DNA of 64,000 nt from Ranitomeya imitator (lineage: Eukaryota), in contig NC_091283.1 of NCBI RefSeq assembly GCF_032444005.1, positions 539,338,001-539,402,000 of the forward strand, in the 5' to 3' direction. Shown piece after piece: positions 1 through 64,000 of the stretch (position 1 is the first letter of the stretch; every line of letters starts with the position of its first letter). The notes under the pieces were generated by a model that saw only the letters and a program-made list of their open reading frames with translations, was not told the DNA's origin and searched no databases. A program made the translations under genes and the position numbers.

Positions 1-453
1 TAGTTAATCCGAACCCTTCCGGTCCTCCGCTTCCGTCGGGATAGTGTAGATTCGTTCCGCTGTGCAGCAGGATCGATTTTCCCCTTGCTCTGATGTCAGA
101 GCGCTCAGCTTGGTGCCGCCCACAATGACACGCCCCCTGCTGCTCCCACCCACCGCGCTCTGTAATGGCGGATTCTGAAGTTTTTCAGTTAGACTGGGGC
201 TCAGGTGATGGCGTAGCTCAATTAACAGTCTCGTGCCTAACGGTTATGAAGTGATTACCTCAGGGGATGGCGGCCATCTTTACTCCATTATAACCAATGG
301 GGAAAAGTCAATTTCAATAGTTTTCAATGGGGAATGGATTTTTCTTTAATAAAGTCAATTTTCAAGATTTTTCATCCAAGTTTTCACAGTTTTGGGCTCC
401 AATCACGGCACACAATACCCGTTATACGGGCTGGCTAGATCCTGTTCGTGACG
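1..453. repeat. Probable 3' part of an LTR
   Basis: Ends in TTCGTGAC(G), close to the inverse of the TGTCACGA LTR start at 31760. No other diagnostic feature. Confidence 0.3.
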
Positions 454-483
454 CCAATTGTGACGCCCAAGAGACCGGGATAC

Positions 484-1237
484 TGTTGTGAATTCTGTGG
501 CTGAATTCACTCCTGTGGTCACAAGTGGTATTGCAGCCTCTGGGCTTCCTCCCTCAGGTGTTTTGGTGAGCTCGTTGGCTGCCTTGCTATTTAACTCCAC
601 CTGAGTCTGTCTTCCTTGCTCCTTGTCAATGTTCCAGTGTTGGATCTGAGCTACTGCATCTTTCCTGTGGCCTGCTGCTCTGCTAGATAAGTGTTACTTT
701 GTTTTTGTTTCTGTTTTTTCTGTCCAGCTGTGCTATTCTCTTTTGCTGGAAGCTCTGAGACGCAAAGGGTGCACCGCCGTGCCGTTAGTTCGGCACGGTG
801 GGTCTTTTTGCCCCCCTTTGCGTGGTTTTGCTTTAGGGTTTTTTGTAGACTGCATAGTTCTCTTTGCTATCCTCGCTCTGTCTAGAATATCGGGCCTCAC
901 TTTGCTGAATCTATTTCATTCCTACGTTTTGTCTTTTCATCTTGCTAACAGTCATTATATGTGGGGGGCTGCCTATTCCTTTGGGGTATTTCTCTGAGGC
1001 AAGTCAGGCTTGTATTTCTATCTTCAGGCTAGTCAGCTCCTCAGGCAGTGCCGAGTTGCATAGGTAGTGTTAGGCGCAATCCACTGCTGCTTTTAGTTGT
1101 GTGAGGATAGGTTCAGGTATTGCAGTCTGCAGAGATTCCACGTCTCAGAGCTTGTTCTATTGTTTTTGGGTTATTGCCATATCACTGTATGTGCGCTGAT
1201 TACTGCACACTGTGTTGCCTGATAGCACAGCATAACA
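484..1237 (+). repeat. 5' LTR (754 bp)
   Basis: TG...CA ends; I count two substitutions relative to the shared part of the 3' LTR. Confidence 0.95.
588..626 (+). promoter_or_regulatory. LTR TATA-like box and predicted transcript 5' end (self-primer)
   Basis: TATTTAA at 588-594. GCTCCTTGT at 618-626 begins 30 nt later and is complementary to 1240-1248. Confidence 0.7.
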
Positions 1238-1239
1238 GT

Positions 1240-1248
1240 ACAAGGAGC
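1240..1248 (+). other. Self-priming type primer-binding site
   Basis: ACAAGGAGC, 2 nt after the LTR end; reverse complement of 618-626; lacks the TGG start of a tRNA PBS. Confidence 0.8.
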
Positions 1249-1381
1249 CATACCAATGATTCTCAATAGAGGGAAAAAAGAAGTCCTGACATCATTTTTT
1301 TTTTTTTTTTCCCTCAGCTCTGTCTTCAGTTTTTTTTTTTTTCCCCTAGACATTAGAGTGCTTCAGGACACAGCTGTGGAC

Positions 1382-2078
1382 ATGGATATTCAGGCTCTGT
1401 GCTCCTCAATGGATAATCTCGTTATAAATGTACAAAAGATTCAAGATACTATTGATCAGAAATCCTATTCCTGATTTGTTTTTTGGTGACAGAACTAAGT
1501 TCCTGAGCTTCAAAAATAATTGTAAGCTATTTCTGGCCTTGAAACCTCATTCTTCTGGTAATCCTATTCAACAGGTTTTGATTATTATTTCTTTTTTGCG
1601 CGGCGACCCACAGGACTGGGCGTTTTCTCTTGCGCCAGGAGACCCTGCATTGAGTAATGTTGATGCGTTTTTCCAGGCGCTTGGATTGCTTTACGATGAG
1701 CCTAATTCAGTGGATCAGGCTGAGAAAAATTTGCTGGCTTTATGCCAGGGTCAGGATGATGTAGAAGTATATTGTCAGAAATTTAGGAAGTGGTCAGTAC
1801 TCACTCTGTGGAATGAATCTGCACTGGCGGCTTGGTTCAGAAAGGGTCTCTCTGAAGCTCTTAAGGATGTCATGGTGGGATTTCCTATGCCTGCTGGTTT
1901 GAATGAGTCTATGTCCTTGGCCATTCAGATCGGTCGTCGCTTGCACGAGCGTAAATCTGTGCACCATCTGGCGGTATTGTCTGAGAGTAAACCTGAGCCT
2001 ATGCAGTGCGACAGGACTATGACTAAAGTTGAACGGCAAGAACACAGACGTCTGAACAGTGTGTTTCTACTGTGGTGA
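1382..2078 (+). pseudogene. gag: Retrotransposon Gag, frameshifted
   Basis: MDIQALCSS start, then ...ISFLRGDPQDWAF...LCQGQDDVEVYCQKFR. Small deletion near 1462 relative to sister copies; frameshift before the CFYCGDSTHAISNC zinc knuckle. Confidence 0.9.
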
Positions 2079-5000
2079 TTCCACTCATGCTATTTCTAAT
2101 TGTCCTAAGCGCACTAGGCGGTTCGATAGCTCTGCCGTCATTGGTACTGTACAGTCCAAATTCCTTCTGTCCATTACCTTGATATGCTCTTTGTCATCGT
2201 ATTCTGTCATGGCGTTTGTGGATTCAGGCGCTGCCCTGAATCTGATGGATTTGGATTATGCTAAACGTTGTGGGTTTTTCTTGGAGCCTTTGCGGTGTCC
2301 TATTCCGTTGAGAGGAATTGATGCTACACCTTTGGCCAAGAATAAGCCTCAGTACTGGGCCCAGCTGACCATGTGCATGGCTCCTGCACATCAGGAAGTT
2401 ATTCGCTTTCTGGTACTGCATAATCTGCATGATGTGGTCGTGTTGGGGTTGCCATGGCTACAAACCCATAATCCAGTATTAGATTGGAACTCTATGTCGG
2501 TAACCAGCTGGGGTTGTCAGGGGGTACATGGTGATGTTCCATTTTTGTCTATTTCGTCATCCATTCCTTCTGACATCCCAGAGTTCTTGTCTGACTTTCA
2601 GGATGTATTTGAGGAGCCCAAGTCTGATGCCCTACCTCCGCATAGGAATTGTGATTGTGCTATCAATTTGATTCCTGGTAGTAAATTCCCTAAGGGTCGT
2701 TTATTTAATTTGTCCGTGCCTGAACACACCGCTATGTGCAGTTATGTGAAAGAATCCCTGGAGAAGGGACATATTCGCCCATCGTCATCACCATTGGGAG
2801 CAGGGTACTTTTTTGTAGCCAAAAAGGATGGTTCGCTAAGACCGTGTATTGATTACCGCCTTCTTAATAAGATCACTGTTAAGTTTCAGTATCCCTTGCC
2901 ATTGATATCTGACTTGTTTGCTCGGATTAAGGGGGCTAGTTGGTTTACTAAGATTGATCTTCGTGGTGCGTATAATCTGGTGAGAATCAGGCAGGGAGAT
3001 GAATGGAAAACGGCATTTAATACGCCCGAGGGTCATTTTGAGTATCTGGTGATGCCGTTCGGACTTGCCAATGCTCCATCTGTTTTTCAGTCTTTTATGC
3101 ATGACATTTTCCGTGAGTATCTGGATAAATTCCTGATTGTTTACTTGGATGACATTTTGATCTTCTCTGATGATTGGGAGTCTCATGTGAAGCAAGTCAG
3201 AATGGTTTTCCAGGTACTGCGTGCTAATTCCTTGTTCGTGAAGGGATCAAAGTGCCTCTTCGGTGTGCAGAAAGTTTCATTTTTGGGGTTCATCTTTTCC
3301 CCTTCTACTATCGAGATGGATCCGGTTAAGGTCCAGGCCATCCAGGATTGGACTCAGCCGACATCTCTGAAAAGTCTGCAGAAATTCCTGGGCTTTGCTA
3401 ATTTTTATCGTCGCTTCATCTGTAATTTTTCTAGCATTGCCAGACCATTGACCGATTTGACCAAGAAGGGTGCTGATTTGGTTAATTGGTCTTCTGCTGC
3501 CGTGGAAGCTTTTCAGGAGTTGAAGCGTCGTTTTTGCTGTGCCCCTGTGTTGTGTCAACCAGATGTTTCTCTTCCGTTCCAGGTCGAGGTTGATGCTTCT
3601 GAGATTGGAGCAGGGGCGGTTTTGTCACAGATAGGTTCTGGTTGCTCAGTGTTGAAACCATGTGCTTTCTTTTCCAGGAAATTTTCTGCTGCTGAGCGTA
3701 ATTATGATGTGGGCAACCGAGAGTTGCTGGCCATGAAGTGGGCATTCGAGGAGTGGCGTCATTGGCTTGAGGGAGCTAAGCATCGCGTGGTGGTATTGAC
3801 TGATCATAAGAATCTTACTTATCTCGAGTCTGCCAAGCGCTTGAATCCTAGACAGGCCCGTTGGTCGTTATTTTTTGCTCGTTTTGATTTTGTGATTTCG
3901 TACCTTCCGGGCTCTAAAAATGTGAAGGCGGATGCTCTGTCTAGGAGTTTTGTGGCCGACTCTCCGGGGTTATCTGAGCCGGCGAGTATCCTCAAGGAAG
4001 GAGTCATTGTGTCTGCCATCTCTCCTGATTTGCGGAGAGTGTTGCAGAAATTTCAGGCTAATAAACCTGATCGTTGTCCGGCCGAGAAACTGTTCGTCCC
4101 TGATAGGTGGACTAGTAAAGTTATCTCTGAACTTCATTGTTCGGTGCTGGCTGGTCATCCAGGAATCTTTGGTACCAGAGAGTTAGTGGCTAGATCCTTC
4201 TGGTGGCCATCTCTGTCACGGGATGTGCGTGCTTTTGTGCAGTCCTGTGGGATTTGTGCTAGGGCTAAGCCCTGCTGTTCACGTGCCAGTGGGTTGCTTT
4301 TGCCCTTGCCGGTCCCGAAGAGGCCTTGGACACATATTTCGATGGATTTCATTTCTGACCTTCCCGTTTCTCAAAAGATGTCGGTCATTTGGGTGGTCTG
4401 TGATCGCTTTTCTAAAATGGTCCATCTGGTGCCCTTGGTTAAATTGCCTTCCTCCTCTGATTTGGTGCCTTTGTTCTTCCAGCATGTGGTTCGTTTGCAT
4501 GGCATTCCTGAGAATATTGTTTCTGACAGAGGTTCCCAGTTTGTCTCGAGGTTCTGGCGAGCCTTTTGTGGTAGGATGGGCATTGACCTATCTTTTTCCT
4601 CGGCCTTCCATCCTCAGACTAATGGCCAGACCGAACGAACCAATCAGACCTTGGAAACATATCTGAGATGTTTTGTTTCTGCTGACCAGGATGATTGGGT
4701 GTCATTTTTGCCGTTGGCTGAGTTCGCCCTTAATAATCGGGCCAGCTCGGCTACCTTGGTCTCTCCATTTTTCTGCAATTCTGGGTTCCATCCTCGTTTC
4801 TCTTCAGGACAGGTTGAGTCTTCGGACTGTCCTGGTGTGGATTCTGTGGTGGACAGGTTGCAGCAGATCTGGACTCAGGTAGTGGACAATTTGACCTTGT
4901 CCCAGGAGAAGGCTCAGCTTTTCGCTAATCGTAAACGCCGTGTGGGTCCCCGACTTCGTGTTGGGGATCTGGTTTGGTTATCTTCTCGTCATATTCCTAT

Positions 5001-5541
5001 GAAGGTTTCCTCTCCTAAATTTAAACCTCGTTTTATTGGTCCATATAGGATTTCTGAGATTCTCAATCCGGTGTCTTTTCGTCTGACCCTCCCAGACTCC
5101 TTTTCCATACATAATGTATTCCATAGGTCGTTGTTGAGAAGATACGTGGCACCTATGGTTCCATCTGTGGAGCCTCCTGCCCCTGTTTTGGTGGAGGGGG
5201 AATTGGAGTATATTGTGGAGAAAATTTTGGATTCTCGTGTCTCTAGACGGAAACTCCAGTATCTGGTCAAATGGAAGGGTTATGCTCAGGAGGATAATTC
5301 CTGGGTTTTTGCCTCTGATGTCCATGCTCCAGATCTTGTTCGTGCTTTTCATGTGGCTCATCCTGGTCGGCCTGGGGGTTCTGGTGAGGGTTCGGTGACC
5401 CCTCCTCAAGGGGGGGGTACTGTTGTGAATTCTGTGGCTGAATTCACTCCTGTGGTCACAAGTGGTATTGCAGCCTCTGGGCTTCCTCCCTCAGGTGTTT
5501 TGGTGAGCTCGTTGGCTGCCTTGCTATTTAACTCCACCTGA
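2059..5541 (+). CDS. pol: Pol polyprotein: zinc knuckle, aspartic protease, RT, RNase H, integrase, chromodomain
   Basis: 1160-aa open frame with AFVDSGA, YLDD, HHCC (H..GHPG...CGIC), SMDFI/SDRGSQF/GQTER, GPY and EYIVEKILDSR...YLVKWKGY...SW. Confidence 0.95.
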   Translation: MCFYCGDSTHAISNCPKRTRRFDSSAVIGTVQSKFLLSITLICSLSSYSVMAFVDSGAALNLMDLDYAKRCGFFLEPLRCPIPLRGIDATPLAKNKPQYWAQLTMCMAPAHQEVIRFLVLHNLHDVVVLGLPWLQTHNPVLDWNSMSVTSWGCQGVHGDVPFLSISSSIPSDIPEFLSDFQDVFEEPKSDALPPHRNCDCAINLIPGSKFPKGRLFNLSVPEHTAMCSYVKESLEKGHIRPSSSPLGAGYFFVAKKDGSLRPCIDYRLLNKITVKFQYPLPLISDLFARIKGASWFTKIDLRGAYNLVRIRQGDEWKTAFNTPEGHFEYLVMPFGLANAPSVFQSFMHDIFREYLDKFLIVYLDDILIFSDDWESHVKQVRMVFQVLRANSLFVKGSKCLFGVQKVSFLGFIFSPSTIEMDPVKVQAIQDWTQPTSLKSLQKFLGFANFYRRFICNFSSIARPLTDLTKKGADLVNWSSAAVEAFQELKRRFCCAPVLCQPDVSLPFQVEVDASEIGAGAVLSQIGSGCSVLKPCAFFSRKFSAAERNYDVGNRELLAMKWAFEEWRHWLEGAKHRVVVLTDHKNLTYLESAKRLNPRQARWSLFFARFDFVISYLPGSKNVKADALSRSFVADSPGLSEPASILKEGVIVSAISPDLRRVLQKFQANKPDRCPAEKLFVPDRWTSKVISELHCSVLAGHPGIFGTRELVARSFWWPSLSRDVRAFVQSCGICARAKPCCSRASGLLLPLPVPKRPWTHISMDFISDLPVSQKMSVIWVVCDRFSKMVHLVPLVKLPSSSDLVPLFFQHVVRLHGIPENIVSDRGSQFVSRFWRAFCGRMGIDLSFSSAFHPQTNGQTERTNQTLETYLRCFVSADQDDWVSFLPLAEFALNNRASSATLVSPFFCNSGFHPRFSSGQVESSDCPGVDSVVDRLQQIWTQVVDNLTLSQEKAQLFANRKRRVGPRLRVGDLVWLSSRHIPMKVSSPKFKPRFIGPYRISEILNPVSFRLTLPDSFSIHNVFHRSLLRRYVAPMVPSVEPPAPVLVEGELEYIVEKILDSRVSRRKLQYLVKWKGYAQEDNSWVFASDVHAPDLVRAFHVAHPGRPGGSGEGSVTPPQGGGTVVNSVAEFTPVVTSGIAASGLPPSGVLVSSLAALLFNST

Positions 5542-5709
5542 GTCTGTCTTTCTTGCTCCTTGTCAATGTTCCAGTGTTGGATCTGAGCTACTGCATCTTT
5601 CCTGTGGCCTGCTGCTCTGCTAGATAAGTGTTACTTTGTTTTTGTTTCCGTTTTTTCTGTCCAGCTGTGCTATTCTCTTTTGCTGGAAGCCTGATAGCAC
5701 AGCATAACA
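5421..5709 (+). repeat. 3' LTR with 465-bp internal deletion
   Basis: Matches the 5' LTR up to GCTGGAAGC, then jumps to CTGATAGCACAGCATAACA. Confidence 0.93.
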
Positions 5710-6579
5710 GGATACCCAGCACCGGACCAATGGGGTCTGTCTCTTGAGGGGGATGTCACGGGTGGCTTGACCCGGTGCTGTGGCCTCAGGCAATGCACAG
5801 TGTAAGGGTTATCGTGAGGGGACAGGCACTTACTTGATCAGCAGCAGGTTCTCCCAGCGGTGACGATCCCGATCCTGGATAGATGGCTATTGTCCAAATG
5901 AAAGACTGAGGCACTGAAACGTTTAACCAGTTTACTTTAACATAAAAGGATTTACAACCAGTCCTGTCACCGGAGTCTGTATGGGAACTCTGAGTTACTT
6001 TGACCCTGCCGGGATCTTCGCCTCTTATTGTGCGCAATTTCTGTGTGGCCCTGCTGCTGTATGTGAACTGGCTGCCGGCCCAATCTGTCCCCTCCGGGTC
6101 TTGGTTCGACGGGCAACCCGAGTCCTTTTATCGGCTTACCCCCTCCGGGAGTACCGCTGAACTCTGTGTCTGTTGCTGCATCCGGCCCTAGTGAAGCTGA
6201 TATCACCTCACGTTTTTCCGGTTGCTGTATTACATATAATGAATACAGCCACGGATCCGGTATCCGTCTTTGCGCCTGTTCTGGGTAGTGATTAATGCTA
6301 CCCGTTTCTCACAATGTCCCTTTTCTCTGTCCCTCTTCTCCTCAGGCCGGTGATTTGGGCCTGGAAACCGTCATAGGGCTGTTAGAAATTCAGCTGTATG
6401 ACCTCTCACTATCAGCTCCTTAGCCCAACTGCCAGTTTTTCTCTCAGACCAGAATGGATCAAGGGGAGTCTCTGGAGCTCCCCCTTCTGGCCGGAGGTGG
6501 TAGTGCAGTCTTACTATTTTAGTATTTGCATTTACTGTCAGTAACTATTTTTGTGGCAAATACCCCTAGGGGTGCCACA

Positions 6580-8594
6580 CAAGCGTAGCACCACAGCAGG
6601 CAGGAAGAAGCAGTGTGGTGGCCACAGACAGAAGGCGGGCCACTGTCACCCGTAACACCAACACGATGGAAGTTGCCAGTACAATTGTTAGGTCTTCTTG
6701 AGTCTGGTTGTTTTTTAAAGACTCTGCCAATAACCCCAATAAGGCCATTTGCACCACCTGAAAGGCCAGCATCAGCAGGGGTAGCAAAAATACCAGCCTG
6801 ACCACCACCAGCATGATCAGGCACATGGCAGCAAAGCACCCGATTTTGTGGGCTGAACCCCAGGGTCCAGGAACAGTGTCTGCAGGTAAAACCACTGCTT
6901 CTTCCACTGTTGTGCGTGCAAGCCAATCTCTGTTCATGGTGCATGCGAAGATGCCTCCATCCCTGCATCTGTCGTTACACACTCTCAACCTGCACCATCA
7001 GCAAGCACGTCCTTGTCCCAGCACAGCGTTCAGTTGTCCATACCCAAGTCCTGCCTCAAGCGGGAACAGGCTGTGCTGAAGCTAATATGCTTAGGTGACA
7101 AACCGCACAATGCTGAAGAGTTGTGGACAGCTCTGAAAGAGCAGGCAGATTTGTGGATGACACCGCTGAACTTACCGCCAGGCATGGTCGTGTGTGACAA
7201 TGGCCGGAACCTGGTGGCGGCTCTGAGGCGAGGCGAGCTCACACACATGCCATGCCTGGCCCATGTGCTTAATCTTGTGGTTCAGTGGTTTCTCAAAACC
7301 TACCCTGAGCTGCTGGATCTGCTTGTCAAAGTATGCCGCCTGTGTACCCATTTTAGAAAGTCAGCTACAGCTTCCGCCGCCGCACGTGTCAGAACTCTAC
7401 ATTGCAGATATTGGAAAGGATTTGTGAGCAGAAGACGGCAGTTGTTGACTACCAGCATCAACAAGGCCGTTGGTATTCAGTTCAGACTCCGAACATAAGA
7501 GGAGTGGACATGAATGTGAGACATATGTACCATCCTTCAAAACTTTGAGGACTCCACCAAGATGGTGATCAGCGATGATGCCATAATTAACATCACCATC
7601 CCGCTTCTCTGTGTTATTAAATGCTCTCTGCTCACTATCAAAGAGGATGCATTGCAGGTGGAGCACGATGAGATGGAGCAAGGAATATACAGGGTGTTTA
7701 CACACAGCCCATCCTCATCTCATCCCAACGTGGATTGGGTGACAATGAGGAAGAGGAGGAGGAGTAAGAACAGGAGCTACTTTCATGCACTATAGATGGT
7801 ACTACCTGCACAACTGTCATACTGATTGTTCAGCGTGGATGGCCTGAGGACAGGGAGGAGGCGGAGAGCATGGTCAGTCGTCCTCTTGGTGAGGACATGG
7901 CTTGCCTGTTAGCAGTCTGGCAAGCATAGCTAAGTTTATGTTACGCTGCCTTTCCCGTGACCCTCACATTCTCAAAATTTATGTGACAGTCATTACTGGT
8001 TGGTGACACTTCTAGACCCACGCTACATGGAGAACTTTCTATCTCTTATTCCCAAGGCAGACAGGTCTACTAAAATGGGGCAGTATCAGAAGGCCCTTGT
8101 TGGGGAATTATTAAAAAAATTCCTATCTGAAAACGCTGGCGGCAGAGGTCACAGTTCGTTGGACAACCAAGAAGTGCAGGTGAAAAAGACACAACTCCAA
8201 TCCAGCAGAGGCAGGGAAACACTGTCAAAGTTCTGGGAGAGTTTTCACAGACCTTCCCATCGCACAGACCGTGAGGCCTGGGGTACTCTCACAAGGACTG
8301 CAACGTTTGGGAAGATGCTGAGGGAGTACCTTGCTGACCGTACCAACGTCCTCTGTGATTCCCCTGTGCCTTATAATTATTGGGTATCCAAGCTGGACAT
8401 GTGGCATGAACTGGCTCTTTTCACCTTGGAGGTCCTGGCTTGCCCTGCCGCTGGCGTTTTGTCAGAACGTTTTAAGTGCCGCTGGTGGAATTATAACTGA
8501 TAAGCGCATCCGCCTGTCAACTGAAAATGCTGACAGTCTGACTCTTATAAAAATAAACAAGGGCTGGATTGGGCTTCTTAACACCACTGAATGA
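6580..8594 (+). pseudogene. hAT (ZBED-like) transposase remnant
   Basis: VVCDNGRNLVAAL...HMPCLAHVLNLVVQ (7013-7498); C-terminal dimerisation domain YWVSKLDMWHELA...LACPAAGVLSER / SAAGGIITDKRIRLS. Multiple stops and frameshifts. Confidence 0.92.
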
Positions 8595-9454
8595 TAGCAG
8601 CACAACATAAACTCAAATCCAGTGTCTTTTTTGGGGAGGTCTATTCCCATGCACCTCTTCACACTAACACATGGGTATATGCTCCCTGTTTTTGGCTATT
8701 TGCTGTTGTCCTCCTCCTTCTAATCACCCTCATCCTCCACCACCATATCACCAGGTTGACCGTGGTCCGTGATGCAACACCTACATAATTTTTTAAAGGG
8801 TGTTTATGATGCCCGTAAAAAAATGGTTATACAGTATGTTCATGTATACCCCCCAGGGGTAAATATTTGTCAGCCCATACACTTAGTGCATGGGCATTAC
8901 AAGTATAGGAGACCCACTCCTTTTTAATTTGAACTTTTTTTATGAGGACCTTCTCCACGTCTGTTCCAAGGGGCATTGGAGTGCCTCTAAATTTTTGGCA
9001 GCCCTTGCATTCACTGCATAGGCAAACACTATGGGAGACCCACTTCCTAATAAAGAGAACATTTTTTTCAGGAGACCCTCCTGTACATCTCTTCAAAGGG
9101 GCATTGGAGTGCCTCCAAATTTTTGGCAGCCCTTGCATTCACTGCATAGGCAAACAGTATGAGAGACACACTTCCTAATAATGGGAATATTGTTTTCAGG
9201 AGGTCCTCCTGTACATCTCCTCAAAGGGGTATTGGGGTGTGTCCAAAGAAACAGGATGTGTCTGATGATGTGTCACACACCACATGGCCAGATAAGGTTG
9301 TAAATGTTAAAATGACATTTCCCAGTGAATGAATTTGTCTTGGTTGAAAGCAATGCTTAAGTTCAAAAATGCATCAAAAACGCTATATGTGCATGTAGGG
9401 AATGTGACATTATGTCTTTATTACCGGTATGTCTTGCATATTATGTGATATTGC

Positions 9455-10120
9455 CAGGGCCGGCATTAGGGGCAGGCAGACTAGGCAGCTGCCTAGGGCC
9501 CCCGCTGCCCTAGGGGCCCCCAGCCAGGGGCGACCATACCGCTGGTGCCACTGCTCTGGGGCTGAGAGGTGGAGTGTGGTCTCTGCAGGCAGGCCCTGTA
9601 TCATGTAGCATCGGGCCCATCTCACTCCCTCCTGTAATCATGCTAACACCCAGTGCCAGGGAGAGAGCGGCGCATGGAGTGCAGGAGTTCAAAAGGGGGG
9701 CGTGTCATGCAGGGAGAGACGCTGGCCAATGAACGCTTTCCTCACCAGACTGAGGAGAGCGCTCATTGGCTGCTGTCTCTCTGTTCTCCTGCATGGCGCG
9801 TCCCAATGGAGACGGGTGAGTACTCACCTACAGTCAGGGGCCCCGCCGCACAGCTCACAGGGAGTCAGGGACAGCAGTGGAGGAAGAGCAAGACTTAAGT
9901 GGTATATCTGCTCCCTCCACTGTTCTGTCCCCAGCAGGCTGCGGCATCTCCTCACTGTGAAGAGATGGGGGAGGAGGCTCACTGCACGGGACAGCACAGC
10001 AGCACCAGGGGGCTGATATCAGTCTGCTCTGTGACCCATCCCCCACAGTGAGTTCTGCAGCCCTCTCCAACTGAACTGACCTCCTCCAGGGCTCATCTGA
10101 TCACCTGATATACAAGATTA
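9455..10120. mobile_element. Left end of a CAGGGCCGGC-type non-autonomous hAT element
   Basis: Same terminal CAGGGCCGGC as the 8-bp-TSD element at 48310. Right end and TSD not found. Confidence 0.5.
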
Positions 10121-10615
10121 GTATGTGTGTATGTATATGCTTGTAGATGTATGTATGTGCATCTGTGTATGTACAGTGTGTGTATCTATGTGTATGCATG
10201 TACAGTATGTGTGTGTCTGTGTGTATGTGCGCTATATTTGTATGTATATATGGTATATATATGTATGTTTATGTGCAGGTATGTACAGTATATGTGTATG
10301 TATATGTGTGTACGGTATGTGTATACTATATGTGTATATAACGGTGTATGTACAGTATATGCGTATGTATATACGGTATATGTGTGTGTATGTACGGTAT
10401 GTGTGTGTATATGCATGTATGGTACGAGTATGTGTATCTGTAGGTTTGTACGGTATATGTGTGTATGCATGTACGGTACATGTATGTGTATCTGTGTATG
10501 TACGGTATGTGTGTATGTACAGTATATGTATGTATGACAGTATATGTATGTGTATCTGTGTGTATGTATAGTATATGTGTTTGTATATATGGTATATGTA
10601 TGTACGGTATGTCTA
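10120..10615. repeat. Degenerate (TG/TA)n low-complexity tract
   Basis: Alternating TGTATGTACGGTATATG-like motifs. Confidence 0.95.
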
Positions 10616-11822
10616 GATGGGGCACTAGTACTACTAGATGGGGCACTAGTTAATGGGGGAATTCACATTGTGGTTAAGATAGCAAATAGTTAATTGTAGG
10701 AGGGGCACGGTGGGATAAGTTAGTAAGGTCTCCTCACCAGTTCAGATGGGGGCCGGGGCGCCCGTGTGGTACACAGGGCTGGCTAGCCCAGGGCAACCCC
10801 CGAGCCCATAACGTTTGTCAGAAGAGTGGGCCCAGCAGTCAGTATCCAGGGGGCCAGCGTACAGAACGAAACACAGCAACACCAGAGGTAGCGGTGCAGT
10901 ATAAGTGGGACTGCAGTGCTACGGGAAGAAGGCTAAGCAGTACGGGAGCAAAGTATCCAAGATGTGGCAGATTTTTTGCGTGGGCCGCTATTCTAAGGAC
11001 CGGGGTGAAACGGCAGAGAATACCCCCATGAGAAGCAGAAATTCTGGGCATTGAGGACACTGAGGGACCGGAGGAAATGAACTGTCCTGGTGACAGGCTT
11101 ATCGACAGAGAGAAGAGGCAAGGGAAAGCGTTGCCAATTGTTATGAATGACTGTGCCCTGGATAATGCTGAGTTAAGTAAAGAAGTTGAAGTTAAAGTGA
11201 AGCCGGACTGTGACTCTTTAATTGCGGATCTGTCTGTAGGGAATACACTGAGGTACTCAGAGAAGAAATCATGATCTGGAAGGGTGCTAGGGGGTGATAT
11301 AGGGGTTACTGAAGAAATCATGATCTTGTGCTGGAAGGTTGCTAGGGGGTGATACAGGGGTTACTGTCAGCCATGACAGCAGCCCTGGCCTTGGCTTCCT
11401 ACATGAACATAGCCCGAGGTGTGGAGGAGCATTTTTGTTTTTGGTTATTTATTTTGCCTTATATACAAGTCATTACCCTGGAAAGGATGTTCCTTTACAT
11501 ATTTTCCAATAAAATCCATTTTGGCATCGTTTTTGTATGTTTTTTTGTGAGTCTGTAAAAGTGGCGTATGATTCTGACAACATTGTGCACAGCAGTGACC
11601 TGGGAGTCAGAAATGCTTCCTCATGCTGTTCCCCTGTCATTTGAGCACTGTTCCCATTGATTTCCGCAATTTCTAGTCCCTCTGCAGACCACCGAGACCT
11701 CCGGAAAATATGCTCAGGTTTCACATAGACTTACATTGGGCTCGTTGGTCGGGTCGAGCACCCGAGCATTCCAATTTGCTTGACAACGAGCACCTGAGCA
11801 TTTTAGTGCTCACCCATCACTA

Positions 11823-12070
11823 CTGAAACAAATTCCACCTACAGAGTATTTTTCCACATTTATCTCACAGAAGCTGACAACAAATTTCACCCACAGAGCA
11901 TCTTTCTACATTTCCCTGAGAAAGCTGATTAAAAATTTCACACCCTGACAATGGGGCACATTACCCCCAAAGCCCCAAAATGTGTGCTCCAGAAGGCTTG
12001 CTTGGGGCAGATTACCCCTACAGAAGCAGCTAACAAATTTCACCCACAGAGCCAAACTTTTATCTTCAGT
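11823..12070. repeat. Subterminal repeat block of a second DNA transposon (probably hAT)
   Basis: CACAGAAGCT...AAATTTCACCCACAGAGC motifs, also at 23520-23660. Confidence 0.5.
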
Positions 12071-12079
12071 GGAGTACAG

Positions 12080-15000
12080 GCCGGAGCGAGCCACCCCCTC
12101 CCCCCTCATGTGGCGAAGGCAAAGGCCAGCATGACAGGGGGTTTGAGGAGGGTGGAAATATTTTTAGTGGGTGTGGAATATTCATAAAGTGGGTTTTATA
12201 GGGCAAGGTGTGGGTGGGGTTTTGCCAGTTCCTGCTATGGAGGCTTACTAAGCAGTCCCCCCTCCTATCTCTCCGCTTACCGAGATGGGATCCATTGAGC
12301 AGGTGCAGGAGAGGCTGCGGGTGGCTGCTGAAAATCAGCCACCCGGCTGGCTGGAGTCCAAGTTGTCCAGAATCATCGGTGGAGGCAGTGGGGATATCCC
12401 AGCAGTCACTGCAGCGAGCGACGCTCCTAGTGCGTTTGGCCTCCTGAGCGCTTGTCCCCTGCTTTGCCTCACAGGTCCCAGCACCGGTGCAGGAGCCCCT
12501 TTGGGGACCCACTGGGCTGGGTGCCTGCCCGCAAATGCCAAAGCAGGCCCCAGTCGGGAAGGAATCCAGCTAGCCGGGCTGGGGTCTGCGGCGGTTGACA
12601 GGCCTTCTCCCCTGTTGCTTCCAGGGTCGGAGCCTTCGCGTGCCGGATCCTCAACAGCACCACATGACATCGCAACGGGTCGCAGTGGTGATGTCCCGGC
12701 CAGGTGACCCGCCTCTTCCTCTGGATGCAGATATCGGGGGAGAAGTTTTTAAGATGCAGCGACAGGCAGTGTCCTAGGGGATTCGGGGCTACTGGACCTG
12801 CCGGCGGACCAGGGATCATCTTCACTGTCCTCCGGCAGGGCAGGAGTAGATCTTCCACAGGGATCGCCTGGGAGCAGAGTGGGTGGTGGGCTTGTTCCCA
12901 GGGGGCTACCCTCTCAGGCCACACCTGCTGGCGTTGGATCCACAACTGAGAGGCATGTCGGGGCCATGGCATCAGGATCATCTTCTGGAGGCAGACTTCA
13001 GGTGCTGGAGGGTCCATGGATCAGATCAGGGAGAATGGACGGCTGGAGGAGCACGATGTCTGTGGCTGGGGGGATCACAGCTCCTCCACAGCCTGGCAGC
13101 ATGAGTCTATGTCCTGTATATTGCCGGCATTTTGAGAGATATTGTGCAATGTGCGGGAGTTGCTGATGCGTTTAGGAGGTGTTAGGTCAGTGTCGTCTCA
13201 TTTGGTGGCATGTCTGGGTCCTTAGGAGTTAGGTCACAGTTCGACAGGCATAGGTTCTGTGGCGCCTAGCAGGGCATCTGAGCCTGGAGTCAGTGTCTGT
13301 GCAGACTGAAAAAGCGAAGGAATGTGGGATACATTTGGATGATAGGGCACGTGGCGAGGTTTACGTTTGTTTTGAGCAACCGTTGGGGGCTCATCTGAAG
13401 AAGGAGGTGCGTGAGAAAATTTAGAAGGATGAGTATGTAGAGATCTTTTCTTAATCTGGATAAGAGTAAAAAGAAGGATAGTAAAAAAGAAGGAGGAGGA
13501 AAAACGGAGATGGCACCAAATCCCTCAGACTTTTGTGAATTGGCTGCAGACGTTTGCGATTTTGGCGAGTGTATAGGCGAAAAGGCTCCGGAGAATTGCT
13601 CCGCCTTGTTTTGCTATATGGATTCCATAGGGGAGGCGCATAGGGCCTATGGGGGTCAAGCATGGCTCCGTTATGGTGAGCATTTTAGGCAGCGGAAAGC
13701 AGTTTGTCCAGAGATTTGGTGGGATCAAAAAGACATAGGTTTGTGGTTGCAGGTTATGGCGCCAATGAAGTTTGGTCATTCCTTTCAAAGCGGAGCCGGA
13801 GTTTCTGGCCAGTCCACATCCCAAGGAAGAACATCAGGGACCGAGGGTCAGTCAGGATATACAGGAAGTCAAAAACACTGTGTATGCTGGCATTTTAACG
13901 AAGGCCAGTGTAAGTTCGAGACCACTGCAATGGTTCTTCCCATAGCGATGCCAGGTGTTTTAAGAAAAACAAAGGACAGTCAGAGAATAATAATTCAAAA
14001 GGGGGCGACACCAGTGAGGCTGGACACGATGGTCCCCTATCTAAATAGATTCCCGGATAAGGATAAGGCAGAACTGTTGTTACTGGGTTTCCGTGATGAT
14101 TTTAGAATCCCTGAGCCTCATTTTGAAATCCATCAGCTTTTGAAGAACCTTAGGTCAGCTGAGTTATATGCTGATGTTGTTACCGAAAAGTTAAATAAAG
14201 AGGTTTCTTTAGGAAGGATGTCCGGACCTTTTAAGGTTCCTCCGTTGGCAGATTTGGTAGTATCGCCCTTGGGTGTGGTTCTGAAAAAAGAACCAAATAA
14301 GTTCAGGCTTATTCAGCATTTGTCTTATCCTCGGGGGAGGTCTGTGAATGATGGGATAGCCCTGGAGCTTTGCTCCGTTGTTTATACATCATTTGATGAG
14401 GCGGCGTGTTGGGTGCGTAGTTGCGGCAGGGGCACGTTGTTGGCAAAAACCGATATTGAGTCCGCTTTTCGTTTGTTACCGGTTCACCCTGAGAGTGTGA
14501 GGTTGTTGGGTTGTTATTGGGGAGGGGAGTTTTATGTTGACAGATGTTTGCAAATGGGTTGCTCGTTGTCTTGCACGTTTTTTGAGGTGTTTAGTTCCTT
14601 TATCGAAAGGGTGGTTCGTGATGTGTCGGGCTTTGATTCCTTGACACATTAGTTGGATGACTTTTTGTGCATTGGGTCGGGTCAGTCCAGGTTCTGCAAA
14701 GTTATTTTGAGGATGGTTGTCTGGGTGGCGGAGCGTTTTGGTGTCCCGTTGGCGCCGGGTAAAACAGAGGGGATATGCACGAGTCTCTCATTCCTGGGCA
14801 TTGTTATTGACTCGGTCAGTTGGGAGTTCAGGTTGCCTGAGGAGAAGGTGGTAGCTCTGAGAGAGGAAGTAGCACGGGCAAGACGCTTGAAGAAGCTGTC
14901 ACTGCGTGAAGTTCAGTCACTTCTTGGAAAACTGAATTTTGCTGGTAGGATCATCCCAATGGTGGTGTTGGCTTTTGGGCTTATTTCAGAGGCCAGTCGT

Positions 15001-15410
15001 GCGCCACTGCGTGGCCTGAGGAATGGTTTGCTGTGGGGTTGGTGAGGAATATAACATTGCTGGAGATTTTTCCCATTCTGGTGGCGGTAAATTTGTGGAG
15101 AGATGATTTTCAGAAGAAGCGGGTTCGCTTAAACTGTGACTATATGGCTGTTGTGTGTGCGATCAATAGTTTGACGACATCTTCGCCTCCGGTGATTCGG
15201 GTTCTTTGGCATTTGGTGTTGTTTTGCTTGTCAATAAATTCATATATTACAGCTTCTCACGTGCCAGGAGTGAAGAATTCCATTGCTGATTCCTTGTCTC
15301 ATTTCCAGTGGGAGCGTTTCTGGTCGATGACTCCAGATGCAGAGGAACGGGGTTTGGAGTGCTCGGCAGAGCGTTGCAGCATGGTCTCTGGGTTGCAGAA
15401 CCTTTGATCC
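12080..15410 (+). mobile_element. DIRS-order (Ngaro-like) retrotransposon remnant, tyrosine recombinase absent
   Basis: ORF1-like region with CWHFNEGQCKF, followed by DIRS-type RT and RNase H. Confidence 0.75.
13510..15407 (+). pseudogene. DIRS-type ORF1 end, RT and RNase H
   Basis: KFRLIQHLSYP, AKTDIESAFRLLPVHP, YVDRCLQMGCS; H*LDDFL (stop in the YLDD codon at 14650-14652); LLEIFPILVAVNLW...HVPGVKNSIADSLS. Confidence 0.85.
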
Positions 15411-16500
15411 GGTTTCCATTGAAATAATTTGTGTTTAAAGCAGGCAACCACTCCTGAATACTTCAGCTAGGGATAATGGAATTGTACTGGTACTCTGTTT
15501 CTATGGCTAGGTTCACATTTGCATTCAGGAGGGCTGCAGATGGCTCAATACTCCTTCCCTTCTTCTTCCTCCCTGAAGATCCGCCTATGCTCCGCCTACT
15601 GCTGTATGCCTCCTGCGTTTCCCTGCTTACCTAGCTTTAACACTGGATACGCAGGGACATGCGTTGTATGCAGATGCGTCCGCATGTGGCGATTTGACGG
15701 GTGCGGCGATCGCACGAAATCGTAGCCATCCACAGCCCTCCTGAACGCAAATGTGAAACCAGCCTATTTTCCTCTTTGTTTGAACTGGGGCCATGATTAA
15801 GAGGGGACCCGGTGGATCACAAACTGAAAGAGTTGGATGCACTTTCAGCAAACCAATCTCAAACCGCCACCAGGCTGAGTTTCAGAGTACACATGGCTAA
15901 TGGAGAATCAGGGTTTGATTTTGGAAAGACAGTTTGAGAAATGTGCACCACATCCAAGGAAGGCAGCAAATTAGCCACTTCTCAACTGAGTCAGCAGTTG
16001 ATATTACGAGACAGAATAGCCATCCATGACAGTTTTGAGGCTCTCTAGTTGCAATGAGTAGTTAAATTCTTTAATGCGCATTAGGCCACCGACACAAAAA
16101 GAGGACTTGAATATCCTCCAAAAAAATAGAAAAAAGTCACAGAGAAAAATGCAGAGATGTTTTACCTGCTGAGGCCTCCAACTGAATGCACTAGCAGGGT
16201 GCGGCGGACACGATCAATGATGGCAAATACACAGGTGCAAAAAATGCCGATGAAACAGCCAGTGTCAATCCAGTGTTGGCTGTTTTGCATTAGTGCACAA
16301 AAAAATAAGTCTGTATATGGCAATATTCACACAAGCAATGCAAGGCATCTGGTTTATGGCCTATTACTGACGCAGATATATGCGGGCCGCCCAGTGCTAC
16401 CTAATGCATGCTATGTGAACAGAGGCCAACAGTTTACAGAACCATCTTGGTCCGCCCGCAACCTGCAAGATAAAGTGCAAAAAAAACAACATATCAATGT

Positions 16501-16577
16501 ATGCAAGGTATTAGTTTGTATTGGGGCCTCAATACGTAAGCTGGCAACCCACGACAAGGGTCCTTACATTTTGCCAT
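16501..16577 (-). ncRNA. HDV/CPEB3-like ribozyme fold (contiguous copy)
   Basis: P1 ATGGCAA/TTGCCAG; P2 ATGTAAGG/CCTTGCAT; P3 CCC/GGG; L3 TTGTCGT; P4 GTATTG/CAATAC; J4/2 CTAA. Order matches the HDV topology. Position +1 is not the usual G. Confidence 0.65.
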
Positions 16578-16589
16578 TCCTAACGCTAA

Positions 16590-18642
16590 TCTAATATATA
16601 AAGCTGAATGTGTGTGTGTGTGTGTGTGTATGTCCGGGATTGGCATCTGCACCGTCGCAGCTACAGCCACAAAATTTTGCACAGTCACACGTCTGGACCC
16701 CGAGAGCGTCATAGGCTATATTGTGAGGCGAAATTTTAACCCCGCACGTCACACGGGGATATGAACACACACACAAAATGCGCCACACACTACCACGTGC
16801 TTGAACACATATACCACCCTCAGCACACATTTCACCACACATACACCAACCTCGCCACATAAAAGTCGAAACACAAAAGTCGCCGCTCAAAACTCGCCAC
16901 ATGCAAAACTCGCCACATGCAAAAACTAGGCTCACGCAAAACTCGCCACAAGTGCAAAACTCACCTCATGGAAAACTCGCCACACGCAAAACTTGCACAC
17001 GCGGAAAAATTGCCACATGCACAAAATTTGCAACACATGCAAAAGTTGCCTCGCACAAAACTTGCACATACTCAAAAGGCACCACACATAAAACTCGCCA
17101 CGCGCAAAACTCGCCATGCGCAAAACTTGCTCCACACAACTTGCTACACTAACCTGTCACATGCAACTCAACACACAAAAAGTTGCTATACGCATGTTCC
17201 CACACAAAACTCATCTCACAAAAGTCGCTACATGCATGTCGCCACACACAACTCAACACACACAACTTGACAAATGAAACTCGCCCTAAAACACACACAA
17301 GTCTGGTATTATCCTTCAAAAATAAAAATCTGATTAATAAGCAGACAAACTACAAGAGCAACAAATGTACCATATAGGAAATACGGCAGCTGTCAGTCAC
17401 ATGACCTGTCTATTATGTGTATGTGTGAGCTAATATATACTGCCAGGGGGAGGGCTTCCTGTTGGCTGGGGATTTATCAGGCTGCCAATTTATCTTACAA
17501 ATACTGAGGTAAAAATACTGAGCAAATAACGTGTGAATGAGGTCTAATACAGGAGATCACACAGGTATATACTATATACAGGGGAGATGACACACAGGTA
17601 TATACTATATAGAGGAGGAGATGACATACAGGTACATACTATATACAGGAGGAGACGACATACAGGTATATACTATATACAGGAGGAGATGACACACAGG
17701 TATATACTATATACAGGAGCAGATTACCTACAGGTATATACTATATACAGGAGGAGATGACACACAGGTATATACTATATACAGGAGAAGATTACCTACA
17801 GGTATATACTATATACAGGAGGAGATGACACACAGGTATATACTATATACAGGAGCAGATTACCTACAGGTATATACTATATACAGGAGGAGATGACACA
17901 CAGGTATATACTATATACAGGAGCAGATTACCTACAGGTATATACTATATACAGGAGGAGATGACATACAGGTATATGCTATATATAGAAGATGACATAC
18001 AGGTATATACTATATACAGGAGGAGATGACACACAGATATATACTATATACAGGGGAGATAACACACAGGTATATACTATATACAGGAGGAGATGACATA
18101 CAGGTATATACTATATATAGAAGATGACATACAGGTATATACTATATATAGGAGGAGATGACATACAGGTATATACTATATATAGGAGGAGATGACATAC
18201 AGGTATATACTATATACAGGGGAGATGACACACAGCAGGTATATACTATATACAGGGGAGATGACATACAGGTATATACAGGAGATGAAATACAGGTGTA
18301 TACTATATATAAGGGAGATGACAAACATGTATATACTGAGGTGAAAATGAGAGGTGTGAGGTGAAAATGAAAAGGTGTGAGTGCAAAATGAGAGGAGTGA
18401 GGGAAAATAGTGGAGTGATCGGAAAATGACAGATGTGAGGTCGAAATGACAAGTGTTAGGGGGGAATGAGAGGAGTGAGGGAGAAAATGAGAGGTGTGAG
18501 GGAGAAAATGAGAGATGTGAGGGGGAAAATTAAAGATGTGATTGGGAAAATGAGAGGCGTGATGGGAAAATAAGAGAAGTGAGGTGCTATAACTAACCAC
18601 AGATATTTACTATGCCCAGGCAACGCCGGGCTCTTCAGCTAG
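16590..18642 (+). mobile_element. Non-autonomous Helitron
   Basis: 5' TC; 3' hairpin GCCCAGGCAACGCCGGGC then CTAG. Inserted between A and T with no TSD; the empty site CGCTAA/TCCTAGAAT is visible in the sister repeat at 19236-19250. Confidence 0.92.
17560..18590. repeat. Minisatellites inside the Helitron (~31-34 bp, then ~20 bp units)
   Basis: ACAGGAGGAGATGACATACAGGTATATACTATAT array to ~18330, then GAAAATGAGAGGTGTGAGGG array. A further AAAACTCGCCAC array lies at ~16880-17270. Confidence 0.93.
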
Positions 18643-19290
18643 TCCTAGAATAAAAGCTCACCGACACAAAAAGAGGACTTGAATATCCTCCAAAAAATAG
18701 AAAAAAGTCACAGAGAAAAATGCAGAGATGTTTTACCTGCTGAGGCCTCCAACTGAACCCTTGTCGTGGGTTGCCAGCTTACGTATTGAGGCCCCAATAC
18801 AAACTAATACCTTGCATAGATTGATATGTTGTTTTTTTGCACTTTATCTTGCAGGGTGCGGGCGTACCAAGATGGTTCTGTAAACTGTTGGCCTCTGTTC
18901 ACATAGCATGCATTAGGTGGCACTGGACGGCCCGCATATATCTGTGTCAGTAATAGGCCGTAAACCAGATGCCTTGCATTGCTTGTGTGAATATTGCCAT
19001 ATACAGACTTATTTTTTGTGCACTAATGCAAAACAGCCAACACTGGATTGACACTGGCTGTTTCATCGGCATTTTTTGCACCTGTGTATTTGCCATCATT
19101 AATCGTGTCCGCCGCACCCTGCTAGCGCATTGAGTTGGAGGCCTCAGCAGGTAAAACATCTCTGCATTTTTCTCTGTGACTTTTTTCTATTTTTTGGAGG
19201 ATATTCAAGTCCTCTTTTTGTGTTGGTGAGCTTTTATTCTAGGATTAGCGTTAGGACTGGCAAAATGTAAGGACCCTTGTCGTGGGTTGC

Positions 19291-22200
19291 TGGTATGACC
19301 TGGTGGTTAAGAGGCCACACTGAAATGATCTGGTGGCTAAAACGCAACATGGAACGAGCTCTGAGAAGGTGGTATCTCTACTGACCGCAGTCCCTAATCC
19401 TAACAACACAACTAGAAATAGCCGTGGGATGTTCCTGACACTCCCTAGACACCTCGTCACAGCCTCAGATATAACTACCCCTAAAGAAGGAAATAGAAAG
19501 CTATCTTGCCTCAGAGAAACCCCGAAAAGGAAAGACAGCCCCCCACAAATATTGACTGTGAAAGGAGAGGGAAATGACGAACACAGAAATGAAATTAGAT
19601 TTCAGCAAAGGGAGGCCAAAACTAAACTAGATAGACAGAGAGCAAAGGATACTGTGCGGTCAGTATTAAAAACTACAAAATCCACGCAGAGTTTACAAAA
19701 ATGAACTCCACACCGACTCACGGTGTGGAGGGGCAAATCTGCTTTCCCAGAGCTTCCAGCTAGCCTGAATAAGACATAGTGACAAGCTGGACAAAAGAGA
19801 CAAAATGCAAAGCAATAGAGTCCAAGCAAATGGACAAACAAAACTAGCAAAACTTATCTTTTGCAGACCAGGACTGGCCATATGAGAAATCCAAGGGAAG
19901 AATCAAATCCAACCAAGAACATTGACAGCAGGCATGGACTAAGACCAATTCACCACATCAGCGCCCTTCCTCGTCAAATCGGTCAGAGGCTTCACCACAC
20001 TAGAAAAATTAGCAATAAGACGACGATAAAAATTGGCAAAGCCCAAAAATTTCTGAAGGCTCTTTACAGATGTAGGTTGAGTCCAATCATGAATGGCCTG
20101 GACTTTAACAGGGTCCATTTCAATAGCCGAGGGAGAAAAAATGAAACCCAAAAAAGAAACCCTCTGAACTCCAAAGAGGCACTTAGACCCCTTCACAAAC
20201 AACACATTAGTACGAAGAACCTGAAACACCATCCTAGCCTGCTTCACATGAGACTCCCAATCATCGGAGAAAACCAAAATATCATCCAAATACACAATCA
20301 TAAATTTATCCAGATAATTCCGGAAGATATCATGCATAAAGGACTGAAATACCAATGGAGCATTAGAGAGCCCGAATGGCATTACAAGATATTCAAAATG
20401 GCCTTCAGGCGTATTAAATGCTGTTTTCCATTCATCACCTTGTTTAATACGCACGAGATTATATGCCCCTCGGAGGTCGATTTTAGTAAACCAACTAGCA
20501 CACTTATTCCGAGCAAACAAATCAGAAAGCAAAGGTAACGGATACTGGAATTTGACAGTGATCTTATTGAGAAGGTGATAATCTATACAGGGTCTCAAGG
20601 AGCCATCCTTCTTGGCACCAAAAAAAATCCCGCTCCCAACGGTGACGAAGACGGACGAATATGCCCTTTCTCCAAGGACTCCTTTACATAACTCCACATA
20701 GCGGCATGCTCTGGCACAGACAGATTGAAAAGTCGGCCCTTAGGGAACTTACAGCCAGGAATCAAATTAATGGCACAATCGCAGTCCCTATGATGAGGCA
20801 GGGAACTGGACTTGGGCTCATCAAATACATCCTGGAAATCCGACAAAAACTCAGGAACTTCAGAAGAAGGGGACGAGGAAATGGACATCAAAGGAATATC
20901 ACTATGTATCCCCTGACAACCCCAACTAGTCACAGACATAGATCTCCAATCCAGCACTGGATTATGTTCCTGTAACCATGGAAAACCCAGCACAACAACA
21001 TCATGGAAATTATGCAACACCAAAAAACGAATATTTTCCTGATGTGCTGGAGCCATACACATGGTTAACTGTGTCCAGTACTGAGGTTTATACTTGGCCA
21101 ATGGCATAGCATCAATCCCCCTCAAGGGAATAGGACTCTGCAAAGGTTCCAAGGAAAAACCACAGCGCTTGGCAAATTCTAAGTCCATTAAGTTCAGGGC
21201 AGCGCCAGAATCCACAAATGCCATAACAGAAAAGGACGACAATGAGCAAATCAGGGTAACAGACAAGAGAAATTTAGGCTGCACAGTACTAATGGTAACA
21301 GACCTAGGGACCCTCCTAGTACACTTAGGGCAGTCAGAAATAGCATGAGCTGAATCACCACAGTAAAAACACAGGCCATTCTGACGTCTGAATTTCTGCC
21401 TTTCTGCTCTAGTCAAAATCCTATCACATTGCATAGGCTCAGGACTTTGCTCAGAGGACACTGTCATATGGTGCACCACCTTGCGCTCACGCAAGCGCCG
21501 ATCAATCTGAATAGCTAGAGACATAGATTCCCTCAAACCGGTAGGCGTAGGAAAGCCCACCATAACATCTTTAAGGGTTTCAGAAAGACCTTTTCTGAAA
21601 ATAGCAGCCAGCGCCTCTTCATTCCATTTAGTGAGCACAGACCATTTTCTAAATTTCTGGCAATATAACTCTGCCGCTTCTTGACCTTGACACAGGGCCA
21701 ACAGTGTTTTCTCAGCATGCTCTACAGAGTTAGGTTCGTCATACAACAATCCGAGCGCCTGAAAGAATGCATCTACATTCAATAATGCCGGATTCCCTGT
21801 TTCAAGAGCAAATGCCCAGTCTTGAGGATCACCACGCAGTAAGGATATGATGATTTTCACTTGCTGAATGGGATCACCAGAAGAACGGGGTTTCAAAGCA
21901 AAAAACAAGCTATTTTTAAAGTTCAAAAACTTGGATCTGTCCCCAAAAAACAAATCAGGAGTAGGAATTCTTGGCTCTAGAGCCGGAGTCTGAACAATAT
22001 AATCTTGGATACTCTGGACTCTTGCAGCAAGTTGATCCACACGAGAAAACAAACCCTGAACCTCCATACCAGAGCATATATCCAGCACCACCCAGATATC
22101 AAGAGGAAAAAGAAGACAGAACAGAGCACAGAAAAAAAAATGGTTCAGAACTCTTCTTTTTTCCTTCTTTTGAGATGCATTCAATTCATTCTTGGCCTGC

Positions 22201-23036
22201 TGTACTGTTATGACCTGGTGGTTAAGAGGCCACACTGAAGTGACCTGGTGGCTAAAACGCAACATGGAACGAGCTCTGAGAAGGTGGTATCTCTACTGAC
22301 CGCAGTCTATAATCCTAACAACACAACTAGAAATAGCCGTGGGATGTTCCTGACACTCCCTAGACACCTCGTCACAGCCTCAGATATAACTACCCCTAAA
22401 GAAGGAAATAGAAAGCTATCTTGCCTCAGAGAAACCCCCAAAAGGAAAGACAGCCCCCACAAATATTGACTGTGAAAGGAGAGGGAAATGACGAACACAG
22501 AAATGAAATTAGATTTCAGCAAAGGGAGGCCAAAACTAAACAAGATAGACAGAGAGCAAAGGATACTGTGCGGTCAGTATTAAAAACTACAAAATCCACG
22601 CAGAGTTTACAAAAATGAACTCCACACCGACTCACGGTGTGGAGGGGCAAATCTGCTTTCCCAGAGCTTCCAGCTAGCCTGAATAAGACATAGTGACAAG
22701 CTGGACAAAAGAGACAAAATGCAAAGCAATAGAGTCCAAGCAAATGGACAAACAAAACTAGCAAAACTTATCTTTTGCAGACCAGGACTGGCCATATGAG
22801 AAATCAAAGAAATCAAAGAATCAAATCCAACCAAGAACATTGACAGCAGGCATGGACTAAGGCCCAGAGCAGGTTTAAATAACAAACCCAGGCAAGGCGA
22901 TTAGTGAAGGCAGCTGCCACAGCTACCTAACGGAGCAGCAGTTCCACTTGAAACCACCAGAGGGAGCCCAAGGGCAGAACTCGCAAAAATACCATTAGCA
23001 ACCACGGGAGGGAGCTCCAGAACGGAACTCACAACT
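19291..23036 (-). mobile_element. Internally deleted Tf1/sushi-type LTR retrotransposon
   Basis: 5' LTR 22206-23036; gag-PR-RT joined at ~19943 to a 3' LTR lacking its first part; GGTTGC duplicated at 19285-19290 and 23037-23042. Confidence 0.93.
19939..22265 (-). pseudogene. Gag-protease-RT, frameshifted and truncated before RNase H/integrase
   Basis: ORFs 20595-22265 and 19939-20697 with [16 protein letters not shown] and YLDD. Confidence 0.92.
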
Positions 23037-23437
23037 GGTTGCCAGCTTACGTATTGAGGCCCCAATACAAACTAATACCTTGCATACATTGATATGTTGT
23101 TTTTTTTGCACTTTATCTTGCAGGGTGCGGGTGGACCAAGATGGTTCTGTAAACTGTTGGCCTCTGTTCACATAGCATGCATTAGGTGGCACTGGGCGGC
23201 CCGCATATATCTGCGTCAGTAATAGGCCGTAAACCAGATGCCTTGCATTGCTTGTGTGAATATTGCCATATACAGACTTATTTTTTTGTGCACTAATGCA
23301 AAACAGCCAACACGGGATTGACCCTGGCTGTTTCATCGGCATTTTTTGCACCTGTGTATTTGCCATCATTGATCGTGTCCGCCGCACCCTGCTAGTGCAT
23401 TGAGTTGGAGGCCTCAGCAGGTAATGAGCATTAGGCC

Positions 23438-23930
23438 CAGCCACAAAGGTAGAGGAAAATTATTCTTTAGGCACACTACTCGTACAGACACAGCTGCAGA
23501 GTACACAGATGCTTTTGGCCACAGTGCCCCCACAGAAGCTAATAATAAATTTCACCCATAGAGCCTGTTTCAACATTTCCACACAGAGGTTGATAACCAA
23601 TTTCACCCTCAGAGCTTTTGTTCCACATTTTTCTGAAAAAGCAGATTAAAAATTTCACACCCAGTCGGTCACAGTATCCCCACAGGCAGGGTTGCAGTGT
23701 ACAAAAAGCAGCTTAAAAGCACAGATATGGGTTGAAGATTTCACACAGTGGCTTTTGGGACAGTACTATCACAGCCATGGTTGCATAAGAGTAAAAAAGT
23801 ATGTCTAGATGCACATCACTCCAATGACACAGTTAAAGTTTATAAGAACTTTTGGTTTTGCACGGTACTATCACAGACACAAATGCAGAATACACATAAA
23901 GAATGTTTTTTTTAAAACTGCGCATACACA
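23438..23930. repeat. DNA-transposon subterminal repeat block
   Basis: Shares motifs with 11823-12070 and 53080-53400. Confidence 0.5.
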
Positions 23931-23948
23931 AAATCTAATACTGTCCTT

Positions 23949-24195
23949 TAGCACTCCAGCAGTGGGGTACTGGGTTTGAATCCAGCCAAGGACAATATGT
24001 GCAAGGAGTTTTTATTTTCTCCCCTTGTTTGTGTGGGTTTTCACCAGGTAATCCGGATTCCACCCACATTCCAATGACATTCTGATAGGGAAATTAGATT
24101 GTGAACCCCAATAGGGACAGTGCTGATGCCTGTTAAACGCTGTAGAATTAATGACACTGTATAAATGATTAAAATAAATTAACAAAATAAATAAA
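23949..24195 (+). mobile_element. tRNA-derived SINE, V-SINE-like
   Basis: B-box-like GGTTTGAATCC (23973); V-domain-like CTCCCCTTGTTTGTGTGGGTTT...CCACCCACA; LINE-like tail ending in AATAA repeats. Confidence 0.75.
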
Positions 24196-24339
24196 GAGTC
24201 AAGGGAGGAGAAATCTGACACTGTTTTTGGCCTTTTTGTTAGTATTTCTTGTAGGTTTTTTTGGCATTTTTTTTTCAATCTTTTTCTTTTTGTCTTATGG
24301 AACGCACATAAAACAAACATATAATTTACAAAACTAAAA

Positions 24340-25024
24340 CTATATATCTACTGTATAACCAAGGGGGGTAAGTCCAATGGAGGTTGAGGTGGACATGGTG
24401 ATATATGTGCAAGTGTCAATGAAGGAGTAATCCAACACTGTTTGTTTTCAGACTTTATAATTTTCTTTTTTTTTTTTTCTGGAACTGATTTAAAACAACC
24501 TACAATTTACAAAACAAATCTAGCTATCTAGAATCATGATATGTAGTTCCAAGTGGACGAAGAGGTGGATGTGTTGGTATGGGTTTTAATACTATGGGCA
24601 ACTCGGCGATCATGTGTGCCAGGCTGCCCAAAGACAATGACAAGCTGTATTCGGTAGGAGGTATATCGTCAGTGTACTCGGTATCCTCCAGCCATGCTCC
24701 AGTGATGGCTGTGAGCTGATCTGTGTGCCACCCTCCTGTGAACACCATTGTTTCTCCTCCCTCGCCTCCTCGTCCTTATCATCATCCTCCCAAATCATCC
24801 CCTGACTGTACAGTTGGGTACCTGGCTGATGTTGGGACAGTAACCCACCCTCCGAGCCATGTGTGGACGACAGGCCTGATAACGGTGTGAATTGGCTCCG
24901 CTCCTGCTCTTCCTCCTGTGCCACTATTTCATCCATTATGGTCTGATTTGATTTTTCCAGCAGACATATAACTGGTATAGTAACGCTGATGATGGCGTCA
25001 TCAGCACTTGTCATATTGGTGGAA
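24340..25024 (-). pseudogene. hAT transposase fragment
   Basis: SADDAIISVTIPVICLL is homologous to 7562-7620 (SDDAIINITIPLLCVI), followed by the same acidic stretch. Confidence 0.75.
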
Positions 25025-26817
25025 GCAAACTCCAAGTCCATCAAATTCAGGGCAGCGCCTGAATCCACAAATGCCATTACAGAATAGGACGACAGAGAGC
25101 AAATCAGAGTAATGGACAAAAGAAATTTAGACTGTACCGTACCAATGATGGCAGACCTAGCGAACCGCTTAGTGCGCTTAGGACAATCGGAGATAGCATG
25201 AGTGGATTCACCACAGTAAAAACACAGCCCGTTCCGACGTCTGTGTTCTTGCCGTTCAGCTCTGGTCAAAGTCCTATCACACTGCATAGGCTTAGGCCTA
25301 TGCTCAGAGAATGCCGCCAGATGGTGCACCGCTTTGCGCTCACGCATGCGCCGATTGATCTGAATGGCCAAAGACATAGAGTCATTCAGACCAGCAGGCG
25401 TGGGAAATTTCTGAAAATTGCCACCAGGGCACATTCATTCCACTAAGTAAGCACAGACCACTTTCTAAACTTCTGACAGAACACCTCCGCTTCATCCTGA
25501 CCCTGACACAAAGCCAGCAAGATTTTCTCTGCCTGATCCACTGAATTTGGTTCATCATAAAGCAATCCAAGCGCCAGAAAAAACGCATCAACATCACACA
25601 ATGCAGGATCTCCTGGCGCAAGGGAAAATGCCCAGTCTTGAGGGTCACCACGCAACAAAGAAATAATGATTTTTACCTGTTGAACGGGGTCACCAGAGGA
25701 GCGGGGTTTCAAAGCTAGAAACAGTTTACAATTATTTTTGAAATTCAAGAACCTAGATCTATCCCCAGAAAATAAGTCAGGAATAGGAATTCTAGGCTCT
25801 AACATAGGATTCTGAACCACAAAATCTTGAATGTTTTGTACCCTTGCAGTGAGATGATCCACACAAGAGGACAGACCTTGAATGTCCATAGCTACACCTG
25901 TGTCCTGAACCACCCAAAGCTCTAGGGGAAAAGAAAGACAAAACACAGTGCAAAGAAAAAAAAATGGTCTCAGAAGTTCTCTTATCCCTCTATTGAGATG
26001 CATTAATACTTTGGGCCAGCTGTACTGTTATGACCTGGTGGTTAGGAGCACCCGGAATGACCTGATAGTTAAACCTCATACAGGACGAGCTCTGGGATGT
26101 GGGAGCTCTGCTGACCGCAAGCCCTAATCCTATCACACACACTAAAAATAGCCATGGAGCGCTCCTGACCAGACATAGGCGCCTCGTCACAGCCTAAGAA
26201 CTATCTAGCCCTAGAGATAGAAAATAAAGCCTACCTTGCCTCAGAGAAATTCCCCAAAGGTAAAGGAAGCCCCCCACATATATTGACTGTGAGTAAAGAT
26301 GAAAGTCACAAACGCAGAAATGAAACAGGTTTCAGCAAAGGGAGGCCAGACTTACTAAATAGACAGAGGATAGGAAAGGTAACTTTGCGATCAGCACAAA
26401 AACCTACAAAAGACCACGCAGAGTGTGCAAAAAGGACCTCCGCACCGACTCACGGTGCGGAGGGGCCACTCTGCATCCCAGAGCTTCCAGCTAGCAAGAC
26501 AAAATCATGATAACCAGCTGGACAAGAAAACAGTGAACAAATAATGACTATCAGGAACTTAGCTTCTGCAGGAGAAGGCAGGTCACCAGAGAGATCCAGG
26601 AGCGAACTGAAGCAATGCAAAAACATTGACAGCTGGCATGGAGTAACGATTTGAGGGAAGTTAAATACAGCAAACCAAAGGATAAACCATGTCACCTGTG
26701 TAAGGAATCTCAGAAGCAGCAGCTTCACTCATAGCCACCAGAGGGAGCCCAAAGACAGAACTCGCCGAAGTACCATTCACGACCACAGGAGGGAGCTCGA
26801 CAACAGAATTCAGAACA
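25025..26817 (-). mobile_element. 5' half of a Tf1/sushi-type element (LTR, gag, protease start)
   Basis: LTR 26026-26817; PBS-type site ACAGCTGGC; gag ORF 25443-26003; zinc knuckle and AFVDSGA; truncated at 25025. Confidence 0.92.
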
Positions 26818-27374
26818 CCAGGGGACCCGATTGGTTCTGCTCTCGGGTTGTCTCATTTGAAAACCACCCCCTCGGGGCTCACCTCCAGAGACGTGCCTAT
26901 GGGTGTTGGAAGCGGGTCTGTTGGTGGTGGTATCAGTCGCTGGAGTAAGGTCAGTAACTGTGGGAAAAACGGTCGCTGGAGCGGGATCGGTCGCCAGAGC
27001 AGGGTCATTTTCTGTACCTGCGTCTGATGTGGTTCAACCGATGCCAGTCCGCTCCGCTAATGAGGCTGCTGGAGGCGGCTGCTGCATGGACTGTGACTTT
27101 TCCAGCGCAAACTTCTTGCACAGGGTCGACTTCCATTTCCTCACTGCGGTCAGCTCTGTGTTCAGGAGTTGGCAGCTCAGCTCCTCCGCTTGCGTCCCCA
27201 GGGAGTTCGGATCCTCCGGCAGCGGCAGGTCTGGGTACTTCACCGTTAGCCTGGGATAATCCCGGATCCCTTAGTCGTCCTTCGGGTACCCGCTGGTCGC
27301 CATCTCTTCTACTGGGTCTGCGGCCACACACGCACTAAGATAAGCCCCCTGCACATGTGATAGCCGTGTGTTGG

Positions 27375-30300
27375 CAGCTGACAGTACGGGCTGCCTGGTG
27401 ACCAATGGGCACGATACCTGACCCCAGGGCTGAGAGGCAAAGCTCTGGAGGCGTTTACTGCCCTCTCTCAAGAACAAGATGGTGACTATGAGGCCATCAA
27501 GCAGGCCCTGATAACAAAGTACCAGCTTACACTTGAGGTTTACCGTAGAAAGTTCCGGAACCTCCAACATGGCCCACATGACAGCTACGGCGATGTGGTG
27601 CATGGACTCAGGACCCACTTTAACCAGTGGATCCAAGGACTGTCAGTGACCACCTTTGAGCAGCTGGGAGACCTGATGATCAAAGACCAGTTCTTACATC
27701 TTTGCCCAGCTGAGGTGCGACAGTTCGTGATTGACAGAGGACTCAAAGACGTGACGAAAGCAACACAGATTGCCGATGTCTATGAGGCCAAACATAGATC
27801 GGAAGTGCGGAAGCCAGTCACCACCAACTGGAGAGGGGGTAAACCTGCAACCAACGCCAGTACCCCTGTCAGCCAACACACCAGAGGTCCTGTCCCCGTG
27901 GCCAACAGCACCAGACCTACCACCAAACCTCGCCAGTGTTTCTTCTGCAAGCAGACTGGCCATATCATTCCCTACTGTCCAGACAAGCAGAAGAACCCCC
28001 CATCCAAGGCCCCAGGGCCTAACGCAGCAATTCTTTTGGTGGGTGGGGTGGCTGGGAGAGTGTGTGACAATGTGCAGCATGTCACTGTCGGGGGCCATGT
28101 CGCTACAGGCCTCAAGGACACCGGGGCTGAACGGACCCTCATCCGACCCGAACTGGCAGCCCCTGAAGAGATCATTCTGGGGAAAACATTGACTGTCACG
28201 GGGATTGGGGACATCAGCCGTCCCTTGCCAATGGCCCGGGTTTATATTGATTGGGGTGCCGGAAGCGGGGTGAAGGAAGTGGGGCTGTCTGATAATTTGC
28301 CCACTGATGTTTTGTTGGGGACTGATTTGGGGAGGATGGTTGCATACTACGTCCCTGACACCCCTCTCCAATCTGCTAATAAGGGTAACGTTCACCCTGA
28401 GGATGATAATGATGATGATGATGGGAGATCGCATGTGTTACCTGACCATGCTTTATGCAGTAATGATGCATAACCATTTTTTCCCTAGGATTGATGACAA
28501 TAATGTTGTAAATGTGCCAACTGAACCTGATAACTATTTTTATGCAAAGGTTGATGTGTCCATAGGTACAGGAATGCTCAGCCCCGTTGCTCTGCAGAGT
28601 GAGACGACTGAGGAACCCCTAGCAGGGGCAAGTGTCGGTGCTACAGGAAATGGGGAGATGCATGGGAACTGTGAGGAAGGTGATGCCATGCAATTGACCA
28701 GTGCCAACTGGCCCATAAGTAGCACTGCTCCTGAGGTAATGGGGGTGGATGGGGAGGTAGAGCCCATAGCAGCGCCGGGTGATGGGTCTGCGGAAATCCC
28801 CGGGGAGGCAGACTACGTAGCTGCTGTCACCCGCAGTCAGAGTGCCCAGAATGCAGATAACTGTCTGCCTTCCAGACCCTCCTCAGTCATCGCTGTGACT
28901 GAACCAGAGATGGACCCAGAGCAGGTCCCAGAGGGTTCCCATGGGGAATGGACCCTGACGTCGCTTCTGGCTTCCCCTAGCCAGGAGTTTCAGGCCACGC
29001 TGCGCGCAGATGCGAGCCTAGAGAATTTGAGACAACTCACCGAGATGCCCACCTCCGTGACTGATAAGGAGAGGGTGTTCTGGGAACGTACAGTACCCAG
29101 AAAATCGCAAAAGGAGTGGTTGAGGGAGAGACAGCTGGTTGTCCCACAGCCATTCCGGAGTGAGTTGTTGCGGATTGCCCATGAGATCCCGCTCGCTGGA
29201 CACTTGGGGATCAGCAAAACTAAGGCCCGGCTGTCTCAACACTTCTATTGGCCTAAGATGGGGACAGATGTGTCAAACTACTGCCGCTCCTGTGTCACCT
29301 GTCAAAGAGTGGGGAAGTCGGGGCCTGCTCTTAAGGCTCCCCTGATCCCTTTGCCAGTGATAGAGGAAGCTTTTCAAGAGTATTGCTGTGGACATTGTGA
29401 GCCCGCTGGCTGTCCCCAGCAGCTCTGGGAAGCAACACATCCTTACTGTGGTAGACTACGCTACCCGGTACCCATAGGCAGTAGCTCTGTCGTCAACTAG
29501 GGCAGATAAGGTGGCGGATGCCCTGTTGGCTATCTTTTCACATGTAGGATTTCCCAGGGAGATGCTTACTGATCAAGGGACCCAATTCATGTGTCGCCTA
29601 ATGCAGGCTCTCTGTGAGAGAATGCAGTTGAAGCACCTGACATCGAGTGCGTATCACCCACAGACCAATGGCTTGTGTGAACGCTTCAATGGTACCCTCA
29701 AACAGATGCTATGCATGCTGGTTGAGACCCAAGGGCGCGACTGGGAGTGGTACCTCCCACACCTGCTATTCGCTTACCGAGAGTATCCGCAGGCCTCGAC
29801 GGGGTTCTCCCCCTTCGAGCTCCTGTACGGCCGGCGAGTCCGGGGACCCCTTGGTTTGGTAAGGGAATTCTGGGAAGAGGAGCCGAACCCTTCTGAAGTG
29901 TCCATAGTGGATTATGTCATGCGCTTCCGTGACAAGATGCAGACTCAGTTGGTGTATGACAACATGATGCAGGCTCAGGCTGACCAGAAGCACTGGTACA
30001 ACCAGAACGCCCGGAAGCGGACCTACCACGTGGGTCAAAAGGTGTGGGTGCTGGTCCCCGCACCAAAGGATGAGCTTCAGGCAGCCTGGGAAGGCCCATA
30101 CGTCATCCACCTACAGCTCAACCCGGTCACCTATGTGGCCCTGCTTGACCACGCTCGGGGTAGGCGAAAGGCCTTTCATGTCAACATGATGAAGGCTCAT
30201 CATGAACGTGAACTTTTCATCCTACCAGTCTTCAGCCTGCCTGAAGATGGGTAGGAAGATACCCTCCTGGACATGCTGGCCCAAGCCAAGGCCGGTGGGT

Positions 30301-31767
30301 CCATCGAGGACGTAGAGGTAAGCGCCTCACTAACCGAACCCCAGCGGTCGCAGTTGTGGACCAAGCTGGAACCCTTCCGGGCCGTGTTCTCCAACCAACC
30401 TGGAAGGACTGAGTTAGCAGTCCATGAGGTGGACACTGGAAATTATGCCCCACTACGGCGAACACCCTATCCAATCTCCAACCAGGTGCAGCAGGTTATG
30501 CGCCAGTAGATCGATGAGATTTTATAGCTGGGGGTGATTCGACGATCAACGAGTGCGTGGGCCTCACCTTTAGTTCTCGTGCCAAAGAAGGATCGGATCA
30601 CCAGGTTTTGCGTGGACTACAGGGGCTCAACGCCATCACAGCCTCTGACGCGCACCCAATGCCGCGGATCGAGGAGCTACTTGAGAGGTTAGCTAGCGCA
30701 AACTACCTGACCATAATGGATCTGAGTCGAGGATAATGGCAGATTCCCCAGAGCCCCGAGGTGCAGAAGAAGTCCGCCTTAATCACACCCTTCGGACTGT
30801 ACGAGTCCACGGTCATGCCCTTCGGCATGAAGAATCCCCCTGCCACTTTCCAGCGGATGGTCAACCTCCTGCTTCAGGGACTGGAGGAGTATGCGGTGGC
30901 GTACTTGGATGACATTGCCATTTTCAGTTCCTCCTGGGATGAACACCTGCAGCATCTCGAGGAGGTGCTCAGGCGAATTCACTGAGCCGGACTGACTATG
31001 AAGCCCGGAAAGTGCTAGATGGGCATGAGTGAGGTCCACTACCTGGGGCACGAGGTAGGCGGGGGCACCCTAAAGCCAGAACCTGAGAAAGTGGGAGCGA
31101 TTGTGAACTGTCCCACACCCAGGACCAAGAAACAGGTGATGTCCTTCCTGGGCACCGCAGGGTACTATAGGCGCTTCGTACAGCACTATAGTAGCCTGGC
31201 AAAACCCTTGACGGGCCTCACCAGGAAGAAGCTACCCCACATCGTCAATTGGACCGACGGCTGTGAGGGGGCCTTCCAGGCGTTGAAAACAGCACTGTGC
31301 AACGCCCCTGTGTTGAAAGCAGTTGACAGCAGTCAACCGTTTTTGGTGCAGACCGACGCCAGCAAGTTTGGCCTTGTGCTGTGCTCACGACCAAGAGCAC
31401 CCTGTGTTGTACCTGAGCCGGAAACTTCTGCCGAGAGAAGAGGCCTACTCCACCATCGAGAAGGAGTGCCTGGCCATAGTCTGGGCCCTGCAGCGCTTGC
31501 AGCCTTACTTGTACGGCCGCACCTTCACTGTGGTGACCGGCCACAACCCTCTGCACTGGCTAAACGCCATGTGTGAATCCAATGGAAGGTTGCTATGCTG
31601 GAGCCTTGCCCTTCAGCAGTTTGACTTCACCATTGAACACAAAATGGGCAGGGAGCATGGCAATGCAGATGGACTGTCCCGCCAGGATGAACCTACTGAG
31701 GTGCGCATGGAGGCATACCAAGGGGTTCTGCCTCCGTAGCGCAGACCAAAAGGGGGAGGTGTCACGA
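27375..31767 (+). mobile_element. Gmr1-like Ty3/Gypsy element (gag/SCAN-like, PR, IN, RT, RH), decayed
   Basis: QWIQG...LMIKDQFL; CFFCKQTGHIIPYC; LKDTGAERTLI; HEIPLAGHLG...CRSCVTC; TDQGTQF...ERFNGTLK; then MPFGMKNPPATFQR, AYLDDI, AYSTIEKECLAIVWAL. PPT AAAAGGGGGAGG, then TGTCACGA at 31760. Confidence 0.93.
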
Positions 31768-31949
31768 TAACACATAAAATGTAATATGATTATTAGTTTT
31801 CTCTGTTAGCACACCGTGGGCTCTGACCCCCTTCTCTCTGTGTTTCTGCTTGCTGAGATGTGTGTGTGTATAGATCCCGGGACTTTGCTCTTCAAACACA
31901 GTATTATATTGCTTTTTTCTTTTGTATTTTTTATACATTATACTTTTTT

Positions 31950-33050
31950 CATATTATAATAAACAATGAATAAGAATATAATACAATAGCTCTGTCTCTC
32001 CTTTGCTTACTATCGCTATTCCTCAAGGTTTCTAAGTCTAACCACCATTTCTTGGTTTGGTGTGTATGTTGTATGATGTATTGATTGTGTGTACGTGCAC
32101 CTTTCTTTTACCAGCGTGCTTACTTTCATCTTTAGCGCACCCCTCTCCACCAATTGGGTTTTCTAATGCGTACGCACGCGCTGTGTTCTTGCTGTGCTGC
32201 ATTATCTCTGGCCCCATTGCACCTGTGCGCGTATGTGCGATCTGTTTTCTTCATGAATGCGCTATGTGGCTCGCACTTTCTGCGCATGCGCGTGTTCGCA
32301 GCACATTTCTGCTGCTTTGTCTCAGTCTGGAGCAGGTCCAAGATGGCTGCGTCCCTGCATCTCTCTGTGCACCTGATTGGTATAAGACTTTTGAACAGGT
32401 GCTTGCCCTCTAAAAATCACTGTGAGTACGTATATATACTTTCTGGGAATCCAGCACAGTATGCTATTTCTCCCTGAGGAAGCCGCCTGTTTTGCGGCGA
32501 TACGCGTGGGATCCTATCCCGCACCTGTTCTTTCCCCACCCTCTGCTCATGCTGGCTCCGTCTCCAATATCTGGACTCTGGGTATCTGGGTTTATTTATC
32601 CTTAGATTCTGGCATGATTTATTTCTGCTGTCTTCATCTGCTTTCCTATCGTTCATTGTGCATTGCATTTTCCTTATAAGGATGTTATTTAACATATTTC
32701 TGCACCCATACGGTACTGTGACATCAGTTTAGGCATATAGATTTTCCATCCGCACACTGTGTCTGGATATATGCATATTGAGATCTGTATGGTACATTAC
32801 TTAGGAGCCAGTCTTTGTATTTCCACATATTTTGCAAGTTTGCGTTTTTTGCACATCATTTGCATATTGTTTTCTGTGTGAAAAATAAGGGGGGGAGAGG
32901 GACTCTGGGTGCTAGTCATCATTGCCCCTATACTAGGGTATGGTTTCTTGTATAGGTATCTGTTTGTATTTTAGTGTTTTTAACTGTAGTTTGTGCTGTG
33001 TATTCCCACCAATAAAGCTTTTGTGACTTTTATATTATCTGAGGTGTTCC
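31950..33050 (+). repeat. Penelope-like terminal repeat (pLTR) fragment
   Basis: T-rich tail with a GTGAGT donor-like site and a hammerhead-like motif; no coding part. Confidence 0.5.
32471..32511 (+). ncRNA. Hammerhead-like motif, non-canonical
   Basis: TCC-CTGAGGA-A-GCCGC/GCGGC-GATA-CGCG-T-G-GGA; GATA replaces GAAA and G sits at the cleavage position. Confidence 0.45.
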
Positions 33051-33099
33051 CAGTATATGGGCATGATCTTTTTTCCATGTGTTTTTATGGATCCCAAAT

Positions 33100-33745
33100 C
33101 CCTCATTCTCTCCCACCAAAAGAATTTTTACGACCTCTGTAGCTGCAATAGACAATTGTACCAGCTAAAACTGGTCTGATATGTCTTTAAAGACAGGAGG
33201 TTCTTTGTTCTAATATAGTAAGATATTGGGCCACCGATTTGGGCTAGGAAAATAATAAGTACATATTGCTAACGTCCATCGGTAGATCTGCCAAACACTG
33301 TAAGCGCAAGCCTCTAATCCCAATGGGTACAAAGTACGGATTTCTCTGGAACCGTGTGTCCCAACTAGCCCGAATTTGGTACCAAAAGAAAGCCAGTTTT
33401 AATACAAGATGGATGAGGTGTGTGTTATGATTCCGACACATTCTCCAGCGAAGATAGGAGAATTGTAAGAATTGCTATTAAAAGTTGTAGTCTGAGGAAA
33501 GCGGAGGGTCCAGGGAAACCAGCCTTTTTAGTGATGTCACAGCCAACCAGGTATAAGTCTCTGCACTTCACCCACCCTTCAGTTTTTGCCTGGGATCTCA
33601 CTATAGACAGACTATCTCATGAATTGGGATATTTGACTCCACCTACCAGCATGGTTTTGCCTGAGATGATCTGAGCACATGTGAGTTTAATGTTTCTTCT
33701 TTAATCGATGTTTCTTCTTTAATGGGCCATGGAACCTCAGCCAGC
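33100..33745 (-). pseudogene. L1 ORF2 C-terminal remnant
   Basis: Frameshifted CWR/CRNHNTHLIHL...FFWYQI cysteine-rich motif; probably continues beyond the solo LTR to ~34800. Confidence 0.5.
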
Positions 33746-33751
33746 GGAGTC

Positions 33752-34571
33752 TGTTGTGAATTCTGTGGTCAAGCTCCCTCCTGTGGTCATGAGTGGTAGT
33801 TCGGCTGGTTCTGTCTATGAGCTTCCTCTGGTGGATGTGAGTGGGGCTGCGGCTTCTGAGTTCCCTTCCTCAGGTGACGAGGTTAAGTTGTTAGGTGCTG
33901 CTCTATTTAACTCCACCTAGTTCTTTGTTCCTGGCATCCAGTCAATGTTCCAGTATTGGTCTTGCTCTTTCCTGGATCGTCTTGTGGCCTGTCTGCCCTG
34001 CATAAGCTAAGTTCTGCTTGTGTTACTTTTGTTTGCTATTTTTTCTGTCCAGCTTGCTATATTGGTTTTTCTTGCTTGCTGGAAGCTCTGGGACGCAGAG
34101 GGAGCACCTCCGTGCCGTTAGTCGGTACGGAGGGTCTTTTTGCGCCCTCTGCGTGGTTGTTTGTAGGTTTTTGTGCTGACCGCAAAGCTATCTTTACTAT
34201 CCTCGGTCTATTCAGTAAGTCGGGCCTCACTTTGCTTAAACCTATTTCATCTCTGTGTTTGTATTTTCATCTTCACTCACAGTCATTATATGTGGGGGGC
34301 TGCCTTTTCCTTTGGGGAATTTCTCTGAGGCAAGGTAGGCTTATTTTTCTATCTTCAGGGCTAGCTAGTTTCTCAGGCTGTGCCCGAGGCGCCTAGGTCT
34401 GGTCAGGAGCGCTCCACGGCTACCTTTAGTGTGGTGTGATAGGATTAGGGATTGCGGTCAGCAGAGTTCCCACGTCTCAGAGCTCGTCCTATGTTATTAG
34501 TAACTATCAGGTCACTTTGTGAGCTCTTAACCACCAGGTCCATTGTGTCTCTGAATCACCAGTTCATAACA
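33752..34571 (+). mobile_element. Solo LTR, Tf1/sushi-type (820 bp)
   Basis: TGTTGTG...CATAACA; GGAGTC duplicated at 33746-33751 and 34572-34577. Confidence 0.95.
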
Positions 34572-35344
34572 GGAGTCATCAAAAAGCAGAAGAGACTTCC
34601 GCATGACTTAGGGCTCAGACTCTTGCTGATTTGCAAGGGGGTGAGGTGTAAGCCGGATGGCCATGGTCCTCAGGTGCAAACTTTGCACTTTCTGCAGTGG
34701 ACTGGGTGGAAGAAAATGCAAAGTAACTCAAGCCACTCTCATCTATCTAGTATAACACCTTATCAACATCTTGTGACTTCACCATTCGTAGAGCGCTATT
34801 CAGGCCTATGAAAGAATGCATAACGTCCTGTTGCCTGCATGCACCAGAGGAAGGAATTGTATTTGGGCACATAGCAGGTACAGACCACATCCTCTCCCTG
34901 CATCAGCTACACCACCATCAGCAGCTACACGAGCACCATCATGGCCACATCCACCTCTCCTTTTTGATGCTCTCCTCAATTTTGGAAGTGGTTTTTCTAA
35001 ACACCACTTGGAAAGAGATGGCTGATGAGTATATTTATTTAATTGCAACAATACTAGAAAACAAACATCAGACCAGATAAATAATATTAGACCAGATAAA
35101 TATTTTTTTTGGTCTAGAGATGGCAACTAGTCAGCTGAAAGCAATGATTTATTTCACAGACTTGTAAAAAACAAATTGTGAGCTTTCAAGACTGCATCAG
35201 TCACAGAATTACACAAATCTGAAGAGTCACTTATTTATGCACAAGAGAACACAGAAATAATGCAATAGATAAGACAAGTGACGTGATGCAAAACTATCAT
35301 TATGCGAGAGGGATAAATAGTTGTCACCGTAAATATTGAAACAG

Positions 35345-35650
35345 TTCATAGATAAGAACTATTCCAATATTTACGGTCACAAGTGTTTACCCCTCTCCCA
35401 TAATGATAGTTCTGCTTCACTGTCACTTATCTTATCTATTGCATTATTTCTGTATGCTCTTGTGCATAAATATGTGACTCAGATTTTGTGTCATTCTATG
35501 CCTGACCTGATGAAGAGACCTGAGTAGTCTTGAAAGCCTGCAATTTGTTACCATCTTTTCAGTTAGCGATTAAAAGGCATCAACCACTGAGGACTCTCAA
35601 ATCTTTTTTCTATCAACTGGATAACACAGTACAAAGATATATATCTTTCC
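35345..35650 (+). mobile_element. PLE 3' terminal fragment with degenerate hammerhead (core at 35507)
   Basis: Homologous to 54495-54755; CTGATGAAGAGACCTGAGTAGTCTTGAAAGCC. Confidence 0.7.
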
Positions 35651-35800
35651 TGTAGTAAAAAACAGACACCAGTCCAGATAAAATTATTTTTTCGCATAGA
35701 AATGACAGCTAGATGGCTGATGACAATTATTTATTTCACAGACTAATAAAAAACAGACACCAGTCCAGAAAAAATAGTTTTTGGGCCTTGAAATGGCAAC

Positions 35801-36618
35801 TCTAGCGCCGGCATCCCTGCATGCTGCTCCCCCAGCAGGGACGCCGACTCACTCACCACCACGGCCCCCGTCCCGGACTTCATCCTTCCTCTCTTGTTGC
35901 ACGCAGATCCGTGGGTACTGTGCTTAGAGTGCGCACTCTCCCTCCTTCTTAAAGGAGCCATGTGCACCATCCTGCAATGTCCCCCCCAAAGGCTGGGAGA
36001 CACTTATTTAAGGCACCTCCACATGCATAGAGGTGCCTGTGCAAAGTTGTTAGTTTGTTTCTCAACATGCTTTTTAGTTCACAGGTCCCTGTCCATTAGT
36101 TCCCACTCTTTCCGATAGTATCTGTCTGTCCCTAAACTCTGCAGCAATATCTGCCTTAGCAGTCTGTATTTCAGCTGGACCTGCCTGCACCTGCTGTGCC
36201 AATCTGTATATCAACCGGACCTGCCTGCATCTGCCATGCCAATCTGTATATCAGCTGGACCCGCCTGCACCTGCCATACCAATCTGTATATCAGCTGTGC
36301 CTGCTTGCACCTGCCATGCCAATCTATATATCAGCCAGGCCAGTCCGCACATGTCACTGCCCATCTGTACAGTACACTAGCTGCACCCATTGACATCTGT
36401 GGTACCTGTGTCCTACCGAGCCATTCTAGCTACCTTTCCCTTGGGGGTCAGCTGCTGTGTGTCCAAGGTCTGTCCTGGAGTAGCACCTGGCATCCATTGG
36501 GAGCCAAGCCTAACACCACCATCAGGGGCTCTAGTGAAGAGTCAGGTGCTCACCTAATTACACCCCTCCAGGCTCTATTCTTGGACCATGGCACAGTGGT
36601 TCCACCATTCCCGCTACA
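35801..36618. mobile_element. Solo LTR of another family, 5-bp TSD
   Basis: T(C)TAGCG...CGCTACA ends; GCAAC at 35796-35800 and 36619-36623; internal ~44-bp repeats. Confidence 0.8.
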
Positions 36619-37809
36619 GCAACTAGATGGCTGATGCCAATCATTTATTTCAAAGACTAGTAAAAAACAGACTTCAGCCCAGATAAATAATTTTTGGGGC
36701 CTAGAAATGGCAATTAGACTGATGATGCTAATTATTTATTTCACAGACTAGTAAAAATAGACCCCAGTCCAGAAAAATTAGATTTTGGGCCTAGAAATGG
36801 CAACTAGTAAACCAATGTATACGGGTAACTAATCCAAAAGGAGTAATATACTGTTAGCAATTGGATGAAAATATAAAACTTAACCTTTACTAGGTAAAAA
36901 TATAAAAATCAATTCAACTACAACACATAAAAAACAGAGGAAAGCGAGAGGACCCTTGTGCAATTGTGAGCCCTAACCAACACAGAAATGGGGAAGGAAA
37001 GAAAAACAGGAAAAAGTGCTAATTTGTCGCTATTCTGTTGACCATATATGCTTAGCTAGTAGCTCATTCTAGTTGCAAATGCCATACTAGATGTAATAAA
37101 CATGCCAAATTTTTACTATAAGTAGTACGTGTAACAACCAGTACTTTTGTAATATATAAAGATACCTGTAACTGTCAATTGGCCATATAGAAGTAGTGAG
37201 GTACTCTTATGTGGTTCATACATATATCCCGGTATACTCTCTCTTTGTACCGTGGATTACCTATCCCACACATGTGTCAATAGTCACTTGTAATAATCTA
37301 TAATATAAGGCTGGGAGTGTCACTCTGTCCGAAGCCTTTATAGACTGCGCAAGCGCAAGTGCCGGCGCAGTCTGGACCCCACAGAGTGACGCAGACCAGG
37401 AGATCGCGGTATGCGTAAGCACTGAATGCACACCGCGATCTCCAACGGAGAAGTAGGGACGTGGCAGGAGGGTAAGTATAAGCGATATTCACCTGTCCCG
37501 TTCCAGCGCTGCGTGCCGCTCCATCTTTCGGGTCCTCTGCCTGTGACGTTCACAGTTCAGAGGGCGCGATGACGCGCTTAATGCGTGCCGCCCTCTGACT
37601 GAACAGTCACAGCCAGAGGACCCAGAATACGGAGCGGCATGCAGCGCTGGATCAGGGCCAGGTGACTATAGCAAGTGTCGGGGGCCTGAGCTAGCGGTGA
37701 CTCCGGCACCTGACCCCCACAACGCGCCGGTGTCCCCACCTGCTCAGGCCCTCCAGCACTCGGCGCCCAGCGACGATAGGTGAGTATGTTATTTTTTTTA
37801 TATATCGCA

Positions 37810-39520
37810 ACAGCATATGGGGCATATACTATGGAGCATCTTATGGGGGCCATCAACATTTATGGAGCAGTGTACGGGGCATATACTATGGAGCATCTTA
37901 TGGGGGCCATCAACATTTATGGAGCAGTGTACGGGGCATATACTATGGAGCATCTTATGGGGGCCATAAACCTTTATGGAGCAGTGTACGGGGCATATAC
38001 TATGGAGCATCTTATGGGGGCCATAAATCTTTATGGAGCAGTGTACAGGGCATATACTATGGAGCATCTTATGGGGGCCATAAACCTTTATGGAGCAGCA
38101 TACGGGGCATATACTATGGAGCATCTTATGGGGGCCATAAACCTTTATGGAGCAGCATACGGGGCATATACTATGGAGCATCCTATGGGGGCCATCAACC
38201 ATAATGCAGCAGCATACGGGGCATATACTATGGAGCATCTTATGGGGGCCATCAACCATAATGGAGCAGCATATGAGGCATATACTATGGAGCATCTTAT
38301 GGGGGCCATCAACCATAATGCAGCAGCATACGGGGCATATACCGTATTTTTCTGACCATAAGACGCACTTTTTTCCTCCAAATTTGAGAGGAAAGTGTGG
38401 GCGCGTCTTATGGTAGGGATGTAACGTGGGGAGGGGGCAGCAGCCAGTGGGATTGCACTGGGAGGCAGGAGGCAGAAAAATGTCCCTGCTGGGCTTCAGG
38501 AATCAGCTGGGGAAACCACATGGTCCCGATCATTAAAGTGCAGTGGTTTCCCCAGCGCTGGATTCCTGCAGCAGCTGGGGAGATCTGTGTGTCTGGTGGA
38601 GGAGGCAGCAGGGGCCAGAGGGGACAAGATCGCTGGATACCTGCCTGCCTGTGCTGTGCTGGATGGATGCTGAGTGCTCCAGCAGAAGGACCTGTGTGAT
38701 GTCATGAAGAGGGCGGGCTGGAGCATCACATGGCAGCACAGAGCCCTCCCTCTTCTGATGTCATCACAGATCCTGCAGACACCACACTACAATCTGCAAG
38801 CTTACTCCTGTGCTGTGGAGAGGCAACAAGAGGGAGCGCTCTGTGGTGTCATGGGATGGGATGGGATGCTCCAGCATTTTACTTCACCACAGTGTGGCTG
38901 GCTGCCACAATTAAAAGGTTAGTCACTGAAACACACAATAAAGCACTCTGACACTTCTGTGGTGAACTATAACTCCCAGCATGCCATAGGTTCTGCAGGA
39001 CATGCTGGGAGTTATAGTTCTCCCAATGGGATCTCAAAGCAGCACTCCAGTGTTATTTTTCAGTGCTAGAGTGGTGCTTTAATATAAGCCCTATGCCCCC
39101 ATTCTTATACTCACCCTCCAGCATCTTCATACAGTACTTTACAGACACCACACTGGTCCCGCAGCTGCATCTTCTACCCGCAGCTTCCAACATAACATAC
39201 TATTATATATAATAACAACACATATAATAGTATGATTATGTTATTAAATATTTTACCACCTTTTTTGCTTCAAATATATTTTTCCCTATTTTCCACCTCT
39301 AAAACCTGGGTGCTTCTTATAGTCCAGTGCGTCTTATAGTCCGAAAAATACGGTACTATGGAGCATCTTATGGGGGCCATCAACTATAATGGAGCAGCAT
39401 ATGAGGCATATACTATGGAGCATCTTATGGGGGCCATCAACCATAATGGAGCAGCATACGGGGCATATACTATGGAGCATCTTATGGGGGCCATCAACTA
39501 TAATGGAGCAGCGTATGGGG
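37810..39520. repeat. 57-bp minisatellite split by a MITE; a ~30-bp array follows to ~39890
   Basis: GGGGCATATACTATGGAGCATCTTATGGGGGCC... units; 19-aa periodicity in ORF 37780-38355. Confidence 0.93.
38342..39353. mobile_element. pogo/Tigger-like MITE
   Basis: TIRs CCGTATTTTTC...CATAAGACGCAC and GTGCGTCTTATAG...GAAAAATACGG; TA duplication. Confidence 0.9.
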
Positions 39521-40437
39521 CATATGGATGGGAGCAGCAAATTACAGAATGGAGGCGCAGGATGGGTGCAGCACATGTCAGAATGGAGGCGCAGGATGGG
39601 TGCAGCACATGTCAGAATGGGAGCGCAGGATGGGAGCAGCACATGTCAGAATGGGGGCGCAGGATGGGAGCAGCACATGACAGAAAGAGGGCGCAGGATG
39701 GGTGCAGCACATGACAGGATAGGGGAGCAGGATAGAGCAGCACATGACAGGAAGGGGGCGCAGGATGGAGCAGCTCATGACAGGATGGGGACGCAGGATG
39801 GAGCAGCACATGACAGGATGGGGACGCAGGATGGAGCAGCATATGACAGGATGGGGACGCAGGATGGAGCAGCACATACCAGGATGGAGACCATATACCA
39901 ATAGAAATGCTCGCCACCCGGGCGTAGAACGGGTTCAATAGCTCGTCATTTATAATGGCCATTGACCCAGTTATCCCGGTATGCCGTCTCTTTATACCGT
40001 GGATTATCTATCCCACATACAGTATGTATCCATAATCACTCATAATAGCTATTGGCCCAGTTATTGGGTAATATGTCCAAACCATGTAATCGTAACCCTT
40101 TAAAAGTTACTAAGTCAGCATGTCTTATTAAATAGCCACTGTCAATGGATTATAGCAGCATAAGGAGGCTTTTCAAACAAATCATGACCAAAAACATACA
40201 TCTATACTTAGAAAAACTGGCATCATGCTGCCCCATAAACCTTTGTCATGAGTATCCCCTTTAATCATTATAGTGCGGTCATTATATTTTTGCATCAAGC
40301 TCTGTTACCATCAGGCACCAGCATGTGCGAATTTGCATTATTTGTAAAGCCCATCAAAATGGGTAGATCTCACCCAAAGTTGGAGAGAGTCATTTTGTCT
40401 CTCAAGAGGGTAAGAGAGCCTCTATTAGATCTGGCGT

Positions 40438-40476
40438 CTCCCGATGCATTTCATCCGATAGGACTCATCAGGGGAG
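40438..40476 (-). ncRNA. Minimal type I hammerhead ribozyme
   Basis: CTCCC-CTGATGA-GTCC(TATC)GGAT-GAAA-TGCA-TC-GGGAG: 5-bp stem I, complete core, palindromic ATGCAT, AUC cleavage triplet. Confidence 0.8.
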
Positions 40477-42224
40477 TGTGACAACCTTTGGTAGCCGCTT
40501 TACAGGTCTCCCCACTTCTGTGGTTTAAAAGCGCTGAACCCGGAGGCGCGCCCATGAGGCTCCGCCCCTAGCGTGTGACGCACTTCCGGTGGTTTGCGAG
40601 GTACTTCCGGTATTACGGAGCGCTCGTCCGGACTGTGAAGCACTGGGTGCCATGGAGATGAAACGCAAGTGCTCCACTCCGCAACCATGCGCCGCCCGCC
40701 ACACTAGCTATGTAAACTCCATACCTACAACTCAGGATGAACTTCATGCCTGATAGATGTGAGAACCTTACGGAGCCTGTCACATCTTATGCTGCGTACA
40801 TTCCAGAATATGTCCAAATACATATAATAGACATGACTGTTAAGCACGGCACTTCAGAGGACGGACAAATTACTTTTAACCCTGTCCTGTCCACCCACGA
40901 TATGATTCAGTATTTTTCAAACCATTCTTAAGAACACCCTAAAAATAGTTCCATGAGGCTAGATGTAAATTAATGAAAGACAAGAGTAGAAATTCCTTGA
41001 AAAAGTGGGACCATTCTTTGAGAGGAGGCAAACGGCAGGGAAGAAGGAGGAGCAAAACTGTAATGTAACTAAGTATAATATACAATTTAAGGGAATACCC
41101 CAATGGTACATATATGTATGTTAATATTGAGGGGAATACGGGACACCACCAAAGCCCCAATCATAAAATGAAAAAAGAATGAAAAAAGAGGCGCCCTGTT
41201 GTGCCCTACACAGAACCAGCTACACTCCTGGTCCCTGCCTAACATGGAGGTTGGCACCCTAAAATAACCTGTGCATGTGGCGCCCCCACTCAACGTGGGC
41301 TGTCCCTATCTGGCTGTCCCTGTTGTCCCTATGTTAGGATAGAGAGGATAGAAAAGAAATACTTCAAAAACAAGTAAGGAGCCAACAAGGGATGTATAAG
41401 GCAAATATGATGATTGATATAATTAAAGGATGAGTAGAGTATATGTGCCTAAAAAATGTTAAGTGCAGTTAATAATCTATGAAAACTTAAGTCCTGCCTA
41501 ATGCGGGGGTTAGCACCCTACAACCTTACGCCATGGCGCCCCCACTCATCGATGGCTGTCCCTCCTGTTATGAACTGGTGGTTTAGGAGCAACATGGGAC
41601 GAGCTCTGAAGGAAGTGGTACCTGTACTGACCGCAGTCCCTAAGCTCAACACAACACTAGAAGTAGCCGTGGGATGCTCCTGACACTCCCTAGGCACCTC
41701 GTCACAGCCTGAGAACTAACTACCCCTAAAGATAGAAACAGGAAAACTATCTTGCCTCAGAGAAAATCCCCAAAGGATAGATAGCCCCCCACAAGTAATG
41801 ACTGTGAGAGGAGAGGGAAAAGACATACACAGAATGAAACCAGGATGTAGCACAGGAGGCCAGTCTAGCTAGATAGATAGGACAGGATGGAATACTGTGC
41901 GATCAGTATAAAACACTACAAAAAATCCACACAGAGTTTACAAAAATCTCCACACCTGACTAAAGGTGTGGAGGGTAAATCTGCTTCCCAGAGCTTCCAG
42001 CTTCACTGAATTAATTCATACTGACAAGCTGGACAAAACATAGAAAGCACAGAACGGATAAGTCCACAACCTGTGGACAGAAAAGAGCAAGCAAGGACTT
42101 AACTTTGCTGAACTGGTCAGGATAACAGGGAAATCCAAAGAGATGTGAATCCAACCAGGAACCATTGACAAGTGGCACTGGCTGAAGGGAAGAGCCAGGC
42201 AAAAATAGCCGAGCAGAAAGACAA

Positions 42225-45200
42225 TCAGTGGAAGCAGCTGCAGACTGCTAAATCCAAGGAGCAGCCATACCACTTAAAACCACCGGAGGGAGCCCAAGAG
42301 CAGAACTCACAAAAGTGCCACTTACAACCACCGGAGGGAGCCAAAGAGCGGAATTCACAACAGTACCCCCCCCCTTGAGGAGGGGTCACCGAACCCTCAC
42401 CAGAGCCCCCAGGCCGATCAGGACGAGCCAAGTGAAAAGCACGAACCAAATCGGCGGCATGGACATCGGAGGCAACAACCCAAGAATTATCCTCCTGGCC
42501 ATAACCCTTCCACTTGACAAGATACTGAAGCCTCCGCCTCGAAAAACGAGAATCCAAAATTTTCTCAACCTCATATTCCATCTTTCCCTCAACCAACACC
42601 GGGGCAGGAGGATCAACCGAGGGAACAACGGGCACCACATATCTCCGTAACAAAGATCTATGGAAAACATTATGAATGGCAAAAGAGGCTGGAAGAGCCA
42701 AACGAAAAGACAACGGATTGATAATTTCAGAAATCTTATAAGGACCAATAAACCGAGGCTTAAACTTAGGGAAAGAAACCTTCATAGGAACATGACGAGA
42801 AGACAACCAAACCAAATCCCCCACACGAAGCCGGGGACCAACACACCGACGGCGGTTAGCAAAACGTTGAGCCCTTTCCTGAGACAACGTCAAATTGTCC
42901 ACCACATGAGTCCAAATCTGCTGCAGCCTGTCCACCACAGAATCCACACCAGGACAATCAGAAGGCTCAACCTGCCCAGAAGAAAAGCGAGGATGAAAAA
43001 CAAAATTACAAAAGAAAGGTGAAACCAAAGTAGCCGAAATAGCCCGATTATTAAGGGCAAACTCGGCCAACGGCAAGAAAGCCACCCAATCATCCTGATC
43101 AGCAGACACAAAGCATCTCAAATAGGTCTCCAAGGTCTGATTAGTTCGCTCAGTTTGGCCATAAGTCTGAGGATGAAACGCCGAAGAAAAAGACAAATCA
43201 ATGCCCATCCTAGCACAAAAGGCCCACCAAAACCTAGAGACAAACTGAGAACCTCTGTCAGACACAATATTCTCCGGAATGCCATGCAAACGAACCACAT
43301 GCTGAAAAAACAATGGAACCAAATCTGAGGAGGAAGGCAACTTAGGCAAAGGTACCAGATGGACCATTTTAGAGAACCGGTCACAAACAACCCAGATAAC
43401 AGACATCTTCTGGAAAACAGGAAGAGCCGAAATAAAATCCATGGAAATATGCGTCCAGGGCCTCTCAGGGACCGGCAAAGGCAAAAGAAACCCACTAGCG
43501 CGGGAACAGCAAGGTTTGGCCCGGGTGCAAGTCCCACAGGACTGCAAAAAAGCACGCACATCGCGCGACAAGGAGGGCCACCAAAAGGACCTAGCAACCA
43601 AATCTCTGGTACCAAAAATCCCAGGATGACCAGCCAACACTGAAAAATGAACCTCAGAAATCACCTTACTTGTCCATCCATCAGGAACAAACAGCTTCCC
43701 CACTGGACAGCGGTCAGGCCTATCAGCCTGAAATTCCCGAAGCACCCGCCGCAAATCAGGGGAGATGGCAGAAAGAATCACCCCTTCCTTAAGAATGCCA
43801 ACCGGCTCAAGGACTCCAGGAGAATCAGGCGAAAAACTCCTAGAGAGGGCATCAGCCTTAACATTCTTAGATCCCGGAAGATACGAGACCACAAAATCAA
43901 AACGGGAGAAAAACAGGGACCATCGAGCCTGTCTAGGATTCAGCCGCTTGGCCGACTCGAGGTAAATCAGATTCTTATGATCAGTCAAGACCACAACGCG
44001 GTGCTTAGCTCCCTCAAGCCAATGTCGCCACTCCTCAAATGCCCACTTCATAGCCAACAACTCCCGATTGCCGACATCATAATTGCATTCCGCAGGCGAA
44101 AACTTTCCGGAAAAAAAAGCACACGGTTTCATCAAAGAACCATCAGAATCCCTCTGAGACAAAACGGCCCCTGCCCCAATCTCAGAAGCGTCAACCTCAA
44201 CCTGAAAAGCAAGAGAAACATCCGGCTGATGCAACACAGGGGCAGAAGTAAATCGGCGTTTAAGCTCCCGAAAGGCCTCAACAGCCGCAGAGGACCAATT
44301 TGTCACATCAGCGCCTTTCTTCGTCAAATCAGTAAGGGGCTTAACCACACTGGAAAAGTTGGCAGTGAAACGGCGATAGAAATTAGCAAAGCCCAAAAAT
44401 TTTTGAAGGCTCTTCACAGATGTGGGTTGAATCCAGTCATGAATAGCTTGGACCTTAACAGGATCCATTTCCATAGACGAGGGAGAAAAAATAAAACCCA
44501 AAAAAGAGACCTTCTGAACTCCGAATAGGCACTTAGACCCCTTCACAAATAAAGCATTATCACGAAGGATCTGGAATACCATCCTGACCTGCTTCACATG
44601 AGACTCCCAATCATCGGAAAAAATCAAAATATCATCCAAATATACAACCATGAATTTATCAAGATAATTGCGGAAAATATCATGCATGAAGGATTGGAAC
44701 ACAGATGGAGCATTAGAGAGCCCGAATGGCATCACAAGGTATTCAAAATGGCCTTCGGGCGTATTAAATGCAGTTTTCCATTCGTCACCCTGTTTAATAC
44801 GAACAAGATTATATGCCCCTCGGAGGTCAATCTTAGTAAACCAACTAGCCCCCTTAATCTGAGCAAACAAATCAGAAAGCAAAGGCAAGGGGTATTGGAA
44901 TTTGACCGTGATCTTATTGAGAAGACAATAATCTATACAGGGTCTCAAGGAGCCATCCTTCTTAGCAACAAAAAAGAAACCCGCTCCCAATGGTGACGAA
45001 GACGGCCGAATATGCCCCTTCTCCAAAGATTCATTAACATAGCTCCGCATGGCGGCATGCTCTGGCACAGACAGATTGAAAAGTCGGCCCTTAGGGAAAT
45101 TGCAACCTGGAATCAAGTTAATAGCACAATCACAGTCCCTATGTGGAGGAAGGGAACTGGACTTGGGCTCATCAAATACATCCTGGAAATCCGACAAAAA

Positions 45201-45308
45201 CTCAGGGACCTCAGAAGAGGGGGAAGAGGAAATTGACATCAAAGGATCGTCACTATGTACCCCTTGACAACCCCAACTAGTCACAGACATAGTTTTCCAA
45301 TCCAGCAC
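42225..45308 (-). CDS. pol: Pol remnant: RT, RNase H, integrase, chromodomain (1027-aa open frame)
   Basis: YLDD, DASEIG, HHCC, SDRGSQF, GPY and EYEVEKILDSR...YLVKWKGY. Upstream part broken by a stop and an insertion. Confidence 0.92.
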   Translation of the reverse strand: MLDWKTMSVTSWGCQGVHSDDPLMSISSSPSSEVPEFLSDFQDVFDEPKSSSLPPHRDCDCAINLIPGCNFPKGRLFNLSVPEHAAMRSYVNESLEKGHIRPSSSPLGAGFFFVAKKDGSLRPCIDYCLLNKITVKFQYPLPLLSDLFAQIKGASWFTKIDLRGAYNLVRIKQGDEWKTAFNTPEGHFEYLVMPFGLSNAPSVFQSFMHDIFRNYLDKFMVVYLDDILIFSDDWESHVKQVRMVFQILRDNALFVKGSKCLFGVQKVSFLGFIFSPSSMEMDPVKVQAIHDWIQPTSVKSLQKFLGFANFYRRFTANFSSVVKPLTDLTKKGADVTNWSSAAVEAFRELKRRFTSAPVLHQPDVSLAFQVEVDASEIGAGAVLSQRDSDGSLMKPCAFFSGKFSPAECNYDVGNRELLAMKWAFEEWRHWLEGAKHRVVVLTDHKNLIYLESAKRLNPRQARWSLFFSRFDFVVSYLPGSKNVKADALSRSFSPDSPGVLEPVGILKEGVILSAISPDLRRVLREFQADRPDRCPVGKLFVPDGWTSKVISEVHFSVLAGHPGIFGTRDLVARSFWWPSLSRDVRAFLQSCGTCTRAKPCCSRASGFLLPLPVPERPWTHISMDFISALPVFQKMSVIWVVCDRFSKMVHLVPLPKLPSSSDLVPLFFQHVVRLHGIPENIVSDRGSQFVSRFWWAFCARMGIDLSFSSAFHPQTYGQTERTNQTLETYLRCFVSADQDDWVAFLPLAEFALNNRAISATLVSPFFCNFVFHPRFSSGQVEPSDCPGVDSVVDRLQQIWTHVVDNLTLSQERAQRFANRRRCVGPRLRVGDLVWLSSRHVPMKVSFPKFKPRFIGPYKISEIINPLSFRLALPASFAIHNVFHRSLLRRYVVPVVPSVDPPAPVLVEGKMEYEVEKILDSRFSRRRLQYLVKWKGYGQEDNSWVVASDVHAADLVRAFHLARPDRPGGSGEGSVTPPQGGGYCCEFRSLAPSGGCKWHFCEFCSWAPSGGFKWYGCSLDLAVCSCFH

Positions 45309-45489
45309 CGGATTATGTTCCTGTAACTATGAAAAACCCAGTACAACAACATCATGCAGGTTATGCAACACCAGAAAACGGCAATTTTCTTGATGTGCTG
45401 GAGCCATGTACATGGTCATCTGCATCCAGTACTGAGGTTTATCCTTGGCCAATGGTGTAGCATCAATGCCCCTCAAAGGAATAGGGCTC

Positions 45490-46386
45490 TGTTGTGAATT
45501 CTGTGGTCAAGCTCCCTCCTGTGGTCATGAGTGGAACTTCGGCTGGTTCTGTCTATGAGCTTCCTCTGGTGGATGTGAGCGGGGCTGCGGCTTCTGAGTT
45601 CCCTTCCTCAGGTGATGAGGTTAAGTCGTTAGGTGCTGCTCTATTTAACTCCACCTAGTTATTTGTTCCTGGCCTCCAGTCAATGTTCCAGTATTGGTCT
45701 TACTCTCTCCTGGATCGTCTGGTGGCCTGTCTGCCCTGCATAAGCTAAGTTCTGCTTGTGCTACTTTTGTTTGCTATTTTTTCTGTCCAGCTTGCTATAT
45801 TGGTTTTTCTTGCTTGCTGGTAGCTCTGGGACGCAGAGGGAGCACCTCCGTGCCGTTAGTCGGTACGGAGGGTCTTTTTGCGCCCTCTGCGTGGTTGTTT
45901 GTAGGTTTTTGTGCTGACCGCAAAGCTATCTTTACTGAGGTACGGAGGGTCTTTTTGCGCCCTCTGCGTGGTTGTTTGTAGGTTTTTGTGCTGACCGCAA
46001 AGCTATCTTTACTATCCTCAGTCTATTCAGTAAGTTGGGCCTCACTTTGCTAAAACCTATTTCATCTCTGTGTTTGTATTTTCATCTTTACTCACAGTCA
46101 TTATATGTGGGGGGCTGCCTTTTCCTTTGGGGAATTTCTCTGAGGCAAGGTAGGCTTATTTTTCTATCTTCAGGGCTAGCTAGTTTCTCAGGCTGTGCCC
46201 GAGGCGCCTAGGTCTGGTCAGGAGCGCTCCACGGCTACCTCTAGTGTGGTGTGATAGGATTAGGGATTGCGGTCAGTAGAGTTCCCACGTCTCAGAGCTT
46301 GTCCTATGTTATTAGTAACTATCAGGTCACTTTGTGTGCTCTTAACCACCAGGTCCATTGTGTTTCTGAATCACCAGTTCATAACA
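45490..46386 (+). mobile_element. Solo LTR nested antisense in pol
   Basis: Near-identical to 33752-34571 plus an internal ~77-bp duplication; GGGCTC duplicated at 45484-45489 and 46387-46392. Confidence 0.95.
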
Positions 46387-46445
46387 GGGCTCTGCAAAGG
46401 CTGCAAGGAAAAACCACAGCGCCTGGCGAATTCTAAGTCTATTAA

Positions 46446-46607
46446 AGGGACACTGTCACCTGAATTTGGAGGGAACAATCTTCAGCCATGGAGGCGGGGT
46501 TTTTGGGTTTTTGATTCACCCTTTCCTTCCCCGCTGGCTGCATGCTGGCTGCAATATTGGATTGAAGTTCATTCTCTGTCCTCCATAGTACACGCCTGCG
46601 CAAGGCA
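46446..46607. mobile_element. One end of a Kolobok/T2-like MITE
   Basis: TTAA|AGGGACACTGTCACC terminus; other end not found. Confidence 0.5.
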
Positions 46608-46641
46608 AAAGAAAGTGCACTCACCGGTCCTTCAATCGATT

Positions 46642-46683
46642 CGGACCCGTAGAAGTGCAGCCGCACGAAACGGCCGTCGTCCG
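46642..46683 (+). ncRNA. Variant minimal hammerhead
   Basis: CGGAC-CCGTAGA-A-GTGC(AGCC)GCAC-GAAA-CGGCCG-TC-GTCCG: stems intact, core CCGTAGA instead of CTGATGA. Confidence 0.65.
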
Positions 46684-48309
46684 TCATTCCACGCTCTCCT
46701 GTAAGTTCCTGCACATGTTCTGATTAAAGGCATATTATTTTGAAGGACCGGTGAGTGCTCTTTCTTTTATTCTTTTTTTTTGCTGGATTTGATATGTCCT
46801 TTGATGTCCCTGTACATCAAAAGGACAGGCCAGTGTTTTTGAAAGATGTCCCTGATATCGTGTGCTCCATTACAGTACCTAGTGATAAATCGAATAGTCA
46901 TGTCCCTCTCTGGCTTCTATTTGGGTGTTAGTAAATCTTTTCTTTCTCTCCTTACAGTTTCTTTATAGGCTCTTTTCAGTACTCCCTCGGGGTAACCTCT
47001 TTCAAGAAACCTGCCCCGAAGATTATTTGCTTGTTCCTGGAAGGAGCTCTGATTTGAACAGTTCCTCCAAATTCTCAAATACTGGCCCTTGGGAATCCCT
47101 CTTTTCAATGGGGCCAGATGATTACTTTCCCATCGAAGAAGGGAGTTAGTGGCCGTGTCTTTCCTATGGGTTTTGGTAGATATTGCCCCGTTGCTATCCC
47201 TTTCTATCCAAATATCCAAGAACGCCAATTTTGTTGGGCTGGCCTCATATGTAAAATGAAGGCCTATGTTGTTCACATTCAACCTATCTACAAAAATGCC
47301 AAATTCATCAATGCTCCCTCTCCAAATAACCAGCACATCATCAATGTACCGTAACCACAGTACTATCGTTTCATCTGGACCGGAGGCAGTGTCCCAAAAA
47401 ACAATTGTTTCCTCCCACCAGCCCAGGAGCAGATTTGCATATGAAGGCACACAGGAGCTGCCCATCGCGGTGCCCCTGAGCTGTTGGAAGTACTTCTGAT
47501 CAAATAAAAACACGTTCTTGGTGAGGCAAAATGCCAGGGCCTCTAAAACAAATTTGTTATATCTGTCATATTGTCTGCCCCTAGTACTGAGGAAATGGTT
47601 CACAGCCATCAGACCTTTGTCATGTGTGATGGAGGAGTATAGCGCCTCCACATCTATACTGGCTAATATCATGTCCTGTTCCAGATAGACCCCATCTAGT
47701 TTGCCCAAGAGGTCGGTGGTGTCCCGTACATAAGAATTTAGGGCATTCACAAAGGGTTTGAGTATTTTGTCTACATATACACCCAGTCTCTCTGTAAGAC
47801 TGTTATTACCTGAGACTATAGGTCTTCCTTTAAGGGGGTTCGTCCCCTTGTGTATTTTAGGGAGGCAGTAGAAAGTGGGGGTGACCGGATTTTTTGGTAG
47901 AAGAAAGTCTCTCTCCTCCTTCCCTACCACCCCGTCTACAAAGCCCTTAACGCACCCAAAAAGGGTCCCATTGGATTATGACTCAAAACCTTATATTAGT
48001 CTTTCCTGTCTAATAGTGAAAGGCACATGGACCGATAACACTGGGGAACACAATTTTTTAGGAGTTAGCTCAGACAACTGTTCTTAACTAATTTTTGGAT
48101 GCTGAATCAGTTTTTCTCTATCACGTCAAGTTTTTGAACTATAGGATTTTTGTCTTCTTAAAAATATGTAAACTACTGTACCTAAAAAGTGTTTTTTTTT
48201 AAATAGTACAAATGGGCATTTACGACGAGAGGAAGAAGGAGCAGACTTGATCTGAAACAAAGGAAATATGTACATATGTAAATAAAACACTGAGATGGAA
48301 AGTTACAAG

Positions 48310-49209
48310 CAGGGCCGGCTCCAGGTTTTTGAGGGCCCCGGGCGAAAGAGTCTCAGTGGGCCCCCCCCCCCCTCAGTGGGCCTAGCCAGTCTCCAGATCT
48401 CAACCCTATAGAAAACCTTTGGAGGGAGTTGAAAGTCCGTGTTGCCAAGCGAAAAGCCAAAAACATCACTACTCTAGAGGAGATCTGCATGGAGGAATGG
48501 GCCAACATACCAACAACAGTGTGTGGCAACCTTGTGAAGACTTACAGAAAACGTTTGACCTCTGTCATTGCCAACAAAGGATATATTACAAAGTATTGAG
48601 ATGAAATTTTGTTTCTGACCAAATACTTATTTTCCACCATAATATGCAAATAAATTGTTAAAAAAACAGACAATGTGATTTTCTGGATTTTTTTTCTCAG
48701 TTTGTCTCCCATAGTTGAGGTCTACCTATGATGTAAATTACAGACGCCTCTCATCTTTTTAAGTGGTGGAACTTGCACTATTGCTGACTGACTAAATACT
48801 TTTTTGCCCCACTGTACATATGTCAGCTGCAGCAGCCCAGCCCATGGCCGCCCCCCCAGGTCACCCAGACTGTCAGAATATACAGCGATATAGCATGGCA
48901 CTCACTCAGGTGCCGGTAGCAGCTCCTCCAGTCCGGAATCTGCCTGTGCCTGATTAGTTCAGCACTGCACACAGCCAGGAGAGCAGAGCAGGAGAACTCT
49001 CTGCCCACAATGTCACGCTGGCTGTGTCCTTAACCCCTATATGCCTGGCCCTGCACTGACTGAGAAGATGCTTGTGCCAGGCAGGGCAAATTGAAAGGGT
49101 AGAAAGGGTTAAAGCGGCCAGATGGATGTATGACTGCGTGAGTGGGCCCCCCTGTCTTGTCAGGGCCCCGGCACTTGCCCGGGTGCGCCGGGTGCTGACG
49201 CCGGCCCTG
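48310..49209. mobile_element. Non-autonomous hAT element
   Basis: TIR CAGGGCCGGC/GCCGGCCCTG; 8-bp TSD GTTACAAG. Confidence 0.93.
48379..48814 (+). pseudogene. Tc1 transposase C-terminus and right end
   Basis: [18 protein letters not shown]...[11 protein letters not shown]; ends ...GCCCCACTG|TA. Confidence 0.92.
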
Positions 49210-50108
49210 GTTACAAGCTTTGAAAACTAACAAAGAAAAAAATCATAAAAGATATATAAATTACAACTAAGCGCCCAATGTAAAGAGAAAAGCTATCACA
49301 AATCCTATTTATTCCTACTATGATAATTTTTTTGTGTAAAGATATTGATAATTATGACGTATTGGGAGCTGCACACACCTCTCACCACACTGTCTCAGTT
49401 GTGACTACTCTTACAAGTTGCCACGTAGCTCTATATGAGTCGAATTGTAATCAGATAACAAGTCTTATTACAGATATCAGTGCAATTGTGCTTCTCTGGC
49501 AGGTAAGTTGTGGAGGAAAAACTTGACGTGCTAGAAAAAAACTGACTACATTTTTGGAATCAGCATGCCAATTTTAGTATAAATCAGCTCAAAAACCTAA
49601 CTAAACAGAAATTTTTTTGCAAATTGTTCCCCAGTGTAATCAGTAGTGTCCATAACGACCACATTACCCCCTTTATCAGAGGGTTTTATTGTAATGCTGT
49701 GGTCTTTTTCAAGATTACATAGACATGCCATTTCACTTCTGGACAGGTTAAACCGTCTTCTCCTCTTCATTTCTGGCAATCTCATGATGTCCTCAGTAAC
49801 CAGGTTAAGGAAGATGTCAATGGAGCCAAGATCGCCCATTGGGGGGGGGGGGGGGGGGCATTTTGGAACTCTTATTTCTTAAATCTGTAAAGGGGCCAGT
49901 GCCATCCCGATTCGGAGTGGGATCACTCAGATGAAACAACAATTGCACATCTTGAAGCAAATAATCAGAAATGCCAAGTTCTGCACATTGTCTCTTATCC
50001 TCTTTCAGGAAGAATTTCTTCCATTTCAAACGTCTCACAAATAAGTTAAGATCCTTAATCACTTCAAAGATATCCATATCTGAGGTAGGAATGTACGAAA
50101 GACCCTTA

Positions 50109-50875
50109 GGGTACCGTCACACTATACGATTTACCTACGATGACGACCAGCGATATGACCTGGCCGTGATCGTAGGTAAATCGTAGTGTGGTCGCTGGGG
50201 AGCTGTCACACAGACAGCTCTCCAGCGACCAACGATGCCGAGGTCCCTGGGTAACCAGGGTAAACATCGGGTAACAAAGCGCAGGACCGCGCTTAGTAAC
50301 CCGATGTTTACCCTGGTTACAAGCGTAAAACTAAAAAAAAAAAAACAGCACATACTTACATTCTGGTGTCCGTCAGGTCCCTTGCAGTCTCTGCTTCCCG
50401 CACTGTGACTGCCGGCCGTAAAGTGAAAGTGAAAGCACAGCCGCTGTGCTCTGCTTTCACTTTACGGCCGGCAGTCACAGTGCTGGAAGCAGACGGCAAG
50501 GGACCTGACGGACACCAGAATGTAAGTATGTGCTGTTTGTTTTTTTTTAGTTTTACGCTTGTAACCAGGGTAAACATCGGGTTACTAAGCGCGGCCCTGC
50601 GCTTAGTTACCCGATGTTTACCCTGGTTACAAGCGAACGCATCGCTGGATCGCATCGCTAGATCGCTAGATCGGTGTCACACACATCGATCTAGCGATGA
50701 CAGCGGGAGATCCAGCGATGAAAGAAAGTTCCATACGATCTGCTACGACGTATGATTCTCAGCAGGATCCCTGATCGCTGCTGCGTGTCAGACACAGCGA
50801 TATCGTAACGATATCGCTGGAACGTCACGAATCGTACCGTCGTAGCGATCGAAATGGTATAGTGTGACGGTACCC
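50109..50875. mobile_element. Harbinger-like MITE
   Basis: TIR GGGTACCGTCACAC; TTA duplicated; removal restores LLSKGLSY in the host PLE. Confidence 0.88.
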
Positions 50876-51434
50876 TTACTCAATAGACGTGTCTCTTCTG
50901 TACTTAGGGGTCTAGATGATAAATTAATGACCTGTGTGTTTATGTTGGAGGATTGGTGCGATTTCTGAGGGGGTAGCTTAACTCTAAAAAACTGTTTTTT
51001 GGAGGTGATCTTTTGTTGCCGCCTCGCCCCCAGCTGTTACCCCTTCCTCATCCCCTTCCCCTACCTCTCTGTCCGCTTGGTCTAGTGTAACAATCTGAGA
51101 CCTCAGCCTCTGAAGAAGAAATATCCGTCTCAGTTCTTCGAGTGAATCTAGCTGTGGAAAAATGGTGCGCTTTGTTTTCTTTAAATTCTTGCAGATCTCT
51201 TATAAAAAATGTGTGTTTTTTTCCTTTTAAATGGTATTGAAATCTCTCTAAGGAATTTTGTAATTGTATTTCCTCTTTAGAGAAATCCGGTTCCGAGGAG
51301 AATTTTTTGATGACTTCTATTTGTTCCTTTAAGGAATCGTTTAGACTAGTCAAGTTCTGTTTTTCTTCCTCTAATAATAATCTCATTAATCTTAATGAGC
51401 TTTCTGTAGCTTCTTTTTCCCACTTAACTAGTAA

Positions 51435-52160
51435 AGGTACCTTCACACATAACGATTTCGTTAACGATATCGTTGCTTTTTGTGACGTAGCAACGATATC
51501 GTTAACGAACTCGTTATGCGTGACAGCGACCAACGATCAGGCCCCTGCTGGGAGATCGTTGGTCGCTGGGAATGATCAGGACCTTGTTTTTGGTCGCTGA
51601 TCACCTGCTGACATCGCTGAATCGGCGTGTGTGACGCCAATCCAGCGATGTCTTCACTGGTAACCAGGGTAAACAGCAGGTTACTAAGCGCAGGGCCGCA
51701 CTTAGTTACCCGATGTTTACCCTGGTTACCACTGTAAAAGTTTAAAAAAACAAACAGTACATACTTACTGTACATTCCGGTGTCTGTCCCCCGGCATCAG
51801 CTTCCCTGCACTGTCAGCGCCGGCCGGCCGTAAACCAGAGCACAGCGGTGACGTCACCGCTCTGCTTTACGGCCGGCTGAAGCTGACGGCGCGGGACAGA
51901 CACCGGAATGTAAGTATGTACTGTTTGTTTTTTTTAACTTTTACAATGGTAACCAGGGTAAACATCGGGTTACTAAGCGCGGCCCTGCGCTTAGTAACCC
52001 GATGTTTACCCTGGTTACCCGGGGACTTCGGCATCGTTGGTCGCTGGAGAGCTGTCTGTGTGACAGCTCTCCAGCGACCACACAACGACAAAACAGCGAC
52101 GCTGCAGCGATCGGCATCGTTGTCTATATCGCTGCCGCGTCGCTTAATGTGACGGTACCT
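51435..52160. mobile_element. Harbinger-like MITE, same family
   Basis: TIR AGGTACC(T/G)TCACA; TAA/TTA flanks; removal restores NPTLLVKWE. Confidence 0.85.
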
Positions 52161-52329
52161 TTAGGTTGGATTCTTATAGCGATACCCTGGTGCTAGTGTA
52201 ATTCTTTGGTGTCGAGGAACAATTCCCGACTTGATGTAGTTGTCCAAGCTCTGCACTTCCCACCAGGACGCTATTTGGTCTTTATATGTCTAAGTCAGTT
52301 CTTTGAAAGCTGCATTAAACGAATGGACA

Positions 52330-52920
52330 TATTTCTTTTGAGTGTAGGCTCTATCAGAAAAAACATCTTTAGCCTCTGAAAACCACTGATGAGTGTCAAT
52401 ACCCGTGGTGAGAAAACCTGCCATATCACTATCAACATATAAAGAGCTGGGTAACTAATCCAAAAGGAGTAATATACCTTTAGCAATTGGATGAAAATCT
52501 AAAACTTAACCTTTACTAGGTATAAATATAAAAATCAATTCAACTACAACACATAAAAAACAGAGGAAAGGGAGAGGACCCTTGTGCAATTGTGAACCCT
52601 ATATGCTTAGCTAGCAGCTCAAAGAGACAGTATACCGGGATATATGTATGAACCACATAAGAGTACCTCACTACTTCTATATGGCCAATTGACAGTTACA
52701 GGTATCTTTATATATTACAAAAGTACTGGTTGTTACACGTACTACCTATAGTGAAAATTTGGCATGTTTATTACATCTAGTATGGCATTTGCCACTAGAA
52801 TGAGCTACTAGCTAAGCATATATGGTCAACGGAATAGCGACCAATTAGCATTGTTTCCTGTTTTTCTTTCCTTCCCCATTTCTGTGTTGGTTAGGGTTCA
52901 CAATTGCACAGGGGTCAGTA
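52330..52920. repeat. PLE terminal repeat with internal inversion
   Basis: GGACCCTTGTGCAATTGTGAACCCTA (~52576) and its inverse (~52892); direct and inverted matches to 36825-37250. Confidence 0.65.
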
Positions 52921-53705
52921 GAAAACCAATGCCAATTATTTATTTCCTAGACTAATAAAAAACAGACAACAGTTCAGAAAAATTAGTTTATGGGCTTAGA
53001 AATGGCAGCTAGACAGCTGATGCCAGTTATCTATTTCACAGACTAGTGTAAAACAGACACCGGTCCAGAGTACACACAACAGCTTAAAGGACAGTACTCC
53101 TACAGGCGGCGAGTGCAGAGTACACACAGCAGTTCCAAGGATAGTGCTCCCACAGAAGAAGGGCATGCAGAGTACACACAGCGGCGTCAATGACAGTACT
53201 CCCATAGGTGAGGATGCAGAGTACACACAGCGGATATTAGTACAGTACTCTCACAGACGGGTTTGCAGAGTACATGCAGCAGCTTTTATCACAGTACTAG
53301 CACAGAACTAGCAGTACTAGCACAGATATAGGTTGCATAGTACACACAGCGTTTATTTTGCAGAGTGCACAGTCAGAATCTGTCCCACACTCCAGCTGCA
53401 TCCTATTCCAACACTAATGAGAGCATAATAGCGATGGGACTTGTGATCCCGCCTTTATATAGGCAGGATCAGGTGCTGCGCCAGACAATCACAGCGATGC
53501 AAATACTTTGATGGCTCTGGAAGTGCCCACAATCTAAGAACATGTTGATTGGCTCTGCTGCAGTCTTTCAACAAGCTTTATTAGACTGGCAAACCCTAAC
53601 AGGAAAATGGACATACAGTGAAAAGTCTGTGTTCAGGGTTGGGTACCAGACACTAGGTGTTCGGTGCGGCCCCCGAATTTTTCAGTTTGTGTTTGATCAT
53701 CCCAA
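52920..53705. mobile_element. hAT-type subterminal arrays and probable terminus
   Basis: GCAGAGTACACACAGC repeats; ends GTTTGATCATCCC. Confidence 0.5.
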
Positions 53706-53759
53706 ATTACAACAGAAAAGATATATATATATATATCTCTCGGTACTGTGTTAGCCCGT

Positions 53760-54755
53760 GGATAGAAAAATATTTAGAATTGAGAGTCCTCAGTGGTTGA
53801 TACCTTTTAATGGCTAACTGAAAAGATGGTAACAAATTGCAAGCTTTTGAGACTACTCAGGTCTTTTCATCAGGCATAAACGAAAAGAAATTCCGGAGAT
53901 TCACATATTTATGCACAACACATCACAGTAAAAAAAAAAAAAACATAGATAAGACAGGTGACACGAAGCAGAATTACCAAGAGTGATAAACAGTTATGTC
54001 CATAAATATTGGACCAGTTCTTAAATAAGGAATGTTTTATTGTTCTCTGATTGGGGTCTGGATTTGTTGTGATGACCCCACATGGTCTGAGAGGCAAATT
54101 CCTTAGTTCCTTAGTTGATGTAAAAAGACATAAATCCATGTGACACATTCATTCCTGCACTAAGAGTGTCAAAGATCATCATCAGCTTATATTCCCAAAC
54201 TCTTCTGTCTCTTTGAGATTTGAAGTTACCTTTTAACACAAGTAATTTCATGTCCATTATATTATGATTGGGGAGACAAAAATGTATTGCCACAGGTACA
54301 TCCATTCTTTTTTCTCTTATTGTATGGCGATGAGAGTTCATTCTTGTTCTCAGCTGATGATGATCTTTGACACTCTCAGTGCAAATCATGGCTTTATGTC
54401 TTTTACATCAACTAAGGAACTATGGAATTTGCCTCTCAGACCAATGTGGGGTCATCACAACAGAACCAGACCCCAATAAGAGGACAATAAAACATTCCTT
54501 ATCTAAGAACTGGTCCAATGTTTATGGACATAACTGTTTATAACTCATGGTAATTCTGCTTCATGTCACCTGTCTTATCTATGGCATTATTTCTGTGCTG
54601 TGTTGTGCATAAATATGCGATTCTCCAGAATTTATTTTAGTCTATGCCTGATGAAGAGACCTAAGTAGTCTCGAAAGCTTGCAATTTGTTACCATCTTTT
54701 CAGTTAGCCATTAAAAGGTATCAACCACTGAGGACTCTCAATTCTAAATATTTTT
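53760..54755. mobile_element. PLE 3' end (GIY-YIG C-terminus) with inverted terminal repeat
   Basis: LRTRMNSHRHTI...VAIHF...RRVWEYKLMMIFDTL...GMN on the minus strand (54111-54389); ~420-bp inverted copies 53770-54195 and 54350-54755. Confidence 0.88.
54645..54683 (+). ncRNA. Minimal hammerhead motif
   Basis: TGC-CTGATGA-A-GAGAC/GTCTC-GAAA-GC-TT-GCA with palindromic AGCT. The inverted copy at ~53837-53875 has GAAA mutated. Confidence 0.65.
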
Positions 54756-56804
54756 CCCCGAATTACAACACATTTAAACAAGTCTATTAAACGGTGTGCA
54801 ATTTTTTGTCAAGGGAGTATTTTGACCAAATTATTATTATTATTTTTATACAGAAGTCAAAATGTGTTAATTGTCTTACAGAGGAGAGGGAAGCATCAGT
54901 CTTACTACTTATTATTAAGATATTGGGAGTTGAGAAAAAAGATTCACATTAACTGCTGAAGATTTGAGGAAAATCAAACATGAAGTGACCAAGAAGCCAT
55001 TACCCTCCTGTGTTGTCATATTCCTAAACTACAAACTTCCCGGAGTGCCGGGAAGTTTAAGGTGTTCAGTACTTAGAAACTTGGCTAAGGTAAGGAAGGC
55101 TGAAACCCGACCACCTCTGAAATAGGCACTGAGGAGGAAAACTTTATTTCAAAAGTGTTATGTATCAATGAGATAAGAGTGACTCTTTACAGACCAGATG
55201 TTCTTGGCTCTTGGCTGGTTCAGTAATGGGCACAAACCTCCACTTTGACTAAGACACTAGCAAGGTGGAGGTGGGCTACTGCCAGGTACGGACTGGGACT
55301 GAAATTCAGCCCTAGCATTTAAAATCACTCAGGCCCATGCTGTCTCGATCTCCAAGCACCAGATGGAATATCTTACTAATATTACCCTGGATGGTGGAAA
55401 GCAAGATTTCCTACAAGACCAAAATTTCTTTTTTTTAATCAAGTACTTTTTATTAAGGCATATATCCAAAATGTAATACAGTCTGACACAAACTTCAGAC
55501 AGATGCCAAAATTACAAAGCAGATTGATACATTTTCATTTAACATGAACTATGCCCTTTACCCAGTACCCCACCCCTTCTCCCTCCCTACCTCCCCCCTA
55601 AACCCATACCAATATCCTTTATTGTCAAACTAGTACATCTCCTCTTGATAAATGTATACACCTCTTTACAAAAGCTCAGCTGTACAAGTACAATTTCTGC
55701 GGAGCTAATTAACCGACTCCCAACCTACTCTGCAATAGATCAACAGATGCCACACACGGACAATCCATCCATCCGCCCCTCACATTTTCAAATTTTGTAT
55801 GTTGACCGCTCTTAATGTAAATATTCTTTTCAATGAGGACAATAAAGTTTAATTTATTCACAAACTCTTTTTTGACTGGTGCTTTTTCATCTAACCAATG
55901 CATCACAATAAGCTTCCTAGCAGCATATAGCAATCTTGCAATAGCCAGTTTCCCACATTCATCCGTAGCAATATCATCCATACAACTCAAGAGGCAAGTC
56001 AGCGGGTTACGCACAATATTTATCCCCATCACTTCTTGAATCAGACTGAGCACTTTTACCCAAAAGGGCTGATGGCGAGAACACGACCACATCATGTGTA
56101 GAAGGTCGGCTCCTTCCTCACAACACCTTGGACATTTTTAGTCTCCTCTCAGACCTGCCTTCATCATCCATAACGGGGTCCTGTAAACTCTATAGACTAA
56201 ATATAACTGTGACTCCCTTTTGGCTTCACTTAAAGAAACCTTGGGAATATATTGTAATATTGACTCCCACTGAGACTCCGATAAAGGACCCAGATCTGCC
56301 ATGCGTTTCTCACTCAACATTAACGGATGTCTCAGTAAAAAAAAAGTGTCCAACAGGCCCCTGTACATCAAGGTGATGAACCCCTTTGAATTGCTCCGAG
56401 GTCCTATGAGATTCAACAAACTATCTGACTGCAAAACCACACATGACACTTCGTTTTGTTTATTTAGGGCATGTCTCAGCTGCAGATACTGGAAAAACAT
56501 CTTCTGGCTCAGAGGAAACTCATTCCTGAGCATTTCAAACGTTTTAATAATGCCAACATTGAACAACTGAGACACTAACCAAATGCCAATATGCCTCCAC
56601 TGACCAACCCCCCGCAATCTCATGAGCTCTGTCATTCTAGGGTCAAACCAAATCGACACATAGCGCATAAATTCTGTCACCCCCTCCACTGTTTAATTTC
56701 CTGACAAACTTTCCCCATCATAACTATGGTTAGGAATTTTTCTTGGTTCAATCTAAATCTACCCACTTCCAAACTGATAACAATGGACCCTTTCCCACTA
56801 TAAA

Positions 56805-57518
56805 TGTTAGGTGTCGAGTTCCCGCCGCTGCACAGGATGAATCTCGAACCATGTCTGCTGCAGTCTCCCATTCTACATCGGCAGCAGTGGAGCCTGCTCC
56901 CAGCGTCTGTCTCAGCCTGATATGTGCGAAGGGTTACTGCTGCCTTTCCAGGCTCTCCCTTTGTAGCCAGCACTGGTCAGCGGCGAGCAGGCTTTTCTGG
57001 GACTAAGTCCTGCTTTGCACACACTGAGCATGCCCACGGGAGGACCTCTCATTGGAGGTCGGGGTCACATGCTCAGGCCCTGCAGCAGCTCCTATTGGTC
57101 CTTCAGGAAAGAGCTGCAACTATAAAAGGTTTGCATGGCCGCACGACCATGCGCTAGTTTCAAATGTATTTAGCTTATGCCAGTGGATACTTTACCACTC
57201 TTTATATATATATGTGGTGTGAGACTGTAGCGCTGGGACTGTACACTCAGGCAGGCAGTTAGCGTCAGTGGGGGCAATTAGCCGTTGGCTTGCTTGCAAG
57301 CACAACCCTAGTTAGGGCAATAGTTTTTGAGTATAGCGCGACTCTGTGCCGCAACAGAGATGGCTTTCAGTTCACACAGGGTGAAGCTTAACCCATGTGT
57401 GAGCCCAGATGTTATCTGCCATTACTTTGCAGCAGATATCTCTGCACGGTGGACCCCAGGCTGCAAACGCACCTTGTTGCTTCCTACCTATACTCGGTGC
57501 GTTCCGCTAGTCCTAACA
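56805..57518. mobile_element. Solo LTR (714 bp)
   Basis: TGTTAGG...CCTAACA; TATAAAA at ~57121; flanks ATAAA/ATATA. Confidence 0.82.
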
Positions 57519-57906
57519 ATATATTCAGTGATGAGTATAATCTAACCTCTTTTTGTCATCTTTTAGGATACATTGGGGGCTTATCTACAGCATTACAGAA
57601 TGCTGTAGATAAGCCCCTGATGCTGGTGGGCTTAGCTCACCTTCGATTTTGGGGGTGACAGGTTCCCTTTAATAGATAGTCCCAAAAGAGCTCCAAATTT
57701 AGTAATGCTATGCATAGCCACCCTCAGAGACTCATGTGCATCTCCCAGAAATAATAATACATCATCCACATACAGGGCTATCTTCTCTTCATGACTTCCA
57801 TATCTATATCCCTTTATACCCCTATCCTCCATATCTCCGCCAAAGGCTCTATAGCAATCTCAAACAGCAGAGGAGGCAAAGGGCACCCCTGCTGCGTTCT
57901 CTAGGA

Positions 57907-58068
57907 CAGGGGTCCCCAACTCCAGTCCTCAAGGCCCACCAACAGGTCATGTTTTCAGGATTTCCTTTGCATTGCACAGGTGATGCAATTATTACCTGGG
58001 CAAGACTAAGGAAATCCTGAAAACATGACATGTTGGTGGGCCTTGAGGACTGGAGTTGGGGACCCCTG
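57907..58068. mobile_element. Palindromic hAT MITE (162 bp)
   Basis: CAGGGGTCCCCAACTCCAGTCCTCAAGG inverted ends; 8-bp TSD CTCTAGGA. Confidence 0.95.
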
Positions 58069-58479
58069 CTCTAGGAGACGCGTATAACAGCTGTACCCAA
58101 CTTATGAATTTTCCAGCAAAACCCATAGCCTTCAGGACCACCCACAAATACGTCCACTCCACACTCTCAAACGCCTTAGCAGCGTCCAGAGATACCACAA
58201 CCCTCCGGCCCACATTATCCGCTGGAAGACCAAAATTTCTAATGATTCCCATGGTCTGCTGGGGTAAATGACAGAGTCAGTGACCTTGTGCTCTGTCACA
58301 ACTCTTAACAGTATGGGTGTCTTGAGAACACCGATTCTGTTAACAAGGTAGAAGACAAGGCGGCCCACAGCCAGACAGGCCCTTCTGGCATTTTCCAGAA
58401 TTGCCAGATGGCCAGTCCAGCCCTGAGTACTGCTGTGGTCTGTTATAATTAAAGATGAGCTAGTTGGACCTTATTGAGT

Positions 58480-58961
58480 TTTGAAAACAGAAAACAGTTG
58501 GCATCATTCCAGAAAACCAAGATTTTTATGCAAGACAATGCTTCATCACATACATCAAAGTCTCCACTGCTTGGCTGCCAGTAAAGGCCTTAAAGAAGAA
58601 AGAATAATGATCTGGCCCCATCATAACCTGCCCTAAACACTACAAAGTGTACACTTCTTTCAACAGCGTCTGCGCAGCTGTGGTTACTGCTGCCCAAAAC
58701 GTCTATTGTCCTATAGATTAAGAAAATGACAAACTCCATTTATGGAATTCTTATGACTGTTTTTGATAAGAAGGGCAGTTATATCGGTCACTGTTTTTTG
58801 TCAAAACATCAGAAATGTATTTTTTTACATTTTAAGTTTGGTTATTTTTCTCATTTTAACAGATGAAAATAAACAATTAAGATGGGAAAATTTACATTTT
58901 TCATTTACTTACATAATAATTCTGATCACTATAGTTTCCTTATTAAACTGCACACCTACTG
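58480..58961 (+). pseudogene. Tc1 remnant
   Basis: MQDNASSHTSK motif; ends ...CACACCTACTG|TA. Confidence 0.7.
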
Positions 58962-59009
58962 TATATATTCTTCAAACAAAAAATCAAAACATCACTTTTA
59001 CTTTCTTAA

Positions 59010-60315
59010 CCCCTTAGTGACAGAGCCAATTTGGTATTTAATTACCAAGCCAATATTTACAATTCTGACCCTTGTCACATTATGTGGCTATAACTCTGGA
59101 ACGCATTAACGGATCCCACTGATTCTGAGACTGTTTTTTCATGACATATTGTACTTCATGTTAGTGGTAACATTTCTTCAATATGCCTTGCGTTTATTTA
59201 TTAAAAAAAAAAAATATATCAAAATTTTTTGAAAATTTTGCAATTTTCAAACTTTTAATTTTTATGCCTTAAATCAGAGAGTAGTGTCACACAAAATACT
59301 TAATAAATAACATTTCCCACTGTCTACTTTACATCAGCACAATTTTGGAAGCAAATTTTTTTTGTTGGGATGTTATAAGGGCCAAAAGTTGACTTCTCAT
59401 TTTTTAATCCCTTCCCGACCTTTGACGCCACGTAGGCGTCATGAAAGTCGGTGCCAATCCAACCCATGACGCCTATGTGGCGTCATGGAAAGATCGCGTC
59501 CCTGCAGATCGGGTAAAAGGGTTAACTCCCATTTCACCCGATCTGCAGGGACAGGGGGAGTGGTAGTTTAGCCCAGGGGGGGTGGCTTCACCACCTCGTG
59601 GCTATGATCGCTCTGATTGGCTGTTGAAAGTGAAACTGCCAATCAGAGCGATTTGTAATATTTCACCTATTATAACTGGTGAAATATTACAATCCAGCCA
59701 TGGCCGATGCTGCAATATCATCGGCCATGGCTGGAAATACTAATGTGCCCCCACCCCACCGATCGCCCCCCCCAGCCCCCCGATCTGTCCGGTACACTGT
59801 TCCGGCTCCCCTCTGTCCTGTGCTCCGCTCCCCCCCGTGCTCTTGTCCGCTCCCCCCGTGCTTCAATCACCCCCCCGTGCTCCAATCACCCCCCCTGCAC
59901 TCCGATCCACCCCCCTCCGTGCTCCGTTCCACCCCCCGTGCTCCGTTCCACCCCCCCCGTGCTCCGTTCTACCCCCCGTGCTTCGTTCCACGCCTCCCGC
60001 GCTCCGATTCACCCCCCATGCTCCGATCCCCCCCGTGCTCCCCCCCCCGTGTTCCCCCCCACCCCATCATACTTACCGATCCTGCCGGGGTCCGTCCGTC
60101 TTCTCCCCGGGCGCCGCCATCTTCCAAAATGGCGGGCGCATGCGCAGTGCGCCCACCGAATCTGCCGGCCGGCAGATTAGTTCCAAAGTGCATTTTGATC
60201 ACTGAGATATCATCTATCTCAGTGATCAAAATAAAAAAAATAATAAATGACCCCCCCCTCTTTGTCACCCCCATAGGTAGGGACAATAAAAAAAATAAAG
60301 AATGTTTTTTTTTCC
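59010..60315. mobile_element. Nested piggyBac-like left ends, with C-rich minisatellite at ~59740-60070
   Basis: TTAA|CCCCTTAGTGACAG at 59006 and TTAA|(T)CCCTTCCCGACC at 59404. Confidence 0.55.
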
Positions 60316-60499
60316 NNNNNNNNNNNNNNNNNNNNNNNNNNNNNNNNNNNNNNNNNNNNNNNNNNNNNNNNNNNNNNNNNNNNNNNNNNNNNNNNNNNNN
60401 NNNNNNNNNNNNNNNNNNNNNNNNNNNNNNNNNNNNNNNNNNNNNNNNNNNNNNNNNNNNNNNNNNNNNNNNNNNNNNNNNNNNNNNNNNNNNNNNNNN
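60316..60499. other. Assembly gap (184 N)
   Basis: Run of N. Confidence 1.
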
Positions 60500-61185
60500 C
60501 GTATTCTGGTCCTCTGCGGATTTTTCCGCTGCGGATTTGATGAATCCGCAGTGCTAAACCGCTGCGGATTTATGGCGGATTTACCGCGTTTTTTCTGCGC
60601 ATTTCACTGCGGTTTTACAACTGCGATTTTCTATTTGAGCAGTTGTAAAACCGCTGCGGAATCCGCACAAAGAAGTGACATGCTGCGGAATGTAAACCGC
60701 TGCGTTTCCGTGCAGTTTTTCCGCAGCATGTGTACAGCTATTTTTGTTTCCCATATGTTTACATTGAACTGTAAACTCATGGGAAACTGCTGCGGATCCG
60801 CAGCGTTTTCCGCAGCGTGTGCACATACCTTTAGAATTAGGCTATGTGCACACGGTGCGGATTGGCCGCTGCGGATTCGCAGCAGTGTTCCATCAGGTTT
60901 ACAGTACCATGTAAACCTATGGAAAACCAAATCCGCTGTGCCCATGGTGCGGAAAATACCGCGCGGAAATGCTGCGTTGTATTTTCCGCAGCATGTCAAT
61001 TCTTTGTGCGGATTCCGCAGCGTTTTACACCTGCTCCTCAATAGGAATCCGCAGGTGAAATCCGCACAAAAAACACTGGAAATCCGCGGAAAATCCGCAG
61101 GTAAAACGCAGTGCCTTTTACCCGCGGATTTTTCAAAAATGATGCTGAAAAATTTCACACGAATCCGCAATGTGGGCACATAGCC
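60500..61185. mobile_element. Two adjacent Harbinger-like MITEs; the second (60840-61185) is complete
   Basis: TIR GGCTATGTGC(A/C)CAC; TTA at 60837-60839 and 61186-61188; many TGCGGA/TCCGCA motifs. Confidence 0.85.
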
Positions 61186-61300
61186 TTAGGGTTAGGGTTG
61201 GAATTAGGGTTGTGGTTAGGGGTGTGTTGTGGTTAGGGTTGTGATTAGGGTTATGGCTACAGTTGGGATTAGGGTTAGGGGTGTGGGGGGGGGTTAGGGC
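61186..61300 (+). repeat. Degenerate TTAGGG-like tract
   Basis: TTAGGGTTAGGG...GTTAGGGTTGTG variants. Confidence 0.85.
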
Positions 61301-61329
61301 TGGAGGTAGAATTGAGGGGGTTACCAATG

Positions 61330-62701
61330 TTTAGGCACATCAGGGGTCTCCAAACGCAACATGGCGCCACCATTGATTCCAGCCAATCTCGTATTCAAAA
61401 AGTCAAATGGTGCTCCCTCAATTCCGAGCCCTGATGTGTGCCCAAACAGTGGTTTACCCCCACATATGGGGTACCAGCATACTCAGGATAAACTGCGCAA
61501 CAATTACTGGGGTCCAATTTCTCCTGTTACCCTTGTGAAAATAAAAAAATGCTTGCTAAAACATCATTTTTGAGGAAAGAAAAATGATTTATTATTTTCA
61601 CGGCTCTACGTTGTAAACGTCTGTGAAGCACGTGGGGGTTCAAAGTGCTCACCACATATCTAGATAAGTTCCTTGGGGGGTCTAGTTTCTAAAATGGGGT
61701 CACTTGTGGGGGTTTCTACTGTTTAGGCACACCAGGGGCTCTGCAAACGCAACGTGACGCCCGCAGACCATTCCATCAAAGTCTGCATTTCAAAAGTCAC
61801 TACTTCCCTTCTGAGCCCCGAAGTGTGCCCAAACAGTAGTTTACCCCCACATATGGGGTATCACCGTACTCAGGAGAAACTGGACAACAAATATTGGAGT
61901 CAAATTTCTCCTGTTACCCTTGGGAAAATTAAAAAATTCTGGGCTAAATAATTATTTTTGAGGAAAGAAAACGTATTTATTATTTTCACGGCTCTGCATT
62001 ATAAACTTCTGTGAAGCACTTGGGGGTTCAAAGTGCTCACCACACATCTAGATAAGTTCCTTTCGGGGTCTAGTTTCCAAAATGGGGTCACTTGTGGGGG
62101 GTTTCTACTGTTAAGCCACATCAGGTGCTCTGCAAATGCAACGTGACGCCCACAGAGCATTCCATCAAAGTCTGCATTTCAAAACATCACTACTTCACTT
62201 CCGATCCCCGGCATGTGCCCAAACAGTGGTTTACCCCCACATATGGGGTATCAGCGTACTCAGGAGAAACTGGACAACAACTTTTGGGGTCAAATTTCTC
62301 CTGATACCCTTGGGAAAATAAAAAATTGCAGGCTAAAAGATCATTTTTGAGAAAATAATTTTTTTTTTAATTTTCATGGCTCTGCGTTATAAACTTCTCT
62401 GAAGCACTTGGGGGTTCAAAGTCCTCACCACACATCTAGATTAGTTCCTTTGGTGGACTAGTTTCCAAAATGGGGTCATTTCTGGGGGATCTCCAATGTT
62501 TAGGCACACAGGGGCTCTCCAAACGTGACATGGTGTCCGCTAATGATTGGAGCTAATTTTCCATTTAAAAAGCCAAATGGCGTGCCTTCCCTTCCGAGCC
62601 CTGCCGTGCGCCCAAACAGTGGTTTACCCCCACATATGGGGTATCAGCCTACTCAGGACAAACTGGACAACAACATTTGGGGTCCAATTTCTCCTATTAC
62701 C
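61330..62701. repeat. ~390-bp tandem repeat, about 3.5 copies
   Basis: CCCAAACAGT recurs at 61441, 61828, 62218 and 62611. Confidence 0.92.
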
Positions 62702-64000
62702 TGTAAGTACTCGGGCAGAAATCCGAGAGTGGACCCTCTGGGTCGTGACTCTAGAGCCCCCGGGGTCGAGCGGACCAGATGGAATCACCCCCTATGCAGG
62801 GAGTGTTAGGAGCAGGACCTCGAGGGAATGGAGACACAACAGCTAGAGCCAAAGGGGCGACCCAAGATAAAGAAGGAAACCACAGGCTATAAGGATGGCA
62901 GGGGATAATAGGAAAACAAGACTTAACTGAAAATGACTGGAACACGGAACGGCAGAACACAGCAGGAACACGGACTGGCAGGGTACAGCAGGAACACGGA
63001 CTGGCAGGACACAGCAGGAACACGGACTGGCAGGATACAGCAGGAACACGGACTGGCAGGATACAGCAGGAACACGGACTGGCAGGATACAGCAGGAACA
63101 CGGACAGGCAGGATACAGCAGGAACACGGGCTGGCAGGACACAGCAGGAACACGGACTGGCAGGGTACAGCAGGAACACGGACTGGCAGGATACAGCAGG
63201 AACACGGACTGGCAGGATACAGCAGGAACACGGACAGGCAGGACACAGCAGGAACACGGACAGGCAGGACACAGCAGGAACACGGACTGGCAGGATACTG
63301 AGACAAAGTAAAGACTGGGCTGAGAAAAGACACTGGTACAGGGGAGCCTAGGGCATAGGGACACTGACGGCAGACAGTGCACCTACAAAGCAAAGGCGTC
63401 TTACCTAGGAAGACGCCGGGAAGAAATAGCCGATGTGCGCCGCCATGTTGGGGCGGAGCTATCGGGTCGCGACCTCCCAGAGGGCTCAGTGCTGGAGGAG
63501 ACGCGACCGCGCATGCGCAAAGACGCTGGACGCCGGGAGCCAGAGAAAGAAGCAGCAGAGCGGCAAGGAACGGGATCGCGAGTCCGCCGCTGGATGGAAG
63601 AAGATGGGTAAGTATGTGCGGGCGTGACAGTACCCCCCTCCTTAGTCCCCCTTTTTTTAAGGCTAGAAAGGAATCTTTTCATGATAAAGGGAGCATTGAT
63701 GTTCTCTCGAGGCTCCCAGGACCTCTCCTCAGGACCAAATCCCTCCCAATCAATCAAAAAATAAGTTTTACCCCTAACTACTTTTTTGGCAAGAATATCT
63801 TTAACGTTAAAGATTCCATCAGAAGTACAGAGCTGAGGAGAGGGAGAGGTAGCGGAGTGAAAACGATTAAAGACTGCGGGTTTGAGAAGAGACACATGGA
63901 AGGCATTGGGAATGCGCAAAGAGGCAGGTAGCTTCAACTTATAAGAGACTTCATTAATGCGACTCAAGATAGGAAACGGACCAATATAGCGAGGACCCAG
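62702..64000 (-). mobile_element. 3' end of a chromoviral Gypsy element running off the window
   Basis: LTR 62702-63629 (TGTCACG...CTTACA); PPT GGAGGGGGG; ORF 63401-63967 with GPF region and chromodomain FNVKDILAKK...YFLIDWEGFGPEERSW. Confidence 0.92.
62941..63298. repeat. 26-bp tandem array inside the LTR, about 14 copies
   Basis: GGACTGGCAGGATACAGCAGGAACAC units. Confidence 0.95.

Follow-up and report, generated by a model that had tools for sequence, protein, structure and literature searches.

HDV-like ribozymes occur in the retroelements of insects, nematodes and trypanosomes and, in mammals, as one conserved intronic copy; among retroelements they are typical of the non-LTR class and its non-autonomous derivatives. 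Frogs are known to carry abundant hammerhead retrozymes, and to our knowledge the tandem retrozyme repeats of animals contain hammerheads only. In the literature that we searched, we found no HDV-type retrozyme, no HDV-like repeat in frogs and no vertebrate repeat of tandem, retrozyme-like form that carries a delta-type ribozyme. In the CPEB3 ribozyme, J1/2 is one nucleotide long, and a J1/2 of this length performed poorly in an engineered Agam-2 construct. Described HDV-like ribozymes have a P1 of 6–7 bp, a P2 of at least 5 bp and a P3 of 3 bp, and they share a conserved U/G reverse-wobble pair in L3 that is required in the Nasonia R2 ribozyme (PMC3774820). The L3 of CPEB3 is U20 U21 C22 A23 C24 G25 U26, in which C22 pairs with G37 and U21 faces U38 (PMC4836649).

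For the stretch of Ranitomeya imitator DNA analysed here (64,000 nt, referred to as the window), the original prediction had placed an HDV/CPEB3-like ribozyme fold in a tandem repeat of about 516 bp. We consider it plausible, with our confidence evenly poised, that the minus strand of this repeat specifies a CPEB3-like ribozyme of the HDV family within a retrozyme-like, non-autonomous frog retroelement. We hold with similarly balanced confidence that the 519-nt unit is a non-coding, very-high-copy, non-autonomous retroelement of this frog and its relatives, and that the predicted ribozyme lies near the 5′ side of the unit.

The only intact motif in the window, as judged by its letters, a descriptor search and the folding of sub-regions, was directly observed on the minus strand at 16577–16501, with exactly the letters originally reported; we number its positions as i = 16578 minus the coordinate, reading from 16577 to 16501, and refer to the unit that contains it as copy A. 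In this copy, P1 (i1–7 with i31–37) forms six of seven pairs and has an A/G mismatch at +1 (A, 16577), J1/2 is a single A, and P2 (i9–16 with i70–77) has eight pairs including one U·G (U12·G74). An extra unpaired A17 stands between P2 and P3, a 3-bp CCC/GGG helix that encloses the 7-nt L3 UUGUCGU (16551–16557), and P1′ directly follows P3′. The single swapped P1.1 pair that had been proposed is present as L3 G23 facing C38, just after P1′. P4 is a 6-bp hairpin (i43–48 with i55–60) and J4/2, AAACUAAUA, contains C-U-A-A, with three A preceding the C and two extra letters (UA) separating C-U-A-A from P2′. The C previously named as the catalytic candidate is correctly positioned at i64 (16514).

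These elements follow the HDV-family order P1-P2-P3-L3-P3′-P1′-P4-J4/2-P2′ as a nested double pseudoknot on the minus strand only: a generic HDV descriptor matches the motif there and gives no match on the plus strand, in agreement with the claim that the opposite strand does not offer this order. P1+P3, P2 and P4 were each recovered when sub-regions were folded alone. The sizes of P1, P2 and P3 are within the range of HDV-like ribozymes in copy A (6/7, 8 and 3 pairs) and in the majority letters of related frogs described below (7, 8 and 3 Watson–Crick pairs), and the conserved first U and sixth G of L3 are present in both (UUGUCGU in copy A, UUGACGU in the majority). The usual +1 G in a G·U pair is absent, its place being taken by A/G in copy A and by C-G in the copy designated B′ and in contigs of two sequencing runs, X1 and X3. 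Given the A/G mismatch at the cleavage-site pair and the G·U in P2, copy A is probably a weakened copy, judging from its letters, and the other two motif copies in the window (B and B′) are broken.

The likeness to CPEB3 covers the helix order and sizes (P1 7, J1/2 1, P2 8, P3 3 and L3 7), a single P1.1 pair beside U/U, and a proposed catalytic C followed by N-A-A. The CPEB3 letters UUCACGU, to which L3 had been likened, were confirmed (PMC4836649), and the majority frog L3, UUGACGU, differs from them at the P1.1 position only. There are also differences: P1.1 is swapped in the frog motif (G in L3 and C after P1′, whereas in CPEB3 C22 pairs with G37), +1 is C or A rather than part of a G·U pair, P2 and P3 are separated by an extra A, and J4/2 is longer. 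In addition, the frog motif belongs to a multicopy repeat and has no match to the Rfam CPEB3 model, while CPEB3 is a single intronic site.

We estimated how often such a motif arises by chance from 400 dinucleotide shuffles of the window. The generic descriptor required P1 of at least 6/7 pairs, P2 of at least 6 bp, P3 of three Watson–Crick pairs, L3 of 7–8 nt, one P1.1 pair, P4 of at least 4 bp and C-N-R-A before P2′. In this loose form it gave 1.75 matches per shuffled window, and with cut-offs picked after the candidate was seen the rate was 0.05 for P2 of at least 8 bp plus P4 of at least 6 bp, 0.13 for an L3 of the form U....G., and 0.0075 for all three combined. As strict matches are rare in the shuffles and loose ones common, a single copy is unusual and not decisive at genome scale. 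The real window holds two further loose matches on the minus strand (20025–19950 and 44282–44214), which are homologous to each other and lie in reverse-transcriptase coding DNA; these are chance matches and illustrate how permissive such descriptors are.

Folding energies of the motif were ordinary. When folded without pseudoknots, the whole motif was indistinguishable from shuffles (z = 0.06), the sub-regions gave z = -1.1 and -1.25, and P4 alone gave -2.4; the unit folded as a circle was moderately more stable than its shuffles (z = -2.8). Rfam returned no HDV or CPEB3 match, either in the whole window at gathering score or in 6 kb and 121 nt alone at E <= 10, so that the proposed check against these models found nothing even for the 121 nt at that relaxed threshold; the HDV-family models are narrow, and pseudoknots are outside their scoring. 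Searches of the same scopes gave no hammerhead, twister, pistol, hatchet or hairpin ribozyme.

Copies from related frogs were more informative about the fold. The unit was found in public runs of five organisms, and contigs of four of these runs were aligned to copy A, where retention of the motif in all four was observed directly. In two of the organisms, A and C, the unit is very abundant: word depths there run to tens of thousands, though these values are not copy counts and come from contigs without direction. The deepest 20-nt bin of the unit in organism A was 16540–16559, covering P3-L3-P3′-P1′-P1.1, with a depth of 129,806 vs 40,000–53,000 beside it. Coverage of the module was far above that of the remaining unit across the four runs. 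In run X1 (possibly listed as RNA) and run X3, the depth at 16480–16579 exceeded that of most of the unit 10- to 50-fold, which indicates that the module occurs in a larger number of repeats than the remainder of the unit does.

Among the 46 of 100 variant places listed, none of them phased, variable positions within the motif were confined to P4, J4/2, L3 position 4 and one position of P2′. The majority change of G to A at i74 converts U12·G74 into U-A and gives P2 eight Watson–Crick pairs. In P4, i43 is G or A and the majority letter at i60 is U instead of C, so that i43–60 is found as G-C, as G·U or, with A at i43, as A-U; i48/i55 occurs as G-C, as G·U in X3 and as A-U in one X10 contig, retaining the pairing, and a joint change of i49/i54 to U-A gains one pair. 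Outside the helices, the majority has A in place of U at i24 (L3 position 4), i65 changes from U to C at the N of C-N-A-A, which is otherwise kept as C-U-A-A, and the unpaired i61 of J4/2 varies. The +1 position is C in the X1 and X3 contigs, as in copy B′, and pairs with G37.

Changes in P4 were two-sided and retained pairing, while those in P2 were one-sided (U·G to U-A and A-U to G·U), and the G·U pairs of the variants are compatible with the minus strand only. P1, P3 and most of L3 showed no variant among the listed places, and P1.1 was likewise invariant; with no listed variant in P1 or P3, no covariation is available there. Covariation is thus seen in P4 only, and in a hairpin by itself it proves nothing. 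What the comparison does provide is a consensus in which the 7-bp P1 and the 8-bp P2 are both perfect. This consensus agrees with the fold more closely than does copy A, where the fold was first recognised; a chance find would be expected to show the opposite. HDV-like ribozymes are known to vary in P4, at the N of J4/2 and in the middle of L3, and the variable positions of the module, as far as letters can tell, agree with this known variability.

The surroundings of the motif were directly observed to have a retroposed architecture. Copy A is a lone 519-nt unit (16087–16605, minus strand), both ends of which are in the same phase as a tandem junction at 19228/19229. It is preceded by a 15-nt direct repeat, TAATGCGCATTAGGC (16072–16086), which recurs as TAATGAGCATTAGGC at 23421–23435; the two are 14/15 identical, flank the whole 7.3-kb complex as a target-site duplication, and the first TAA of the right one is common to the unit (microhomology). 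Next to copy A is a 2-kb non-coding body (16606–18637) between two minus-strand unit pieces, which gives the left arm a 2572-bp period. This body contains (TG)n, 16-nt repeats (16874–17269), 34-nt repeats (17561–18279) and 21-nt repeats (18337–18584), and it may belong to a longer version of the element or have been inserted later. The second minus-strand piece (18638–18757) is a partial inverted unit made of the last 100 nt of a unit and the first 21 nt of the next, and it stands head to head with unit B.

Unit B (18758–19228, plus strand) starts at i18, so its truncated motif (18758–18817) is without P1 and the 5′ strand of P2. The start of unit B′ (19229–19290, plus strand) follows in tandem and carries i1–34 of the motif at 19257–19290, with C at +1, until it is interrupted by a 3.7-kb LTR retrotransposon (19291–23036), whose gag, protease and reverse transcriptase lie on the minus strand and which has a repeat at each end. 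This insertion cuts the B′ motif after i34 and is flanked by a GGTTGC duplication of motif P3′/P1′; the remainder of B′ (23037–23424, plus strand) resumes with i29–77 at 23037–23085 and stops 75 nt short of the normal unit end, at the target duplication. The contrast drawn earlier between A at +1 in copy A and C in the 19257 copy is thus correct, but the latter is not a continuous motif. The claim of a tandem repeat of about 516 bp likewise stands only for a part of the complex other than copy A, where some 1.8 units are in tandem (18757/18758–19290 plus 23037–23424), whereas the intact motif is in the lone unit. The inserted LTR retrotransposon has a protease of the aspartyl type and is truncated after the reverse transcriptase, and relatives of it lie elsewhere in the window at about 816–3493, 25025–26816, 41570–42361 and 44293–45491.

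The 3′ ends of both arms of the complex face the target, the TAA at the end of the right arm is common to the target, and the two arms have 25 nt in common (18733–18757 and 23400–23424). This layout is the outcome that would be expected if one RNA had undergone target-primed reverse transcription from both nicks (twin priming). When the window was searched for more divergent copies by blastn-short and nhmmer, none came up beyond the three known ones, and no conserved open reading frame was found in the unit. One 145-aa ORF (16157–16594, plus strand) spans nearly all of copy A; it is broken in copy B and, being without a homologue in the protein collection, was set aside as a chance ORF. ARAGORN was negative for a tRNA-like or SINE-head reading of the unit.

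This architecture supports the description of the complex as retrozyme-like, the element being non-coding and retroposed, its arms both tandem and inverted, and its insertion flanked by a target duplication. Like the hammerhead-bearing, Penelope-dependent non-LTR retrozymes of animals, the frog units are non-coding, a few hundred nucleotides long and arranged in tandem and inverted arrays with a target duplication of similar length (about 14–15 nt in those elements and 15 nt here); those retrozymes carry a type I hammerhead, however, and none was matched in the frog unit. With the HDV-like ribozymes of retroelements, the frog motif shares its location in a retroelement, a conserved core with a variable P4, and a presumed role in freeing the element RNA from a longer transcript. 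It departs from them in that +1 falls 28 nt within the repeat phase set by copy A and not at the element end, in that the units are tandem and inverted with no partner LINE identified, and in that the junctions discussed below indicate i17–19 and not +1.

If the preferred reading of a CPEB3-like ribozyme in a retrozyme-like element is correct, minus-strand read-through or multimeric transcripts would fold into P1, P2, P3, P1.1 and P4; the general acid would be the C that opens C-U-A-A (16514 in copy A), and Mg2+ would be held by the U/G pair of L3. The RNA would then be cut 5′ of +1 (16577/16578) to give unit-length RNA, and one cut per unit would yield the 516-nt monomers envisaged in the original prediction. 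Target-primed reverse transcription, with the reverse transcriptase supplied by an autonomous element, might copy such RNA into DNA. That the RNA is cleaved, and at which site, is inferred, as are any circular form and the origin of the enzyme. The only joint listed in the contigs that goes back within the unit was in one X10 contig (16488 to 16095), and none was of unit length.

Inverted junctions point to a different position for the end of the template. At the head-to-head junction in the window (18757/18758), the sense arm begins at i17/18 and the partner breakpoint is 16186. An X1 contig aligns up to 16561 (i17) and continues with the reverse complement of 16247–16267, and an X3 contig aligns up to 16559 (i19) and continues with the reverse complement of 16359–16380. 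The near breakpoints of these three independent junctions, which were compared at the DNA level, agree within 1–2 nt (i17–19), while the far ones differ (16186, 16267 and about 16380), and none of the three junctions (window, X1 and X3) falls at +1, contrary to the expectation of element ends at that position. The cluster suggests that, 17 nt downstream of the predicted cut, either the RNA has a fixed 5′ end or the reverse transcriptase stops. On a twin-priming reading, the arm that would have run to the 5′ end of the template stops at i18. The HDV reading leaves the junctions at i17–19 unexplained, and a search for an HDV-type fold with +1 at i16–20 that would fit them found none. The cluster might arise because transcription starts within the module, because the freed 17-nt tail is trimmed, or because cleavage occurs at a different site.

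The junctions also speak for a competing explanation that we judge possible, if rather unlikely, namely that the fold is a chance look-alike and that the module of about 100 nt is conserved for another reason, as an internal promoter or a binding site of the mobilising reverse transcriptase, with an RNA 5′ end at i17/18 set by transcription start or by a host-nuclease cut. The start of all three inverted junctions at i17–19, and the halt at i18 of an arm expected to reach the RNA 5′ end, are what this explanation would predict. Conservation also extends 12–20 nt upstream of +1 (GTTAG..TAGGA in loose contig ends), into sequence dispensable for an HDV-type ribozyme, and the lack of an Rfam match together with the frequency of loose matches by chance point the same way. 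A module that is both promoter and ribozyme has a precedent in the first 77 nt of L1Tc (Pr77; PMC3383444). A look-alike would nevertheless leave unexplained why exactly P3-L3-P3′-P1′ makes up the most conserved 20 nt, why P1 and P2 are perfected in the consensus, and why L3 and P1.1 mirror those of CPEB3. Moreover, the module yielded no tRNA-like or Pol III box when these were looked for, and no HDV-type fold with +1 at i16–20 is available to replace the proposed one.

The i17–19 cluster, recurring in three taxa, could also be accommodated if the module cleaved itself near A17/C18, at the P2/P3 junction, through a fold other than the standard HDV one, belonging to an undescribed variant or a new class. 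We regard this as improbable: the evidence for it is indirect, the module matches no hammerhead, twister, pistol, hatchet or hairpin ribozyme, no HDV-type fold starts at that point, and only two small hairpins are left downstream of i18. A wider claim, to which we likewise give little credence, is that these repeats are a frog retrozyme-like family in which a CPEB3-type delta ribozyme replaces the hammerhead, making them the first such vertebrate repeat and a candidate source lineage of the orphan mammalian CPEB3 ribozyme, or else that the module cuts at i17/18 by a fold yet undescribed.

Intron-like signals are also present on the minus strand at 16461–16567, consisting of GUAAGG (i11–16) as a 5′ splice site, ACUAAU (i63–68) as a branch point, and a U-rich tract with UUGCAG|G (about i85–117) as a 3′ splice site. 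Penelope-like elements are known to retain introns. A reading of the module as a short spliceosomal intron that the element has retained, with splice signals in place of ribozyme letters, is nonetheless very improbable. The three signals do stand in the correct order over about 107 nt, and copies B and C retain the 3′ site. Such signals are, however, short and common; the cross-species module stops near i99, before it reaches the 3′ site, and neither the strongest conservation (i19–38) nor the long-range complementarity would be explained.

If the module is active as a CPEB3-like ribozyme, the ribozyme would be an exchangeable part of retrozyme-type elements, vertebrate genomes would hold very many such copies, and the CPEB3 ribozyme would have a plausible relative among mobile elements. 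A concrete question raised by the i17–19 junction cluster is where the template RNA of such elements begins.

Searched against metagenome contigs, the 20-nt core matched nine times, each time by chance and with unrelated flanks. Within the unit, a second part with raised depth in all four runs was seen at 16220–16299, where a long hairpin is formed by AAACAGCCA ... UGGCUGUUU.
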